Source of the DNA: a virus
Strand: one strand, 5' to 3'
DNA: 43,727 nucleotides
Virus record (IMG/VR): IMGVR_UViG_3300021437_000005
Part shown: piece by piece, positions 1 to 43,727 of the stretch
Position numbering within the stretch: position 1 is the first letter of the stretch
How the letters are laid out: each line of letters begins with the position of its first letter
Translations under genes and position numbers: made by a program
Notes under the pieces: model-generated
Databases searched by the model: none
What the model was told of the DNA's origin: nothing
Seen by the model: the letters and a program-made list of their open reading frames with translations, nothing else

Positions 1-127
1 ATCATCAAAGAAGAAGTGACGAAGCAGCTTGAACGGGAGAAGGTCTCGCCATCGGCTATTGAGCAGCGCCCATCAGACTTTGAAGCCTTCTCGAAGGCCG
101 TAGACAAGCCTGCTGCACAGCCGGAAC
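1..127. repeat. Terminal overlap, identical to 43601-43727 (circular closure or assembly overlap)
   Basis: Base-by-base comparison of the first and last 127 nt shows no mismatch. Unique length is 43,600 bp. Confidence 0.95.
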
Positions 128-3100
128 AGGCGGTGACGGGGGGGACGGGTGGAGGACCAGAACAGGCCGTGGCTGGTGGGATCGCCAAAGAGCCATGGCA
201 GATGACGCGGGAAGAATTTAACGCTATAAAGGAACGGTATCGCTCTCTTTACCATCAATGGATAGATGCTGAGATAGCGTTAACTGATGCGCTTGAAGGT
301 GTAGGCCCTGGCCGCACCGGATTTGCACCAACTGCGAGTAAGGCTCAAGAAATTATTAATAATATACGAAAAAAACTTCCGAGTTGGGTCACGTTTGAAG
401 AAGGATTCGACTATGACGCCTACCTTAAAAAAGCGTTGGCGGCTGGTGAGCCTGTTCAGGTACCATCATCCTCGGAATTACCGCCTGTGACGGGTAATCA
501 AAGTCAATTCTATCACGGCTCTGGAACCGTTGGGCTGACTAAAGATCGGCTCAATCCAGACCTGACCAGGATCGAAGGACTCTTCGGGGAAGGTATCTAT
601 CTAACTGACAACCCGGAGATTGCGGCTGGTTATGCGAAGGTGCGTAGCACACGCACCAAGACGCCAGTGGTATACAACGCCCAAGTAGATCCAACGGCCA
701 AAATTCTCAACCTCGAAGAGCCCGTAATTCCGGAATTCGCTGGTACGTTAAAAAAAGCGGCTTTTAGTGTTGACCGTATGGCGGGATCTGATGAAGTTCT
801 GAAAGCTGTGAAAAAGGCTATAGCAACTCCAGGTTCGACCAATGAACAGGTATATGTAGCCTTCTCTAGGGCCATCGAAGAAGTTTCTCACGCTGAGCAA
901 ATACCGATAAGTGAACTTTCAGAGATATTCCAAATCCTGAGAGATGATCTCAAGGAATTCGGGTACGACGCACTTTCTTATACTGGGGGCAAACGAACAG
1001 GAAAGCTTCCACACCGGGCAGTGGTCGTCATTAATCCAGATATTATCACTCAGTTTGATCCGACCGTTAGTTCCGTTAAACCTCCCGTTGGCGTACAACC
1101 ACGCCTCCTTGATACGCAGGCCACGATGCCACCGACGCCGCTCCAGCCAAAGGCGCCGCAAGTGGAGCATGGGGAGTTGTTGGCAGGGATGCGACCGATT
1201 GAACCGCCTCCGCCGGAGTTGCCGTTCAGCGGCACCAAGGAGATGCGTGCTGGCCTGCCAGTACCCGAGACGGTCACACCAGCCGAGGTCTCTTTGGGAC
1301 GTTTCAGGACCTTTCTGGCCGAACAGCGAAAGAAATTACCGTCAGAATTACGGGTCTTGAGGGAGGCACCGAACTCGTCAGTGATGAGTGCTATTGATGG
1401 AGCGGCGGCGGATGTCACGAATGGTGCGGAGTCCATCGTGACCCAACCGTGGGCCAAAGCCTTGCAGCGCCGAACCCCGCAAGAGTTCCAACAGCTTGAA
1501 TCGCAGGCGGTTAGGACATGGGAGCAGGGAGGAAAGACCCCAGAGGCGATGGAACAAGCCATTTCCGCATTGCCACCAGATATACAAGAGATGGTTCGGT
1601 ATCGGGCCTCTCGGTTGCCGATTGAACAGGCAGCAAGACGCACGTTGGGACTCCCGGAGATCCCGGAGACGCCAGGACCATATTTTCCTCGGCTCAGCGA
1701 ACATGGCCTCCAGGACATTCAACGACTTGGGGCGGGTGGTCGTCTGGCCGGTGAACTCCAAACGACCCTCCGATCTTTTCAGCAGTCCCGTTCATTCCCA
1801 ACCATGGCAGAGGGACAGGCGCAGGGCATGATCTATGCGGATCCGCGCAAAGCCTGGGCGTTACGCGAATGGTACTCTCTGAAACTCGAAGCGACGGCCA
1901 AACTCATCACAAACCTTGAAGACAAGGGCGTACTCTTTCGGACCGCTGAGGCGGCAAAGGCCGCATCGCCGACCGGCAAAGCGTTCGGCATCGAAGGACT
2001 CCCAGGGTCTCCCGAATGGTTTGCCTCCACGTCGGCTGAGCGAGAGTTCATCTTGCAGAATCTCTCTAGGGCCAACCGTGGGGCGTTGGGGTCCGCGATT
2101 ACGCTTGGTAATCAGATTTTCCGCAATCCCAACCTGTTTAACCCCTTTCCACACTTCACCAAGAACATGCTCTATAAGTTTGGATTGAGCGGAGGCAGTC
2201 CAACAAAAGTCGTCCCGGCGATGCTTGAATATGAACGCGGCTCTTCGCCAATGGTAGCGCGGTTCAAGCAGGTGTTCCCAGCCGCCGATACCGCGCAATC
2301 CGCTGGTCAACTCTTCGATCCCTTTCTGAACCCAACTGGCGTCACCCATAAAGTGCTTCGCGCCGTTGGCGAGATCAATAAACCGAGCAGCACGGCGATC
2401 TTTGCCCATCTCGACCCGGCCCTGCGATATGCCCGATGGAAACAGTACATCGCCAAAGGGATGACCGATCAGGAAGCCGCGAATCATGTACAAGTGGATT
2501 TGATTCGCTATGGGACCAGGTCTGATGCCGTGGATTTCTGGAAATCAATCCCACTGAATTTCTTTGTGCCATGGCGCACCGGTACGGTGACAAGTGTGGT
2601 AAAGCAAATGACATCTCACCCGCTTCGTGCGGCGGCACTGATAGCCGGGATTGATTACCTGCGAGAGGCGAGATACCGGCAGAGTGGACGGTGGACCCAT
2701 CTGCCGATTGACTACTTGGAGTCCCCGATCGCCCAAGTGGTCGCGCATCCCACGCCGAAAACGGCTGCTGCCATCGCGGCGACCACGATTGCCTTCGGAC
2801 CCGGTGGGGCCTCAACAGCCTCGACGCTGCGAGATGCGATTGACGACATCCGTGGCGGGGATGAATGGGGGCGGATACGCAATATGTTCTGGGGAATCTC
2901 GCAGCTCTATGAAATCCCAAAGGAATGGCAAGCGTTTGAAAAGACCGGTGACAGCAGCCACTTAGTCAACATCCTCAGTTCGTCGCTTGTGGCCGAACAT
3001 TCGGCGTTGAACTATTCGCCAAGGAGACTTGCCGCGTATCTCCCAGAATATCTCCCAGGGATGCAGAAGAGTGAACTCGTTCAAGCCGCTGAGGCATTAC

Positions 3101-3195
3101 AGACCCAGCAGCAACGCCGAGGCGAGGCCATAAGAGCCCGACAGGCGCTCCGTCCGGCGCGGACCATTGAGGAGAAATTACAAATAGCCCCATAA
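1..3195 (+). CDS. C-terminal part of the same giant protein (1,589 aa in total) carrying an ART-like domain
   Basis: Continues the 42026 frame and ends at TAA 3193-3195. Motifs FYHGSG, GIYLTDNPEIAAGYA and GYDALSYTGG...AVVVINPDII are present. It sits after the internal-virion genes and before the lysis genes. Confidence 0.8.
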   Translation: MIKEEVTKQLEREKVSPSAIEQRPSDFEAFSKAVDKPAAQPEQAVTGGTGGGPEQAVAGGIAKEPWQMTREEFNAIKERYRSLYHQWIDAEIALTDALEGVGPGRTGFAPTASKAQEIINNIRKKLPSWVTFEEGFDYDAYLKKALAAGEPVQVPSSSELPPVTGNQSQFYHGSGTVGLTKDRLNPDLTRIEGLFGEGIYLTDNPEIAAGYAKVRSTRTKTPVVYNAQVDPTAKILNLEEPVIPEFAGTLKKAAFSVDRMAGSDEVLKAVKKAIATPGSTNEQVYVAFSRAIEEVSHAEQIPISELSEIFQILRDDLKEFGYDALSYTGGKRTGKLPHRAVVVINPDIITQFDPTVSSVKPPVGVQPRLLDTQATMPPTPLQPKAPQVEHGELLAGMRPIEPPPPELPFSGTKEMRAGLPVPETVTPAEVSLGRFRTFLAEQRKKLPSELRVLREAPNSSVMSAIDGAAADVTNGAESIVTQPWAKALQRRTPQEFQQLESQAVRTWEQGGKTPEAMEQAISALPPDIQEMVRYRASRLPIEQAARRTLGLPEIPETPGPYFPRLSEHGLQDIQRLGAGGRLAGELQTTLRSFQQSRSFPTMAEGQAQGMIYADPRKAWALREWYSLKLEATAKLITNLEDKGVLFRTAEAAKAASPTGKAFGIEGLPGSPEWFASTSAEREFILQNLSRANRGALGSAITLGNQIFRNPNLFNPFPHFTKNMLYKFGLSGGSPTKVVPAMLEYERGSSPMVARFKQVFPAADTAQSAGQLFDPFLNPTGVTHKVLRAVGEINKPSSTAIFAHLDPALRYARWKQYIAKGMTDQEAANHVQVDLIRYGTRSDAVDFWKSIPLNFFVPWRTGTVTSVVKQMTSHPLRAAALIAGIDYLREARYRQSGRWTHLPIDYLESPIAQVVAHPTPKTAAAIAATTIAFGPGGASTASTLRDAIDDIRGGDEWGRIRNMFWGISQLYEIPKEWQAFEKTGDSSHLVNILSSSLVAEHSALNYSPRRLAAYLPEYLPGMQKSELVQAAEALQTQQQRRGEAIRARQALRPARTIEEKLQIAP

Positions 3196-3204
3196 GGAGA
3201 TCCC

Positions 3205-3447
3205 GTGACCGACCACGATCTTGACACCTGCCCGCTCGCCCCTGAAATCCAACGATGCGACCGTGAACGCGGCGTGATTATGGCGACGCTCACCTCGATC
3301 AGTGCGACCTTGGCACGCCTGGAGCCGATGATCCAGGCGCACGAAAACAACATGAATCGACAAATCGGGTATCAAGGGTTGATTGGGGTGATCTCAGGGA
3401 TGATCGGGGCGCTCATCGGGTTTGTGGCGTCACGGCTCTGGCGATGA
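3205..3447 (+). CDS. Small C-terminally anchored membrane protein, lysis accessory candidate (holin/antiholin-like)
   Basis: GTG start 5 nt after AGGAG. 80 aa with a single hydrophobic helix LIGVISGMIGALIGFVASRLW at the C-terminus. Directly upstream of the endolysin. Confidence 0.55.
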   Translation: MTDHDLDTCPLAPEIQRCDRERGVIMATLTSISATLARLEPMIQAHENNMNRQIGYQGLIGVISGMIGALIGFVASRLWR

Positions 3448-3561
3448 CCGCCTACCCACCCGTCAGCCGTGAGCATCCCTGCGACGTGAAGACGTGTACT
3501 CCGCTGAAGAAGCCAGTATGGCCGCTGCCGTGTGCCACCTGTCAGCCGATAAAGGAGGCCG

Positions 3562-4068
3562 ATGCCACTTGATCCGAAATCAGAAACGATGTTGCTGAAG
3601 GTCCATCCCGGCCTCGCTCGCCGTGTGCGGGCGCTCTTGATGGCCTGCGAAGCGAAGGGCTGTCCGATGCGCGTCACACAGGGGCTGCGGGATGGGATGG
3701 AACAGACGGCGTTGTATGCGCAAGGACGACAGGGGCTTGATGAGGTCAACCGCCTACGGAAGTTGGCGTGTCTCCCACCCATTACCAGTGAGCAGAATCA
3801 ATGTCCCGTCACGGATGCGCGGCTTGGGTTTAGCTACCACAACTACGGCTTGGCGATTGATCTGTGCTACGCGACAGGCGATCCCTACCACGAAGACGGG
3901 CATAGTCTGACCTGGGAGCAGATCGGGGCGATGATCGAGGCGAATGGATTGGTCTGGGGTGGTCGGTTCAGAATGCGCCCAGACCGTCCACATTGCCAGT
4001 GGTCAGACGGCGTGTCGTTAGCGGATCTACGAGCGGGCAAGGTGCCGCCGATGGAAGCCACGCCATGA
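3562..4068 (+). CDS. Endolysin, peptidase M15 (VanY-like / L-Ala-D-Glu peptidase type)
   Basis: AAAGGAGG RBS. Zinc-ligand motifs SYHNYGLAID (H-x6-D) and DRPHCQW. Confidence 0.85.
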   Translation: MPLDPKSETMLLKVHPGLARRVRALLMACEAKGCPMRVTQGLRDGMEQTALYAQGRQGLDEVNRLRKLACLPPITSEQNQCPVTDARLGFSYHNYGLAIDLCYATGDPYHEDGHSLTWEQIGAMIEANGLVWGGRFRMRPDRPHCQWSDGVSLADLRAGKVPPMEATP

Positions 4069-4841
4069 AAACGATATACCTGATTGGTATAGGATTTTCC
4101 CTCCTCATCCTCGCCGGCTGTGGTGGCGGCCACGTCAGCCACCCCACACCCCCGATCAGCGAGATCGGGATGAACTTGACCATCGACGACCTGATTAACC
4201 GCGTGGATGGACCACAACGGGCGGCCACGTACCTGGATGAGATTGAGAAGGCGGGCTACCGCAAGTCGGTCCGCATGGTCTATGACCGCTCCTGGGGGCC
4301 GAAGTTGTCTACGTGGCTACCTGATCTATTGCGACGCAAGGGGTTTCAATTACTTGCTATCCTCAGCCCCGGCAAGCACGTGGACGGGATGGTACTCATC
4401 GACGCCGACCGTCAGTGGTTCCAAACTGGACTCCCGCCGATTGTGGACATCCTGGAAGGGGTCGAGTTTGCCAACGAACAATGGAACTCGGTTGGGCGTG
4501 GGGACAACTACATCTTCCCGCCGGCGGACTTCGCGGCCTGGCATAATGCGCTTCTGCCAGTTGTGCGACAGATCGCCCCTCTTGTGACGATTGCCGAGGG
4601 CGACATTGGAGGTGGTGGCGGTGACGACTGGTGGAACCAGGTGCGGGCAGTCGGTATCACCAATGTCGGGGCGCTCTCGGAACACCTGTACGGCCATAGT
4701 CTCACATCATCAGACCTGCCGATCTGGATCACGGAAGCGGGATCCGTGGCGGATTGTTACCCGACCCTGCCATGCTGGTTGTACACGTGGAATGAGGCTT
4801 CGAAGTGGGCGAAGCGGCCTGGCGGCGGAATTTTGCCCTGA
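4065..4841 (+). CDS. Lipoprotein with clan GH-A (TIM-barrel) glycoside hydrolase signature
   Basis: ATG overlaps the endolysin stop (ATGA). MKTIYLIGIGFSLLILAGC is a signal peptide plus lipobox. FANEQW (Asn-Glu), EHLY (His-x-Tyr) and IWITEAG (Glu nucleophile) occur in the canonical order. Confidence 0.75.
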   Translation: MKTIYLIGIGFSLLILAGCGGGHVSHPTPPISEIGMNLTIDDLINRVDGPQRAATYLDEIEKAGYRKSVRMVYDRSWGPKLSTWLPDLLRRKGFQLLAILSPGKHVDGMVLIDADRQWFQTGLPPIVDILEGVEFANEQWNSVGRGDNYIFPPADFAAWHNALLPVVRQIAPLVTIAEGDIGGGGGDDWWNQVRAVGITNVGALSEHLYGHSLTSSDLPIWITEAGSVADCYPTLPCWLYTWNEASKWAKRPGGGILP

Positions 4842-4899
4842 TGTACGGCCCCTGCCGAGCCAAGACGCCCTACGGCCCCTGTCCTGGCCGGGCGCAGTC

Positions 4900-5079
4900 A
4901 TGGGAGGTACGATACTGTTACTGGCACGCGATCAGAGGATGGCTGAGCCGATGGCTGGCGAGCTAGACGGGTATACGCTGCTCCACATCCTGGGCGTGGG
5001 TGGCGTGACGGCAATAGCGTTGGGTATTGTATACGGGATTGTCAACATGATTGAGTGGATTGTCAACGGAAGGGGGTGA
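4900..5079 (+). CDS. Small membrane protein (one TM); start uncertain (ATG 4900, 4939 or 4951)
   Basis: Hydrophobic helix LLHILGVGGVTAIALGIVYGIV. Lies between the lipoprotein and the 2-TM gene. No clear RBS. Confidence 0.45.
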   Translation: MGGTILLLARDQRMAEPMAGELDGYTLLHILGVGGVTAIALGIVYGIVNMIEWIVNGRG

Positions 5080-5083
5080 TAAC

Positions 5084-5266
5084 ATGAACTTCAAAAGCTT
5101 GCAACCGATCCTCGTCACCGTGGTAGTGGGCCTGATCGGCGCCTTTACGCCGCAGGTGACGGCGTGGGTGTCCGCACATCCCGATACAGCGGTGACGCTG
5201 GGGACGATCGTCGCGGCGGTCCTGCACGCCTTGCAGTCGCCGGTCAACACGACCACACCGTCCTAA
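5084..5266 (+). CDS. Two-TM small membrane protein, holin candidate
   Basis: GGAAGGGGG RBS then ATG 5084. 60 aa with two hydrophobic segments, ILVTVVVGLIGAF and VTLGTIVAAVLHAL. Confidence 0.6.
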   Translation: MNFKSLQPILVTVVVGLIGAFTPQVTAWVSAHPDTAVTLGTIVAAVLHALQSPVNTTTPS

Positions 5267-5378
5267 TCGTGCGAGGCCGATTGGCGGTTCTAGCCCGCCT
5301 TGGCTACTACGGGAGCGAGCAATGAAACATATCCTACCCGGACAGAAGATTGTGCCCTGCAAGCAACAAAGATAAGAC

Positions 5379-5819
5379 GTGGCTAGTTTAAACACAAAAT
5401 TTAATAGCATAAAACAGGACTGGGAAACTCCATTAGAATTATTCAACCCTCTCAATGCTGAATTTAACTTTACATTAGATGTTTGCGCGACCTCCGCAAA
5501 CGCTAAGGTTTCGACATTTTATTCAGAGCATGATAATGGACTAACAAAAAACTGGAGCGGTACATGCTGGATGAACCCGCCATTTAACCAAGTCGGTAGA
5601 TGGGTTCAAAAAGCCTATTCTGAGAGCTTGAAAGGTGCAACGGTTGTATGTTTGTTGCCTTCTCGAACAAACACAAACTGGTGGCACGATTACTGTTTAA
5701 AGGGACAAATTCGATTTATTAGAGGGCGACCACGTTTTAATGGTGCAACACATGGCCTTCCACAGCCACTAAGTATCGTTATATTTAATCCATATTTTAA
5801 GGGAGCACAACATGATTGA
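5379..5819 (+). CDS. Phage Dam-family N6-adenine DNA methyltransferase
   Basis: DWETPLELF, FTLDVCAT, NPPF (motif IV) and LLPSRTNTNWWH. The segment is visibly AT-richer than its flanks. Confidence 0.85.
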   Translation: MASLNTKFNSIKQDWETPLELFNPLNAEFNFTLDVCATSANAKVSTFYSEHDNGLTKNWSGTCWMNPPFNQVGRWVQKAYSESLKGATVVCLLPSRTNTNWWHDYCLKGQIRFIRGRPRFNGATHGLPQPLSIVIFNPYFKGAQHD

Positions 5820-6141
5820 TCTTGCAGCAATGGGCGCCTTGATGCCCGCGATCACGGCGGGGCTCGAACTCGCCAACGCGGGAGTGAAGAAAGTGCAAGC
5901 GGCGGGGGAATTGAACGTGTATACGGATCGGGCGAAGGCGTTTGCGGACCTGTTCGACGCGGATCTGGAAGTCAAACAGGCCGCCTATGCTACCATTTTC
6001 TCCGACATCCAGATGCTCTGCGCCAAGCATGGCATCACGCCAAGCGCCCCCTATTGGGATGAGGCCAAGCAGCAGGGGAGTCCATGCTTGAGCATCCCGA
6101 TAGCGACGCTGATGGCGCTCATGGATTGTGCGAGCCGATGA
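5812..6141 (+). CDS. Hypothetical protein (weak i-spanin-like candidate)
   Basis: GGAG RBS, 8-nt overlap with the methylase gene. 109 aa with mildly hydrophobic ends and a helical middle. Confidence 0.55.
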   Translation: MIDLAAMGALMPAITAGLELANAGVKKVQAAGELNVYTDRAKAFADLFDADLEVKQAAYATIFSDIQMLCAKHGITPSAPYWDEAKQQGSPCLSIPIATLMALMDCASR

Positions 6142-6149
6142 GGAGTGCG

Positions 6150-6281
6150 ATGAGTAAGGCAATCGCGATAATCGGGATCAGTTTCATGGTCGCCTCATGC
6201 GTTCACAAGCCACCCGCGCTCACGATGCCCCATGTCCCGACGGTCACGACGGATCAGCGTCCGGGGGCCTTAACGAGATAG
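6150..6281 (+). CDS. 43-aa Pro-rich lipoprotein (o-spanin-like or Cor/Llp-like exclusion candidate)
   Basis: GAGGAG RBS. MSKAIAIIGISFMVASC has a lipobox V-A-S-C. The mature part is Pro/Thr-rich. Confidence 0.55.
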   Translation: MSKAIAIIGISFMVASCVHKPPALTMPHVPTVTTDQRPGALTR

Positions 6282-6375
6282 TATTGGTCGGGGGCGTGGG
6301 TACGGTCTCTGCTCCCCAATCTGTCGCCCAATGGCGACTGTCCTCCACGTAGACGACGCCCCGACCATTCTCCCT

Positions 6376-6792
6376 TTAGTCTCGCCCGCACGCCCAACGG
6401 ATCGTGATCCATACATCCGAGACCGGCACAACGCTGGCGTTAAAGGCCGACACGCTCATCTCGGTCGGTGTCAGGCCACCCAGCGCCGTGACCAAGCCAG
6501 GAGCCGCCCCGCTATCTGGCCCTCCGTTACTGACCCGCAGATGGTCAATCGTCTGCGGACGGCAATGCTCGCCGTGCAGCCCAGCGGGAAGTGTGAGGAC
6601 GGCGGACCGGACCTCTCCGGGTGAGAGGTCTCCGAGCGAGACTGAGCAATCACCCTGCCGATAGGCGATCTCTTGCGCCCCGAAGATCGGACGCGGGTTC
6701 GGCGGACAGTCGGCGGTGACCTGCGCTGAGGCCACTCCGAACGACAAAAGACCAACGACTACAGCCGCAAATGCTATTTTCAAGCACCACAT
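6376..6792 (-). CDS. Secreted Cys-containing protein of unknown function (moron-like)
   Basis: AGGAGG RBS before ATG 6792. MWCLKIAFAAVVVGLLSFGVASA-Q is a signal peptide. It is the only minus-strand gene here and is convergent with the late unit. Confidence 0.7.
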   Translation of the reverse strand: MWCLKIAFAAVVVGLLSFGVASAQVTADCPPNPRPIFGAQEIAYRQGDCSVSLGDLSPGEVRSAVLTLPAGLHGEHCRPQTIDHLRVSNGGPDSGAAPGLVTALGGLTPTEMSVSAFNASVVPVSDVWITIRWACGRD

Positions 6793-6945
6793 GGTTCCCC
6801 TCCTATGATGAGCTGCGCCAAATGAGCGGTTGACGTGAGAGGCGAACGGGAACCATGACGAAGGCGGCGCTCGATCAAGGGGTGTCAGAATCCCCCGGAT
6901 TATAAACTCCCCCCGAAAATCCCTATTGACGACGCTGTAACTATG

Positions 6946-6966
6946 CGAAAAGGCCGAAGTCGGTCT
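6946..6966 (-). terminator. Weak hairpin plus T-tract after leftward operon 1
   Basis: Minus strand reads GACCGACTTCGGCC followed by TTTTCG. The GC stem is short, so support is weak. Confidence 0.3.
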
Positions 6967-7016
6967 GTAAGCTAGATTAGCGAACGTGCGCTTGCTGACG
7001 TGGGGTGAGGAGTCCA

Positions 7017-7289
7017 TCACCACATCTCCATCTGCTTCGCCTCTGTTGCCTCTCGTGCCGCTCGTTGCGCCTCTTTTCGCCGTGTCGTTACCCACTTCAC
7101 CACATCCTCGCGGATCAGTTCGTCGGTCGTCGGAATATAGTAATACTCACGCCCTCCATACGTGCAGCCGCCGTAATGCCGGGCGATGCTCAACTGCGAC
7201 TGGCTCACGCCACCGATCACGTAGGGCGTGAACGGATCGAGCCCGCTCGATTGCACGGCGTCAAGTTCGTCGGTGGTCAAGAACGACAT
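7017..7289 (-). CDS. Hypothetical protein, possible HTH
   Basis: AGGAG RBS 8 nt before ATG 7289. 90 aa. The segment GVSQSQLSIARHYGG looks HTH-like. N-terminus MSFLTTDELDAV resembles that of the next gene. Confidence 0.6.
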   Translation of the reverse strand: MSFLTTDELDAVQSSGLDPFTPYVIGGVSQSQLSIARHYGGCTYGGREYYYIPTTDELIREDVVKWVTTRRKEAQRAAREATEAKQMEMW

Positions 7290-7312
7290 CGTTCGCACTC
7301 CTGGCAGTCTTT

Positions 7313-7921
7313 TTATGGTTGGCTAGAGGTTAGTAGTTCCACATGATTTAACGCCTCGTTGCCCCATGTTGCCCAGCCGAGCCTATTGCGGCGGGCGAAA
7401 AGTTCCAAATATGGGCCTGGACTCACTGATTCCACCATATCTATGAAGGCTTCGGGTTTCGCAGAGTGTCGTCCTCGTTTCCAATTCCACCATGTTGACG
7501 GCTCTCGGCGGAGCGGTCGAAGGCCACCACGATGTCCGAAAATGACGTGCTCGGTTGTGATTCCGAAAGCGTCACCGAGCCCAATGCCGATTGGATTCTT
7601 TGCCCATGTCAGCAGTACAGATGGCTTGAAGCCCCACGCTTCGACAACTTCGTATGCCGGTCGAACTAGAATATTGGTTGTCCAGAGGTATAAGTGCGCG
7701 GCCTCGTCTGCGAGTTCTCCGACTGGTAGGGCTTTGATTTCCGCTATCGTCATTGTCGGATATTTGAGCTTCAAATGTCCACTGCCGCCATATCCGAACC
7801 CTGCTGGCCCGGTTGTGGTTCGCCACGGTGGGTCAGCTACGATAGTCTTGAACTTTAACTGTGCCCGCAAATCACCGGATGCAGCGATGGCACCAAGTTC
7901 GTCGTCGGTCAAGTAGCTCAT
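7313..7921 (-). CDS. MT-A70 family N6-adenine DNA methyltransferase
   Basis: ADPPW, YPTM, LYLWTTN, HSAKP and ELFARR..GWATWGNE. ATG 7921 overlaps the upstream stop (ATGA). Confidence 0.85.
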   Translation of the reverse strand: MSYLTDDELGAIAASGDLRAQLKFKTIVADPPWRTTTGPAGFGYGGSGHLKLKYPTMTIAEIKALPVGELADEAAHLYLWTTNILVRPAYEVVEAWGFKPSVLLTWAKNPIGIGLGDAFGITTEHVIFGHRGGLRPLRREPSTWWNWKRGRHSAKPEAFIDMVESVSPGPYLELFARRNRLGWATWGNEALNHVELLTSSQP

Positions 7922-8322
7922 TTCGCTCCATCCACCGCCAGCCAGTAGATGAGCCGAAACGGTTCCGCTCGCAGCATCTCCCGTGACGCTTTGCATCCCT
8001 GTCGAGCTCGCTTCATCAGTGCCGCCTGTTGGACCTGCCGGTCGGCGGGGTCGTCACAGGGGAAATACGCATGATGCTGCGAGGGGCGCGTCGGGCTTGG
8101 CGCGGACTCCCGCATGGCTTCGACGTTGTGTCGGTCTGGTAGTCGCCCCTTCGCTCGTTCCGCCACAAACCGTTGCCAGTCCTCCGCCTTGACCATGTAG
8201 GTCCACTGTTGTCGGCCCTTGCGGGCCTTCTGCGCCGGGAGTCTACCGGCCCATATCCATTTGCGGATACTATGCGATACCACGCCGATTTGTTGCGCAC
8301 ACTCCTGGACGGTCAGGGTCAT
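7918..8322 (-). CDS. Excisionase/MerR-type HTH DNA-binding protein
   Basis: AGGAGG RBS. N-terminus LTVQECAQQIGVVSHSIRKWIWAGRLPA. Confidence 0.7.
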   Translation of the reverse strand: MTLTVQECAQQIGVVSHSIRKWIWAGRLPAQKARKGRQQWTYMVKAEDWQRFVAERAKGRLPDRHNVEAMRESAPSPTRPSQHHAYFPCDDPADRQVQQAALMKRARQGCKASREMLRAEPFRLIYWLAVDGAK

Positions 8323-8513
8323 GGTTTGCTCCTCCTTGGCACACCTCGTGCCGCACAGAGCACCTGCTCGACAAGCTGTTGCCACGGCAGCTCCCGGCGA
8401 TGCCCCTCGACGCGGCCATGCCACAGTTCCTCCTGATTGACACAGACTGATACGTCATAGTTCCCGATCGCCCTGGTCCCGGTGCCGTCATTGTGGATTT
8501 TTACGAGCAACAC
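8319..8513 (-). CDS. Small hypothetical protein (64 aa)
   Basis: AGGAGGAGG RBS then GTG 8513. Its stop overlaps the HTH gene start by 4 nt. Confidence 0.5.
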   Translation of the reverse strand: MLLVKIHNDGTGTRAIGNYDVSVCVNQEELWHGRVEGHRRELPWQQLVEQVLCAARGVPRRSKP

Positions 8514-8515
8514 GC

Positions 8516-8857
8516 TCAGCCTCCTCCTGGACCGACAGGACCACATCGCTGTCGGTTCTCCTCCGGAACGCCCTTATCCTGGGTCTCTTCCCATTCTACG
8601 ATTGCTTTCCCGCAACAGAGAGGCATCCCCGTATCATCTACCTCCCATTCATAGCCGCAATACACACACTGGTCTTGGTAGACGCGCTTCACTTCCAACG
8701 TGGCCGGGTCATGGGAGCGGTGATCCCGGATAAACTCGTGGAATTCCTTCACCCACTGCTCTGTCTTCTGAGCTTGGCGTTCGAGCGATAGGCCAACACG
8801 GCAGAAATGTGGTGGGGCGCATTCAATTTTGATATCAATAAGTACACGTTTCTTCAT
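8516..8857 (-). CDS. Hypothetical Cys-rich protein
   Basis: AGGAGGGAG RBS then ATG 8857. Cys pairs CVYCG and CCG. Confidence 0.6.
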   Translation of the reverse strand: MKKRVLIDIKIECAPPHFCRVGLSLERQAQKTEQWVKEFHEFIRDHRSHDPATLEVKRVYQDQCVYCGYEWEVDDTGMPLCCGKAIVEWEETQDKGVPEENRQRCGPVGPGGG

Positions 8858-8885
8858 GGCCACTCCCTCCTATCGTTTTCTTTGA

Positions 8886-8981
8886 TTAGGACCGTGAGCG
8901 CGTCGCTCGGCTCGACTGGACGACAATGGGTCGTGTCATTCTCGTTGGTTTTATGACAAGTTGGGTCTTCATCGTGTTCAT
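8886..8981 (-). CDS. 31-aa ORF, translationally coupled
   Basis: ATGA overlap with the upstream 41-aa gene. Fills the gap in a tightly packed operon. Too short for the ORF track. Confidence 0.3.
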   Translation of the reverse strand: MNTMKTQLVIKPTRMTRPIVVQSSRATRSRS

Positions 8982-9103
8982 CCCTCCCTTTCCAAGTCCT
9001 CCAATTTTTCGAATGCGGCATAGAGTTCATCTTTCAACTTACACGCCGGACAATCCCGGACTTCGTAGCAGACTTCATCGTGGCCATCGTCACAGAGATT
9101 CAT
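8978..9103 (-). CDS. 41-aa zinc-ribbon-like protein
   Basis: GGAGGAGG RBS. Hand translation gives MNLCDDGHDEVCYEVRDCPACK. ATGA overlaps at both ends. Confidence 0.5.
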   Translation of the reverse strand: MNLCDDGHDEVCYEVRDCPACKLKDELYAAFEKLEDLEREG

Positions 9104-9294
9104 AGTTGCTCATCCTCCTCCTTGGGCTCCACGTAGGGCACCACAATGATCGTACCCCCGCAGTATCCGCAATAGCGTTGACGATTCTCGACTGGGCCGC
9201 CCTCGATGAAGACAAACGCTTCGTCGCATTGCGTATGCCAATCTCCCTCCTCATCCTCGGTCCAGCGGCAGGAGTCGGGGTGGTCAATGATCAT
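9100..9294 (-). CDS. Small zinc-ribbon protein
   Basis: GGGAGGGGAGG RBS. Contains C..C...CGYCG. Confidence 0.65.
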   Translation of the reverse strand: MIIDHPDSCRWTEDEEGDWHTQCDEAFVFIEGGPVENRQRYCGYCGGTIIVVPYVEPKEEDEQL

Positions 9295-9629
9295 GGCCTC
9301 CCCTCCCGCTCTCGATCCAGCCGTCCCACAATCGCCTGTGCCGCCGCCTTGCCGACTGGCTTCATCTCGACCGCGTGGTGTACCTTATGCTCGGCTTCGT
9401 ACTCCTGCCGCCAGACCGCGAGGTTTTGTTGGATCGCAACGATCTGGACGCCGTGCCACGTGTAGTCCAAGGCCGCGCCGAGCAGGAACGCCACGAGGAT
9501 GGAGACGAAATAGAGTCGCCACCACGGTCGGCGCGACTCGCGCACGAGGGCCGAGATGCGACGGGCGACGGGATAGTCATGGAGACCATACCCGCGCAGT
9601 TCGTCAGTGATGCGGTCAGAGAGTTTCAT
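9291..9629 (-). CDS. Membrane protein (one TM)
   Basis: ATG 9629 overlaps the upstream stop (ATGA). TM segment WWRLYFVSILVAFLLGAAL. Confidence 0.6.
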   Translation of the reverse strand: MKLSDRITDELRGYGLHDYPVARRISALVRESRRPWWRLYFVSILVAFLLGAALDYTWHGVQIVAIQQNLAVWRQEYEAEHKVHHAVEMKPVGKAAAQAIVGRLDREREGRP

Positions 9630-9895
9630 CGCATCCCCCACACCATCCATCCGATAGCCAGTCCCACGATCACCGCGCTGAACGCGATGAACACGCGGTC
9701 CACGATCCTCAACGCCTTGCGCGTGTTCGGCCACATATCTCGTGGCTGATTCGCCAGCCGTGACGTGCTCAAGATCAGCCGGACTTCCTGCTCACGTTGC
9801 TCTCTCTGGCGTGCCTCAGCATCAGCCATCCTCGCCTCGATGGTCGAACGGAGACGCTCAATCTCTGCAACCGGAGAATCGTAGAGTCGTTTCAT
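9626..9895 (-). CDS. Coiled-coil protein with C-terminal TM
   Basis: GGAGGAGGGGAG RBS. TM segment VFIAFSAVIVGLAIGWMVW. Confidence 0.6.
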   Translation of the reverse strand: MKRLYDSPVAEIERLRSTIEARMADAEARQREQREQEVRLILSTSRLANQPRDMWPNTRKALRIVDRVFIAFSAVIVGLAIGWMVWGMR

Positions 9896-10077
9896 TATCT
9901 CCCCTCCTCCAGATACTCGCGCCACGTCCGCACCAGTTCTAGCGCCTCGTCGATCTTGGTGTCAATCTCCCGTCGTAACTCTAGCTCGTGGACCGTCCCG
10001 GCATAGTCTGGCGTGTCGCCTAGCGCATTACTGGCCTCGACCAAGGCGTTACGGAGGGCGTCAAGGGGTGCTGGCAT
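9895..10077 (-). CDS. Small helical hypothetical protein (60 aa)
   Basis: AAGGAG RBS 7 nt before ATG 10077. TAATG junction with the next gene. Confidence 0.55.
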   Translation of the reverse strand: MPAPLDALRNALVEASNALGDTPDYAGTVHELELRREIDTKIDEALELVRTWREYLEEGR

Positions 10078-10258
10078 GGTCGCGCTCCTTCGCCTCGCAC
10101 TCTCGGCAGCGCATCGTGGCCGGGTTGACCTCAGCTTTGTGCCGTCCGGGGTAGACGCCGCCGCAACCATGGCAGCGCACGTAATCGGGCTCAGCGAGGC
10201 GCACCTTCTTCCAATCTATGACTGCGCCTTCCCATAACCGACACTCGACGATTGGCAT
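10061..10258 (-). CDS. Small zinc-ribbon protein
   Basis: GGTGGAGG RBS. Contains CHGCG and CRECE. Confidence 0.6.
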   Translation of the reverse strand: MPIVECRLWEGAVIDWKKVRLAEPDYVRCHGCGGVYPGRHKAEVNPATMRCRECEAKERDHASTP

Positions 10259-10259
10259 A

Positions 10260-10520
10260 TCAGTCCTCCACCATCCCGAAGTCCTGCGAGACGGGGATAT
10301 GTGAGATGGGCGTCAACCGCATCTGCTGCATTGCCAACGTGATCCCATAGCCCACGCCGGCCAAGTAGACCGTCAACCCGATCTCCTCGCCGATGTGCGC
10401 GGTGATGCCTGGATGCTCCTCTAGCCAGCGGAGGAAGTGGGCGCGGGCTTCATGGAGGGTGAGTGGGTCCTCGCAGTGTTCCTGCTGTGGGAGTAATTGT
10501 AGGCTCAGGCCATCAGTCAC
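10260..10520 (-). CDS. Hypothetical protein
   Basis: GGAGGTGAACC then GTG start. 86 aa within the operon. Confidence 0.55.
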   Translation of the reverse strand: MTDGLSLQLLPQQEHCEDPLTLHEARAHFLRWLEEHPGITAHIGEEIGLTVYLAGVGYGITLAMQQMRLTPISHIPVSQDFGMVED

Positions 10521-11310
10521 GGTTCACCTCCAATCCGGTTCGTGCATACCAAAACGATAAGAGCGCCTCAAACATGCGCCAGCCGCGTTGTAAGTCCGCT
10601 TCTTCGCACTGCATCACCTTCGCGGCCCGATTGAGCGTGGACACGAAGATGATGCCGCAAGCGGCGTGAGGCAGACCCAACCCCTGCCGATAGGCCGACA
10701 ACTGCATAAAATGTGAGTCATAGAGCTTCATGTCGGCCAGCGGCTTGTCGGTGGTCTTGATGTCCATAACGAGCCCAGTCCACGAATCCCGCCAGTAGGG
10801 ATCGTGCAAGTCTACCTTCCCGCCGAAGCGGTCAGTAGCAAACGATTGCTCGACTCGCCACGGGACTTCTCCAAGATATTCTGCCTTCAACGCTGCTTGC
10901 ACGGCATCGTAATACTCGATCCCCAACGGCGTCACATCGTCCATCCGTCCCTCGAACGCTGCCTGTATCCAGGCGTGGATCTGCGTGCCGCGTTCTGCCG
11001 CCTTCCGTGCCGTCTCCTTCGCGTCGGCTTTGATCCGCTCCACCCACACGTCCTCTGACTCTCCCTCAATGCGAGGGAGCGTGAGTGCGGACAGCAGCAC
11101 TTGATTCTCTTTCCAGTTATTCAATCCTGGGGCGTTCGCTTCGTTAGTAACCGTCGTCACGCTTGGCAGTAAACCAAGCTGCCGTGCATCTCGAAGCGTG
11201 GTGGGGCGCTCGGTTCCATTTTTGCCCTTCACGGTGTAGGCCGGTTCGCCTGTGCGGGTATACCAATGGCCAGCGGCGGATACGTAGGGGGTCGTGATAA
11301 GCTCAGCCAT
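10513..11310 (-). CDS. PD-(D/E)xK recombination exonuclease (YqaJ/Cas4-like)
   Basis: VDLHD, MDIKT (D-x-K) and QLSAYR motifs. Start overlaps the recT stop (TGATG). This is the classic RecT partner position. Confidence 0.7.
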   Translation of the reverse strand: MAELITTPYVSAAGHWYTRTGEPAYTVKGKNGTERPTTLRDARQLGLLPSVTTVTNEANAPGLNNWKENQVLLSALTLPRIEGESEDVWVERIKADAKETARKAAERGTQIHAWIQAAFEGRMDDVTPLGIEYYDAVQAALKAEYLGEVPWRVEQSFATDRFGGKVDLHDPYWRDSWTGLVMDIKTTDKPLADMKLYDSHFMQLSAYRQGLGLPHAACGIIFVSTLNRAAKVMQCEEADLQRGWRMFEALLSFWYARTGLEVNRD

Positions 11311-12230
11311 CACGCATCCATCCCCGGCTCATAGCCTTGCGCCGCGTCTGCATCGTACCCGCCTACCACTTCCATGTCCGTCACCGTCAGAAATTGGCCA
11401 TTCTGTTTGTAGTGCAGGACCACCGACTGACCCGCCCGCTCACGGGCGCCCTCCCCTATTATCTTGTCAAACGTGCCGTAGGTCTGGCCGTTCATCACGA
11501 TGCCGTAGCGCGTCCACGGTTTACCCTTCGTGCTCCCTTCCTTGACCAGCACGTCCACGATCACGCCCTCGACGGTCTGGACATCCTCGTCAGCAGCGGT
11601 GGTCTGAGGTGCGGGGCGCGTAACGGGTTCGTTCGCGGCTTGTGTGGCGGCTGGTGCCTGCTGTGTAGCAGGGATCTCCACCACTTCACCCGTCTGCATG
11701 TCCACCACCGCGCCCATTTCATCGGGATCGTAGACCCCGCTCAGGATGTCGGGTGCGATCGCCTTGAGCCCGTTGCTGGCCGCTCGCCAGCGCAACATGA
11801 TCTTTGGGTATGTCGTCCAGTTGCCGCCCTTCTTGAGCAGTCCAGCACGGTCCGCATCGGCCAGCGTAAACGTCTCGGTGTGCGTATCGCCGTTGGGATG
11901 AGTGAGGGTGATGGTGGCGTGACTCTCATCAGAAGCCACCCATTGCGCCCGCCCGCCGCGCTGCTTGAACAACGCGAGCTGGAGTTCGGCGGCGAGACAC
12001 GGCTTGCCCTGGATCACATTGATGAGCCGGAGCGATTTCATGGGCGGCAAGCCCAGCTCTTGGCCGGTGAGGATGATGGCCACAGCTTGCGCGGGGGTCT
12101 TGATCGCGGTGGGGAGAAAGCCGGTGGTGACCAACTCCTTCGCCAGCGCCATCAAGGTGCGATAGTCGTGGTGCTGCTGGATAACTTTCGGTTCGTGTGG
12201 GGTTGGTAGTGCTGATTCGCTACTCATCAT
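11310..12230 (-). CDS. recT: RecT-family single-strand annealing protein with C-terminal OB-like extension
   Basis: KTPAQAVAIILTGQELGLPPMKSLRLINVIQGKPCLAAEL and the WTTYPKIMLRWRA core. A further ~110 aa follow the core. Confidence 0.85.
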   Translation of the reverse strand: MMSSESALPTPHEPKVIQQHHDYRTLMALAKELVTTGFLPTAIKTPAQAVAIILTGQELGLPPMKSLRLINVIQGKPCLAAELQLALFKQRGGRAQWVASDESHATITLTHPNGDTHTETFTLADADRAGLLKKGGNWTTYPKIMLRWRAASNGLKAIAPDILSGVYDPDEMGAVVDMQTGEVVEIPATQQAPAATQAANEPVTRPAPQTTAADEDVQTVEGVIVDVLVKEGSTKGKPWTRYGIVMNGQTYGTFDKIIGEGARERAGQSVVLHYKQNGQFLTVTDMEVVGGYDADAAQGYEPGMDA

Positions 12231-12424
12231 TCTCCCTTCGCCTCCGTGGATTCGGCCTGTTCGTTCATGTAATACGGTTCTAGCATCTTCTCCAATGTAT
12301 TCCTACACGCCTGGAGGGCAAGCCTGCTGAGGTCGGTGGGATCGTAATAATAGACTTGGATGGCTGAGCCATACGCCTCCAACGCCTTAATGGTGGCGAG
12401 ATGTTTTTCCTTGATGTAGCTCAT
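12227..12424 (-). CDS. Small hypothetical protein (65 aa)
   Basis: GAGGGAGAACG then ATG 12424. Overlaps recT. Confidence 0.55.
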   Translation of the reverse strand: MSYIKEKHLATIKALEAYGSAIQVYYYDPTDLSRLALQACRNTLEKMLEPYYMNEQAESTEAKGE

Positions 12425-12594
12425 CGTTCTCCCTCTTGTTCCATCCATCGTTTTGCCTCATCCATTTCATCCGGTCCTCCATGCTCCTCCACCTGCCGCC
12501 TGATATGCTCCCGCTGGATCGCCTGGATGCGCAGCAGGGCCGATGCGTAGCCAAGGTAATCCTCGTTGTGCTGGATCGTGATGGTCTCAGTCAT
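12421..12594 (-). CDS. 57-aa hypothetical protein
   Basis: GGAGGCTGTA then ATG. Hand translation starts MTETITIQHNEDYLGY. Both ends overlap neighbours (TAATG and ATGA). Confidence 0.45.
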   Translation of the reverse strand: MTETITIQHNEDYLGYASALLRIQAIQREHIRRQVEEHGGPDEMDEAKRWMEQEGER

Positions 12595-12872
12595 TACAGC
12601 CTCCGTTGTCGCTGAGCAAGCGCCTCTACGCTATCTAGATCATAGTGGGCGCAATCCTGGATCAGTGAATCGTACCCGCGAATCTCTCGCACCCGTTCCC
12701 GTGGTTTCGCGTCACGCACAGTCAACACGAGCGTAGTGCCGTCGGTGTACCTAATCCCGTAGGTCTTCTCAGCCCAAGCACGGAGACGCTTGAATGCACC
12801 AGGATGCACAGTCCGATGGACGACGTGCCGCTGGGATTCACCCTCGATAATAAATCGTGACTTAGTTGTCAT
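12594..12872 (-). CDS. Hypothetical protein
   Basis: GAGGAGGGGG RBS then ATG 12872. 92 aa. Confidence 0.6.
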   Translation of the reverse strand: MTTKSRFIIEGESQRHVVHRTVHPGAFKRLRAWAEKTYGIRYTDGTTLVLTVRDAKPRERVREIRGYDSLIQDCAHYDLDSVEALAQRQRRL

Positions 12873-12984
12873 GCTCACCCCCTCCTCTCGCCACCAAGCT
12901 CATCACCACGACCGTTACGAGCATCAGCGCGAGCCAGGTGAGGCCCCATAGGAGCCAGATTGCCGGATTTCCAAAGAGCGTCAT
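12862..12984 (-). CDS. 40-aa membrane peptide, first gene of leftward operon 1
   Basis: AAGGAGG RBS. TM segment AIWLLWGLTWLALMLVTVVVMSLV. Confidence 0.5.
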   Translation of the reverse strand: MTLFGNPAIWLLWGLTWLALMLVTVVVMSLVARGGGEHDN

Positions 12985-13005
12985 CGTGTCCTCCTTTCTG
13001 GACAT

Positions 13006-13034
13006 ACAATAATCCCTCGTTCTCGCAATGTCAA
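13006..13034 (-). promoter_or_regulatory. Leftward early promoter
   Basis: Minus strand reads TTGACA, 17 nt, TATTGT. The -10 lies about 20 nt upstream of the RBS/ATG at 12984. Confidence 0.65.
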
Positions 13035-13065
13035 GAGAAATCTTACGGTCTATGTAAAATAATTC

Positions 13066-13094
13066 TTGACTCAAACTCTCGTCTGTCGTATTGT
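13066..13094 (+). promoter_or_regulatory. Rightward early promoter (predicts a leaderless transcript)
   Basis: TTGACT, 17 nt, TATTGT. ATG 13101 lies 7 nt after the -10. Confidence 0.65.
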
Positions 13095-13100
13095 ATGTAC

Positions 13101-13325
13101 ATGCTCACAACAAATGCCTATCAAAAAGTCCATGAGTCGTGTAAATTTTGCGGGAAACCGCGTGACGGCAAGCCGATGCTGATATGCGCCGACTGCCGCA
13201 AGGTGTATAATCGGGAGAAACGCCAGGAATCGAGGATGCGCCGACTATCTGATAATGAGATTGGAGGTGATCGGCTGATGGCGAAGGCGAAGAAGGCGGC
13301 AAAGAAAGTGGCGAAGAAGACGTAA
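13101..13325 (+). CDS. Zinc-ribbon protein with Lys/Ala-rich basic tail
   Basis: CKFCG and CADCR pairs. C-terminal tail AKAKKAAKKVAKKT. No RBS, and the ATG sits at the predicted transcription start. Confidence 0.55.
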   Translation: MLTTNAYQKVHESCKFCGKPRDGKPMLICADCRKVYNREKRQESRMRRLSDNEIGGDRLMAKAKKAAKKVAKKT

Positions 13326-13468
13326 CGTCAACTCCGCGCCCTCGGATAGCTACCGTGGGCAGCCGTTCACTCGGCACGCGGCTGGAGGGGGTCGCCCGGC
13401 GTCCTTGGGTTCCGGGTGGCCCTTCCAGTAACCCAAGGATGAGATATGATGTCTCCCAGGATGCTCCA

Positions 13469-14329
13469 ATGCCAAATCGAGTGATTAAGGACTCCATTTG
13501 GTCCTCCCCTACGCTCGCTAAACTACCGCTCGATGCTCAACTCCACTGGCCTCGCTGGTTGCTCATGGCTGATGATTGGGGCTGCTTCAACGCCGACCCT
13601 GATGTGATCCGGGGATTGGTATACCCGAAAGTCCCAAGTATGACGATTAAGAAAATCTTCGATCTGTGTCAGACGTATGTGAAAGCTGGCCTGTTGTTCC
13701 TGTGGGAAGAATCGGAACGGCTCTGGGGATACTTCACGTCCTGGAACGGCCACCAGTTTTGTAACGTCACACACCTCGACGAGGACGGCAAACAACTCCG
13801 ACACAAGCGAAAGACCTCCGAACCACCAGAAAATGAGCTGAAAGCCTATCTTGAGCAACATAAGCAAATAAGTCAATCAGTTAGCAGAGAGTTAGAGCGG
13901 ATTAGAGCGGGTCAGAACAAATATCGGAATCCTAATCCTAATCCTAATCCTAATCCTAATCCTAAAACTACTATTGTCTCGAACAGTTCGGCTAACGCCG
14001 AAGATTCGAGACCGCCTTCGATTGAGCCCTCAAATGGTCACGTGGAAACCCCGGAAGAATGGAAACCCGTAGAAACCCATCTCCGCACCCTCACGATTCT
14101 CAATCAGCCTGAATTGTACGATTGGACTTTCTGGAAACGCCTCGATGAAGGCCACCGGGAATTCCCCGATCTCTCGATTTGCGATGAACTCAGTAAGGCT
14201 GAAGCGTGGTTACTGGCAAACCCCCGCAAGGCCGCTACCAAGAAGCACTGGAAACGCTTTATTTTGAACTGGTTTACTAATGCCACAACGCGAAAGGTGA
14301 GATATGAAAAAAGCCAGCCATACCGATAA
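13469..14329 (+). CDS. Replisome organiser / replication initiation protein (start uncertain: 13439 or 13469)
   Basis: N-terminus IKDSIWSSPTLAKLPLDAQLHWPRWLLMADDWGCF resembles the phage replisome-organiser N-domain. Central linker encoded by DNA repeats. Confidence 0.6.
   Translation: MPNRVIKDSIWSSPTLAKLPLDAQLHWPRWLLMADDWGCFNADPDVIRGLVYPKVPSMTIKKIFDLCQTYVKAGLLFLWEESERLWGYFTSWNGHQFCNVTHLDEDGKQLRHKRKTSEPPENELKAYLEQHKQISQSVSRELERIRAGQNKYRNPNPNPNPNPNPKTTIVSNSSANAEDSRPPSIEPSNGHVETPEEWKPVETHLRTLTILNQPELYDWTFWKRLDEGHREFPDLSICDELSKAEAWLLANPRKAATKKHWKRFILNWFTNATTRKVRYEKSQPYR
13880..13911. repeat. Three tandem ~10-bp iteron-like units
   Basis: TTAGCAGAGAG / TTAGAGCGGA / TTAGAGCGGG, read directly from the sequence. 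Confidence 0.6.
13928..13963. repeat. (AATCCT)x6 perfect hexanucleotide repeat encoding (NP)6
   Basis: Six perfect units counted in the sequence. Confidence 0.95.
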
Positions 14330-14711
14330 ACCCACCAAAGCCGACCGTACCTTAATCTGCCCTCATGACGGGTCCCCGTTGATCCGTACCGGCCCTCGCC
14401 AGGGATTTTGCGAAAAAGCCGATGGCTACCCCTTGATGCGCTGGTGGTGGACTCCAGAGGCCAACAAGGGCAAGGGCGCATGGGAGGCCCAGGGTTGGGC
14501 ATGTCCGTTTGCCTGTCCGAAGTGCGGACATGGCCTCGAATGGGATGGCTGTTGTCTGTCGTGTGGGCCAAAAATCGGCGCTCCTGGGGATCGCTATCAG
14601 CGTGATCGGAATCACTGGAAGTATGAGCGGGGACCAGAAGCCGCGATGACCCCAACACAGCACGCGGCGCTCTTGCTACGCTTCAAGGCGCTCAGCGCGA
14701 GTTTGGCGTAG
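14304..14711 (+). CDS. Cys-rich zinc-finger protein
   Basis: AAGGTGAGAT then ATG. Contains CPFACPKCGHGLEWDGCCLSCG. Confidence 0.65.
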   Translation: MKKASHTDKPTKADRTLICPHDGSPLIRTGPRQGFCEKADGYPLMRWWWTPEANKGKGAWEAQGWACPFACPKCGHGLEWDGCCLSCGPKIGAPGDRYQRDRNHWKYERGPEAAMTPTQHAALLLRFKALSASLA

Positions 14712-14724
14712 GGAGGCCCTAACG

Positions 14725-15057
14725 ATGGCATGGCTTGATAGCTGGCGCAAATATATCAGCACCAGTGGGCGCACACCCGACACGCAGACCGTCAACACCT
14801 CACCGACGATGATCTGTCGGCTCCCGCAGTCGGCTGCCGCGCTCCCGCGCAATTTCAAGCGGCTGCGGCAACAGCGAGGGCTCACCGTCGCCGAGCTGTC
14901 ACGGTTGGCGGTGGATCGGGATGGGCACGTGAGCCGGTCCACGATCCGGGCGATTGAGCGCGGCGCGACCAATCCGACGTTGAGCACAGTCCTTGCGCTC
15001 GCTCGCGCCCTCAATGTTGGCATAGAAGCGCTGGTCGAGGAGGGAGGGGAGGGGTGA
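14725..15057 (+). CDS. XRE (Cro/CI-type) HTH transcriptional regulator
   Basis: GGGAGG RBS. LKRLRQQRGLTVAELSRLA...STIRAIERGATNPTLSTVLALARAL. Confidence 0.8.
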   Translation: MAWLDSWRKYISTSGRTPDTQTVNTSPTMICRLPQSAAALPRNFKRLRQQRGLTVAELSRLAVDRDGHVSRSTIRAIERGATNPTLSTVLALARALNVGIEALVEEGGEG

Positions 15058-15419
15058 GCCATCACTACGAGACGGTCAGGCGCATCTACGAACCGCAGGA
15101 GTGCAATAGCGGGGCGGCGAGAGCGGGAGCGAAACCCGGCAACCACCACAAGGACAAGGGAAATCGGCGCGAGCGCCAAGCGAAGGCCGTCCTGGAGGCG
15201 GACGGCTGGCTTGTGGTAAAGGCTGGCGGATCATTGGGCCTGTTCGACCTGGTGGCGCTGCATGTTGACTATGGGGTGCTGCTCGTGCAGGTTAAAAGCA
15301 ATCGCCCGCCGGCACGGGCTGAAATGGATGCCCTGCATGCCTTCCAGTGTCATTCCTCATGGCGCAAGGAATTGTGGGTCTACGTGGATCGGGAAGGGTG
15401 GAAGGTGAAGGGGCTATGA
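15054..15419 (+). CDS. Hjc-like PD-(D/E)xK nuclease (Holliday junction resolvase candidate)
   Basis: ERQAKAVLEADGW..., GLFDLVAL and LLVQVKS give the E...D...(E/Q)-V-K spacing. Confidence 0.65.
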   Translation: MSHHYETVRRIYEPQECNSGAARAGAKPGNHHKDKGNRRERQAKAVLEADGWLVVKAGGSLGLFDLVALHVDYGVLLVQVKSNRPPARAEMDALHAFQCHSSWRKELWVYVDREGWKVKGL

Positions 15420-15649
15420 GAGTGACCGCCATTCGATCCATCCGGGCGTTTTGCGTGGAGTGCATCGGTGGGGCGGTGTATGTCGAGGATTGCACGGCAA
15501 TCAAATGTCAGCTCTATCCGTTCAGGATGGGCAAAAACCCGAATATCTCAGCAGAAACAAAGGAGAAATCTCGCATACGGATGTTAGACCGATTAGCCAC
15601 ACAGGTAGATCAGGCGTCAGTTAAAGGAAACAAACATAATGAAGGCTGA
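15416..15649 (+). CDS. Small Cys-rich protein
   Basis: ATGA overlap with the upstream gene. FCVECIGG...CTAIKCQLYPFRMGKNP. Confidence 0.6.
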   Translation: MRVTAIRSIRAFCVECIGGAVYVEDCTAIKCQLYPFRMGKNPNISAETKEKSRIRMLDRLATQVDQASVKGNKHNEG

Positions 15650-16112
15650 AAATAGTACACCTAAATGCCAGAGACCGGGTTGCGAATTAGACCTGCCAGC
15701 GGGTAGGCAACTCTGGTGCTCCCGAAAGTGCTATGACTTAGTAGAAGGTCGCAAGCGGATCGAGCACAATAAGAACAATGGAACCTCACCACGAAGACTG
15801 GGGGCTATTTCGGAGTGTGTTGTCGCTGCTGATCTGCTTCGAAAAGGATTTGACGTATTCCAAGCCGTAAGCGATCAGGCTTCGTGCGATTTTATTGCGC
15901 TAAAAGAAGGCGTAATGTTGCGAATAGAGGTAAAAACGCTACAGAAAAGCGCCCACGGTAGGGATATATTTCCTGTTCGGTTTTTGCAAAGTGGCCGCTT
16001 CGATGTGTTGGCCTTTGTTGCTCGGGACGGCTCTAGTATTGTCTATCGACCCGATCCGACCGTTTTGACGCTCAAAACGCCACCTACGTTGGCTTCTCAA
16101 AAAAATAAATAA
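15639..16112 (+). CDS. Second PD-(D/E)xK nuclease with N-terminal zinc ribbon
   Basis: CQRPGC...CSRKC, then ISECVVAADLLRKGFDV, CDFIAL and LRIEVKT. The segment is visibly AT-richer. Confidence 0.6.
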   Translation: MKAENSTPKCQRPGCELDLPAGRQLWCSRKCYDLVEGRKRIEHNKNNGTSPRRLGAISECVVAADLLRKGFDVFQAVSDQASCDFIALKEGVMLRIEVKTLQKSAHGRDIFPVRFLQSGRFDVLAFVARDGSSIVYRPDPTVLTLKTPPTLASQKNK

Positions 16113-16141
16113 CCCCGAAGGGGATCGAACCAGCTTCGGGG
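16113..16141. terminator. Bidirectional rho-independent terminator between convergent operons
   Basis: 8-bp GC stem CCCCGAAG/CTTCGGGG with a 13-nt loop. On the minus strand it is followed by TTATTTATTTTTTT, on the plus strand by GTATTT. Confidence 0.75.
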
Positions 16142-16178
16142 GTATTTGAACGCTGGGACTTTTGAGCCGATAAGCGGC

Positions 16179-16310
16179 TTACGTGTCGTCCTGCGATCCG
16201 ACGCGAGCAATCACGCCCAACGCCAGCGCGGTCAACAAGCCAAGGCCGCCCCACGCGCCCAAGATCAGCGCCCAGGTGCGCCAGTGGCCGAACCAGGGAA
16301 GGGCGCTCAT
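16179..16310 (-). CDS. 43-aa hydrophobic membrane peptide
   Basis: AGAGGTGACGCC then ATG. WALILGAWGGLGLLTALALGVIA. Overlaps the RHH gene stop by 4 nt. Confidence 0.5.
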   Translation of the reverse strand: MSALPWFGHWRTWALILGAWGGLGLLTALALGVIARVGSQDDT

Positions 16311-16462
16311 GGCGTCACCTCTGAATGATCCTGGAGTTTGTGGGCAATCGCTCGCCTGATCCACTCGCTCTCACTGATCCGCAGCTTTTCCGCCGCTTGG
16401 TGTACCTGCTCCCGCATCGTGGCCGGCATGTAGATTTGCAATTTGGTCTCCGTGTTGCTCAT
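16307..16462 (-). CDS. Ribbon-helix-helix (CopG/Arc-like) protein
   Basis: GGGAGGGAGCC then ATG. KLQIYMPATMREQVHQAAEKLRISESEWIRRAIAHKL fits a beta-alpha-alpha pattern. Confidence 0.7.
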   Translation of the reverse strand: MSNTETKLQIYMPATMREQVHQAAEKLRISESEWIRRAIAHKLQDHSEVTP

Positions 16463-16791
16463 GGCTCCCTCCCTTCTGCCTTGGCGACGGCTGCTTCGAT
16501 TTGCCGGTAAGCGTTCCAGTTTTCCACGTCCCCCGCGCTTTCGCCGGTCAACGTCGCCTCGCCAGCCAACAGGCGCTTGCACGCCTCCAGCAGGTCAGGC
16601 GCCGCCGCGATCAGCCGGGCGTTGGCGTCTTGCGTCTGTGCATCAGTTTCGAGCCATTTTCCGACGCCGAATCGTGTTGTGCATACAGGGACATCATTGG
16701 CCCATACCGCACAAGCTAGACTAAACTTAAGAGGATCGCCTTGGCGAGATGGTATAGCATTATGTTTCCAAGGTCCCGGCGTGTGGTTCAT
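16459..16791 (-). CDS. Hypothetical protein
   Basis: 110 aa. TPGPW...ANARLIAAAPDLLEA motif. 4-nt overlap downstream. Confidence 0.6.
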   Translation of the reverse strand: MNHTPGPWKHNAIPSRQGDPLKFSLACAVWANDVPVCTTRFGVGKWLETDAQTQDANARLIAAAPDLLEACKRLLAGEATLTGESAGDVENWNAYRQIEAAVAKAEGREP

Positions 16792-16829
16792 GGCGTCTCT
16801 CTTTCTGCCGTCATTCGACGGCTAGGCGG

Positions 16830-17438
16830 TTATGCGTAGGCCGTCCAATGTGCCGTTGGATAGATTGCCACCCCCGGCACTCCCGGAATCGTCTGTTTGT
16901 CAACCGGATAGGCGTATTTATAGCTGGCAAACTTAATACAGTTGCCTTCCATGACCCGCTTCCGTTGTGGCGGTCCGACAAATTGCCCAGGGGACGGTAC
17001 GCACTCACCTTGCAACCATCCTGTGTCCCGACTGATTGATCCGATCTCCCGGACCTCGACGGTTTGCCCGCTCACTACTGCCGTTACCTCGTAATAGTCG
17101 ATGTTAGTTTGATCGTATCCCCAAGAGGCTTTGAGAATATCGCCAACGGCGAGCGTGTGCCGAAACGCCCTGCGTTTGCCCTGTCGCTCTTTCATGCGCT
17201 CCGCATGGTCGGCGAAGTTCTCAAGGTGTTGGTCGCTCCGCTCTTGCCTCGCTGCCTCAGAGCGGAAGCAAAAATGCCAGTCACTTTTTAAGGACTTGCC
17301 ATGATAGGCGATGGCGGCCACTTTTCCAGCTCGTGTCGTGTACCAGTAGACAATGGCCCCTACGCCGTCCCGAGTGTATGGGACGGCATCGACAGGAACG
17401 TAACGGGTCGTTGGTGTGAAGCGGGTCAAGGTTTTCAT
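16830..17438 (-). CDS. Hypothetical protein
   Basis: 202-aa ORF in the operon. No motif I can name. Confidence 0.6.
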   Translation of the reverse strand: MKTLTRFTPTTRYVPVDAVPYTRDGVGAIVYWYTTRAGKVAAIAYHGKSLKSDWHFCFRSEAARQERSDQHLENFADHAERMKERQGKRRAFRHTLAVGDILKASWGYDQTNIDYYEVTAVVSGQTVEVREIGSISRDTGWLQGECVPSPGQFVGPPQRKRVMEGNCIKFASYKYAYPVDKQTIPGVPGVAIYPTAHWTAYA

Positions 17439-17453
17439 GGCTCTTGTCTCCCT

Positions 17454-17894
17454 TTAAGCGGCCAGCTTGCGTTTGACTTCGCCAAGTGTTTTCGGTCTGA
17501 AGTACAGGTCCAGTTCTCCCCCGCATTCCAAGATTTCCGCAATGCTGATATAGCCGAGTTCTCCCCCATCCCCTAGGTCCGCCAGTCCAAACGCTTGGAC
17601 CTGGCCGGTTCCCGGTTCATCATCCGGGCTCCCTGCGTCCTTCTCCGTAATCCACCAGCTTGCTTGCCCACCCGCGAAGTAATGCAGGTAGACAATGGCG
17701 TTGTCACCCTTGCCGTCTTGGTCGTAGGTCTTGGGCATGGTCTCTATGAGGTGCGCTAAGTCACAGAGCTTCGAGCGGAAGAACTCCCGTTCCTCGCCGC
17801 TTCTCGCCATTTGTGCCAAGACGGCGACCTGCTGAGGTCCGAGAAAATCCTTGAGCGTGGTAAAGGCTTGTGCGGTTTCGATTAGTGATCTCAT
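17454..17894 (-). CDS. DUF2958-like protein
   Basis: YFAGGQASWWITEKD...AFGLADLGDGGELGYISIAEI...LDLYFRP matches my memory of the DUF2958 pattern. Confidence 0.6.
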   Translation of the reverse strand: MRSLIETAQAFTTLKDFLGPQQVAVLAQMARSGEEREFFRSKLCDLAHLIETMPKTYDQDGKGDNAIVYLHYFAGGQASWWITEKDAGSPDDEPGTGQVQAFGLADLGDGGELGYISIAEILECGGELDLYFRPKTLGEVKRKLAA

Positions 17895-18139
17895 GCTCCC
17901 TGCTCCTCTCTCTGCTCGTCGTGAGCCCAAGCGAATCCTTGTAGAGCTTCCGCTTGTGCGAGTAGTCGCGCGGCTGCCGTATATTTTCGGCTTTCATTCA
18001 ATCCCCACGCTTTCCTCATCAGCGTCAACGCCTTTTCAGGTTCGTCACAGGTTGCAAATAGTGCAGTTTCTTCCCAAGGTTTTCCTGGATTGTAATGCAC
18101 TATAATCTTATTGCCAGCTATACTATACGTGGCGGCCAT
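17891..18139 (-). CDS. Hypothetical protein
   Basis: AAGGAGG RBS. 82 aa. 4-nt overlap downstream. Confidence 0.6.
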   Translation of the reverse strand: MAATYSIAGNKIIVHYNPGKPWEETALFATCDEPEKALTLMRKAWGLNESRKYTAAARLLAQAEALQGFAWAHDEQREEQGA

Positions 18140-18168
18140 TTCCCTTGCCTCCTTGCCCTTTCGGGCGG

Positions 18169-18540
18169 TTAGCGTACAATCGCCCTAACACCGCCAAAAC
18201 ATTGTTCAACGTGGGTTTTGGCCTTTTTTATCGCATCGTGTAAATCGTCCGCCCGGAAAAAGCATCCCGATGTATGGGGGCGGTCGGCGCTTACGATGTC
18301 ATACCCCCACCCCTGCGAGTAGTACACACAAAAAACTGTATGTTCGTCGTCATCGGCGAACAAATACGCCCGCCGACTGGTGTTTTCCGCTTGTTCTAAA
18401 ATCGCCCGATGTAGGGCTTTTTGTGCATCTGTTTTTGTCGCCCCTTCTCCCTCAAATCCAGCACTTAACGTGCCGTCGCTTTCCAACGTGGCATGATAAC
18501 GACCATCAAAACGATTTTTCACTATTCCTACTGGTAGCAT
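18169..18540 (-). CDS. Hypothetical protein
   Basis: AAAGGAG RBS then ATG 18540. 123 aa. Confidence 0.6.
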   Translation of the reverse strand: MLPVGIVKNRFDGRYHATLESDGTLSAGFEGEGATKTDAQKALHRAILEQAENTSRRAYLFADDDEHTVFCVYYSQGWGYDIVSADRPHTSGCFFRADDLHDAIKKAKTHVEQCFGGVRAIVR

Positions 18541-18577
18541 GTGTTCTCCTTTCCGCATGTTCAGTACCGTTAATCAA

Positions 18578-18820
18578 CTACGTCCGTTGAGCAGCAAGAC
18601 TTACAATCGTGATACCTTCAGCTTTGAGAGTGTTTCTGACAAGCTTTTCCGCTTCATCCATTGTGCGTGATGCGCCAAGTACGAGTATTTCAATGTTGAG
18701 CATTTTGGTATGGAGTCCTACCGGTCGAAGCATAAAAAACCGCCAACCTTCCGTACTTGTTACGCAATCTACAAAGTCTTGGCCTATCGTGATTCTGTCG
18801 CCGGCTTTCGTTATCATCAT
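18578..18820 (-). CDS. Hypothetical protein, first gene of leftward operon 2
   Basis: AGGAGGTAGGGAG RBS. 80 aa. Confidence 0.6.
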   Translation of the reverse strand: MMITKAGDRITIGQDFVDCVTSTEGWRFFMLRPVGLHTKMLNIEILVLGASRTMDEAEKLVRNTLKAEGITIVSLAAQRT

Positions 18821-18956
18821 CTCCCTACCTCCTGCCCTTGTGGGCGGTTAGGCTGCCGTTGTCCCTCGATCCCGTCCGCGTCGCCTGGTCTGTGGTCCGC
18901 GTCCGACACACTCATCAGCTCCAAGCTGTCTCCGGGATCACTCTCGATCTACTGCT

Positions 18957-18985
18957 AGTATAGTGTTATGATGTTATACTGTCAA
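18957..18985 (-). promoter_or_regulatory. Promoter of leftward operon 2
   Basis: Minus strand reads TTGACA, 17 nt, TATACT. Leader of about 130 nt to ATG 18820. Confidence 0.65.
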
Positions 18986-19243
18986 TAGTGCAACATATCA
19001 ACGATCTCGCATAGTTACACGACCGATCTAGCGCATTGTAGCGTATACTGTCATCTTGTCCTACCGGTACTTTTTACACGATAGCACCTAAGTGCGTGAT
19101 TATAGGCTATTTGTGGGTGTTGATCTTATGTCAACGGAAAATGACATCAGACTACGATTATCCCGCAGATGCCCGTCTAGCGCGGGTTGGCAGGGATTGC
19201 GTTATTGATATTGTGCGGAAAAAAAATATAAAAAATTTGGGGC

Positions 19244-19273
19244 TTGACAACGTACCCTGCTATGTGGTATGTG
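19244..19273 (+). promoter_or_regulatory. Rightward promoter in front of terS, with A/T-rich UP-like element
   Basis: GGAAAAAAAATATAAAAAATTT, then TTGACA, 18 nt, TG-G-TATGTG (extended -10 like). About 40 nt upstream of ATG 19315. Confidence 0.55.
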
Positions 19274-19314
19274 ATCTGATATCACTAGGTCCAAGTGGCG
19301 GGGAGGTACACTAT

Positions 19315-19788
19315 ATGGCACGCGGTAAGGCCATTACGATGCAAGACGTGGCAAACGTTGTCGCCGCACGAGTCCTTGATCCGGTGGCCAGTAAAAACAC
19401 GATAGGGGCGCTGGTAGGGCGTGATCATAGCACGGTCGCACGGATAGAGGAGCGGTATAAAGGGTTGATAGAGCAGTACGCCCCCCTCCAAACGCGCAAG
19501 CTCTTGGACGACCTCGATATCACCCGCCGCGCCTATCTATCGAGATTACTTGATCCCGATGTCCTTGAGAGCGCCTCAGCTCGTGATACCGCGGTCGTGT
19601 TTGGGATCGTCTCGGACAAGCACGCGCTGCAAGCTGGCATGCCGACCTCCATCACGCTCAATGCCAATCTGGATGTGGCAATGCCACAGGTCCTGGAGCG
19701 GCTCCAGCGGGCGATACAGGCACGTAGCGGGCAAGTGGGCGAGGCTACCACATCTGGTAGTGGGAGTGAACAGGATGTGCCAGCCTAG
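19315..19788 (+). CDS. terS: Terminase small subunit candidate
   Basis: GGGGAGG RBS. HTH-like NTIGALVGRDHSTVARIEE. SARDTAVVFGIVSDKHALQAGMPT pattern. Position upstream of terL. Confidence 0.6.
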   Translation: MARGKAITMQDVANVVAARVLDPVASKNTIGALVGRDHSTVARIEERYKGLIEQYAPLQTRKLLDDLDITRRAYLSRLLDPDVLESASARDTAVVFGIVSDKHALQAGMPTSITLNANLDVAMPQVLERLQRAIQARSGQVGEATTSGSGSEQDVPA

Positions 19789-20110
19789 TAGATATGTCAA
19801 CAGAGATCGCTGTAAGTCTATGATTCTACTATGCTGCTAGAGATACGTCAGAGAAGATGCATTATGTCACCCTGGGACTTGGGTGAGTGGGTAATGGGCA
19901 ACCCCCCCTGGGGGGGGCGAAACTTAGGGTACCTTCTCCCAGAGCACTCCATCTAAAAGGTCATACCTCAGCGCTTATTAGTCGTGCAAACAAACGGCCC
20001 TGAGTGTAGGCATGGAATGAATCTTGCAGAACCAAACACAGGCACGTTTCTTGGGTATAGGGGGGGTATATTAAATACTTCCTTACAGCGTGGGGGGGAA
20101 AAGGGAAATC

Positions 20111-20647
20111 ATGGGACGGCTTCTTCAGGGGACATGGAATACACGATCGGCGTCCTGGTCGAAAGCAAGACGAAAAAAATCCTACGCTCCGAAAGGAGCA
20201 GCAAATACACGTGAACGTCTCTTAAGGGGACGTGCCGATTATATGAAACAACAACCCACTGAAGCTGAAGAGCGAATCTTCCACGCACTGAAATATCTCC
20301 GTATTCCATTCATGCCTCAAGTTGTTATTGGTCGATATATCGTTGATTTTCTTCTCACCAACCGGAATATCGTGCTTGAAATAGACGGCTCTTCCCATAA
20401 GCAGAAACGGGCCTACGATCAAAGCCGGGATGACTTCTTAACACGGTTAGGATGGCAAGTGATCAGGGTTTCGAATGAACACGCCACGATCGAATGGGTG
20501 ACAGCCCACGTTGTCTCACTGCCTGTGACCGATCAATGCGTGATCATCCAACGATTATCCGATGCCCGAGCAATCGAACGAGATCGAATACGACGTAGGA
20601 ATCATTCACAGACGTTGCCGGATACTCGACACCTACGCTCCGCCTAG
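20111..20647 (+). CDS. DUF559 / Vsr-like PD-(D/E)xK endonuclease (start uncertain: 20090, 20111 or 20243)
   Basis: TEAEERIFHALKYLRIPFMPQVVIGRYIVDFLL...IVLEIDGSSH...D..RD.FL..LGWQVIRVSN. Confidence 0.75.
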   Translation: MGRLLQGTWNTRSASWSKARRKKSYAPKGAANTRERLLRGRADYMKQQPTEAEERIFHALKYLRIPFMPQVVIGRYIVDFLLTNRNIVLEIDGSSHKQKRAYDQSRDDFLTRLGWQVIRVSNEHATIEWVTAHVVSLPVTDQCVIIQRLSDARAIERDRIRRRNHSQTLPDTRHLRSA

Positions 20648-20692
20648 CACAGTGACGGAGCGAGGAGTAGACCATCACAGCAAGGAGAACAC

Positions 20693-20773
20693 ATGGCAAA
20701 GACGGGGAGTCCTTGGGGAGTCTTTCCACGAGTCAAGACGACGAAGGGGCGGCCATCGAAGAAGGGGGGGTAA
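20693..20773 (+). CDS. 26-aa upstream ORF in frame with terL
   Basis: AAGGAGAACAC then ATG. Translates to MAKTGSPWGVFPRVKTTKGRPSKKGG. TAA at 20771, then CCC, then the GTG of terL in the same frame. Confidence 0.35.
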   Translation: MAKTGSPWGVFPRVKTTKGRPSKKGG

Positions 20774-20776
20774 CCC

Positions 20777-22432
20777 GTGAGTGAGCGGCCCCTGCTGGAC
20801 ACGATTGCGGAGCTGAGTGAGGAAGAGGCGGAGACGTATCTCGCGTCACTCCCATTAGAGACGTTGGTCGGGGAGGCGAATAGTCTGACCTCGGCCTGGG
20901 AGCAGCGCCGGCAGGAGAACGCGATTCTCTTTTATGAACCGGTGCAAGCACAGGCGGCTGAGTTTCATGGGTGTACGAAGCGAGAGATACTGATCTCTGG
21001 GGGGAATCGGAGCGCGAAGTCGGATACGACGCTTGCGGAACTGGTGATCCAAGCCACAGGGGTCGTGCCGTACAGTCTGAAGGGGACGTATCCAGCGCAG
21101 AAGCTGCAGCGACGCCCCATCCGGGCCCGGGTACTGTGTAAGTCCATCAAAAAACTTGAAGAGGTCATTAAGCCCAAGCTCCAATATTGGCGGTGGAATG
21201 GGCCGGGTGTGCCTGGGAGTGATCGGGGCCACTGGGGATGGATTCCCCGTCAGTGTTTACGAGGGGGAGAGTGGAGTAAAGCCTACAGCGAGAAGTACAA
21301 CACCTTGACGCTTGCCGATGGCGGGTGTTTTCACTTCAATACTTACGAGCAGGACGTGGAAGAAATGGCGGGCGGAAGTTTTCACGTGACGTTCTTTGAT
21401 GAGTTGCCACCAGAGGGGCACTACAAGGAATGTCGGATGCGCTTGCTCGACACCGGCGGTCAGCTGATGACCGCCATGACCCCTCCAACAGAAGCCTCTG
21501 GCGTCGCGGCCTCCTGGGTCTACGATCAACTGTATCAACCCGGCATGACGGGCCATGAGGACATCGCGGCCTTTGAATTCTTTACGGAACACAATCGCAT
21601 CCTTGGTTCGGAAGAACTCCGATGGATTGCCTCCGGTCTCACGGATGAGGAACGGCAAGTCCGGTTCTACGGCAAGTTCCTGCATCTCTCAGGGCTTATT
21701 CACCCGCTGTTTACGGGGGCCACCACCAGGCAATGGTGTCTGACGTGTGATCGACCCGTAACGGCCATGGATGGGGGGCGGTGTCCGGCGTGCCTCCAGG
21801 GGGATCTGCTGCCGTTTACTCATGTCATTGCACCGTTCTCCTGGCCGAGTCGGTGGCCGGTGGTGATGGTGATTGATCCGCATCCCAGGAAACCGTGCGC
21901 GATTACGTGGACGGTGGTGGATGAAGAGGATCAGTGGATACAGGTGGGAGAATGTGAAGCCACAGGGACGGCCTACGAGGTCAAGGCCGCGATCGAGATG
22001 TATGAGGAGCGACATGATCTCCAGCCTGTCTTGCGACTCATTGATCCGAATGCGGCGGAAAGTCGCAACGATAAGATGGAACAGGGGTGGACACTGCGAC
22101 GGGAATTCGATAAAATCGGGTTGCGCTGTACCCTGGCGAATGATAACTTTACCGTGGGGAAAGACAGGTTTAATGAGGCGCTGCGGCCGGACCCCCTGAC
22201 GCAACGTCCTCGGTGGCAGATCTTCGACCGGTGCGAGAAGACGATTTCGGCCTTGAGCCGCTTTACCTGGGATGAATGGACCCGCAATCACGAGTTTAAA
22301 GAACCCAAACAAACTCCCAGGGATAAACACAAAGATTTTCCTGATACCTGTCGCTACCTGGCGATGGCGAATCCCACCTATCGGGGTTTGCAGACCGGGC
22401 ATGAGGTCCTTCGGTATCGAGGAGCGGCATGA
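20777..22432 (+). CDS. terL: Terminase large subunit
   Basis: Walker A-like SGGNRSAKSD, Walker B-like FHVTFFDE, nuclease-domain VMVIDPHP. 551 aa, upstream of the portal. Confidence 0.85.
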   Translation: MSERPLLDTIAELSEEEAETYLASLPLETLVGEANSLTSAWEQRRQENAILFYEPVQAQAAEFHGCTKREILISGGNRSAKSDTTLAELVIQATGVVPYSLKGTYPAQKLQRRPIRARVLCKSIKKLEEVIKPKLQYWRWNGPGVPGSDRGHWGWIPRQCLRGGEWSKAYSEKYNTLTLADGGCFHFNTYEQDVEEMAGGSFHVTFFDELPPEGHYKECRMRLLDTGGQLMTAMTPPTEASGVAASWVYDQLYQPGMTGHEDIAAFEFFTEHNRILGSEELRWIASGLTDEERQVRFYGKFLHLSGLIHPLFTGATTRQWCLTCDRPVTAMDGGRCPACLQGDLLPFTHVIAPFSWPSRWPVVMVIDPHPRKPCAITWTVVDEEDQWIQVGECEATGTAYEVKAAIEMYEERHDLQPVLRLIDPNAAESRNDKMEQGWTLRREFDKIGLRCTLANDNFTVGKDRFNEALRPDPLTQRPRWQIFDRCEKTISALSRFTWDEWTRNHEFKEPKQTPRDKHKDFPDTCRYLAMANPTYRGLQTGHEVLRYRGAA

Positions 22433-22493
22433 TCCCTCTCACCACAGCCCCACGACACACAACGGAGTAGCGATGTTGGGAAGAGGATAAGCG

Positions 22494-24884
22494 ATGCCCA
22501 CACTCAACGCACACACGACAGACGTCCCTCCTCCTCCACCACCATTTACCCTGCCAAAGCGCTCGACACGCTCCATACAGGTCTCGGCTGAGGAGGTGGT
22601 GGACTCGGTGTTGGAGCGTATTCGTCAGGATCTCCAAGACCGCAGCGAATGGATGGAGCATCATCTTCGTCAGTATGCGAAGTATCGGGGATGGGTGGAA
22701 CCGAAGTCCTGGCAGTTTCGAGACGCGAGTCACGCGCATCTCCCAATTACGATGTATACCTGCCAACGGATTGAGGATGCCCTGTATAATGCCGTGATGA
22801 GTCAGCGTCCAGTGATGCAATCCAAGGCCAATCAGAAACAGGATGCGCAAAAAGAACATCGTATTGACCATCTGCTTGACTACGAATTCTTTCAGTGCGC
22901 TGGCGCCGAACGCATCCTTGCTGATGCCATTCAAAATCTCGTCGTGGATGGGACGGTCCATCTGATGATTCCCTGGGTACGCAGCCTCCAGACCACTCGA
23001 CTCTTTACCCGACTCCCTGCTCCTCCAGATGGCGCGGAACTCCTCACCTATCTCTACCAGCAATTTGTGGTGCTCTACGGAGAACAGACCCTCGTGGTCA
23101 ACCGCACGGGCCATCGGTTTACCGTGCAGACCCCGGGGGGGCAAGTGGACCTGGAAGTCTATCAGGGGGTGGACGGGGATCTCGAAGTCATTGAACAGCG
23201 CGACCTGAGGCTCGATCACTTAGGACTGTCGGTCGAGGATCTGGAAGATATTGTGGTCCCCGCGAATTGCACGAATCCACAACCCCCGTCTGAGAGCAAT
23301 CCTCGGGGAGCCCACCACGTCACTCGCCTGTGTGCCGCGTCACTCGATACCATCCGTCGCCGCCAACGCCAGGGGATCTATGATCTCCTCAGCGAGGCCG
23401 ATCTGACGGTCTGCGAGGGGTGGAGTGACCAAGGCATGACCGAGGAGACGACGGAGGCCAAACTCCAAAAAGACGAGATGGAAGGGATCCAAAGTCAACA
23501 AGGGGAAGGCGTCCATGGGTCGGTCCAAGTCCTAGAGGTCTATGATCGGTATGATGTCAATGACGACGGGCTTGAAGAGGACGTGATCTTCTGGATTCTC
23601 TGTGACAAGGACTTCACGGAGGGACGCCTCGCACGGGCGCGCTACCTCACGGAGATTGTTCCGCCGGGTCCGCATGGGGCCAGGCGTCCTATTGAGAAGA
23701 TCGACCTCTTCCCCGTCACCAATCGTTACTATGGCATCGGGTTTCCTGAGTTGGTGGAGGGGTCACAAGACCTGATGAATACGATGTTTAACTTCGGCGT
23801 CGATGCCGGGGTGTTAAGCAACATGCCGTTCTTTTTCTACCGGGCGGCCTCTGGACTCAAATCGGATATCCTGAAGCTCAATCCAGGAGAGGGGTATCCC
23901 GTGGATGATCCTCGCACCGATATTTATTTCCCGCAACTCCCCACGGCGGGCGGATCCTGGGTCTTCAATGAACTCTCGTTGCTCAACCAGTTTCTCGAAA
24001 AACTCACGATGCAGAGCGCCCTCGCGTTTGGGGGGATTCCTCAAGGCAAATCGGCAGCCCTTCGAACCTCCGGGAATATGGCGTCGGTGATGAATCAGGG
24101 GGATATGCGGAGTGAACGGATTCTCCGGCGACTCATGGAAGGGTTGTCTCGGGTCTGGGATCAAGGGTTAGCTCTGCTGCAGCAGTATCTCCCTCCGGCG
24201 ACCGAATACCGGATCCTCGGTGTGCCGGAGTCTCAGGAGCGATTTGACCGTATTCAGGACCGTGACGAGATAGCGGGACGATTCCATTTCCAGTGGAAGG
24301 CCACGATCCTCAATGCCAATCCACAGGTCAAGCAACAGGCCGCGCTCTCGTTGGTTCAGATTCTGTCGAACCCCATGATGCTTCAAGCCCAACTCACGGG
24401 GCCAGAGGAACTCTATCGTGCCATGCGCCGGTACATCGAAACGCTCGATGAACCCAATCCCGATCAGTTCCTGAAGCGGCCCCCTGGGGTGGGGACGAGT
24501 CAAAAACTCACCGCAGAGATGGCGATCTCCATGATCCTTGAAGGCCGGATGCCGGAGGAGGTCAACCCAGCAGAACCTCTCCAAACCCATGCGGAGACGT
24601 TGACACAGTTCCTGCATTCCGATCTATTCGGGGTCCTGACACCCCAACAGGTCACACTCTTTGGGGCCTATCTCAAACGGGTCATGGCCGCCGTGCAACG
24701 CATGCAGCAACAGGCGCAACTCGCACAAGTGGCCCAGCAAGCGCAGTCGTCCCTCGGGGGCGGCATGATGCCACAAGGACAACCCGGGCCACCTCCGGGT
24801 CCCCCCGCTCCACAGGCCACGAGTCTGAGTCTGGCGACACCAGCCGAAGCAGGACAAACACCGCAGAGGCCAATAGGAGGGTAG
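22494..24884 (+). CDS. Portal protein
   Basis: 796 aa immediately after terL. Gln/Pro-rich C-terminal tail. The call rests mainly on gene order and size. Confidence 0.7.
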   Translation: MPTLNAHTTDVPPPPPPFTLPKRSTRSIQVSAEEVVDSVLERIRQDLQDRSEWMEHHLRQYAKYRGWVEPKSWQFRDASHAHLPITMYTCQRIEDALYNAVMSQRPVMQSKANQKQDAQKEHRIDHLLDYEFFQCAGAERILADAIQNLVVDGTVHLMIPWVRSLQTTRLFTRLPAPPDGAELLTYLYQQFVVLYGEQTLVVNRTGHRFTVQTPGGQVDLEVYQGVDGDLEVIEQRDLRLDHLGLSVEDLEDIVVPANCTNPQPPSESNPRGAHHVTRLCAASLDTIRRRQRQGIYDLLSEADLTVCEGWSDQGMTEETTEAKLQKDEMEGIQSQQGEGVHGSVQVLEVYDRYDVNDDGLEEDVIFWILCDKDFTEGRLARARYLTEIVPPGPHGARRPIEKIDLFPVTNRYYGIGFPELVEGSQDLMNTMFNFGVDAGVLSNMPFFFYRAASGLKSDILKLNPGEGYPVDDPRTDIYFPQLPTAGGSWVFNELSLLNQFLEKLTMQSALAFGGIPQGKSAALRTSGNMASVMNQGDMRSERILRRLMEGLSRVWDQGLALLQQYLPPATEYRILGVPESQERFDRIQDRDEIAGRFHFQWKATILNANPQVKQQAALSLVQILSNPMMLQAQLTGPEELYRAMRRYIETLDEPNPDQFLKRPPGVGTSQKLTAEMAISMILEGRMPEEVNPAEPLQTHAETLTQFLHSDLFGVLTPQQVTLFGAYLKRVMAAVQRMQQQAQLAQVAQQAQSSLGGGMMPQGQPGPPPGPPAPQATSLSLATPAEAGQTPQRPIGG

Positions 24885-24891
24885 CGGACAG

Positions 24892-25221
24892 ATGGATCGT
24901 CGATGGAATACGTGGAGACAACTACACTCAACCCCACTCGCTCCACAGGAACCGGAATCGTCAGATCATCAGGCGTTGGCGGCCCTCCTCACAGAGGGTC
25001 GGGAGAGTGAGTGTTGGACGCTCCTGACATCCATCATCACCACACAGATTCGGAGTGCAGAGTCACGGTTTCTTGATACGTTAGCCCCGTCGTATGAGGT
25101 GTACCTACAGGCGTGGGCGAGGCGGCAGGCACTTATTGGGGTGCTTGCCCTCCCACAGGCGCACACACAGGAGGACCACCATGGCCGCGAAGACAGGACG
25201 AACGGGATCAGCAGGGAATAA
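24892..25221 (+). CDS. Hypothetical protein
   Basis: 109-aa ORF after the portal. RBS is distant (12 nt). Confidence 0.45.
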   Translation: MDRRWNTWRQLHSTPLAPQEPESSDHQALAALLTEGRESECWTLLTSIITTQIRSAESRFLDTLAPSYEVYLQAWARRQALIGVLALPQAHTQEDHHGREDRTNGISRE

Positions 25222-25372
25222 AAAGGGCACGCCCGCCTTCTCCACAGGACATCCGCGTGACTTGGAAGATCGACGTCGAGCCCGTCCGACGTTGCGGATC
25301 AATATGCGGAATCCCATGATCTTTTTTACAGGCGCCACTCGCAAGTCACCATCACGGAGTCCACACGAATGA
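25181..25372 (+). CDS. Small basic hypothetical protein (63 aa)
   Basis: AGGAGGACCACC then ATG 25181. Overlaps the previous ORF by 41 nt. Confidence 0.45.
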   Translation: MAAKTGRTGSAGNKKGTPAFSTGHPRDLEDRRRARPTLRINMRNPMIFFTGATRKSPSRSPHE

Positions 25373-25551
25373 TTGCGCCAGCCTGGGTCGTCCAAGTCAT
25401 GCAGGAACTTCCCCCTCGATTTACGGGGTATGTGCAGATCAATTGCGTCGAGGGTGGGGTCGCGAACGTGACGAAACTTGAAACCTTTCGGCCAGCGAAG
25501 AAAACGCTTGACACCATCCAGAAGGTTGTGATAGTCACCAACGTAGAGTAG
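25369..25551 (+). CDS. Small hypothetical protein (60 aa)
   Basis: ATGA coupling to the previous ORF. GC-rich third codon positions by eye. Confidence 0.5.
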   Translation: MIAPAWVVQVMQELPPRFTGYVQINCVEGGVANVTKLETFRPAKKTLDTIQKVVIVTNVE

Positions 25552-25578
25552 GGCATCGGGTTGTTCGGCACACACTGA

Positions 25579-25616
25579 AGCCCGTTCATGGAGGAATCTC
25601 CGTGGACGGGCTTTTC
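25579..25616 (+). terminator. Rho-independent terminator inside the late unit
   Basis: 15-bp stem AGCCCGTTCATGGAG / CTCCGTGGACGGGCT (two G-U pairs), GAAT loop, then TTTTCG. Confidence 0.7.
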
Positions 25617-25689
25617 GTATATTCGGGCGTTTACTCCCTGGTCGCCGCAGGGTGACATCGCGGAACAGGCGCGGCAAGGAGAAGACATC

Positions 25690-26472
25690 ATGGCAGACGA
25701 ACAGCAGATAGGAGTCGAGGAGGCCGCCGCTCCTGTTGTCGAATCGGGCGTACCAGAAGAGACTCCTGCCAACCAGGAGGGTGGAACTCCCAGTATTCCC
25801 AAACCACGTTTTGATGAGGTCCTTCACCGGGCGAAGGCGGCGGAGCAGCATGCACGAGACCTGGAAACGCGGGTCCAGTCCTTAGAGCGACAACCCGCTC
25901 CCACGCAACCCGCGCAGCAGTTGCCAACCCTGGCCCAAGTGTTTGACTTCTATGAACGTGGACAGATTACGGAAGCGCAAAAAGATCAATGGGTGGTGTA
26001 CCATACCAAGGAGGCCGCCAAGCAGGAATTTGGACAGGCCATTCGCCAGACGACCATGTTAGCCAAAGCGCAGACCACGACAGCCGAGTACCTCAAAGCG
26101 TATCCCGCGTTGACCGATGGGTCCAGTCACGACTTTCAGGCGCTCTCAGCCACGTACAATGAGTTGCTGAGTGAGGGGCATCCAAATAGTGTGGCGACGC
26201 AAGCGGCGGCCCTTCGGATGACCTTCGGACCGATCAAGGCCGCGTCACAGATTACGCCGACTGAACATACTCGTCAACGGGCTGATACCTTCTTGGAGGG
26301 TGCAGGCGGAGGGGGGCGCATGGCGGAGTCAGATGTCCTGAAGCAGGTCGATGAACGACAGATCAAGTTTTGGAAACAGAAAGGCTATACAAAGACACAG
26401 ATGACCGATGAAGCACGATACAAGGGCGTCGGGAATATTTCGGACTACCGTCGAACCAAGAAAAAGGCTTAA
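25690..26472 (+). CDS. Scaffolding protein candidate
   Basis: AAGGAGAAGACATC then ATG. 260 aa, acidic N-terminus, helical and Gln/Ala-rich. Positioned upstream of the capsid genes. Confidence 0.55.
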   Translation: MADEQQIGVEEAAAPVVESGVPEETPANQEGGTPSIPKPRFDEVLHRAKAAEQHARDLETRVQSLERQPAPTQPAQQLPTLAQVFDFYERGQITEAQKDQWVVYHTKEAAKQEFGQAIRQTTMLAKAQTTTAEYLKAYPALTDGSSHDFQALSATYNELLSEGHPNSVATQAAALRMTFGPIKAASQITPTEHTRQRADTFLEGAGGGGRMAESDVLKQVDERQIKFWKQKGYTKTQMTDEARYKGVGNISDYRRTKKKA

Positions 26473-26474
26473 CG

Positions 26475-26822
26475 ATGGAGATCCTCGTCAAGCGGACATG
26501 GACGACACAAGATCGTCAGAAGGCAGCGGAAGCGCCTGGTCGTCACTGGAAACGAGTGGCTGGCGGGTATATTGCCGACTTGGCCGACTTGCGAAAGAGT
26601 GTCGTGTTGTGTAGTCAGTGCGCGTGTAAGTTCAACCCGAAGGGCCATCGGTATCGTCGAGAGACAGATTTTCCTCACGTGACCGGGCGTTGCGACGGGT
26701 GTAAGGCGCACGATATGCGATGCATCCTCTACGTGGCTGAGGAGATTTACTCGCAGGTGAGAATGACCAGGGACGACACACGCTCCATGGCACGACGCGG
26801 GTTTAGTTTTGTAGGCGGATAG
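26475..26822 (+). CDS. Cys-rich hypothetical protein
   Basis: CSQCACK...GRCDGCK. 115 aa. Confidence 0.55.
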   Translation: MEILVKRTWTTQDRQKAAEAPGRHWKRVAGGYIADLADLRKSVVLCSQCACKFNPKGHRYRRETDFPHVTGRCDGCKAHDMRCILYVAEEIYSQVRMTRDDTRSMARRGFSFVGG

Positions 26823-26875
26823 CTGGTGGTCCGTCGAGACATCAGCATCAGACCCGAACCGATAAAGGAGAATAC

Positions 26876-27589
26876 ATGCGACTTGCCTATACGATAGGAG
26901 GGGGTGCACCAGTCTATAAGCGGTATCAGGTGGCTGCGAGCGTCACGACTGTTGGCGTGCCGTTGCTTATTCCAGCCGCTAATGGGGCGGGGTTGGCGGC
27001 GGCCACCACCACGTCACTCGCTGACATGGTCGGCGTCACCTTTGACACCGCGACCTATGTCACCGCGCAGCAGACGGATGGAAGTTCAGCCGAACGCACA
27101 GTCGGGGTGATTATTAACCCTGATGCCGTCTGGGCAGCCTTAATGAGTCAGGGGGCCACGCTCGGCACGGCATTGACCCTTCGCACCGTGACCACGGCGG
27201 CCACTGATGGATTGTCGGTCACGACTGCGGAAAGTTGGACGAGTACAGAGTACGATGAAGGCGTGGTCTGGGGATACGATGGGGCCAATGTGGGACAGGC
27301 ACGCAAGATCACCTCAACCTCAGCGACGGCTGGCACGGTCACGGTGGCCTTCGATCAGGATACGGTGGTCGGTGACAACTTCATTCGTGCTCCGTGGTGG
27401 CCGGTACAGAGTACTACGATGCAGTTAACCACCAACCTCGATGGTGCCGATGCGAGTATTGCCGTGGGCACGGGTGCCGGCGCAAAGTGTGTGGAACTCT
27501 TCCTTGGCAATCAGAGCAACAATGGACGCACGGATAGTTGGATCCTGTGGGTTCCGACGGATCATGTGTGGGGTATCAGACCGACGTAA
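26876..27589 (+). CDS. Hypothetical virion protein (possible head decoration)
   Basis: AAAGGAG RBS. 237 aa, Thr/Ala/Gly-rich and beta-type composition. Directly upstream of the major capsid gene. Confidence 0.6.
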   Translation: MRLAYTIGGGAPVYKRYQVAASVTTVGVPLLIPAANGAGLAAATTTSLADMVGVTFDTATYVTAQQTDGSSAERTVGVIINPDAVWAALMSQGATLGTALTLRTVTTAATDGLSVTTAESWTSTEYDEGVVWGYDGANVGQARKITSTSATAGTVTVAFDQDTVVGDNFIRAPWWPVQSTTMQLTTNLDGADASIAVGTGAGAKCVELFLGNQSNNGRTDSWILWVPTDHVWGIRPT

Positions 27590-27616
27590 TTAACGTCGAG
27601 CGGGAGGAAAAGATAG

Positions 27617-28537
27617 ATGCCAGCGACATCAGGAAGTTTTGGGGATCTACTAGACGCACGCTTTAAAAAGATTTTCTATGAGAAGTATGACGCGCTCCCG
27701 TCCATGTTGAAGGAACTCTACGGCTTCGATGATGTGGGGCCGCAGAAGAACCAGACACGGTATTCCAGCGTCGGGACCTTCGGGGACTTTTCGCAGTTCA
27801 CTGGCAACATTACCTACGATGAACTCTACCAGGGGTATGACACGACGTTGACCTCTATCGAGTTTGCGAAGGGGTTCCAGATCGAGCGGAAGTTGTATGA
27901 CGATGACCTGAGCAATATCATGGATCAGCGTCCAAAAGGGTTAGCCACTTCTGCTCAGCGCACGAGGGAGGGGCATGGTGCGAGGGTCTTTGCCAATGCC
28001 TTCAGCGTCGATACCTACTTCTACAATAACAGTGAGGGGGTGTCCCTGTGTTCAGATGCGCACACCACCACCTCTGGGGCATCCACCGCAGTAGGGTTTG
28101 ATAATAAAGGGACTGCGAGTTTGTCGGCCGTCGCTGTGGCAGCTGCTCGCAGTCAGATGGTGAACTTCCGTGGGGATCGCGGAGAACGGATTGCCTGTAT
28201 GCCGGATGCCATCCTGATCCCATCGCAGGGCAATATGTATGAACAGGCGTTCGAGATCGTCTCCAGTATGGGCAAGGTGGATACCGCCTCCAATAATGCC
28301 AACGTCCACTACGGACAGTACGATATCATCGAGTGGAACTATCTGCCCGATGCGAACGACTGGTTTATGATGGACAAGAACAACATGAAGGAGAACTTGA
28401 AGTGGATTGATCGCACCGACTTGGAATTTGGCTGGGTGGAGGATTTCGATACCTTGATCGCCAAGTACCGGGCCTACATGCGATACGCGAACGGGTGGTT
28501 GGATTGGCGGTGGATTGTCGGGAATCAGGTCGGCTAG
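27617..28537 (+). CDS. Major capsid protein (Mu gpT-like, HK97 fold)
   Basis: GGGAGG RBS. 306 aa. YSSVGTFGDFSQFTGNITYDELYQGYDTTLTSIEFAKGFQIERKLYDDD fits the gpT-type pattern as I recall it. Confidence 0.75.
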   Translation: MPATSGSFGDLLDARFKKIFYEKYDALPSMLKELYGFDDVGPQKNQTRYSSVGTFGDFSQFTGNITYDELYQGYDTTLTSIEFAKGFQIERKLYDDDLSNIMDQRPKGLATSAQRTREGHGARVFANAFSVDTYFYNNSEGVSLCSDAHTTTSGASTAVGFDNKGTASLSAVAVAAARSQMVNFRGDRGERIACMPDAILIPSQGNMYEQAFEIVSSMGKVDTASNNANVHYGQYDIIEWNYLPDANDWFMMDKNNMKENLKWIDRTDLEFGWVEDFDTLIAKYRAYMRYANGWLDWRWIVGNQVG

Positions 28538-28553
28538 CGGAGACGGAGTTACG

Positions 28554-28943
28554 ATGGCGAATCGTCGATACACGGACTTTAAGGATCGCGCAATTTGTTG
28601 CAAGACCTCGCCTCCACCGAATGGGCGGAAGGGGCCGAAAGCGACCCTCCCAAAAGAATCCACGGCGAAATGGCCTGGGATGAATAAAGAGGGTCGCTCC
28701 AGTCGTGACCGTGGGTTGGGCATGAAGCCCGTCAAGACGTTTGTGGCTGGAGCCTACATGCCTATGGGATCGAGTAACTGGATTGCCGGTGCCATCAAGA
28801 AACCTGGGGCGCTCAAACGGTCGCTTGGCGTGCCAACCGGCCAGACCATTCCCCCGATGATGCTTGGGAAAGCGGCAAAAGCGAGTGGGGTCATGGGCGC
28901 TCGTGCGCGGCTTGCACAGACACTGAGTAAACTTCGAGGATAA
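28554..28943 (+). CDS. Basic hypothetical protein
   Basis: GGAGACGGAG RBS. 129 aa. C-terminal GALKRSLGVPTGQTIP...ARARLAQTLSKL motif. Confidence 0.55.
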   Translation: MANRRYTDFKDRAICCKTSPPPNGRKGPKATLPKESTAKWPGMNKEGRSSRDRGLGMKPVKTFVAGAYMPMGSSNWIAGAIKKPGALKRSLGVPTGQTIPPMMLGKAAKASGVMGARARLAQTLSKLRG

Positions 28944-29012
28944 TCCGCCCGAGTCCCGGTATGGGGGTGCGCATACGACTGGGGAGGGGCCAATCGTGCC
29001 AAGGAGTGTTCG

Positions 29013-30026
29013 ATGGGGTATTTGACCAAGTGGGGAGGAATCTGGGGATTTAACCCAGTCACGACAGGCAGTATCTTCTTTGTGGCTCCGGTCAGTAGTA
29101 GTAGTGCCTCGTATACCATAGAGAATCGGTCCTATACGGCGTCAGACGGGAATGATGGGTTAAGTCCAGAACGCGCCTTGGCGACGGTCAAGCAGGCTAT
29201 CTCGCTCGCCACGGCCAACAATGGTGATATCATTTGTCTGTTGCCCGGCACACACAATGCCAGCACGGCGACGAACGAAACCGCTGCTGGAAACATCGCC
29301 GTCAACAAGGCTGGGTTGACCTTTATCGGGTTGCCGGCGATTGCGGATACCGTAGTAACGCCTGGGGTGATCAAGCCTCCAGCGATTATTACGGCACCGG
29401 CTGCGACGATTGCCGTCAGTGTTACTGCAGCGAGAACCACGTTTCTCAACCTCTCAATCCTGCCCATCACGCAGAAAGCGGGTATTGATTTTACCACGGC
29501 GGCGAATCATCTCACGGTGGCCAACTGTTTCTTTGACCTGGCAACGCCTGTCGGCCATGCGAGCACAAAAGGTCTTGCCGCCACGGGCGCGACGCAGGCC
29601 CCGACCTACCTGTACGTGAAAAACTGTGTCTTCGAAGAAGACAACACCGGCACGACACACGGACCGGCGCTGGATGTGGGCGCCGCGATCGCCTTCAGAG
29701 TCGAAGGCAACTCGTTCTATAACCTGGGGACTGGGGCCGCTGTCACAGCCTGGGCCATTGCGGTGCAGGTCAATGATGTCGCCCATGGAATGTTTGCCGG
29801 CAACAAGTTCTTCACCCTCCTCGGCAGTGCCGCCGCCATCACTGCGGGAATCAAAGGGGTCTCCATGACTGGCGCGAGTGAGCTGCAGTTGTGGAATAAC
29901 CAGTTTGGCGTGACCGTGACCAATCCCTTCAATAACTTTGCTGGGGCCGACTGTGACCTCTGCCTGAATTATGTGGCGACGGTCGCGGGCGGGACTGGCG
30001 GCACGCTCATTACGAGCACCACTTAA
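29013..30026 (+). CDS. Right-handed beta-helix (pectin-lyase-fold-like) protein
   Basis: AAGGAG RBS. ASDGNDGLSPERALATVKQAISLATANNGDIICLLPGTH followed by repetitive N/G/A/T-rich coils. Confidence 0.65.
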   Translation: MGYLTKWGGIWGFNPVTTGSIFFVAPVSSSSASYTIENRSYTASDGNDGLSPERALATVKQAISLATANNGDIICLLPGTHNASTATNETAAGNIAVNKAGLTFIGLPAIADTVVTPGVIKPPAIITAPAATIAVSVTAARTTFLNLSILPITQKAGIDFTTAANHLTVANCFFDLATPVGHASTKGLAATGATQAPTYLYVKNCVFEEDNTGTTHGPALDVGAAIAFRVEGNSFYNLGTGAAVTAWAIAVQVNDVAHGMFAGNKFFTLLGSAAAITAGIKGVSMTGASELQLWNNQFGVTVTNPFNNFAGADCDLCLNYVATVAGGTGGTLITSTT

Positions 30027-30081
30027 TAACCTGGTGATCGGCGGGGGGCGTCGGCCCCTCGCCACACCACAAGGAGCAAGG

Positions 30082-30744
30082 ATGCCAGAGATCGTCGAGT
30101 GGTTACAAGGAGTCAATCTCCTGCGGCACCGGCAGCGTAGCGAGATGCAAGAGGAACGAGACAATCTGGAGAAGCAGAGCAAGAATCCACACCTGCAACA
30201 CCCGGGTGAGGTGGTGAAAGAGATGCGCCGTCTGGACAAGCAGTTGCTCACACAGAGTCCAAAAACCTTGACCCCCATCGAGAAAGATACGCTGTCGAGG
30301 GTACAGAAGGAACTCACCGACTCCATCCGGTCAGGGATGGTCTCACATGAGGATATGCGGCGAAATCCACCGGGAGCGGTCCATCGACACATGCAATGGG
30401 AGAAGGCCAACAAAAAAAAGATCCACCTCTGGAAGAATATTAAGATTCAACTCGATCCAGAGAACGCTGATCCCGATCTGTCGAATTTGGAAATGATCCG
30501 TCCTCATGTCACAGAGACGGGTGCCGCGACCTTCAATCCGAACGCGCAAATTCCTGGTTCGTTTGCGATGACACCTCAGGCCAAGGCGAACTGGCCTGCC
30601 GAGATGCCGCAACAGGGGACGGTGAACAGTCCGCTTGTGCAGGCACAACGACGTGAGAAGACCCCCGAAGAGCGGATGGCGTTTGGCGCACGGATGAAGG
30701 CGGCGAGAGCGGCCAAGAAACAGACCGTAGGACAAGGGGCATAG
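30082..30744 (+). CDS. Hypothetical protein
   Basis: AAGGAGCAAGG then ATG. 220 aa, charged and helical. Confidence 0.6.
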   Translation: MPEIVEWLQGVNLLRHRQRSEMQEERDNLEKQSKNPHLQHPGEVVKEMRRLDKQLLTQSPKTLTPIEKDTLSRVQKELTDSIRSGMVSHEDMRRNPPGAVHRHMQWEKANKKKIHLWKNIKIQLDPENADPDLSNLEMIRPHVTETGAATFNPNAQIPGSFAMTPQAKANWPAEMPQQGTVNSPLVQAQRREKTPEERMAFGARMKAARAAKKQTVGQGA

Positions 30745-30747
30745 CGA

Positions 30748-30954
30748 ATGCCACAACAGTTTAGCGAGTTGAGTGTCCAGAAAAGCGATCAAGCGGAATC
30801 GTCTGGAGAGAACCCGTTGGGAGCGAATACGCAAATTCGCATTCTGATCGAACTACAGATTATCTCAAACCTCCTCGCCAAGATGAGTAACGAAACCTCA
30901 GATTTGGCGATTATGCGACATGACATTAGCGCCTCTCTGTTGTCGTATCGTTGA
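30748..30954 (+). CDS. Small hypothetical protein
   Basis: 68-aa ORF filling the gap between neighbours. Confidence 0.5.
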   Translation: MPQQFSELSVQKSDQAESSGENPLGANTQIRILIELQIISNLLAKMSNETSDLAIMRHDISASLLSYR

Positions 30955-30977
30955 CGGAGGGAGGTGAAAGGAGCACG

Positions 30978-31595
30978 ATGCTTACACAATCCATCGTAGG
31001 TCCGCAGCGTGGGCAGACAGGCGACATCAAAGTCATCCGAGTCGGAAAAGATGTGGATCACATCGTCTCAGAGTACCAACCGCGCTACTACAGTCAAGTC
31101 CTCGATGGCCGCGTCTATACCTGTACGGCGGTCTCGACGTCGACCATCATTTACACGACGGCGGCGGGGACCGGTGGACCACTCTTGTGGAATAATTCCT
31201 CGACGTACAATGCTGTCATCATGGGGGCGATGATCGACGTGACGACGGCATCCGGGGTTGCGGGAAGTATTGGCATTACGGGAGGATTTCAAGGCACGAC
31301 CGCTCCCAGCTCGACGACGGCTATTGATGCCGGACCAAAAAACCTGTTGCTGGGCGGACCGGCCTCGCAGACGACCCAATATCGGAAGGGCACCGTTGCC
31401 AACGCGGGAGGGTTCTACATCCCGTTGTTCACCGTCTCCACGGCGGCGACCTCCATCCAGTCCGGGTGGAACTATGTGGATATCGGAGGACTGGTCGTGG
31501 TACCTCCTCAGTATTATGCCGCCATTACAGCCAGTGCGACGTTAACCTCTTCAGTGAATAACATCGCCTTGGTGTGGGCGGAAGTGCCGGTGTAG
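30978..31595 (+). CDS. Hypothetical structural protein
   Basis: AAAGGAGCACG then ATG. 205 aa, Ser/Thr/Gly/Ala-rich. Confidence 0.6.
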   Translation: MLTQSIVGPQRGQTGDIKVIRVGKDVDHIVSEYQPRYYSQVLDGRVYTCTAVSTSTIIYTTAAGTGGPLLWNNSSTYNAVIMGAMIDVTTASGVAGSIGITGGFQGTTAPSSTTAIDAGPKNLLLGGPASQTTQYRKGTVANAGGFYIPLFTVSTAATSIQSGWNYVDIGGLVVVPPQYYAAITASATLTSSVNNIALVWAEVPV

Positions 31596-31605
31596 AGGAG
31601 TCCTC

Positions 31606-31899
31606 ATGCCAATTGATACGAAAACCGTTCCGTCGAGAATTGCGACGTTGACGAATGTGTCGTCGAGTGCGTCCTCTGTGCCGCTCCTCCTGGAACAACC
31701 AGCGCGGTTAGGGGCGACGATTATGAACGACTCGACACAGGTCTTGTACGTCAAGTTGGGGAAGGTCGCGTCCACGACGAGTTACACCGTCCAACTGGCG
31801 ACCATGACGTACTATGAAGTGCCGTTTGGTTATACGGGACAGATTGATGGCATCTGGGCGGCGGCCAATGGGACGGCCCGTCTCACGGAGGTCTGCTAA
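31606..31899 (+). CDS. Hypothetical structural protein
   Basis: AGAGGAG RBS. 97 aa. Confidence 0.6.
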   Translation: MPIDTKTVPSRIATLTNVSSSASSVPLLLEQPARLGATIMNDSTQVLYVKLGKVASTTSYTVQLATMTYYEVPFGYTGQIDGIWAAANGTARLTEVC

Positions 31900-32366
31900 T
31901 GCCACTGTTTAATTTCGGGCCTCCCTCGACGGGCGACCAATGCACCAAATCAAGTCAGGTGAGTACACTGACCAACGGGATGACCCTGTTTACCATTGCC
32001 AACGGGCCGATTGAGATTGTGGAGTTGCAATCAGTCTGCCTGACGGCGAATGATGTGACGGCGTCGACATTGCAATACAGTTCCAGTCCGACCGTTGGGA
32101 GCGCGAAGACACTGTCTGCGGCCTCAGCGACGTTAGCGAGTGCCACGGCCGGGACTACGATTACCCTGAATCAGACCTCGCTCGCCACAGCGCCAGATAT
32201 TGTGACGGCTGCCAACGGGGGCGTTGCCATTGGTGCCAACGTGGGGAATAAGATGATTGTCCAGGCGGGGACACTAACCGCCGTCATTGGAGTCGGATCA
32301 ACGACTGGCACGTGGGCGCATTATCTTCGGTGGAGGCCGTTACTGAATACTGTTACGGTGGTGTGA
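31899..32366 (+). CDS. Hypothetical structural protein
   Basis: ACGGAGG RBS, TAATG coupling. 155 aa. Confidence 0.6.
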   Translation: MPLFNFGPPSTGDQCTKSSQVSTLTNGMTLFTIANGPIEIVELQSVCLTANDVTASTLQYSSSPTVGSAKTLSAASATLASATAGTTITLNQTSLATAPDIVTAANGGVAIGANVGNKMIVQAGTLTAVIGVGSTTGTWAHYLRWRPLLNTVTVV

Positions 32367-33370
32367 TGTCCACCAGTTCACAACCGACGACGTTTGCGGA
32401 TCTTTACACTGAACTCCTTAATGCGGTGCGAGAGTCCACGACCGTCACGGCGACCACCGATATTGCGAAGCGGTATATTAACCGCGCCCTTCAGGATATG
32501 CACATTGACAGTGAGTTTCCGTGGGCGGTTCGACGCGATGTCCTCCTGACTCATCCTCCCTACACGGATGGTACCGTGACGATCACGCAGGGGAGTACGA
32601 GTGTCACAGGAGCGAGCACTCTCTGGAATACCACGAACGCCTGGGCGCAGGCGAATGCGCGCGTGGGGGGGAAACTCACGGTGAGCGGCACCGATGTCTA
32701 TACGGTGACTGTCGTGGGGGGCGACACGAGTCTGACCGTCGATACGAAATTTGTGGCCGCCTCCGTCTCTGCGTCCGGCTATACCTACTATGAAGATGAG
32801 TACGCGCTCGCCTCGGATTTCTGGCAACCCGTGGATAAGCGGCAGTTCACTGAGGCCCTTCCACTGGAACTGATTGGTCCTCGGGAATTCTACCGACGGT
32901 ATCCCCGCAATAGCATGACCGGCACCCCACGAGTGGCGACGATGATTGAGTTGGGGCCTTCAGGCTCCACGTCGTCACGTCCCAGAATCGTCCTCTCGCC
33001 GGTGCCAGCGTCAGCGATGCTCATTCCCTATCGGTACCTGACCAGTAATCTTGCGGTCACGAGCGCGGGAACGCCTGCGGCCAACTTGTCGTCGGACACC
33101 GACGAACCGATTGTCCCCTTGCGCTATCGCCATGCCATCATCCTCCATGCGCTCTACTTCTGGTACCGTGACCGTAAGGACGATACGCGAAGTCGAGACG
33201 CCCGGGCTGAATACGGAGACCTGGTGCGGCGCATTCGACAGGACACGACGCCCACGGATGACCATCCTCGCCTTGTCCCAAATCTCTCGCGTTATCGGCC
33301 GAGTACGCGCTACGGCCGTGGCGGGCGATACGATATCAACGGACGGTTCGACCGATTGGATGATTGGTAG
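32366..33370 (+). CDS. Head-tail adaptor / tail tubular A-like candidate
   Basis: TGATG coupling. 334 aa. Called only from position (after the head genes, before the large tail protein). Confidence 0.5.
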   Translation: MSTSSQPTTFADLYTELLNAVRESTTVTATTDIAKRYINRALQDMHIDSEFPWAVRRDVLLTHPPYTDGTVTITQGSTSVTGASTLWNTTNAWAQANARVGGKLTVSGTDVYTVTVVGGDTSLTVDTKFVAASVSASGYTYYEDEYALASDFWQPVDKRQFTEALPLELIGPREFYRRYPRNSMTGTPRVATMIELGPSGSTSSRPRIVLSPVPASAMLIPYRYLTSNLAVTSAGTPAANLSSDTDEPIVPLRYRHAIILHALYFWYRDRKDDTRSRDARAEYGDLVRRIRQDTTPTDDHPRLVPNLSRYRPSTRYGRGGRYDINGRFDRLDDW

Positions 33371-34933
33371 ATGCCGACGAATCGTAAGATTCTTCCACTG
33401 CCCTTCAAGGGAGGATGGTCCACCTCGCTCGGTCCACAAGCCTCCGACTTAACGCATTTCCTCGCCGCCGAGAATGTGTACTACGAACTCGATGGCGGCT
33501 TTCGAAAGATTCCCGGCGCCGTCGCTATGAATAGTACGCCCCTGACGGAATCCGGCACCGCAATTACGATCAATACGCTCTTCGATTATTGGAAAAGTGG
33601 TACGGCAGGCAGTGCGGTCCAGAAGCGGATGGCGTATGCCGGCACGCAGCTCTGGAAGGAAGACCTCGACGGGACCTGGGATTCGATCAAGACCGGGCTC
33701 GAAGCCAATAAGCACGGGTGGTTCACGCAGTATAACGATCTGTGTATCTGGTCCTCGACGTCCAATACGGATGTCCCACAGAAATGGAATCAAACCGATG
33801 CCACCACCAGTGCCCTCGGTGGCACGCCTCCCAACTTTGCCTTCTGCATCCCTCATCGAGGGCGCTTGTGGGCTGCTGGGGTGGCCTCGAATCCCTCACG
33901 ACTGTACTACTCGGCCCTCGATAATCCTGAAGATTGGGTTGGGGCAGGGAGTGGTTCCATCGACATTGATATCAGTGACGGGGATGATATTGTGGGGATC
34001 GCCTCGCATAAGCAACAATTGTGGGTCTTCAAGGGACCCAACCGTGGCAGTATCAGTTATATCTCCGGGTCCTCACCAACTGGGAGCGACGCCTTTGCTA
34101 GGGTTCCGTTTTCCCGTGGCGTGCCCTGTGCCGCGCAACAAAGCATCCTGACGTACATGAACGACCTGGCGTGGATATCCACTCGCGGCGTGCATTCCCT
34201 TGAAGCCACTCAGGAATTCGGCAATATGAAGGAAGGCTTTTTGTCCTTCCCCATTCAGAAGGTCTTCCTGCAGGAATCAGAGATCACGCTTGACGTGAGT
34301 GCGCTTGCGAGTAGCTACGGGGTCAACCACAGTCAGCGCGGGGTGTTACTCTGGTCGGTACGTCAAACCGGGCAAGCCCAGAACAACCTCGTCCTGTCGT
34401 ATGACTATCGGTTCAGGCCGGGTCGCTGGTCGCTCCTGACTGCCTACAAGTCGGCGTCGCTGGCCGTGATCTTGCACAACAGTCAGCCTCGATTGTTCAG
34501 TGGGGGCTATGATGGCAGAGCGCTGCGCCACGATGAGGTCAACCGGAATATCAATGGCACGTCCTATACCGGGAAGGTCAGGTTTCCCTTCCTCCATTAT
34601 GGGTCCCCGGATATCATGAAACAGACCGCGTGGGTGCGGTTTGGCATTCAACCGCAAGGCACGAGTAGCCTCACCCTTGAATGGCAGAACGATGAAGATG
34701 CGGTGCAATCCACGACCGTTTCGCAATCGAGTGGGGCCGTGTTGGGTGGGGCAACCGGATTCACACTCGACACTGATGTCCTTGGGGGCGGCGCATACTT
34801 GCAGCGGTACTTTAACCCGCCAGGCTCGTATCGCGTGCAACAACTCACTCTGTCACAACCAGGGAATAACGACGATATGGAAATTCACGAAATGGCCGTG
34901 CAGGTTGAAGGCGCTGGATTGTCGGAGGTCTAA
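33371..34933 (+). CDS. Tail tubular B / nozzle-like candidate
   Basis: 520 aa with beta-rich repeats. Lies directly upstream of the tail fibres. The function is inferred from position only. Confidence 0.5.
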   Translation: MPTNRKILPLPFKGGWSTSLGPQASDLTHFLAAENVYYELDGGFRKIPGAVAMNSTPLTESGTAITINTLFDYWKSGTAGSAVQKRMAYAGTQLWKEDLDGTWDSIKTGLEANKHGWFTQYNDLCIWSSTSNTDVPQKWNQTDATTSALGGTPPNFAFCIPHRGRLWAAGVASNPSRLYYSALDNPEDWVGAGSGSIDIDISDGDDIVGIASHKQQLWVFKGPNRGSISYISGSSPTGSDAFARVPFSRGVPCAAQQSILTYMNDLAWISTRGVHSLEATQEFGNMKEGFLSFPIQKVFLQESEITLDVSALASSYGVNHSQRGVLLWSVRQTGQAQNNLVLSYDYRFRPGRWSLLTAYKSASLAVILHNSQPRLFSGGYDGRALRHDEVNRNINGTSYTGKVRFPFLHYGSPDIMKQTAWVRFGIQPQGTSSLTLEWQNDEDAVQSTTVSQSSGAVLGGATGFTLDTDVLGGGAYLQRYFNPPGSYRVQQLTLSQPGNNDDMEIHEMAVQVEGAGLSEV

Positions 34934-35823
34934 TGGCGCTCTCACGACTGACCACATGGTCCGCGGGCAACGTCCTCACCGCGACCGCGCTCAACGCGGA
35001 GTTCGATAATCTTCTCACGAACTCCTTGTCACTTATTTCGACGGCGAGTGTGGCGACGAAGGGACTCATCTTAGTCGGGAACGGGTCAGCGTTGGCGGGT
35101 GTCTCGGTCGGGAGTGATGCCTGGGTGCTGACGGCAGACTCGACACAAGCCACCGGTGTCAAGTGGGCCGCTGCGGCAGGGGGTGGGGCACCAGGGTGGA
35201 ATACTATTACGAGTGGCACGAATACCACGGGGGCCTTTGTGATGGGGTCGGGATCAAGTCTCGTTCCAACTGGGACAGGGATTCTCCGTGCGACGGATCT
35301 CCAGTTCGGATCTGATGCCAAAGGAGACCTTGCCGTGCGTGGGGCATCCGTCTATGGACGGGTAGCAGTGGGCAGCAATGGGTCGGTCGTGAAGGCAGAT
35401 TCCACGCAAGCGTCTGGGCTCGCATGGGGAGCGCCAGTGACGAGTGGAACGGCAACGGTTGCCACTGAAGAGTCAACCACAGCGACATCGTATACTGATC
35501 TAGCCACGTCTGGACCAGCAGTCACCCTCACTGTTGGGCCAAGTGGGATTGCGCTCATCTTCATCTCGGCGCAAGTGAGAGTACAGGACCTTCACGCTGG
35601 CTATGTTGACGTGTCTCTTTCTTCCGGGAATACACGAGCAGCATCAGATACGACCTCGCTTCACTTTTCTCCTACTAGTGGGAGTTTATTATTCAGGGCC
35701 ACCTCGACAGTGACCCTCACGGGACTCACGCCAAACAGTACAGTTTTTACACTTCAGTATCGTACCGATTCAACTTCGGCAACATTTTTCAAGGACCGTT
35801 CCATTACCGTGCTGACATGGTAG
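34933..35823 (+). CDS. Tail fibre protein 1
   Basis: N-terminus MALSRLTTWSAGNVLTATALNAEFDNL is shared with the next gene. Ser/Thr/Gly-rich shaft. Confidence 0.7.
   Translation: MALSRLTTWSAGNVLTATALNAEFDNLLTNSLSLISTASVATKGLILVGNGSALAGVSVGSDAWVLTADSTQATGVKWAAAAGGGAPGWNTITSGTNTTGAFVMGSGSSLVPTGTGILRATDLQFGSDAKGDLAVRGASVYGRVAVGSNGSVVKADSTQASGLAWGAPVTSGTATVATEESTTATSYTDLATSGPAVTLTVGPSGIALIFISAQVRVQDLHAGYVDVSLSSGNTRAASDTTSLHFSPTSGSLLFRATSTVTLTGLTPNSTVFTLQYRTDSTSATFFKDRSITVLTW
34957..35012. repeat. 56-nt stretch identical to 35857-35912 (tail-fibre N-terminal anchor)
   Basis: Direct alignment of the two gene starts. Confidence 0.9.
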
Positions 35824-35832
35824 GAGTGTAGG

Positions 35833-37086
35833 ATGGCCCTGTCACGCTTGACAGTCTGGTCCGCGGGCAACGTCCTCACCGCGACCGCGCTCAACGCGGA
35901 GTTCGATAATCTGGTCGCTGGAATCGTGACTAGTGGGGGAGTCTTACCAGTCACCTATGCGATTGGCGATCTCCTGACGGCCAACTCCACGACGACCATG
36001 ACCACACTCGCTGACGTAGCGGTTGGTTCGTATTTGCGATCTGGTGGCGTGGGCGCAACTCCGCTATGGTCTACGCTCTTGCTCCCCAATGCCGCCACAA
36101 CGGGTGATCTCCCGTATGCCTCATCCACCAATACCGTCAGTATGCTCGCTGATGTCGCCACCGGCAACGCCTTGCTCTCTGGTGGCGTCGGAGTGGCGCC
36201 CAGCTATGGCAAGATCGGGCTGACCACACATATCACCGGCACTCTCGCGGAAGCCAACGGCGGGACGGGCCTGACCAGTCTATTCGGGACGGCCAATACA
36301 TGGACTGCGAACCAAACGATCTCTAATACCGCCCCCTCACTCGCGTTCACCGACACCACGGCGAGCGCGAAGTCCTTGACTGTGGCCGTCGATGCGAATC
36401 TCGCGCAGTTGCGAGAATCGGCAGGCGCGAGCGGGAGTCTGCTAGTGCTGGACTTGGCGAATAATATAGTCGGCATCGGGACGGGGAGTCCGGGAGCGTT
36501 GCTGCACCTCAACGCTGGTGCCAACAACGGTGTCCGACTGGACAACGGCACGGTCAAGGTCATCTTGTACAACACGGGCAACAATTCCGGGTCGATCGGG
36601 ACCGTATCGAACCATCCAATGCTGATGTTTACGAACAATGCTGAAAGGATGCGGATCGACTCATCCGGCAATGTCGGCATCGGCATGACCCCCACCGTCC
36701 AGCTCGAACTCTCCGGCTCAGTCGGCCAGAAAGCCAGTGGGACCACATGGAGCAACCCGTCGGATGCACGGCTCAAAGACAACGTGCAGGACTATACAGA
36801 CGGTCTGGCGGTGCTTCGGAAGGTGCGACCCGTGCGCTATGAACTCAACGGCTTAGCGGGTACACCGAAGGGACAGCGGGGCATCAGCATAATTGCTCAA
36901 GAAATGCTCGACGTCATGCCCTACACGATTGAGACGTACAAGGCGAAGCTGTATCCAGAGGATGTCAAAGAGACGGAACTGTATCGGTTCGAGGCTAGTG
37001 CGCTGACGTTCGCGCTGGTCAACGCGGTGAAGGAATTGGCGGCGAGAGTCGAGGCGATGGAGCATGGAAAACCTGGCGTCCAATAA
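35833..37086 (+). CDS. Tail fibre protein 2 with C-terminal intramolecular chaperone (peptidase S74-like) domain
   Basis: Same N-terminal anchor as tail fibre 1. SDARLKDNV at 36760 begins the S74-type domain. Confidence 0.8.
   Translation: MALSRLTVWSAGNVLTATALNAEFDNLVAGIVTSGGVLPVTYAIGDLLTANSTTTMTTLADVAVGSYLRSGGVGATPLWSTLLLPNAATTGDLPYASSTNTVSMLADVATGNALLSGGVGVAPSYGKIGLTTHITGTLAEANGGTGLTSLFGTANTWTANQTISNTAPSLAFTDTTASAKSLTVAVDANLAQLRESAGASGSLLVLDLANNIVGIGTGSPGALLHLNAGANNGVRLDNGTVKVILYNTGNNSGSIGTVSNHPMLMFTNNAERMRIDSSGNVGIGMTPTVQLELSGSVGQKASGTTWSNPSDARLKDNVQDYTDGLAVLRKVRPVRYELNGLAGTPKGQRGISIIAQEMLDVMPYTIETYKAKLYPEDVKETELYRFEASALTFALVNAVKELAARVEAMEHGKPGVQ
35857..35912. repeat. Second copy of the 56-nt tail-fibre anchor repeat
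   Basis: Identical to 34957-35012. Confidence 0.9.
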
Positions 37087-37123
37087 TGACGCGCGTTCTT
37101 CGATAACATAACAGGAGAGGAAC

Positions 37124-37291
37124 ATGGAACAATTTATGTTTCAATTAGGGGCGCAAGTGCAGCAACTCACGCAAACCATTCAGGCCCATACGCAGCTGAT
37201 TCAGGACACCAGAGATCTGTATGAGGCACTGGCGAAGCAGCAGGGATGGGTCTATTCCCAGGATAAGAAACAATGGGAACCCATCCGGTAA
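37124..37291 (+). CDS. 55-aa coiled-coil protein
   Basis: AGGAGAGGAAC then ATG. Hand translation starts MEQFMFQLGAQVQQLTQTIQAH. Too short for the ORF track. Confidence 0.5.
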   Translation: MEQFMFQLGAQVQQLTQTIQAHTQLIQDTRDLYEALAKQQGWVYSQDKKQWEPIR

Positions 37292-37692
37292 CGTGTTCCT
37301 CACGTGTCACTATTCGCCCCTTACACGAGACCGATCAGGACGCCGCCCTACGGTTACTTGGACTTGATGTCCATGACACGATGGGAGGGGGGATGCTCTG
37401 CTTGGTTGCAGAATATCGTGACGTGGTGGTGGGGATGCTGTGTGGGTGGCTAGGACGCCCCTATGGGCATGTCCAGTATTGCCATCTCGATCCAGAGGCG
37501 TCGCCTCGCGCGCGAGTTCAGGGGTTTTTGGGGCTCCACCAGGCGTTTGAGACCGCGTTGATTCGGCATGGGGCCGCTGGGTGGACGGCTCAGACCGAGA
37601 CCGGGAATCACTCCATGCTCCGAATGCTGACGGAACGAGGAGCGGCGACGCTCCCAGGAGAGCGAGTCGTCGTGATGAGACGGTGGAGGTAG
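37273..37692 (+). CDS. GNAT-family acetyltransferase-like protein
   Basis: IRPLHETDQDAALRLL...LVAEYRDVVVGML...P..RARVQGFLGLHQAFETALIRHGA...TETGNHSMLRMLTERG follows the GNAT layout. Overlaps the 55-aa ORF by 19 nt. Confidence 0.6.
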   Translation: MGTHPVTCSSRVTIRPLHETDQDAALRLLGLDVHDTMGGGMLCLVAEYRDVVVGMLCGWLGRPYGHVQYCHLDPEASPRARVQGFLGLHQAFETALIRHGAAGWTAQTETGNHSMLRMLTERGAATLPGERVVVMRRWR

Positions 37693-37695
37693 ACG

Positions 37696-38382
37696 ATGTG
37701 CTTAGGTGGTGGAGATACAACGGTTTCACAGAAGGCTGCGCCAAAGACCCCAGAGGAGATCGAGGCGATTAAGCTGGGGTTGGAGTCTATGCGCCTTCGC
37801 AATAAATACCTTCCGGCCCTGATGCAAGAGTTTGGGTATGGACAGGACGCGCAAGGCACGATGATGAAATTACCGCCAACCCAGGAACAGCAGCAGCAAG
37901 CACAACTGATGACGACGAGTTATCAGGGCGCTCAGGATGCGGCCGGCACGATTCGATCACGACTGGGCATGGCGGAAGGCTTATTGCCTGGACTCCTTCG
38001 GTCTGTCCAAGCCTCGATGGCGCCAGGGACTCGGAGCGCCGGAGCCATCGGGGGACCACCACAAATGTTGCCTCAATTTCGTCCACAGGAACCCTCGCTG
38101 TTGATGGCTCCTCCAGCGGCGACAAGTCCTGTGCCTGTTGGTCTTCCCGTAGGGACGCCACCGGGCACAGCACCGGGAGTCCCTACTGGTCCACTGAGTC
38201 GAGTGGAGGAAGTCACAGCACTCTATCAGACGCTCCTTGGAAGAGCCCCAGATCAGCCAGGGTTAGATTCCTGGGTGAATTCTGATAAAAGTATTGACCA
38301 AATCAAAGCGGAGATCATGAATTCACCTGAGTACCTCGCCAAACAGGGACCCCCGCCACAGGGTCCGCCGAATGCCTCGTAA
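37696..38382 (+). CDS. Pro/Gln-rich virion protein with C-terminal DUF4214-like domain
   Basis: GGTGGAGG RBS. VTALYQTLLGRAPDQPGLDSWVNSDKSIDQIKAEIMNSPEY. Confidence 0.65.
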   Translation: MCLGGGDTTVSQKAAPKTPEEIEAIKLGLESMRLRNKYLPALMQEFGYGQDAQGTMMKLPPTQEQQQQAQLMTTSYQGAQDAAGTIRSRLGMAEGLLPGLLRSVQASMAPGTRSAGAIGGPPQMLPQFRPQEPSLLMAPPAATSPVPVGLPVGTPPGTAPGVPTGPLSRVEEVTALYQTLLGRAPDQPGLDSWVNSDKSIDQIKAEIMNSPEYLAKQGPPPQGPPNAS

Positions 38383-38414
38383 ACGAGAGAGTCAGAGAGA
38401 AGGGAGGGACTGAC

Positions 38415-40346
38415 GTGGCGACCGCCAACACGCTCGCAGGATATCTCAGTGCAAGAGGGATGAACTCGTCCGTGCCGCTCCTCCAAGCGCTTGATGCGTT
38501 CGGGATGTTACAGAATCAGGCTGTCCTGAACTTTCTATCAGCACGAGGGATTCCACTCACTCGTCCCTTCAAGCAAGTACAGAACGAGCTGGGATTAACC
38601 GGACAAGAGACCCTCGACCAGGCGTGGGGAAAGATGCAGGCACTTCCAGCCCCTCCCGACTCGCGGGTAAGAAGTGAAACCCCACAACCGGTTCCCTCAC
38701 TGCCCACTTCACTGACCTCGAATCCAGCGGGCACAGGGGCAGCAGGGACGGGGTTAAGTGCAATTCCCATCACGGGTGGTGTGGGAGTAGTACCTGGAAA
38801 TGTGGGGACGTCTGGACCGGTGATAGGGCTGGCGCAATCGAATCCAGCGAGCACAGGGGCAGTGGGCGCCAGTAGTTATCCTGTTGGTGGTGGCACCAGT
38901 ACGACTGCGCCGACTCCGCCCGTCTCAGCGGCGATGCTGCCGGTGGGGAATGCTCCGCCTGGACAGCCGGTGTCGTCCAACTCGGCCTCGAATTACCCGG
39001 CAGGCGTCTCCCCTCAAGCGCCTCCCCCTCCCAGCCTGATCCAACTCTTGACGAAGGCGGGAATGGATTTGAGTACACCGATTGGGCAAGCCCTTCCGGC
39101 GTTTCAAGCCGATCCGAAAGTCGCGGCACTCCTGCAATCGAAGGGCGTTGATTTGAATAGTCCGATTGGCGATGTGATGAAGGCGATGGGATTAACGGGG
39201 CAAGAACCCCTCTCCGCAGCGTCCTCAAAATTAGAGAGCATGGCCGCGATCTCGGCGCCACCCGCAGGGCAGTTCCCGCAAGTCCCGCCGATTCAGCTGC
39301 CTCCGGGATTGGGACCGACGACGTTTAACGCCCCGCCGGCGCCGAATCTTCCCAGTACGGTCTCGCTGCCCCCGGAATTGCAGTCACTCATGGCGTCCCT
39401 CAAAGCAAATTTCGACACGCAACAGCAGACACGAGACTCGTTGCTCTCAAATCTTCAGGCGGGGATTGCCCAGCAGCAGGCGAATGCCAATGCCAACCAA
39501 CCTCTCCTTGATGCCGCGTTGCGAAACATTCAGTCCGTCCTGACGGGGCAGGCCATGTCCCCGGGTGTTGAGGGACTCGTCAATTCGGCGTTCGCTCCAG
39601 CGGAGAACGAGGGACAGATTCGACTCAGGCAAGCCGCTGAAGAGGCCGCTGCGGCCCGTGGAATGCACGTCACGGATACTCCGATAGGACAACCCTACCT
39701 CGATGAAACACGACGGTTCCTTGAACAGATGGGCGGTCAACGCGCGCAAGCGGCGATAGGGATTCGCAATCAAGACGCCACATTTGCGGAGCAGGTACGA
39801 CAATTTCAAGAAGGGTTGAAACAGCAGGCATTGACCAACCAGACAGATGTGCTGCGGACGTTGGGTACGCCAGAACAGGCGGCAGGTGTCCTCTCAAATC
39901 TTGGATTGGGCGCACGCAACGCGGCGGTGCAGCAGTTTGGCATCCAAAGTCAACAAGCCTTAGGTGCCAGCGATCAAGCCCTTCGTGCGGCGTTGGGACA
40001 GGCCCAAACGAATCAGGGCAATACGCAATTAGCCCTCGCGTCGCAAAACCAAGGGTTTCAGCAGCAACTCGCGCAACAGCAGGCGAGTATCCAGAATCAA
40101 CTCGGCCTCATGCAGGCGTTGGGGGATCCGTATCAAGCGTTTAACTTAGGCTCGACGACGGGCAATACCCTGTCGCAGCAGCGACTCAGCAATCTCTTGA
40201 ACCTCAATTCCGGTATTATCGGTTATACCCCGAACTTTAGTCCGACAGGCATGACCACAACGACGTCCCAGCCAAGTACCATAGGATCACAACTCCTCGG
40301 TCTTGGGGGAACGCTGGGAGCGGCATATCTGATGGGAGGAGTATGA
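38415..40346 (+). CDS. Large low-complexity internal-virion/ejection protein candidate
   Basis: GGGAGGG RBS then GTG. 643 aa with internal duplications, a Gln-rich region, and a C-terminal hydrophobic helix LLGLGGTLGAAYLMGG. Confidence 0.65.
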   Translation: MATANTLAGYLSARGMNSSVPLLQALDAFGMLQNQAVLNFLSARGIPLTRPFKQVQNELGLTGQETLDQAWGKMQALPAPPDSRVRSETPQPVPSLPTSLTSNPAGTGAAGTGLSAIPITGGVGVVPGNVGTSGPVIGLAQSNPASTGAVGASSYPVGGGTSTTAPTPPVSAAMLPVGNAPPGQPVSSNSASNYPAGVSPQAPPPPSLIQLLTKAGMDLSTPIGQALPAFQADPKVAALLQSKGVDLNSPIGDVMKAMGLTGQEPLSAASSKLESMAAISAPPAGQFPQVPPIQLPPGLGPTTFNAPPAPNLPSTVSLPPELQSLMASLKANFDTQQQTRDSLLSNLQAGIAQQQANANANQPLLDAALRNIQSVLTGQAMSPGVEGLVNSAFAPAENEGQIRLRQAAEEAAAARGMHVTDTPIGQPYLDETRRFLEQMGGQRAQAAIGIRNQDATFAEQVRQFQEGLKQQALTNQTDVLRTLGTPEQAAGVLSNLGLGARNAAVQQFGIQSQQALGASDQALRAALGQAQTNQGNTQLALASQNQGFQQQLAQQQASIQNQLGLMQALGDPYQAFNLGSTTGNTLSQQRLSNLLNLNSGIIGYTPNFSPTGMTTTTSQPSTIGSQLLGLGGTLGAAYLMGGV

Positions 40347-40687
40347 CAATGATTGGAAGTGAAGGATTTCCGACACCTCCCACGATGGGAGACGGGATCG
40401 GTGGAGGCGCTGGGGCTGGATTCCTTGATGCGCTGAAAGGGAATCCACAGTTGATGAGTTTGCTGCTTATGAGTCTCGGCAGCATGGGACAATCGTCACC
40501 ACAGTCCAATCCCATGCAGATGCTCATGCGATTGCAAATGATGAAACAGATGATGCCGCCTCCACGCCCACAGGGAATGGAGGGCAGTCCCAATATGCCC
40601 GGTCAGTTCGTAGGGCAGGGCACAGGCAATCCACTTTCCTGGCTCTCCTCACTCCTCGGTGGCGGGGGTGGCAGTCCGACTCAATAA
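40343..40687 (+). CDS. Met/Gly/Pro-rich small virion protein
   Basis: GGGAGGAGT then ATG, overlapping the upstream stop. 114 aa. Confidence 0.6.
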   Translation: MTMIGSEGFPTPPTMGDGIGGGAGAGFLDALKGNPQLMSLLLMSLGSMGQSSPQSNPMQMLMRLQMMKQMMPPPRPQGMEGSPNMPGQFVGQGTGNPLSWLSSLLGGGGGSPTQ

Positions 40688-40702
40688 CAGGGAGTGACCG
40701 TC

Positions 40703-42025
40703 ATGGCACTATTTGATCCGACTGCTGACCCGAGTCTCGCTGATTCGACGCCAAGTTCAGGGTCTTTCTCTAACATGGCTCTCCCATGGCTCCTCCTCTC
40801 CTTAGGGTCATTGGGTCAACGGGGACCTCAGACACATCATGACCCCACGCAAACGCTGCATAACCTAGCCTCGACGTTTGCTCTCTTCTCGAAACTGAAG
40901 ACGTTGCAGGAGCAGCAGCGCCAGAACCAGGTCGCGGGCGCCCAAGATCAGGCCGGGATGCAAGGACTCACAGACCTGATTCAGCAGAGTCAGCCCCTTC
41001 CTCTCAGTGGAGACACCACAACACCGACTGGGGCAGAAGGGTTACGCCCGCTCGAACAGACGGGGTTTGCTCAGCCGGACGCTTTTCATAATCAACGCTC
41101 CCTCGATCCAGTGGCCGTTCAGCGGTTGATGTCTATGAGTCCGTCTGTGATGAAGATGATACTCGACGCAAACTATCAATCCTATCTGCAAAATCAAGGA
41201 CTGGTGGTGCACCCCGACCAGGCCAAAGCGACCGTCGCGGCAAGGTTACAGGCGCAGAATGTTCCCACGTTGAGTGGACCATTTGCCGAAGCCAGCGGAC
41301 TGTCGCCTGAGTCGGCGCAGGCTATTGTTGGGGCGGTCCCGGCAAAAGACTTGCCACAGTGGGGGGCGATGCAAACACGCAGCAATCGGGCTGACACGGC
41401 ACAACAGTTGGCGGATCTCCGATGGGCCATCCAACAGGGCGACACGCCGCTCTCACAAGCCATCATGAAGAAACTGGGGATGACAGCCGAACATCTCCAG
41501 GCGCTCACGGCCAATACCTTAGGAGAGACGGCCCCAGCTCGCGCGAAACTGGCACTCACAGAAGAGCAACTGAAGAGCCTTCAGGCCCTCACGCCCGCGC
41601 GAGTCGGTGCACTGGAAGGCCGAGCGGCGCAATCGAATGCGAGCGCCGAGCGGACGGTCGCTGAGACACCGTTTATCGCCCCAACAAAGCAAGCCGATCT
41701 TGCCTTGAAACGCAAGCGACTGGCTCAGGAACCCACGACGCCAAAAGAAGCACAGGGTGATAAGGATGTCAAGGCTATTGCGATGCAGATGCGACAACTT
41801 ACGGATGATCCGAAATCCTTTTGGGGCAATCCAGGGAAAACCAAACAGCAAAAAGCCATGGATATGATTACGCAGATGCATGCGTTATCCCCGGCACAAG
41901 CGCCGAAATACATGCGAGCCTATCAAATGGTGTACGGAGGAGAGACGCTTCCCACGACTGGGCAACCAGCAGCCACGACCACTCGACCAACCACCGCATC
42001 CGAGTGGTTGCAACTGAATAAATAA
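40703..42025 (+). CDS. Internal-virion/ejection protein candidate
   Basis: AGGGAG RBS 8 nt before ATG 40703 (GTG 40694 is an alternative). 440 aa, Gln-rich and helical. Confidence 0.65.
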   Translation: MALFDPTADPSLADSTPSSGSFSNMALPWLLLSLGSLGQRGPQTHHDPTQTLHNLASTFALFSKLKTLQEQQRQNQVAGAQDQAGMQGLTDLIQQSQPLPLSGDTTTPTGAEGLRPLEQTGFAQPDAFHNQRSLDPVAVQRLMSMSPSVMKMILDANYQSYLQNQGLVVHPDQAKATVAARLQAQNVPTLSGPFAEASGLSPESAQAIVGAVPAKDLPQWGAMQTRSNRADTAQQLADLRWAIQQGDTPLSQAIMKKLGMTAEHLQALTANTLGETAPARAKLALTEEQLKSLQALTPARVGALEGRAAQSNASAERTVAETPFIAPTKQADLALKRKRLAQEPTTPKEAQGDKDVKAIAMQMRQLTDDPKSFWGNPGKTKQQKAMDMITQMHALSPAQAPKYMRAYQMVYGGETLPTTGQPAATTTRPTTASEWLQLNK

Positions 42026-43727
42026 ATGCCACTCACAGCGAAAGCCCTCCTTGATTATATGGCGCTTCCTCCTGACGAGCAGGCCAATCTACAGGCTGAT
42101 CCGACGGTAGGACCTCAACTACAGAGCTTTAGTGCGCTTCCACGTGAGGAGCAAACCAAAGTTCTTGACCATCTCAGCGCTGGAAATCCTGCGGTTGCGT
42201 CACCGCAATCCTCCGTCGATCACGTCCCTGGGGCGTTGGCTCGTCTTGCCGAAGGACTCCCTGGTCTGGCCTATAATTTTACGGTGGGCCCCCTTGTGGA
42301 GGCTGGTCGTATCCTCAGGGAGGGTCGGACTTCCGAACAGGCCGCCGCTTTCGAGGCTATGACGCCAGAGCAGCGGGCGCTCTATAAGGAATCAGGGCAA
42401 ACCTATCGCAATCCGATGGCGCCGTCCTCCTATGAACCGCTCATGGGACCATTGCTGGGTGGTGCAATGATGGCGGCATTCATGGGAAAGTCTCCGTCAT
42501 TGACTATGCGGAGCGGTCCGGCAGAATCACGTGCCTTCCCTGGTGGGCGGCGAATCCCAGGGTTGGAACTGACCCCAAGCGAGCAATGGGACAGCGAATG
42601 GGAACGTATGCCAATGGAGGAGCGCCAGAGGTTGATTAACCAAGGGCCTCCAGCGTCTGTCCCGGTGTCTACGCCAAAAGAACAGGCGGCGAGGACGGCA
42701 AAACTCGCCATAGAGCGCAAACAATGGGAAGCCGAACAGTCGGCACTTGCCCAGGAACGGGCGGATCAGCAAGCGGCGCAGCGGCTCGAACGCGATCGAG
42801 CCGGCACAAGGGTGTCTCCGCAAGCCGACATGCCACCAGTAGAGGTTGGCCGGACACTCACCCCGCAAGAGATAAGAAGTGCCGCAGAGATGCGGCTACC
42901 CGTGCCGCCCTCACCGACCATTCCACCGGAGTTGGCCGCTGTCACGACTGGCGAGGCTAAAGCGTTCCTCCGTCCGTCGTCTGCAGAGGGGACAGTGCCG
43001 ACCGTTGGCGAGCAAGCCCTACAGGGCGTGAATCTCAAACAATACGCCTTGCAGGCTGGAGTGGGCTACTACAAGAGCCGAATCACTGGGGCCGAGGTCG
43101 TCTTCGACCCGAAGCAAGTGACGCAGAGTCAACTGAAAGCGATGGACAAACAGGGGATTCTTCCTGATGTGGTGAACGGTTCAGGCACGTCACCGAAACC
43201 AGCGGAACCGACCACAGCGGTGACGGCGAGGACGCCAGAGGGCACAGAGGTCCGCACGGTACTGACCGATACACCGGAGGCCACAGCCTCAGCGGTACAA
43301 GCACAGTCTCCTTCGTTACAGACAGAAGTGAAGCCGTCGGCAGAAGCGGTTCCGCAAGTGCTTGCTGATCGGATGCAGGCCATTCGGCGTGAGGCGGAAG
43401 GCGCTACCGGGCATCCGTTCGGGAAGCAGTACGGGTCGGTGGAAACGGAGATGGGTCCACAATCGGTAGCAATAGGCGCGGCCAAGTCGTTCAGGGAACA
43501 ATTTGCAGACCTCTATCCAGAGCTTCGGAATCTGCCGAATGTCGGACCAAAGGAGATTGCCGAGGCGATCAAGAAAGATAAGGACAACAAGCTCTATACC
43601 ATCATCAAAGAAGAAGTGACGAAGCAGCTTGAACGGGAGAAGGTCTCGCCATCGGCTATTGAGCAGCGCCCATCAGACTTTGAAGCCTTCTCGAAGGCCG
43701 TAGACAAGCCTGCTGCACAGCCGGAAC
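42026..43727 (+). CDS. N-terminal part of the giant wrap-around virion (polyvalent/ejection-type) protein
   Basis: ATG at 42026 lies 1 nt after the stop of the upstream gene. I translated this frame by hand and found no stop to the window end. The frame is the same as ORF 16..3195 once 43601 is equated with position 1. Confidence 0.8.
   Translation, partial: MPLTAKALLDYMALPPDEQANLQADPTVGPQLQSFSALPREEQTKVLDHLSAGNPAVASPQSSVDHVPGALARLAEGLPGLAYNFTVGPLVEAGRILREGRTSEQAAAFEAMTPEQRALYKESGQTYRNPMAPSSYEPLMGPLLGGAMMAAFMGKSPSLTMRSGPAESRAFPGGRRIPGLELTPSEQWDSEWERMPMEERQRLINQGPPASVPVSTPKEQAARTAKLAIERKQWEAEQSALAQERADQQAAQRLERDRAGTRVSPQADMPPVEVGRTLTPQEIRSAAEMRLPVPPSPTIPPELAAVTTGEAKAFLRPSSAEGTVPTVGEQALQGVNLKQYALQAGVGYYKSRITGAEVVFDPKQVTQSQLKAMDKQGILPDVVNGSGTSPKPAEPTTAVTARTPEGTEVRTVLTDTPEATASAVQAQSPSLQTEVKPSAEAVPQVLADRMQAIRREAEGATGHPFGKQYGSVETEMGPQSVAIGAAKSFREQFADLYPELRNLPNVGPKEIAEAIKKDKDNKLYTIIKEEVTKQLEREKVSPSAIEQRPSDFEAFSKAVDKPAAQPE
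43601..43727. repeat. Second copy of the 127-bp terminal overlap
   Basis: Identical to bases 1-127. Confidence 0.95.

What the first reader, a model, noticed from the sequence alone, without database searches (positions are those of the whole stretch)
502..1056. ART-like (H-Y type) domain embedded in the giant virion protein, in an AT-rich patch
Residues around FYHGSG, GIYLTDNPEIAAGYA and GYDALSYTGG...HRAVVVINPDII resemble the NAD-binding His and Tyr motifs of PARP/diphtheria-type ADP-ribosyltransferases. They also resemble the ART-PolyVal family described in polyvalent phage and conjugative-element proteins. The DNA encoding this region (roughly 300-1080) is visibly more AT-rich than the rest of the ORF, which suggests domain acquisition. 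A virion-delivered ART could modify host RNAP, translation or defence proteins at injection, as T4 Alt does. I could not identify the third catalytic residue by eye.
Basis: partly seen in the sequence, partly recalled or inferred. Interest (0 to 1): 0.7.

Follow-up and report, generated by a model that had tools for sequence, protein, structure and literature searches.

The report
ART-like cargo domain in phage protein
A 1589-residue late protein of an uncultured 43.6-kb phage carries an inserted, lower-GC domain of the NAD-using ADP-ribosyltransferase fold; it is a divergent relative of the "polyvalent-protein" ARTs, with a histidine where relatives have the catalytic acid, and was probably acquired as an injected anti-host effector.

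Summary
Window 505-1056 encodes a discrete, confidently folded domain (AF2 pLDDT 93.8). It has 508 relatives at 50%-identity clustering, nearly all inside 1000-6700-aa proteins.

Every test points to the ADP-ribosyltransferase (ART) superfamily:
- Sub-threshold Pfam hits to ART-PolyVal, DUF3990 and PARP only.
- hhalign gives 94% to the ART-PolyVal prototype and 98% to jumbo-phage ART-PolyVal-like proteins.
- A PDB profile search returns only PARPs, aligned at the His and both Tyr residues.
- Foldseek finds named ART-PolyVal proteins and the cyanophage A4 ejection protein gp27.

It is a variant, not a clean member. It has a 76-residue four-helix insert and a Gly-rich basic loop. An invariant His (H863) sits where relatives carry Glu/Asp.

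The AT-rich patch is real: window 208-1110 has GC3 0.41 against 0.61 elsewhere. None of 18 orthologues of the conserved C-terminal backbone has the module, so acquisition is supported.

Virion delivery and NAD-dependent activity remain inferred. Verdict: a new variant of a known, computationally predicted but uncharacterised kind. Interest is moderate.

The parts
42026..43600 (+). 5' part of the 1589-aa ORF (residues 1-525). The ORF crosses the artificial end of the circular assembly; 43601-43727 repeats 1-127.
   Evidence: Terminal overlap of 127 nt and open frame. Joined translation of 1589 aa. Identical 1589-aa gene call in ENA and Logan assemblies.
1..3195 (+). 3' part of the same ORF (residues 526-1589, stop at 3193-3195).
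505..1056 (+). ART-fold domain (full-protein residues 694-877). Element order is beta1, beta2, helix, beta3, four-helix insert, beta4, beta5, beta6.
   Evidence: AF2 pLDDT 93.8 and secondary structure. 508 homologues. ART-family profile hits. Foldseek.
514..516 (+). It is the NAD-binding His of H-Y ARTs.
   Evidence: Conserved in 159 of 162 domains. Aligned to the FHGS His of tankyrase-2.
598..600 (+).
   Evidence: Conserved in 162 of 162 domains. Aligned to the GIYFA Tyr of tankyrase-2.
631..633 (+). Tyr736, the second tyrosine, on the helix after beta2 ('IAxGYA').
   Evidence: Conserved in 161 of 162 domains. Aligned to the SNQY Tyr of tankyrase-2.
730..957 (+). Four-helix insert (residues 769-844) between the beta3 hairpin and beta4. 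It has the lowest GC3 of the ORF (about 0.34).
   Evidence: Helices at 87-104, 108-118, 124-141 and 146-162 of the 196-aa segment. It is much shorter (about 25 aa) in the ART-PolyVal prototype. GC3.
979..1011 (+). beta4 end plus the Gly-rich basic loop 'Y-T-G-G-K-R-T-G-K-L-P'. Position 852 is Tyr here but His in 151 of 162 relatives.
   Evidence: Conservation counts. hhalign shows the loop as a 5-residue insertion relative to jumbo-phage homologues.
1012..1014 (+). His863, the first residue of beta5 and the proposed third active-site position.
   Evidence: Conserved in 161 of 162 domains. It is the first residue of strand 181-186. It aligns with the Glu of fHe-Yen9-03 g454 by MAFFT and hhalign. 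Other relatives have Asp/Glu within one residue of it.
208..1110 (+). Low-GC3 segment (ORF codons 596-896) that encloses the domain.
   Evidence: GC3 0.41 against 0.61; permutation 0 of 20000. Composition profile.
42917..43600 (+). Start of the ~620-residue region (residues ~298-919) that is absent from the closest orthologue P0175. It continues at 1-1182.
   Evidence: phmmer: window residues 191-297 match P0175 210-318, and 920-1585 match P0175 337-1007.
1183..3180 (+). Conserved all-alpha C-terminal backbone module (residues ~920-1585), shared with 18 proteins that lack the ART module.
   Evidence: AF2 pLDDT 79, all helices. No PDB fold match.
3562..4068 (+). Downstream M15 peptidase (endolysin-like). 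It marks the end of the structural module. The same arrangement occurs in the ART-less relative.
   Evidence: Pfam Peptidase_M15_4 and VanY. Synteny in L011 and L012.

Best explanation
Window 505-1056 encodes a genuine ADP-ribosyltransferase-superfamily domain of the H-Y type. Its nearest described relatives are the ART-PolyVal domains of phage and conjugative-element polyvalent proteins.

The domain sits inside a ~620-residue, partly low-GC region. That region was inserted, in this phage lineage only, into the variable N-terminal half of a large all-alpha protein. This protein is the last gene of the head-tail module, just before the lysis genes.

Most likely mechanism (inferred):
1. The protein is made late and packaged.
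2. It is expelled with the DNA.
3. The domain binds NAD+ in the cleft lined by His697, Tyr725 and Tyr736.
4. It transfers ADP-ribose to a host target.

His863 at the start of beta5 occupies the place of the usual catalytic Glu/Asp. The conserved basic Gly-rich loop before it (GGxRTGK) takes the place of the target-recognition loop.

Shown: the homology, the fold, residue conservation, and lineage-specific presence. Inferred: virion packaging, NAD use, transferase chemistry and the target.
For: A discrete mobile module. Only residues ~685-875 are shared with 149 other giant proteins. There are 508 representatives.

ART homology:
- Pfam's only consistent hits are three ART-clan families. ART-PolyVal matches 74 of 74 members (best E 1.7e-8), DUF3990 matches 70 of 74, and PARP matches 40 of 74.
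- hhalign gives 94.4% to the ART-PolyVal prototype in the Roseovarius Plymouth podovirus 1 vRNAP.
- hhalign gives 98.1% (E 1e-13) over 157 columns, including beta4-beta6, to fHe-Yen9-03 g454 and XaC1_303.
- With the insert removed, all 33 PDB sequence hits are PARPs, aligned at the His and both Tyr residues.

Fold. AF2 gives pLDDT 93.8 with the ART strand order. Foldseek finds 46 viral hits at E<1e-3, many named ART-PolyVal. PDB hits are A4 gp27 at 9e-8, then RES toxins (probability 0.96) and tankyrase.

Selection on the site. H697, Y725, Y736 and H863 are conserved in 159-162 of 162 domains that are only 27-48% identical overall.

Cargo context in relatives. Relatives carry LPD38, PBECR3, SLT, M15_3 and methyltransferase domains. 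A related domain sits in gp27 of the solved cyanophage A4 pre-ejectosome (PMC12002296).

Acquisition. There is a GC3 change-point. None of 18 backbone orthologues has the module, and neither do two syntenic loci searched in six frames. Other low-GC patches of this genome also hold accessory genes.
Against: - The window's own domain scores 17-21 bits against ART-PolyVal, DUF3990 and PARP. All are below their gathering thresholds of 31.2, 32.2 and 26.7.
- No acidic or Gln residue sits at the third catalytic position. ART-PolyVal was defined as H-Y-D (PMC5512222).
- The His863 equivalence rests on sequence alignments that have low confidence in that stretch. Relatives place their acid within +/-1 residue. 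No structural superposition could be made.
- Foldseek matches to cellular ARTs are weak (E 0.03-0.4, TM 0.4-0.5).
- Nothing shows that this protein is in the virion. PHROGs, Pfam and NCBIfam find nothing in the rest of it. Its C-terminal module has no PDB fold match.
- No member of this family, nor of ART-PolyVal, was found to be experimentally characterised.
Confidence: 0.6

Rival explanations
1. The domain is an NAD+ glycohydrolase or phosphorylase rather than a transferase. On entry it consumes NAD+ or an NAD-derived defence signal instead of tagging a macromolecule.
For: The best non-phage structural matches are RES-type NAD-degrading toxins (9r35 and 6gw6, probability 0.84-0.96) and NatT. 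The missing catalytic Glu and the phosphate-friendly GGxRTGK loop would suit hydrolysis or phosphorolysis. Established knowledge: some ART-fold toxins are NADases.
Against: Sequence profiles point to the H-Y transferase clade (PARP, ART-PolyVal), not to RES. Beta1 carries His, not the Arg of RES. Only a few packaged copies per virion would be a poor way to deplete a millimolar metabolite.
Confidence: 0.12
2. The domain ADP-ribosylates a nucleic-acid or phosphate acceptor (host or phage DNA/RNA ends, DarT- or Tpt1-like), not a protein.
For: Two histidines and a conserved basic loop (R in 109 of 162, K/N, Gly-rich) replace the usual acidic third residue and target-recognition loop. Relatives sit beside nucleic-acid-directed domains such as PBECR3 nuclease, methyltransferases and vRNAP. 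In A4, gp27 contacts packaged DNA (PMC12002296).
Against: There is no profile or fold similarity to DarT or Tpt1/KptA above noise. The A4 DNA contacts were not assigned to this domain. The idea is purely inferential.
Confidence: 0.12
3. The domain is a catalytically dead ART fold kept as a structural brick of an internal capsid or ejection complex.
For: The canonical acid is lost. The related domain of A4 gp27 is an ordered part of the pre-ejectosome (PMC12002296). The window protein has Tyr where 93% of relatives have His852.
Against: His, Tyr, Tyr and His are near-invariant across 162 sequences of 27-48% identity, whereas surface and insert residues drift. That is the pattern of an active site. 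The 18 orthologous backbone proteins do without the module, so it is not needed for assembly.
Confidence: 0.12
4. The motif resemblance is chance and the AT-rich patch is ordinary compositional noise.
For: The window's own Pfam scores are sub-threshold. The genome has a dozen other low-GC patches.
Against: There are 508 homologues. hhalign gives 94-98%. PDB hits are PARPs only. The fold is high-confidence with ART-PolyVal structural neighbours. The GC3 permutation gave 0 of 20000.
Confidence: 0.01

Closest known systems
ART-PolyVal (Pfam PF18760; Tox-ART-HYD2 clade; Iyer et al. 2017, PMC5512222), prototype in the Roseovarius Plymouth podovirus 1 vRNAP
   Same: - Same superfamily and the same N-terminal signature: YHG[ST]G, then G-x-[YF]-x-T-[DN], then A-x-x-YA.
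- hhalign gives 94% to the prototype and 98% to jumbo-phage members.
- Same habitat: huge multi-domain phage, prophage or conjugative-element proteins with LPD38, SLT, M15, PBECR and methyltransferase domains.
- Same predicted role as an injected effector.
   Different: - The window domain is below the Pfam threshold: 18 bits against 31.2. The prototype scores 43.
- His, not Asp, at the beta5 position.
- A 76-residue four-helix insert, against about 25 residues in the prototype.
- An extra conserved 'H-x-G-G-x-R-T-G-K-x-P' loop.
- The window's host protein has no other recognisable polyvalent-protein domain.
Cyanopodophage ejection or 'tail' proteins with an ART-like domain: Anabaena phage A4/A-4L gp27 (PDB 9K3A chain B), Pf-WMP3 gp26, Pbo-yong3 UVD33202.1 ('mono-ADP-ribosyltransferase-like protein')
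   Same: - Best structural match in the PDB (E 9e-8, TM 0.62) and among the best in BFVD.
- The domain also has a helical insert and lies in a 1400-1700-aa late protein of a ~41-43 kb phage.
- gp27 is experimentally located in the pre-ejectosome (PMC12002296).
   Different: - Only 15-25% identity.
- A4 gp27 keeps His and the first Tyr, but has Asn for the second Tyr and 'TDGDTT' (Asp) in place of the H-x-GG...PH motif.
- No similarity outside the domain. The A4 paper does not discuss the domain as an ART.
PARP catalytic domain (PF00644), e.g. tankyrase-1/2, PARP14, PARP16
   Same: These are the only solved proteins found by the family profile. The alignment runs through the NAD-binding His, the GxYF/L Tyr and the following helix Tyr. 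H-Y-Phi PARPs show that a missing Glu is compatible with mono-ADP-ribosylation (PMC7955679 table; established knowledge).
   Different: E-values are only 0.007-0.6. The C-terminal half is not alignable by sequence. There is no donor-loop or PARP regulatory elements, and His stands in place of Glu.
DUF3990 (PF13151, ART clan)
   Same: Best single Pfam hit for the window sequence (E 3e-4 to 1e-3, N-terminal 70 residues). 70 of 74 relatives also hit it.
   Different: Below threshold (19-21 bits against 32.2). Only half the profile is matched. It is a family of unknown function, so it adds no mechanism.
Phage T4 Alt (head-packaged, injected ART)
   Same: A functional analogy: an ART carried in the virion and delivered with the DNA to reprogramme host proteins (PMC5512222, PMC9503650).
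   Different: Different clade (R-S-E triad, Alt/VIP2). No sequence or fold hit was obtained here. Alt is a separate protein, not a module inside a giant protein.

Membership tests
ADP-ribosyltransferase superfamily (Pfam clan ADP-ribosyl), H-Y-[EDQ] clade | Split beta-sheet core with strand order beta1, beta2, helix, beta3 ... beta4, beta5, beta6 | tested here: met
   The AF2 model (pLDDT 93.8) has exactly this order of elements. Foldseek neighbours are ART-PolyVal proteins, RES toxins and PARPs. Coordinates could not be inspected, so the cleft geometry itself was not examined.
ADP-ribosyltransferase superfamily (Pfam clan ADP-ribosyl), H-Y-[EDQ] clade | His in beta1 (HG[ST]) | tested here: met
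   His697 is conserved in 159 of 162 domains and aligned to the tankyrase FHGS His.
ADP-ribosyltransferase superfamily (Pfam clan ADP-ribosyl), H-Y-[EDQ] clade | Tyr in beta2 (and second Tyr on the following helix) | tested here: met
   Tyr725 (162 of 162) and Tyr736 (161 of 162) are aligned to the GIYFA and SNQY tyrosines of tankyrase-2.
ADP-ribosyltransferase superfamily (Pfam clan ADP-ribosyl), H-Y-[EDQ] clade | Glu/Asp/Gln at the start of beta5 | tested here: not met
   The position is an invariant His (His863, 161 of 162). The neighbouring residues are Pro and a variable Q/R/N/K.
ADP-ribosyltransferase superfamily (Pfam clan ADP-ribosyl), H-Y-[EDQ] clade | Binds NAD+ and transfers or releases ADP-ribose | not testable with these tools
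   Needs biochemistry.
ART-PolyVal (PF18760) | Score at or above Pfam's gathering threshold (31.2 bits) | tested here: not met
   The window domain scores 13.8-18.4 bits. The prototype scores 36.5-42.9 bits. All 74 relatives hit the model, with a best E of 1.7e-8.
ART-PolyVal (PF18760) | Active-site configuration H (strand 1), Y (strand 2), D (strand 5) (PMC5512222) | tested here: not met
   H and Y are present. The strand-5 position is His, not Asp.
ART-PolyVal (PF18760) | Profile-profile homology to bona fide members | tested here: met
   hhalign gives 94.4% to the RPP1 vRNAP domain over the N-terminal half. It gives 98.1%, E 1e-13, full length, to fHe-Yen9-03 g454 and XaC1_303. BFVD labels g454 as ART-PolyVal-like.
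ART-PolyVal (PF18760) | Embedded in a polyvalent protein (several unrelated effector or LPD domains in one polypeptide) | tested here: inconclusive
   This is true of relatives, which carry LPD38, PBECR3, SLT, M15_3 and methyltransferase domains. The window's 1589-aa protein has no other recognisable domain.
DUF3990 (PF13151) | Score at or above the gathering threshold (32.2 bits) | tested here: not met
   15.8-21 bits, covering profile positions 3-71 of 152 only.
PARP catalytic domain (PF00644) | Score at or above the gathering threshold (26.7 bits), and the H-Y-E triad | tested here: not met
   11.6-16.5 bits. There is no Glu at beta5.
T4 Alt / VIP2 clade (R-S-E ARTs) | Arg-Ser-Glu active site | tested here: not met
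   The sequence has His and Tyr at the beta1 and beta2 positions. There was no Alt-family hit in Pfam or PHROGs.
RES-domain NAD-degrading toxins | Conserved Arg, Glu and Ser; RES Pfam match | tested here: not met
   There is fold resemblance only (probability 0.84-0.96, TM 0.4-0.5). There is no RES profile hit. Beta1 carries His.
Podovirus ejection (pre-ejectosome) proteins, as A4 gp27 | Physically inside the capsid and expelled at infection | not testable with these tools
   Only position in the genome supports it: the gene follows the tail-fibre genes and precedes the M15 lysis gene.
Podovirus ejection (pre-ejectosome) proteins, as A4 gp27 | Homology of the protein backbone to a known ejection protein | tested here: not met
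   Only the ART-like domain matches gp27. The C-terminal module has no PDB fold match (best E 1.2) and no PHROG.

The most novel reading that the evidence does not exclude
The 'H-Y-Y ... [H/Y]-x-G-G-x-R-T-G-K-x-P-H' proteins form an undescribed branch of the ART fold. This branch has at least 508 clusters at 50% identity and is absent from Pfam, NCBIfam and PHROGs at trusted thresholds. In it a histidine replaces the catalytic acid and a basic glycine-rich loop replaces the target-recognition loop. That would give a chemistry different from classical protein ADP-ribosylation. Examples are transfer to a phosphate or nucleic-acid end, use of NAD-capped RNA, or cleavage of an NAD-derived immune signal. 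The enzyme would be delivered by phages at the moment of DNA entry.
Probability: 0.2. Interest if true: 0.75.

Novelty: new variant of a known kind. Interest (0 to 1): 0.45.

Why it matters
ART domains are predicted to be the commonest macromolecule-modifying modules in injected phage "polyvalent" proteins. Yet I found no experimental study of any of them.

This locus offers a clean natural experiment. One phage lineage has the module spliced into a backbone that 18 relatives carry without it. The effect of the cargo on host takeover or defence evasion could therefore be tested by deletion or transplantation.

The invariant His in place of the catalytic acid marks a large, unannotated subfamily. 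Its substrate and chemistry may differ from known ARTs. Its link to the solved A4 pre-ejectosome gives a structural handle on how such cargo is packaged.

Tried and rejected
- Word-indexed homologue search with the single domain returned nothing, although homologues exist. That tool missed even the identical protein.
- tblastn of the whole protein against cultured phages at 1e-5 returned nothing.
- PHROGs gave nothing for the domain or for either flank. NCBIfam gave nothing.
- A single-sequence PDB search gave only noise.
- I tried to place the third catalytic residue through Pfam profile coordinates. This failed because even the prototype matches only profile positions 5-70.
- hhalign in global mode against the RPP1 prototype gave a zero-confidence, probably shifted C-terminal alignment. 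MAFFT --add with RPP1 was likewise ambiguous. I therefore relied on the jumbo-phage homologues.
- The C-terminal backbone had no close relatives in IMG/VR or JGI metagenome contigs by pattern scan. Its AF2 model had no PDB fold match. Its orthologues had no Pfam domains.
- No flanking direct repeats mark the inserted or low-GC segment.
A narrower alignment found only three loci.
- Rejected: a Walker-A reading of GGKRTGK, because there is no Ser/Thr after the Lys and the position is variable.
- Rejected: membership of the T4 Alt clade, because the triad is different.
Full report
1. What is in the sequence

The window is one unit of a circular assembly. Its last 127 nt repeat its first 127 nt, so the unit is 43,600 bp.

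It is a tailed-phage genome with these identified genes:
- terminase at 20777-22432;
- portal at 22494-24884 (PHROG portal);
- major head protein at 27617-28537;
- tail and tail-fibre genes at 32312-37086;
- a RecT/PD-(D/E)XK recombination pair and two DNA methyltransferases on the other arm;
- an M15 peptidase at 3562-4068.

The ORF holding the finding does not start in the window's first bases. It starts at ATG 42026, immediately after the stop of a 443-aa ORF. It runs across the assembly junction and ends at 3195, giving 1589 aa. The identical 1589-aa gene call exists in at least six public assemblies. It is the last gene of the head-tail block. It follows the tail fibres and three family-less, Q/P/A-rich ORFs, and it precedes small ORFs and the M15 peptidase.

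In full-protein numbering the relevant residues are His697, Tyr725, Tyr736, Tyr852 and His863.

2. Is it more than chance?

Yes. An exhaustive phmmer search of 1.84 billion cluster representatives with residues 659-895 found 508 proteins at E<=1e-3, 127 at E<=1e-10 and 42 at E<=1e-30. Each aligned over the same ~185 residues. Most are proteins of 1000-6700 aa.

When the whole 1589-aa protein is compared with the best 149 of them, only residues ~685-875 are shared. It is therefore a self-contained, mobile module.

An alignment of 74 such modules (A1) gave an AlphaFold2 model with mean pLDDT 93.8 and pTM 0.87. The order of elements is:
- strands at 12-17 and 42-45;
- a helix at 48-58;
- strands at 66-72 and 78-80;
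- four helices spanning 87-162;
- strands at 167-172, 181-186 and 192-195.

3. What fold and family?

Sequence evidence:
- For the window sequence alone, Pfam returns only three ART-clan families, all below threshold and all on the N-terminal His...Tyr half. These are DUF3990 (E about 1e-3), ART-PolyVal (about 6e-3) and PARP (about 2e-2).
- Across the 74 relatives, 74 hit ART-PolyVal (best E 1.7e-8), 70 hit DUF3990 and 40 hit PARP. No other family recurs. In some relatives the ART-PolyVal match spans profile positions 5-132 of 140.
- I fetched the published prototype of ART-PolyVal, the domain in the Roseovarius Plymouth podovirus 1 virion RNA polymerase (PMC5512222). hhalign of A1 against it gives 94.4% probability over the N-terminal half.
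- Against two jumbo-phage proteins, fHe-Yen9-03 g454 and XaC1_303, hhalign gives 98.1% (E 1e-13) over 157 columns. That alignment includes the insert and the C-terminal strands. BFVD labels g454 'ART-PolyVal-like domain-containing protein'.
- A family profile with the helical insert deleted (A2), searched against all PDB sequences, returns 33 hits at E<=1. Every one is a PARP (tankyrase-1/2, PARP14, PARP16). The alignment places His697 on the FHGS histidine, Tyr725 on the GIYFA tyrosine and Tyr736 on the SNQY tyrosine.

Structural evidence:
- Foldseek against BFVD gives 46 hits at E<1e-3. Many are named ART-PolyVal-like, PolyVal ADP-ribosyltransferase or large polyvalent protein. Cyanopodophage proteins (Pf-WMP3 gp26, A-4L 'tail protein') also appear.
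- Against the PDB the only strong hit is chain B of 9K3A (E 9e-8, TM 0.62). Next come ART-fold RES toxins (probability 0.96 and 0.84), NatT and tankyrase-2 (probability about 0.6).

That criterion is not met, so the ART assignment stands.

4. How it differs from the described family

Iyer et al. defined ART-PolyVal by His in strand 1, Tyr in strand 2 and Asp in strand 5 (PMC5512222).

In 162 full-length modules of the present family, the conservation counts are:

| Residue (full-protein numbering) | Count |
|---|---|
| His697 | 159 of 162 |
| Gly698 | 162 of 162 |
| Tyr725 | 162 of 162 |
| Tyr736 | 161 of 162 |
| Position 852 | His in 151, Tyr in 11 (the window has Tyr) |
| Gly854 and Gly855 | 161 of 162 each |
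| His863 | 161 of 162 |

His863 is the first residue of the fifth core strand. Both MAFFT and hhalign align it with the Glu of g454: 'GSGERFIIVYNP' against 'KLPHRAVVVINP'.

Other relatives have an acid within one residue of that column. The prototype has 'LDGEIMVV', A4 gp27 has 'TDGDTTLVINP' and XaC1 has 'GSDSTWVVVYNP'. So the family has replaced the catalytic acid by histidine.

Two further differences:
- It gained a five-residue extension of the preceding loop, giving the signature [H/Y]-x-G-G-x-R-T-G-K-x-P-H.
- It carries a 76-residue four-helix insert. The prototype has about 25 residues there. Inserts of intermediate length occur in the jumbo-phage and cyanophage proteins.

The residue equivalence at beta5 rests on alignments of low local confidence. 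I could not superpose coordinates.

5. Acquisition

A cumulative-deviation analysis of third-position GC puts the low-GC segment at ORF codons 596-896, which is window 208-1110. GC3 is 0.41 there against 0.61 elsewhere in the ORF, and 0 of 20,000 permutations reached this. First- and second-position GC falls much less, so amino-acid composition alone does not explain the dip.

The comparative test is stronger:
- The C-terminal 694 residues have 18 homologues (31-52% identity, 648-1215 aa long). None has the ART module. An unfiltered hmmsearch gave a best E of 0.75.
- The closest homologue, P0175 (1010 aa), matches window residues 191-297 and 920-1585. Only 19 of its residues stand in for the window's ~620.
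- The P0175 gene sits in the same place: last structural gene, then small ORFs, then an M15 peptidase.
- Six-frame searches of 20.6 kb and 10.6 kb around it find no ART module.

The module is therefore a lineage-specific insertion into the variable N-terminal half of a conserved backbone.

The other low-GC patches of this genome also coincide with accessory genes: a Dam methylase, a PDDEXK_5 endonuclease and a DUF559 endonuclease. No flanking repeats mark the junctions.

6. Delivery and mechanism (inferred)

Evidence that such modules travel in the virion is indirect.
- In relatives the module is fused to hallmark polyvalent-protein domains. These are LPD38, PBECR3 nuclease, SLT and M15_3 cell-wall hydrolases and methyltransferases. 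They include 1474-1673-aa LPD38 proteins in Paenibacillus and Cohnella genomes.
- A structurally related domain is residues ~1416-1600 of gp27 of cyanophage A4. gp27 is one of four proteins resolved in the capsid-internal pre-ejectosome (PMC12002296).
- Pbo-yong3 encodes a 1472-aa homologue annotated 'mono-ADP-ribosyltransferase-like protein', next to an RNA polymerase gene.

For the window's own protein only gene position speaks. Its C-terminal module is confidently all-alpha (pLDDT 79) but has no PDB fold match and no family assignment.

The most likely mechanism is packaging and co-injection followed by NAD+-dependent modification of a host target, with His697, Tyr725 and Tyr736 holding NAD+. 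I put this at about 0.6.

The His863 and basic-loop peculiarity leaves room for three alternatives, each at roughly 0.1:
- NAD(+)-derived-signal hydrolysis;
- a phosphate or nucleic-acid acceptor;
- a non-catalytic structural role.

The near-invariance of the four site residues at 27-48% overall identity argues against the structural reading. So does the dispensability of the module in 18 orthologues.

7. Novelty and verdict

The kind, an ART domain in an injected phage polyvalent or ejection protein, was predicted in 2017 and surveyed again in 2022 (PMC5512222, PMC9503650). Annotators have already flagged a cyanophage homologue. No experimental characterisation surfaced in the literature searches.

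Three things are not described:
- this large subfamily with His at the third position, its basic loop and its long helical insert, which escapes Pfam, NCBIfam and PHROGs at trusted thresholds;
- the clear case of module insertion into an otherwise ART-less backbone;
- the recognition that A4 gp27 carries a related domain.

I rate it a new variant of a known kind, of moderate interest (0.45).

Noticed in passing
window 43601-43727 = 1-127: The window's two ends are identical over 127 nt, so it is a circular (or terminally redundant) assembly of 43,600 bp. ORFs that seem to run off either end are one gene. The same ~43.7-kb contig occurs in several public assemblies (ENA ERZ27251983, Logan SRR7106578).
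   Followed up: yes
window 5201-5950 (ORF 5379-5819, +): This is the lowest-GC patch of the genome (down to 0.40, against a 0.567 mean). It encodes a Dam-type N6-adenine DNA methyltransferase (PF05869, E 2e-29), a likely acquired anti-restriction gene. A second methyltransferase (MT-A70) lies at 7313-7996 (-).
   Followed up: partly
window 15371-16200 and 19921-20650: Two further low-GC patches hold small nuclease genes. These are a PDDEXK_5 endonuclease (15639-16112) and a DUF559/MTES_1575-like endonuclease (20090-20647), the latter directly upstream of the terminase gene. In this genome low GC seems to mark accessory, possibly homing-type, genes.
   Followed up: partly
window 121-181: Two tandem 36-nt copies encode PEQAVTGG(TGGG) and PEQAVAGG. 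This is a short Gly-rich peptide repeat just upstream of the point where GC3 drops (about nt 208). It may be a linker at the edge of the acquired segment.
   Followed up: no
window 979-981 (Tyr852): The window's domain has Tyr at a position that is His in 151 of 162 relatives and Tyr in only 11. All other near-invariant residues are kept. The significance for activity is unknown.
   Followed up: partly
window 37696-42025: Four consecutive ORFs (228, 643, 114 and 443 aa) lie between the tail fibres and the giant gene. They are Q/P/A/G-rich and have no Pfam or PHROG match. By position they could be internal or ejection proteins of a short-tailed phage. No tape-measure, sheath or tail-tube gene was recognised.
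   Followed up: partly
window 1183-3180 (residues ~920-1585): The conserved C-terminal module is a large all-alpha domain (AF2 pLDDT 79) with about 58 invariant positions across 19 proteins, for example NPNLxNPxPHxxKNM and IPLNFFVPWRxGT. It has no fold match in the PDB and no family in Pfam, PHROGs or NCBIfam, so it is an undescribed conserved phage protein family.
   Followed up: partly
L016 (Anabaena phage A-4L, KF356198) 1732-6885, gp27 residues ~1416-1600: gp27 is the solved pre-ejectosome protein of cyanophage A4 (PDB 9K3A chain B). It contains an ART-like domain with YHGT, GTYFS, a helical insert and TDGDTTLVINP. The structure paper does not mention this domain as an ART.
   Followed up: partly
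L013 (Cohnella sp. 56) 1426-6447; L014 (Paenibacillus koleovorans) 2005-6429: Bacterial genomes encode 1474-1673-aa proteins with this same His-variant module (40% identity) plus a C-terminal LPD38 domain. The subfamily therefore also occurs in Firmicutes prophages or conjugative elements.
   Followed up: partly
window 33371-34933 (+): This 520-aa ORF in the tail block matches PHROGs annotated 'amidase' (2e-22), 'virion structural protein' and 'internal virion protein', but has no Pfam hit. It may be a virion-associated cell-wall hydrolase or a nozzle-type tail protein.
   Followed up: no

Follow-up and report, generated by a model that had tools for sequence, protein, structure and literature searches.

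Lysis by phages of Gram-negative bacteria is described with three actors: a holin, an endolysin, and a spanin or disruptin. To our knowledge, a further envelope layer is attacked in two known cases, the mycomembrane by LysB and lipoglycans by LysZ, both of which belong to actinophages. LysB is not known to be a lipoprotein and acts on the mycomembrane linkage of Mycobacteriales. On the host side, PslG (GH39), PgaB (GH153 domain), and the Mlt lipoproteins are membrane-tethered glycan hydrolases that face the periplasm, and the membrane-anchored PslG belongs to clan GH-A. These host enzymes belong to biosynthesis or export operons and not to phage lysis cassettes.

Mycobacteriophage LysB is an esterase for mycolyl-arabinogalactan that completes lysis by attacking a non-peptidoglycan layer (PMC5707550). 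In corynephages and mycobacteriophages, the lysis cassette encodes a membrane protein, LysZ, that is required to overcome the barrier formed by a membrane-anchored glycopolymer (LM/LAM) after murein degradation, which sets a precedent for envelope glycans that block lysis (10.1101/2025.06.24.661397). In the spanin system, an o-spanin pairs with an i-spanin, the lipobox protein is exported before holin triggering, and the mature periplasmic domain of Rz1 comprises 40 aa, is Pro-rich, and has no detectable secondary structure (PMC6139136). Spanins are absent from ~15% of phages of Gram-negative hosts, and disruptin is known as a non-spanin route (10.1101/515445).

Here we describe a predicted lipid-anchored glycosidase gene from an uncultured phage (IMG/VR record IMGVR_UViG_3300021437_000005; the 43,727-nt stretch that was analyzed is referred to as the window). 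The gene lies within a lysis cassette composed of the following features:

3205..3447, + strand: 80-aa holin- or antiholin-like protein with one C-terminal TM segment; first gene of the cassette
3444..3572, + strand: 42-aa Cys4 protein (HPCDVKTC...PLPCATC), conserved in related cassettes
3562..4068, + strand: M15 peptidase endolysin (VanY / L-Ala-D-Glu peptidase type), without a signal peptide
4065..4841, + strand: predicted GH-A lipoprotein glycosidase gene; 258-aa precursor, mature product of 240 aa and 26.3 kDa (based on the ORF, homologues, AF2, Foldseek, and hhalign)
4951..5079, + strand: single-pass membrane peptide of ~42 aa; the ORF possibly starts at 4900
5084..5266, + strand: 60-aa protein with two TM segments, class II holin-like; conserved in loci L008, L009, L011, L012, and L016
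5379-5819: inserted Dam gene, GC 0.40
5812..6141, + strand: 109-aa helical protein without a convincing TM segment; conserved alongside the GH-A gene, not a canonical i-spanin
6138..6281, + strand: small Pro-rich lipoprotein (43-47 aa, VASC lipobox); o-spanin-like candidate

The endolysin was assigned from matches of the 3562-4068 product to Pfam Peptidase_M15_4 (8e-11), VanY (2e-8), and PHROG endolysin (8e-22). Its stop codon (TGA, 4066-4068) overlaps the start codon of the glycosidase gene (ATG, 4065-4067) in an ATGA, as the original prediction had stated, and all other sequence elements named there, as well as the ~26-kDa size, were recovered. Successive cassette genes are separated by -4, -11, -4, +58, and +4 nt, and no promoter- or terminator-like site was seen on the + strand between 2800 and 6700. 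The glycosidase gene would thus be transcribed with the late lysis operon and be translationally coupled to the endolysin. Since its GC content (0.59) and GC3 (0.71) match those of the neighboring genes, it appears to be native to this genome.

The linkage to lysis genes extends well beyond the window. Among 14 distinct loci with usable flanks, 11 carry an endolysin 0-2.4 kb away on the same strand, and in 10 of them the distance is ~0.5 kb or less. The partner endolysins fall into six unrelated families:

M15: window and L015
GH24: L008 and L010
Hydrolase_2: L005, L009, and L011
SLT: L001 and L002-4
phrog_669: L014
GH108: L006, 2.4 kb from the GH-A gene

The window, L008, and L009 (~70% identity) have kept the same cassette with three different endolysins. 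Of the loci that lack a visible endolysin, two, L012 and L016, carry holin-like genes with two TMDs immediately upstream of the GH-A gene; L013 has no recognized endolysin and carries an unannotated 173-aa minus-strand gene at the position of the L014 endolysin. L013 and L014 encode the same GH-A protein and were counted as two of the 14 loci, the context of L018 was uninformative, and L019 was too short to judge. A single-pass membrane peptide of the 4951-5079 kind adjoins the GH-A gene in most loci, and a close homologue of the 80-aa holin- or antiholin-like protein lies upstream of it in L015. The GH-A gene occurs in integrase-bearing and integrase-less phages alike. Membership of the lysis cassette is therefore borne out more strongly than the original prediction could claim from one genome: homologues consistently outside lysis contexts would have spoken against it, and 11 of 14 loci with six endolysin families instead indicate a conserved lysis-cassette gene rather than a moron. 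Shared ancestry rather than function could account for part of the synteny conserved among related phages.

The window-family endolysins are small single-domain types, and those of L001 and L002 have an N-terminal hydrophobic segment; these features point to Gram-negative hosts. TerL and portal are only 22-28% identical to those of cultured phages, whose hosts are unrelated, and no tRNAs were found in the window. The label 'Betaproteobacteria' rests on one short binned contig.

The N-terminal region and the catalytic features of the glycosidase gene are organized as follows:

4065..4121, + strand: lipoprotein signal peptide; the LAGC lipobox ends at Cys19 (codon 4119-4121)
4122..4166, + strand: 15-residue Gly/Pro-rich tether that links the lipid-bearing Cys to the first barrel strand
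4272..4274, + strand: Arg70 on strand 2, invariant in 31/31 sequences
4467..4484, + strand: FANEQW (aa 135-140), Asn137-Glu138 after strand 4; predicted acid/base, E138 codon 4476-4478
4680..4691, + strand: EHLY (aa 206-209), His207 and Tyr209 on strand 6 (strand 203-208)
4722..4742, + strand: IWITEAG (aa 220-226), Glu224 at the end of strand 7; predicted nucleophile, codon 4734-4736
4812..4838, + strand: conserved C-terminal tail KRPGGGILP, predicted to be disordered (pLDDT <50)

The signal of the 4065-4841 product reads MKTIYLIGIGFSLLILAGC, with LILAGC at aa 14-19 (nt 4104-4121). LAGC fits the lipobox consensus [LVI][ASTVI][GAS]C (PMC6139136), and it is preceded by a positive n-region and a hydrophobic h-region. 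A strict lipobox scan of the whole window retains just two ORFs, one of which is the glycosidase. Homologues were compared in two alignments, A1 (22 close homologues) and A2 (31 sequences at 24-72% identity). The lipobox Cys is present in 19/22 sequences of A1, the remaining three being truncated gene calls, and in 23/31 of A2. The lipobox of the original prediction is thereby upheld, and the sequence supports a lipoprotein precursor that is a predicted Lgt/LspA substrate. Cys19 is followed by Gly rather than by the Asp retention signal at +2, and no family member has Asp at this position. The tether measures roughly 15-20 residues in most of the family, judged from the distance between the Cys and the domain start in 30+ members, and AF2 pLDDT is low at residues 18-22. 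Not all members share this type of anchor: a TMD is present in two, another two resemble SPI substrates, and one has no signal, and some homologues appear from their sequences to be soluble. C231 and C237 are both present in 18/22 close homologues, which fits a disulfide-bonded periplasmic enzyme.

A lipobox-bearing gene in a lysis cassette recalls lambda Rz/Rz1, and the original prediction placed the glycosidase in the o-spanin slot, in place of the usual small Pro-rich lipoprotein. This part of the prediction did not hold up. The window encodes just such a lipoprotein at 6138-6281 (mature sequence CVHKPPALTMPHVPTVTTDQRPGALTR), ATGA-coupled to the gene for the 109-aa protein and 1.3 kb downstream of the GH-A gene, and at least five loci conserve the two genes together. 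Family members with a TMD anchor or an ordinary signal peptide further weaken the claim and argue against an obligatory outer-membrane, spanin-like role for the family. Unlike Rz1, the glycosidase is a predicted globular enzyme, with a mature domain of 240 aa that forms a confident barrel, and it has no adjacent i-spanin; its neighbors in the window are the M15 endolysin and the ~42-aa single-TMD peptide. A crude script, which was our means of spanin detection, found no i-spanin partner (N-terminal TMD plus periplasmic coiled coil) in the window. The 109-aa/47-aa pair (5812-6281) was considered as a canonical i-/o-spanin pair and rejected because the 109-aa family has no consistent TM segment; its homologues in L008 and L009 have charged, amphipathic N-termini. 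Homologues of the 109-aa protein had no PHROG match, and the protein had no match in GenBank phages.

It is nevertheless conceivable, though in our view unlikely, that the protein takes over the spanin step or contributes to it. As a lipoprotein of the outer membrane, it would work with the cassette's small peptides and lipoproteins and enzymatically detach or rupture this membrane, for example by cutting a glycan that tethers or stiffens it. No canonical i-spanin/o-spanin pair is recognizable in the window clade, although this absence rests on the crude script. In L001, the GH-A gene is directly followed by two ORFs with an N-terminal TMD and a coiled coil (i-spanin-like), with no small lipoprotein nearby. 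The missing Asp at +2 would suit an outer-membrane location, and the conserved tail, in which R251, P252, and G253 are found in 22/22 sequences of A1 and mostly retained in A2, may be a docking peptide. The ~15% of phages of Gram-negative hosts that lack spanins, together with disruptin as a non-spanin solution, lend this reading a precedent (10.1101/515445). However, a separate small Pro-rich lipoprotein is conserved alongside the glycosidase, and members with a TMD anchor or an ordinary signal cannot be outer-membrane lipoproteins.

The catalytic signature is the best conserved part of the protein. Across the 31 homologues only R70, E138, and E224 are invariant, followed by N137 (30/31), H207 (29/31), and Y209 (19/31), and among the 22 close homologues N137, E138, H207, E224, and W242 do not vary. 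The ordered FANEQW, EHLY, and IWITEAG motifs of the original prediction are therefore not a product of chance. Structure prediction, which it had proposed as a check, yielded a TIM barrel of the GH-A type: the AlphaFold2 model (pLDDT 84, pTM 0.81) has eight strands, with the NE pair after strand 130-136 (strand 4), E224 in strand 220-225 (strand 7), and W242 after strand 8. This is the arrangement that defines clan GH-A, a (beta/alpha)8 barrel with Asn-Glu at the end of strand 4 and Glu at the end of strand 7. Only strands 1-5 are followed by helices; none come after strands 6-8, which makes this a trimmed (beta/alpha)8 barrel. Helix-free strands 6-8 are unusual for the clan.

In Foldseek searches of the PDB at E<=1e-3, the best 50 of 66 matches all belong to clan GH-A (E down to 6e-7), and the families among these 50 are GH79, GH5, GH30, GH39, GH53, GH10, and GH1; the top BFVD matches are phage GH5-type hydrolases. 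Profile comparison with hhalign linked the family to a GH5-like protein (probability 98%, E 2e-13) and to a Glyco_hydro_cc (GH128-like) protein (probability 96%, E 7e-9), with both catalytic motifs aligned in each case. The NE motif aligns to the GNE(P) of GH79, GH53, GH5-like, and GH128-like proteins, and E224 aligns to the (A/T)E nucleophile motif of GH53, GH5-like, and GH128-like proteins. Clan GH-A membership, with the catalytic apparatus that had been read from the motifs, is thus supported by the model and by sub-threshold or transitive sequence links.

The nearest relatives within the clan are Glyco_hydro_cc (PF11790, which we take to be GH128 in CAZy), GH5 Cellulase, GH53, GH39, and GH79. 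They share the (beta/alpha)8-type barrel with the Arg on strand 2, the Asn-Glu after strand 4, the His/Tyr of strand 6, the Glu of strand 7, and the Trp after strand 8. Unlike these families, the glycosidase passes no family threshold, has a trimmed barrel, a lipoprotein anchor, and a conserved RPGGGILP tail, and its family is seen only in phage-like contigs, in lysis cassettes. As a single sequence it had no match in Pfam (none at E<=1), PHROGs, NCBIfam, or PDB phmmer searches. Glyco_hydro_cc is hit at best with E=0.007, in 6/31 members, which is below the gathering threshold; neither this threshold nor that of any other Pfam GH model was reached, and PDB profile matches of the family have E>=0.004.

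The family itself is small, with 21 close homologues and ~45 matches among 1.84 billion representatives. It was not found in cultured phages or genomes: tblastn against 50,697 GenBank phages gave no match, and the genome-contig scan returned one 4.5-kb MAG contig only. A scan of IMG/VR returned one contig, and a metagenome-contig scan with A1 matched 600 pattern stretches with no relative among them. No sequence relationship to PslG, PgaB, or Mlt was detected. Judging from the model and the sequence comparisons, the 4065-4841 product may represent a new small family inside clan GH-A and a candidate new glycoside-hydrolase family.

An endolysin neighbor in 11/14 loci also invites the idea of a second, membrane-tethered peptidoglycan glycosidase, Sec-exported and of a new fold class, whose short lipid tether would keep it harmless until the holin-dependent endolysin disorganizes the sacculus, in the manner of the lytic transglycosylases that hosts anchor in the outer membrane (MltA-E) or of SAR endolysins. 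A remote relative, P0052, in which a homologous GH5-like domain is joined to two PG_binding_1 domains, is consistent with this idea, as are the (beta/alpha)5-beta3 layout, which recalls GH25 lysozymes, and the weak matches of some BFVD 'lysozyme' models (E ~1e-3). We nonetheless consider it quite unlikely. Muramidases and transglycosylases (GH24, GH108, SLT) partner the gene as readily as peptidases do, so that a further murein glycosidase would be redundant; by the same token, partner endolysins that span peptidase, muramidase, and transglycosylase activities indicate that the glycosidase is not filling one peptidoglycan bond-specificity gap. No known murein-hydrolase family or fold was matched in Pfam, PHROG, NCBIfam, or Foldseek PDB searches, and in the Foldseek rankings lysozymes come far below GH-A. 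In GH-A, the Asn that precedes the acid/base Glu normally binds a free 2-OH, which GlcNAc and MurNAc do not have, and we know of no murein-hydrolase family in clan GH-A. A GH25-like lysozyme reading of the layout was dropped, as it found no sequence support and the BFVD lysozyme matches are ~100-fold weaker than the best GH5-type match.

The closest viral structural neighbors, phage GH5-type depolymerases, suggest another target. The enzyme could trim nascent capsule, EPS, or O-antigen and be merely co-expressed with the late genes, with the benefit that progeny are not trapped on debris or that superinfection is reduced. The tail fiber at 35833-37086 has a Peptidase_S74 chaperone, typical of polysaccharide-binding fibers, and there are known lipoproteins, such as T5 Llp, that shield progeny or prevent superinfection. 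This explanation seems improbable to us, because the gene is tightly and repeatedly re-assorted with endolysins and holin-like genes and not with tail fiber genes, is translationally coupled to the endolysin, and is present in integrase-bearing and integrase-less phages, and because surface polymers would be out of reach for a periplasm-facing anchor.

Finally, the gene might be a mere passenger, either a moron or a gene for a catalytically inactive TIM-barrel lipoprotein whose function, structural or other, has nothing to do with cleaving glycans. No family threshold is passed, and the ends of lysis cassettes are common insertion sites, as the Dam gene at 5379-5819 illustrates. However, its composition matches that of its neighbors, it lacks both a promoter and a terminator of its own, the only invariant residues of the family are the catalytic triad of clan GH-A, and it has been retained across endolysin swaps, all of which makes this possibility very slight. 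The moron version was rejected on its neighbor-like composition and operon structure.

The explanation we favor, which in our judgment stands an even chance of being correct, is that the gene encodes an accessory lytic glycosidase directed at an envelope glycan other than peptidoglycan. We infer export, lipidation, catalysis, a non-peptidoglycan substrate, and a role in lysis, which might be connected as follows. The precursor would be exported by Sec independently of the holin, lipidated at Cys19, and freed of its signal peptide. Its probable destination would then be the outer membrane, in the inner leaflet, since it carries no Asp at +2. The 15-residue tether would keep the compact (beta/alpha)8 barrel near the membrane, where it would be a competent retaining clan GH-A glycosidase with Glu138 as acid/base and Glu224 as nucleophile. 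A non-peptidoglycan glycan would be cleaved in the periplasmic or membrane-proximal space, and this cleavage would remove a barrier left after the holin-released endolysin destroys the murein. Of the candidate substrates put forward in the original prediction (outer polysaccharide, LPS, S-layer glycan), LPS sugars or an S-layer are not obviously reachable for a periplasm-facing lipoprotein, and we know of no periplasmic glycan in model Gram-negative bacteria whose cutting is required for lysis.

Such an enzyme shares with LysB its genomic logic only, namely a second enzyme encoded beside the endolysin; LysB is an esterase, whereas the window protein has a predicted glycosidase-type barrel and not the LysB esterase domain. 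LysZ, an actinophage protein, is helical, spans the membrane once, and is apparently not an enzyme, whereas the window protein is a predicted lipid-anchored hydrolase. Literature searches returned no described equivalent of this lysis-cassette glycosidase, in agreement with the original prediction.

A bolder interpretation, which we regard as doubtful, is that the family constitutes a new class of lysis proteins, in which a lipid-anchored glycosidase dismantles a load-bearing or outer-membrane-tethering Gram-negative glycan and thereby replaces the spanin step. The cassette's small lipoproteins and peptides would then be partners of the glycosidase, and such a role would bring to light an envelope component that is not known to withstand lysis.

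Collectively, our analysis suggests an extra lysis step in an uncultured phage and a handful of relatives, carried out by a membrane-anchored glycosidase encoded beside the endolysin. Its size of 26 kDa makes expression and testing on a glycan panel straightforward. If the favored explanation is true, the protein would stand as the first candidate for an enzymatic accessory lysin of the lipid-anchored glycosidase type in Gram-negative-style cassettes, and it would point to an unrecognized glycan barrier in the host envelope.

The gene at 4065-4841 lies directly after the virion genes, within a chain of coupled ORFs whose first six members are spaced by -4, -11, -4, +58 and +4 nt. The plus strand between 2800 and 6700 showed neither promoter-like nor terminator-like sites. 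The members of this cassette are as follows.

Lysis cassette of the window
3205-3447, plus strand: 80-aa protein with a single transmembrane domain (TMD)
3444-3572, plus strand: 42-aa protein with four cysteines (Cys4; HPCDVKTC...PLPCATC)
3562-4068, plus strand: M15 endolysin (Pfam Peptidase_M15_4 8e-11, VanY 2e-8; PHROG 'endolysin' 8e-22)
4065-4841, plus strand: GH-A lipoprotein, 258 codons
4951-5079, plus strand: single-TMD peptide of about 42 aa
5084-5266, plus strand: 60-aa two-TMD holin-like protein
5379-5819, plus strand: Dam-type N6-adenine methyltransferase (Pfam Dam 2e-29)
5812-6141, plus strand: 109-aa helical protein
6138-6281, plus strand: Pro-rich lipoprotein of 43-47 aa with a VASC lipobox

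The M15 endolysin lacks a signal peptide; among cultured relatives, the closest carry the annotation L-alanyl-D-glutamate peptidase or endolysin. The Cys4 ORF overlaps both the upstream TMD-protein gene and the endolysin gene; its motif is conserved in two related loci (L009, 543-770; L010, 9279-9470), and the product may be a small zinc-ribbon lysis regulator. With a GC of 0.40 and a GC3 of 0.33, against about 0.59 and 0.71 in its neighbours, the Dam gene is clearly foreign and appears to be a recent insertion that splits the cassette, and an HNH endonuclease gene occupies the same slot in L008.

As the original prediction had described, the ATG of the GH-A gene (4065-4067) overlaps the TGA of the endolysin gene (4066-4068), and the lipobox and the motifs FANEQW (aa 135-140), EHLY (aa 206-209) and IWITEAG (aa 220-226) are all in place. 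In the N-terminal signal, MKTIYLIGIGFSLLILAGC, a basic n-region and a hydrophobic core precede the lipobox LAGC, which ends at Cys19 (codon 4119-4121) and matches the consensus [LVI][ASTVI][GAS]C (PMC6139136). The mature protein comprises 240 aa (26.3 kDa), and its cysteine pair C231/C237, which 18 of the 22 close homologues retain, is consistent with an oxidising compartment. The C-terminal tail KRPGGGILP (4812-4838, plus strand) is invariant and predicted to be disordered. It resembles the C-termini of the small lipoprotein family (RPGALTR, KPGAVTR, PPGVVTR, RPGTISH; window 6255-6278, plus strand), a likeness that could reflect a shared docking motif or coincidence.

Searched as a single sequence, the protein gave no match to Pfam, PHROGs, NCBIfam or PDB sequences. 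An AlphaFold2 model built with 22 homologues (pLDDT 84, pTM 0.81) contains eight strands (34-37, 68-72, 95-101, 130-136, 175-181, 203-208, 220-225 and 237-240); since helices come after strands 1-5 only, the fold would be a trimmed (beta/alpha)8 barrel. The 50 Foldseek matches listed from the PDB are all clan GH-A enzymes (best E 6e-7), including GH79 beta-glucuronidase and heparanase, GH5 mannanases, GH30, GH39, GH53, GH10 and GH1. Phage GH5-type hydrolases were the top matches in a viral structure library. Profile searches of PDB sequences gave weak matches to GH-A families only (GH79 and GH39 at E about 0.02-0.1; in a further search GH53 at 0.004, GH5, GH17 and GH128), with whose catalytic motifs the NE and TE motifs align. 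When 1.84 billion representatives were searched exhaustively with a profile, a few longer proteins were reached whose scores exceed the Pfam threshold for Cellulase (GH5) or Glyco_hydro_cc; hhalign aligned the family to two of these, with probabilities of 98% (E 2e-13) and 96% (E 7e-9) and with both catalytic motifs in register. Among 31 sequences that share 24-72% identity with the window protein, no columns are invariant other than R70 (strand 2), E138 and E224, while N137, H207 and W242 are nearly so; this is the canonical clan GH-A residue set, as established for GH5-type enzymes. The nearest family by sequence is Glyco_hydro_cc, a sub-threshold match found in 6 of the 31 members. Because four independent lines (predicted structure, structural neighbours, profile searches and conservation) agree, we conclude that the protein is a divergent and probably active retaining glycosidase of clan GH-A, the clan that had been proposed from its motifs. 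It falls in none of the sequence families searched (Pfam, PHROGs, NCBIfam). A passenger or inactive protein is very improbable, given the residue invariance, the operon structure and a composition (GC 0.59, GC3 0.71) that equals that of the neighbours.

Flanks were recovered for homologues across the whole family, at 15 distinct loci (L019 is too short to judge). Endolysins of six families accompany the gene (M15, GH24, Hydrolase_2, SLT, PHROG-669 and GH108), which bears out its placement in a lysis cassette.

Endolysins accompanying the GH-A gene, by locus
Window: M15, upstream and overlapping
L015: M15, 95 nt downstream
L008: GH24 lysozyme, upstream, with a 44-aa TM peptide between
L010: GH24 lysozyme, downstream, with a 43-aa TM peptide between
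L005, L009, L011: Hydrolase_2, upstream
L001, L002-4: SLT with an N-terminal hydrophobic segment, upstream
L014: PHROG-669, upstream
L006: GH108, 2.4 kb upstream

The three closest clades (window, L008 and L009; about 70% identity) carry three different endolysins in an otherwise common cassette, a pattern of classical endolysin swapping around a retained GH-A gene. On the short contigs of the most distant members (L012 and L016; 24% identity) no recognisable endolysin is present; in both, two-TMD holin-like ORFs immediately precede the gene, and a gene homologous to that of the 109-aa protein immediately follows it. L013 encodes the same GH-A protein as L014 and has no recognised endolysin, because an unannotated 173-aa minus-strand gene stands where L014 has its endolysin. 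The context of L018 is uninformative, and its member lacks a signal peptide and has an N-terminal extension. In most loci, the immediate neighbour of the GH-A gene, up- or downstream, encodes a peptide of about 40 aa that spans the membrane once (window 4951-5079, plus strand; L008 7309-7443; L009 1194-1328; L010 10696-10827; L001 6126-6248; L002 8923-9045; L014 2697-2828). The copies of the window, L008 and L009 are clearly homologous, and the peptide may be a partner or regulator of the GH-A protein.

Exported proteins and lipoproteins are unusually abundant in the lysis regions of related cassettes. L006 (2550-3434) and L010 (8578-9318) encode a secreted protein of 246-294 aa with the metallopeptidase signature HELGH, and a 130-aa helical lipoprotein (L006 3450-3845, L010 11640-12035, L015 2122-2514) is followed by a protein of 68-95 aa; none of the three has a PHROG match. 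The SLT endolysins of L001 (5468-6124) and L002 (7169-7810), with their N-terminal hydrophobic segments, look like signal-anchor-release (SAR) endolysins.

We consider it about an even chance that the GH-A protein is a tethered accessory lytic enzyme that cleaves a non-murein envelope glycan. The precursor would leave the cytoplasm through Sec and receive its lipid before holin triggering, and a short tether would hold the enzyme near the membrane, probably at the inner leaflet of the outer membrane of a Gram-negative host. There it would hydrolyse a beta-linked, non-murein glycan and so remove a barrier or tether that the endolysin leaves intact. A Gram-negative host is suggested by the small single-domain partner endolysins (139-218 aa), the hydrophobic segment of the L001/L002 SLT enzymes and the small Pro-rich lipoproteins. 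In textbook GH-A chemistry, the Asn of the NE motif normally binds a free 2-OH, a group absent from murein sugars; this, and the occurrence of the gene beside peptidases, muramidases and transglycosylases alike, argue for a non-murein substrate. A tethered murein glycosidase would agree with the adjacency to endolysins and with a remote relative, P0052 (927 aa), in which two PG_binding_1 domains are joined to a GH5-like domain homologous to the family (hhalign probability 98%), which suggests a cell-wall function for the closest cellular or viral relatives. However, such an enzyme would be redundant with the GH24, GH108 and SLT partners, and the protein carries no lysin-family signal; we regard this alternative as unlikely.

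Of the proposal that a GH-A lipoprotein occupies the spanin position, the lipoprotein in a lysis cassette stands and the replacement of a spanin does not. A strict lipobox scan of both strands of the whole window returned just two lipoproteins, the GH-A protein and the 6138-6281 product (mature sequence CVHKPPALTMPHVPTVTTDQRPGALTR). Since this small Pro-rich lipoprotein sits in the same cassette, the GH-A protein has not displaced an Rz1-like lipoprotein. The gene of the small lipoprotein is ATGA-coupled to that of the 109-aa protein (5812-6141), and the pair, which has no match in GenBank phages, accompanies the GH-A gene in L008, L009, L011 and L016; in L012, a 105-aa homologue of the 109-aa protein directly follows the GH-A gene. 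The pair looks spanin-like by architecture, but the 109-aa family has no consistent transmembrane segment and is thus not a canonical i-spanin. Different small lipoproteins lie directly upstream of the GH-A gene in L006, L010 and L012, and the 130-aa helical lipoprotein is encoded in L006, L010 and L015.

A functional spanin substitute or partner, acting enzymatically at the outer-membrane step, is a doubtful reading, if the least improbable of the alternatives. It would accord with the lack of an evident canonical i-/o-spanin pair in the window cassette, with two i-spanin-like TMD/coiled-coil ORFs directly after the GH-A gene in L001 (7238-7573, 7684-8079) and with the invariant disordered tail. 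Against it stand the small lipoprotein that is conserved alongside and the members that are not lipoproteins: in most of the family a lipobox is combined with a tether of 15-20 residues, never with Asp at +2, while P0027 and P0031 have an N-terminal TMD in place of the lipobox and P0034 and P0041 look like ordinary secreted proteins. Because anchor type varies, an obligatory spanin-like mechanical role at the outer membrane is hard to reconcile with the family, and a periplasmic, usually tethered enzyme fits better. A receptor-destroying or matrix-clearing enzyme, which phage GH5 depolymerases among the structural neighbours might suggest, is quite unlikely, since the gene is linked to endolysins rather than fibres and the anchor faces the periplasm.

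The family is small, with 21 homologues among 5.8 billion clustered proteins and 45 matches among 1.84 billion representatives, about 30 of them true members. None occurs in 50,697 GenBank phage records, one IMG/VR contig carries the family, and a search of 185,579 species genomes yielded one 4.5-kb contig, binned to a 'Betaproteobacteria' MAG. All recovered contexts are phage-like, none is a cellular polysaccharide locus, and homologues consistently outside lysis contexts were not found. The window appears to be a complete podovirus-like genome of about 43.7 kb with circular permutation; several assemblies, made independently, yielded it at 43,741-43,749 bp. It has no tRNAs or integrase, carries a RecT/exonuclease pair (10513-12230, minus strand), and shows only 22-28% identity to any cultured phage in TerL and portal. 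At the end of the virion module, a 1059-aa protein (16-3195, plus strand) has weak, sub-threshold ADP-ribosyltransferase-like matches at residues 160-230 (DUF3990, ART-PolyVal, PARP; E 0.01-0.2); it may be one of the internal virion proteins that are ejected, equipped with an ART domain. Within the virion block, a protein of 520 aa (33371-34933, plus strand) matches PHROG 5107 'amidase' (2e-22) and virion/internal-virion PHROGs; this may be a hydrolase that the virion carries to open the cell wall at entry.

In our literature searches on lysis cassettes, no equivalent emerged among lipoprotein or glycoside-hydrolase components, in keeping with the original prediction. Among the nearest concepts, LysB is described as an esterase encoded beside the endolysin that attacks the mycomembrane linkage (PMC5707550), and LysZ is an apparently non-enzymatic membrane protein needed against the LM/LAM lipoglycan barrier (10.1101/2025.06.24.661397). 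The GH-A protein would have its logic in common with both and differ in fold, chemistry, anchor and presumed host type. Others are the spanins (PMC6139136) and, as a way past the outer membrane without spanins, disruptin gp28 of phiKT (10.1101/515445). As a predicted enzyme, the GH-A protein represents a small new family, although its clan is well known, and its putative functions, those of an accessory lysis enzyme and of a glycosidase of clan GH-A, would both be of known kinds. Its repeated association with six endolysin families makes it a candidate for a new class of lysis protein, one that is directly testable.
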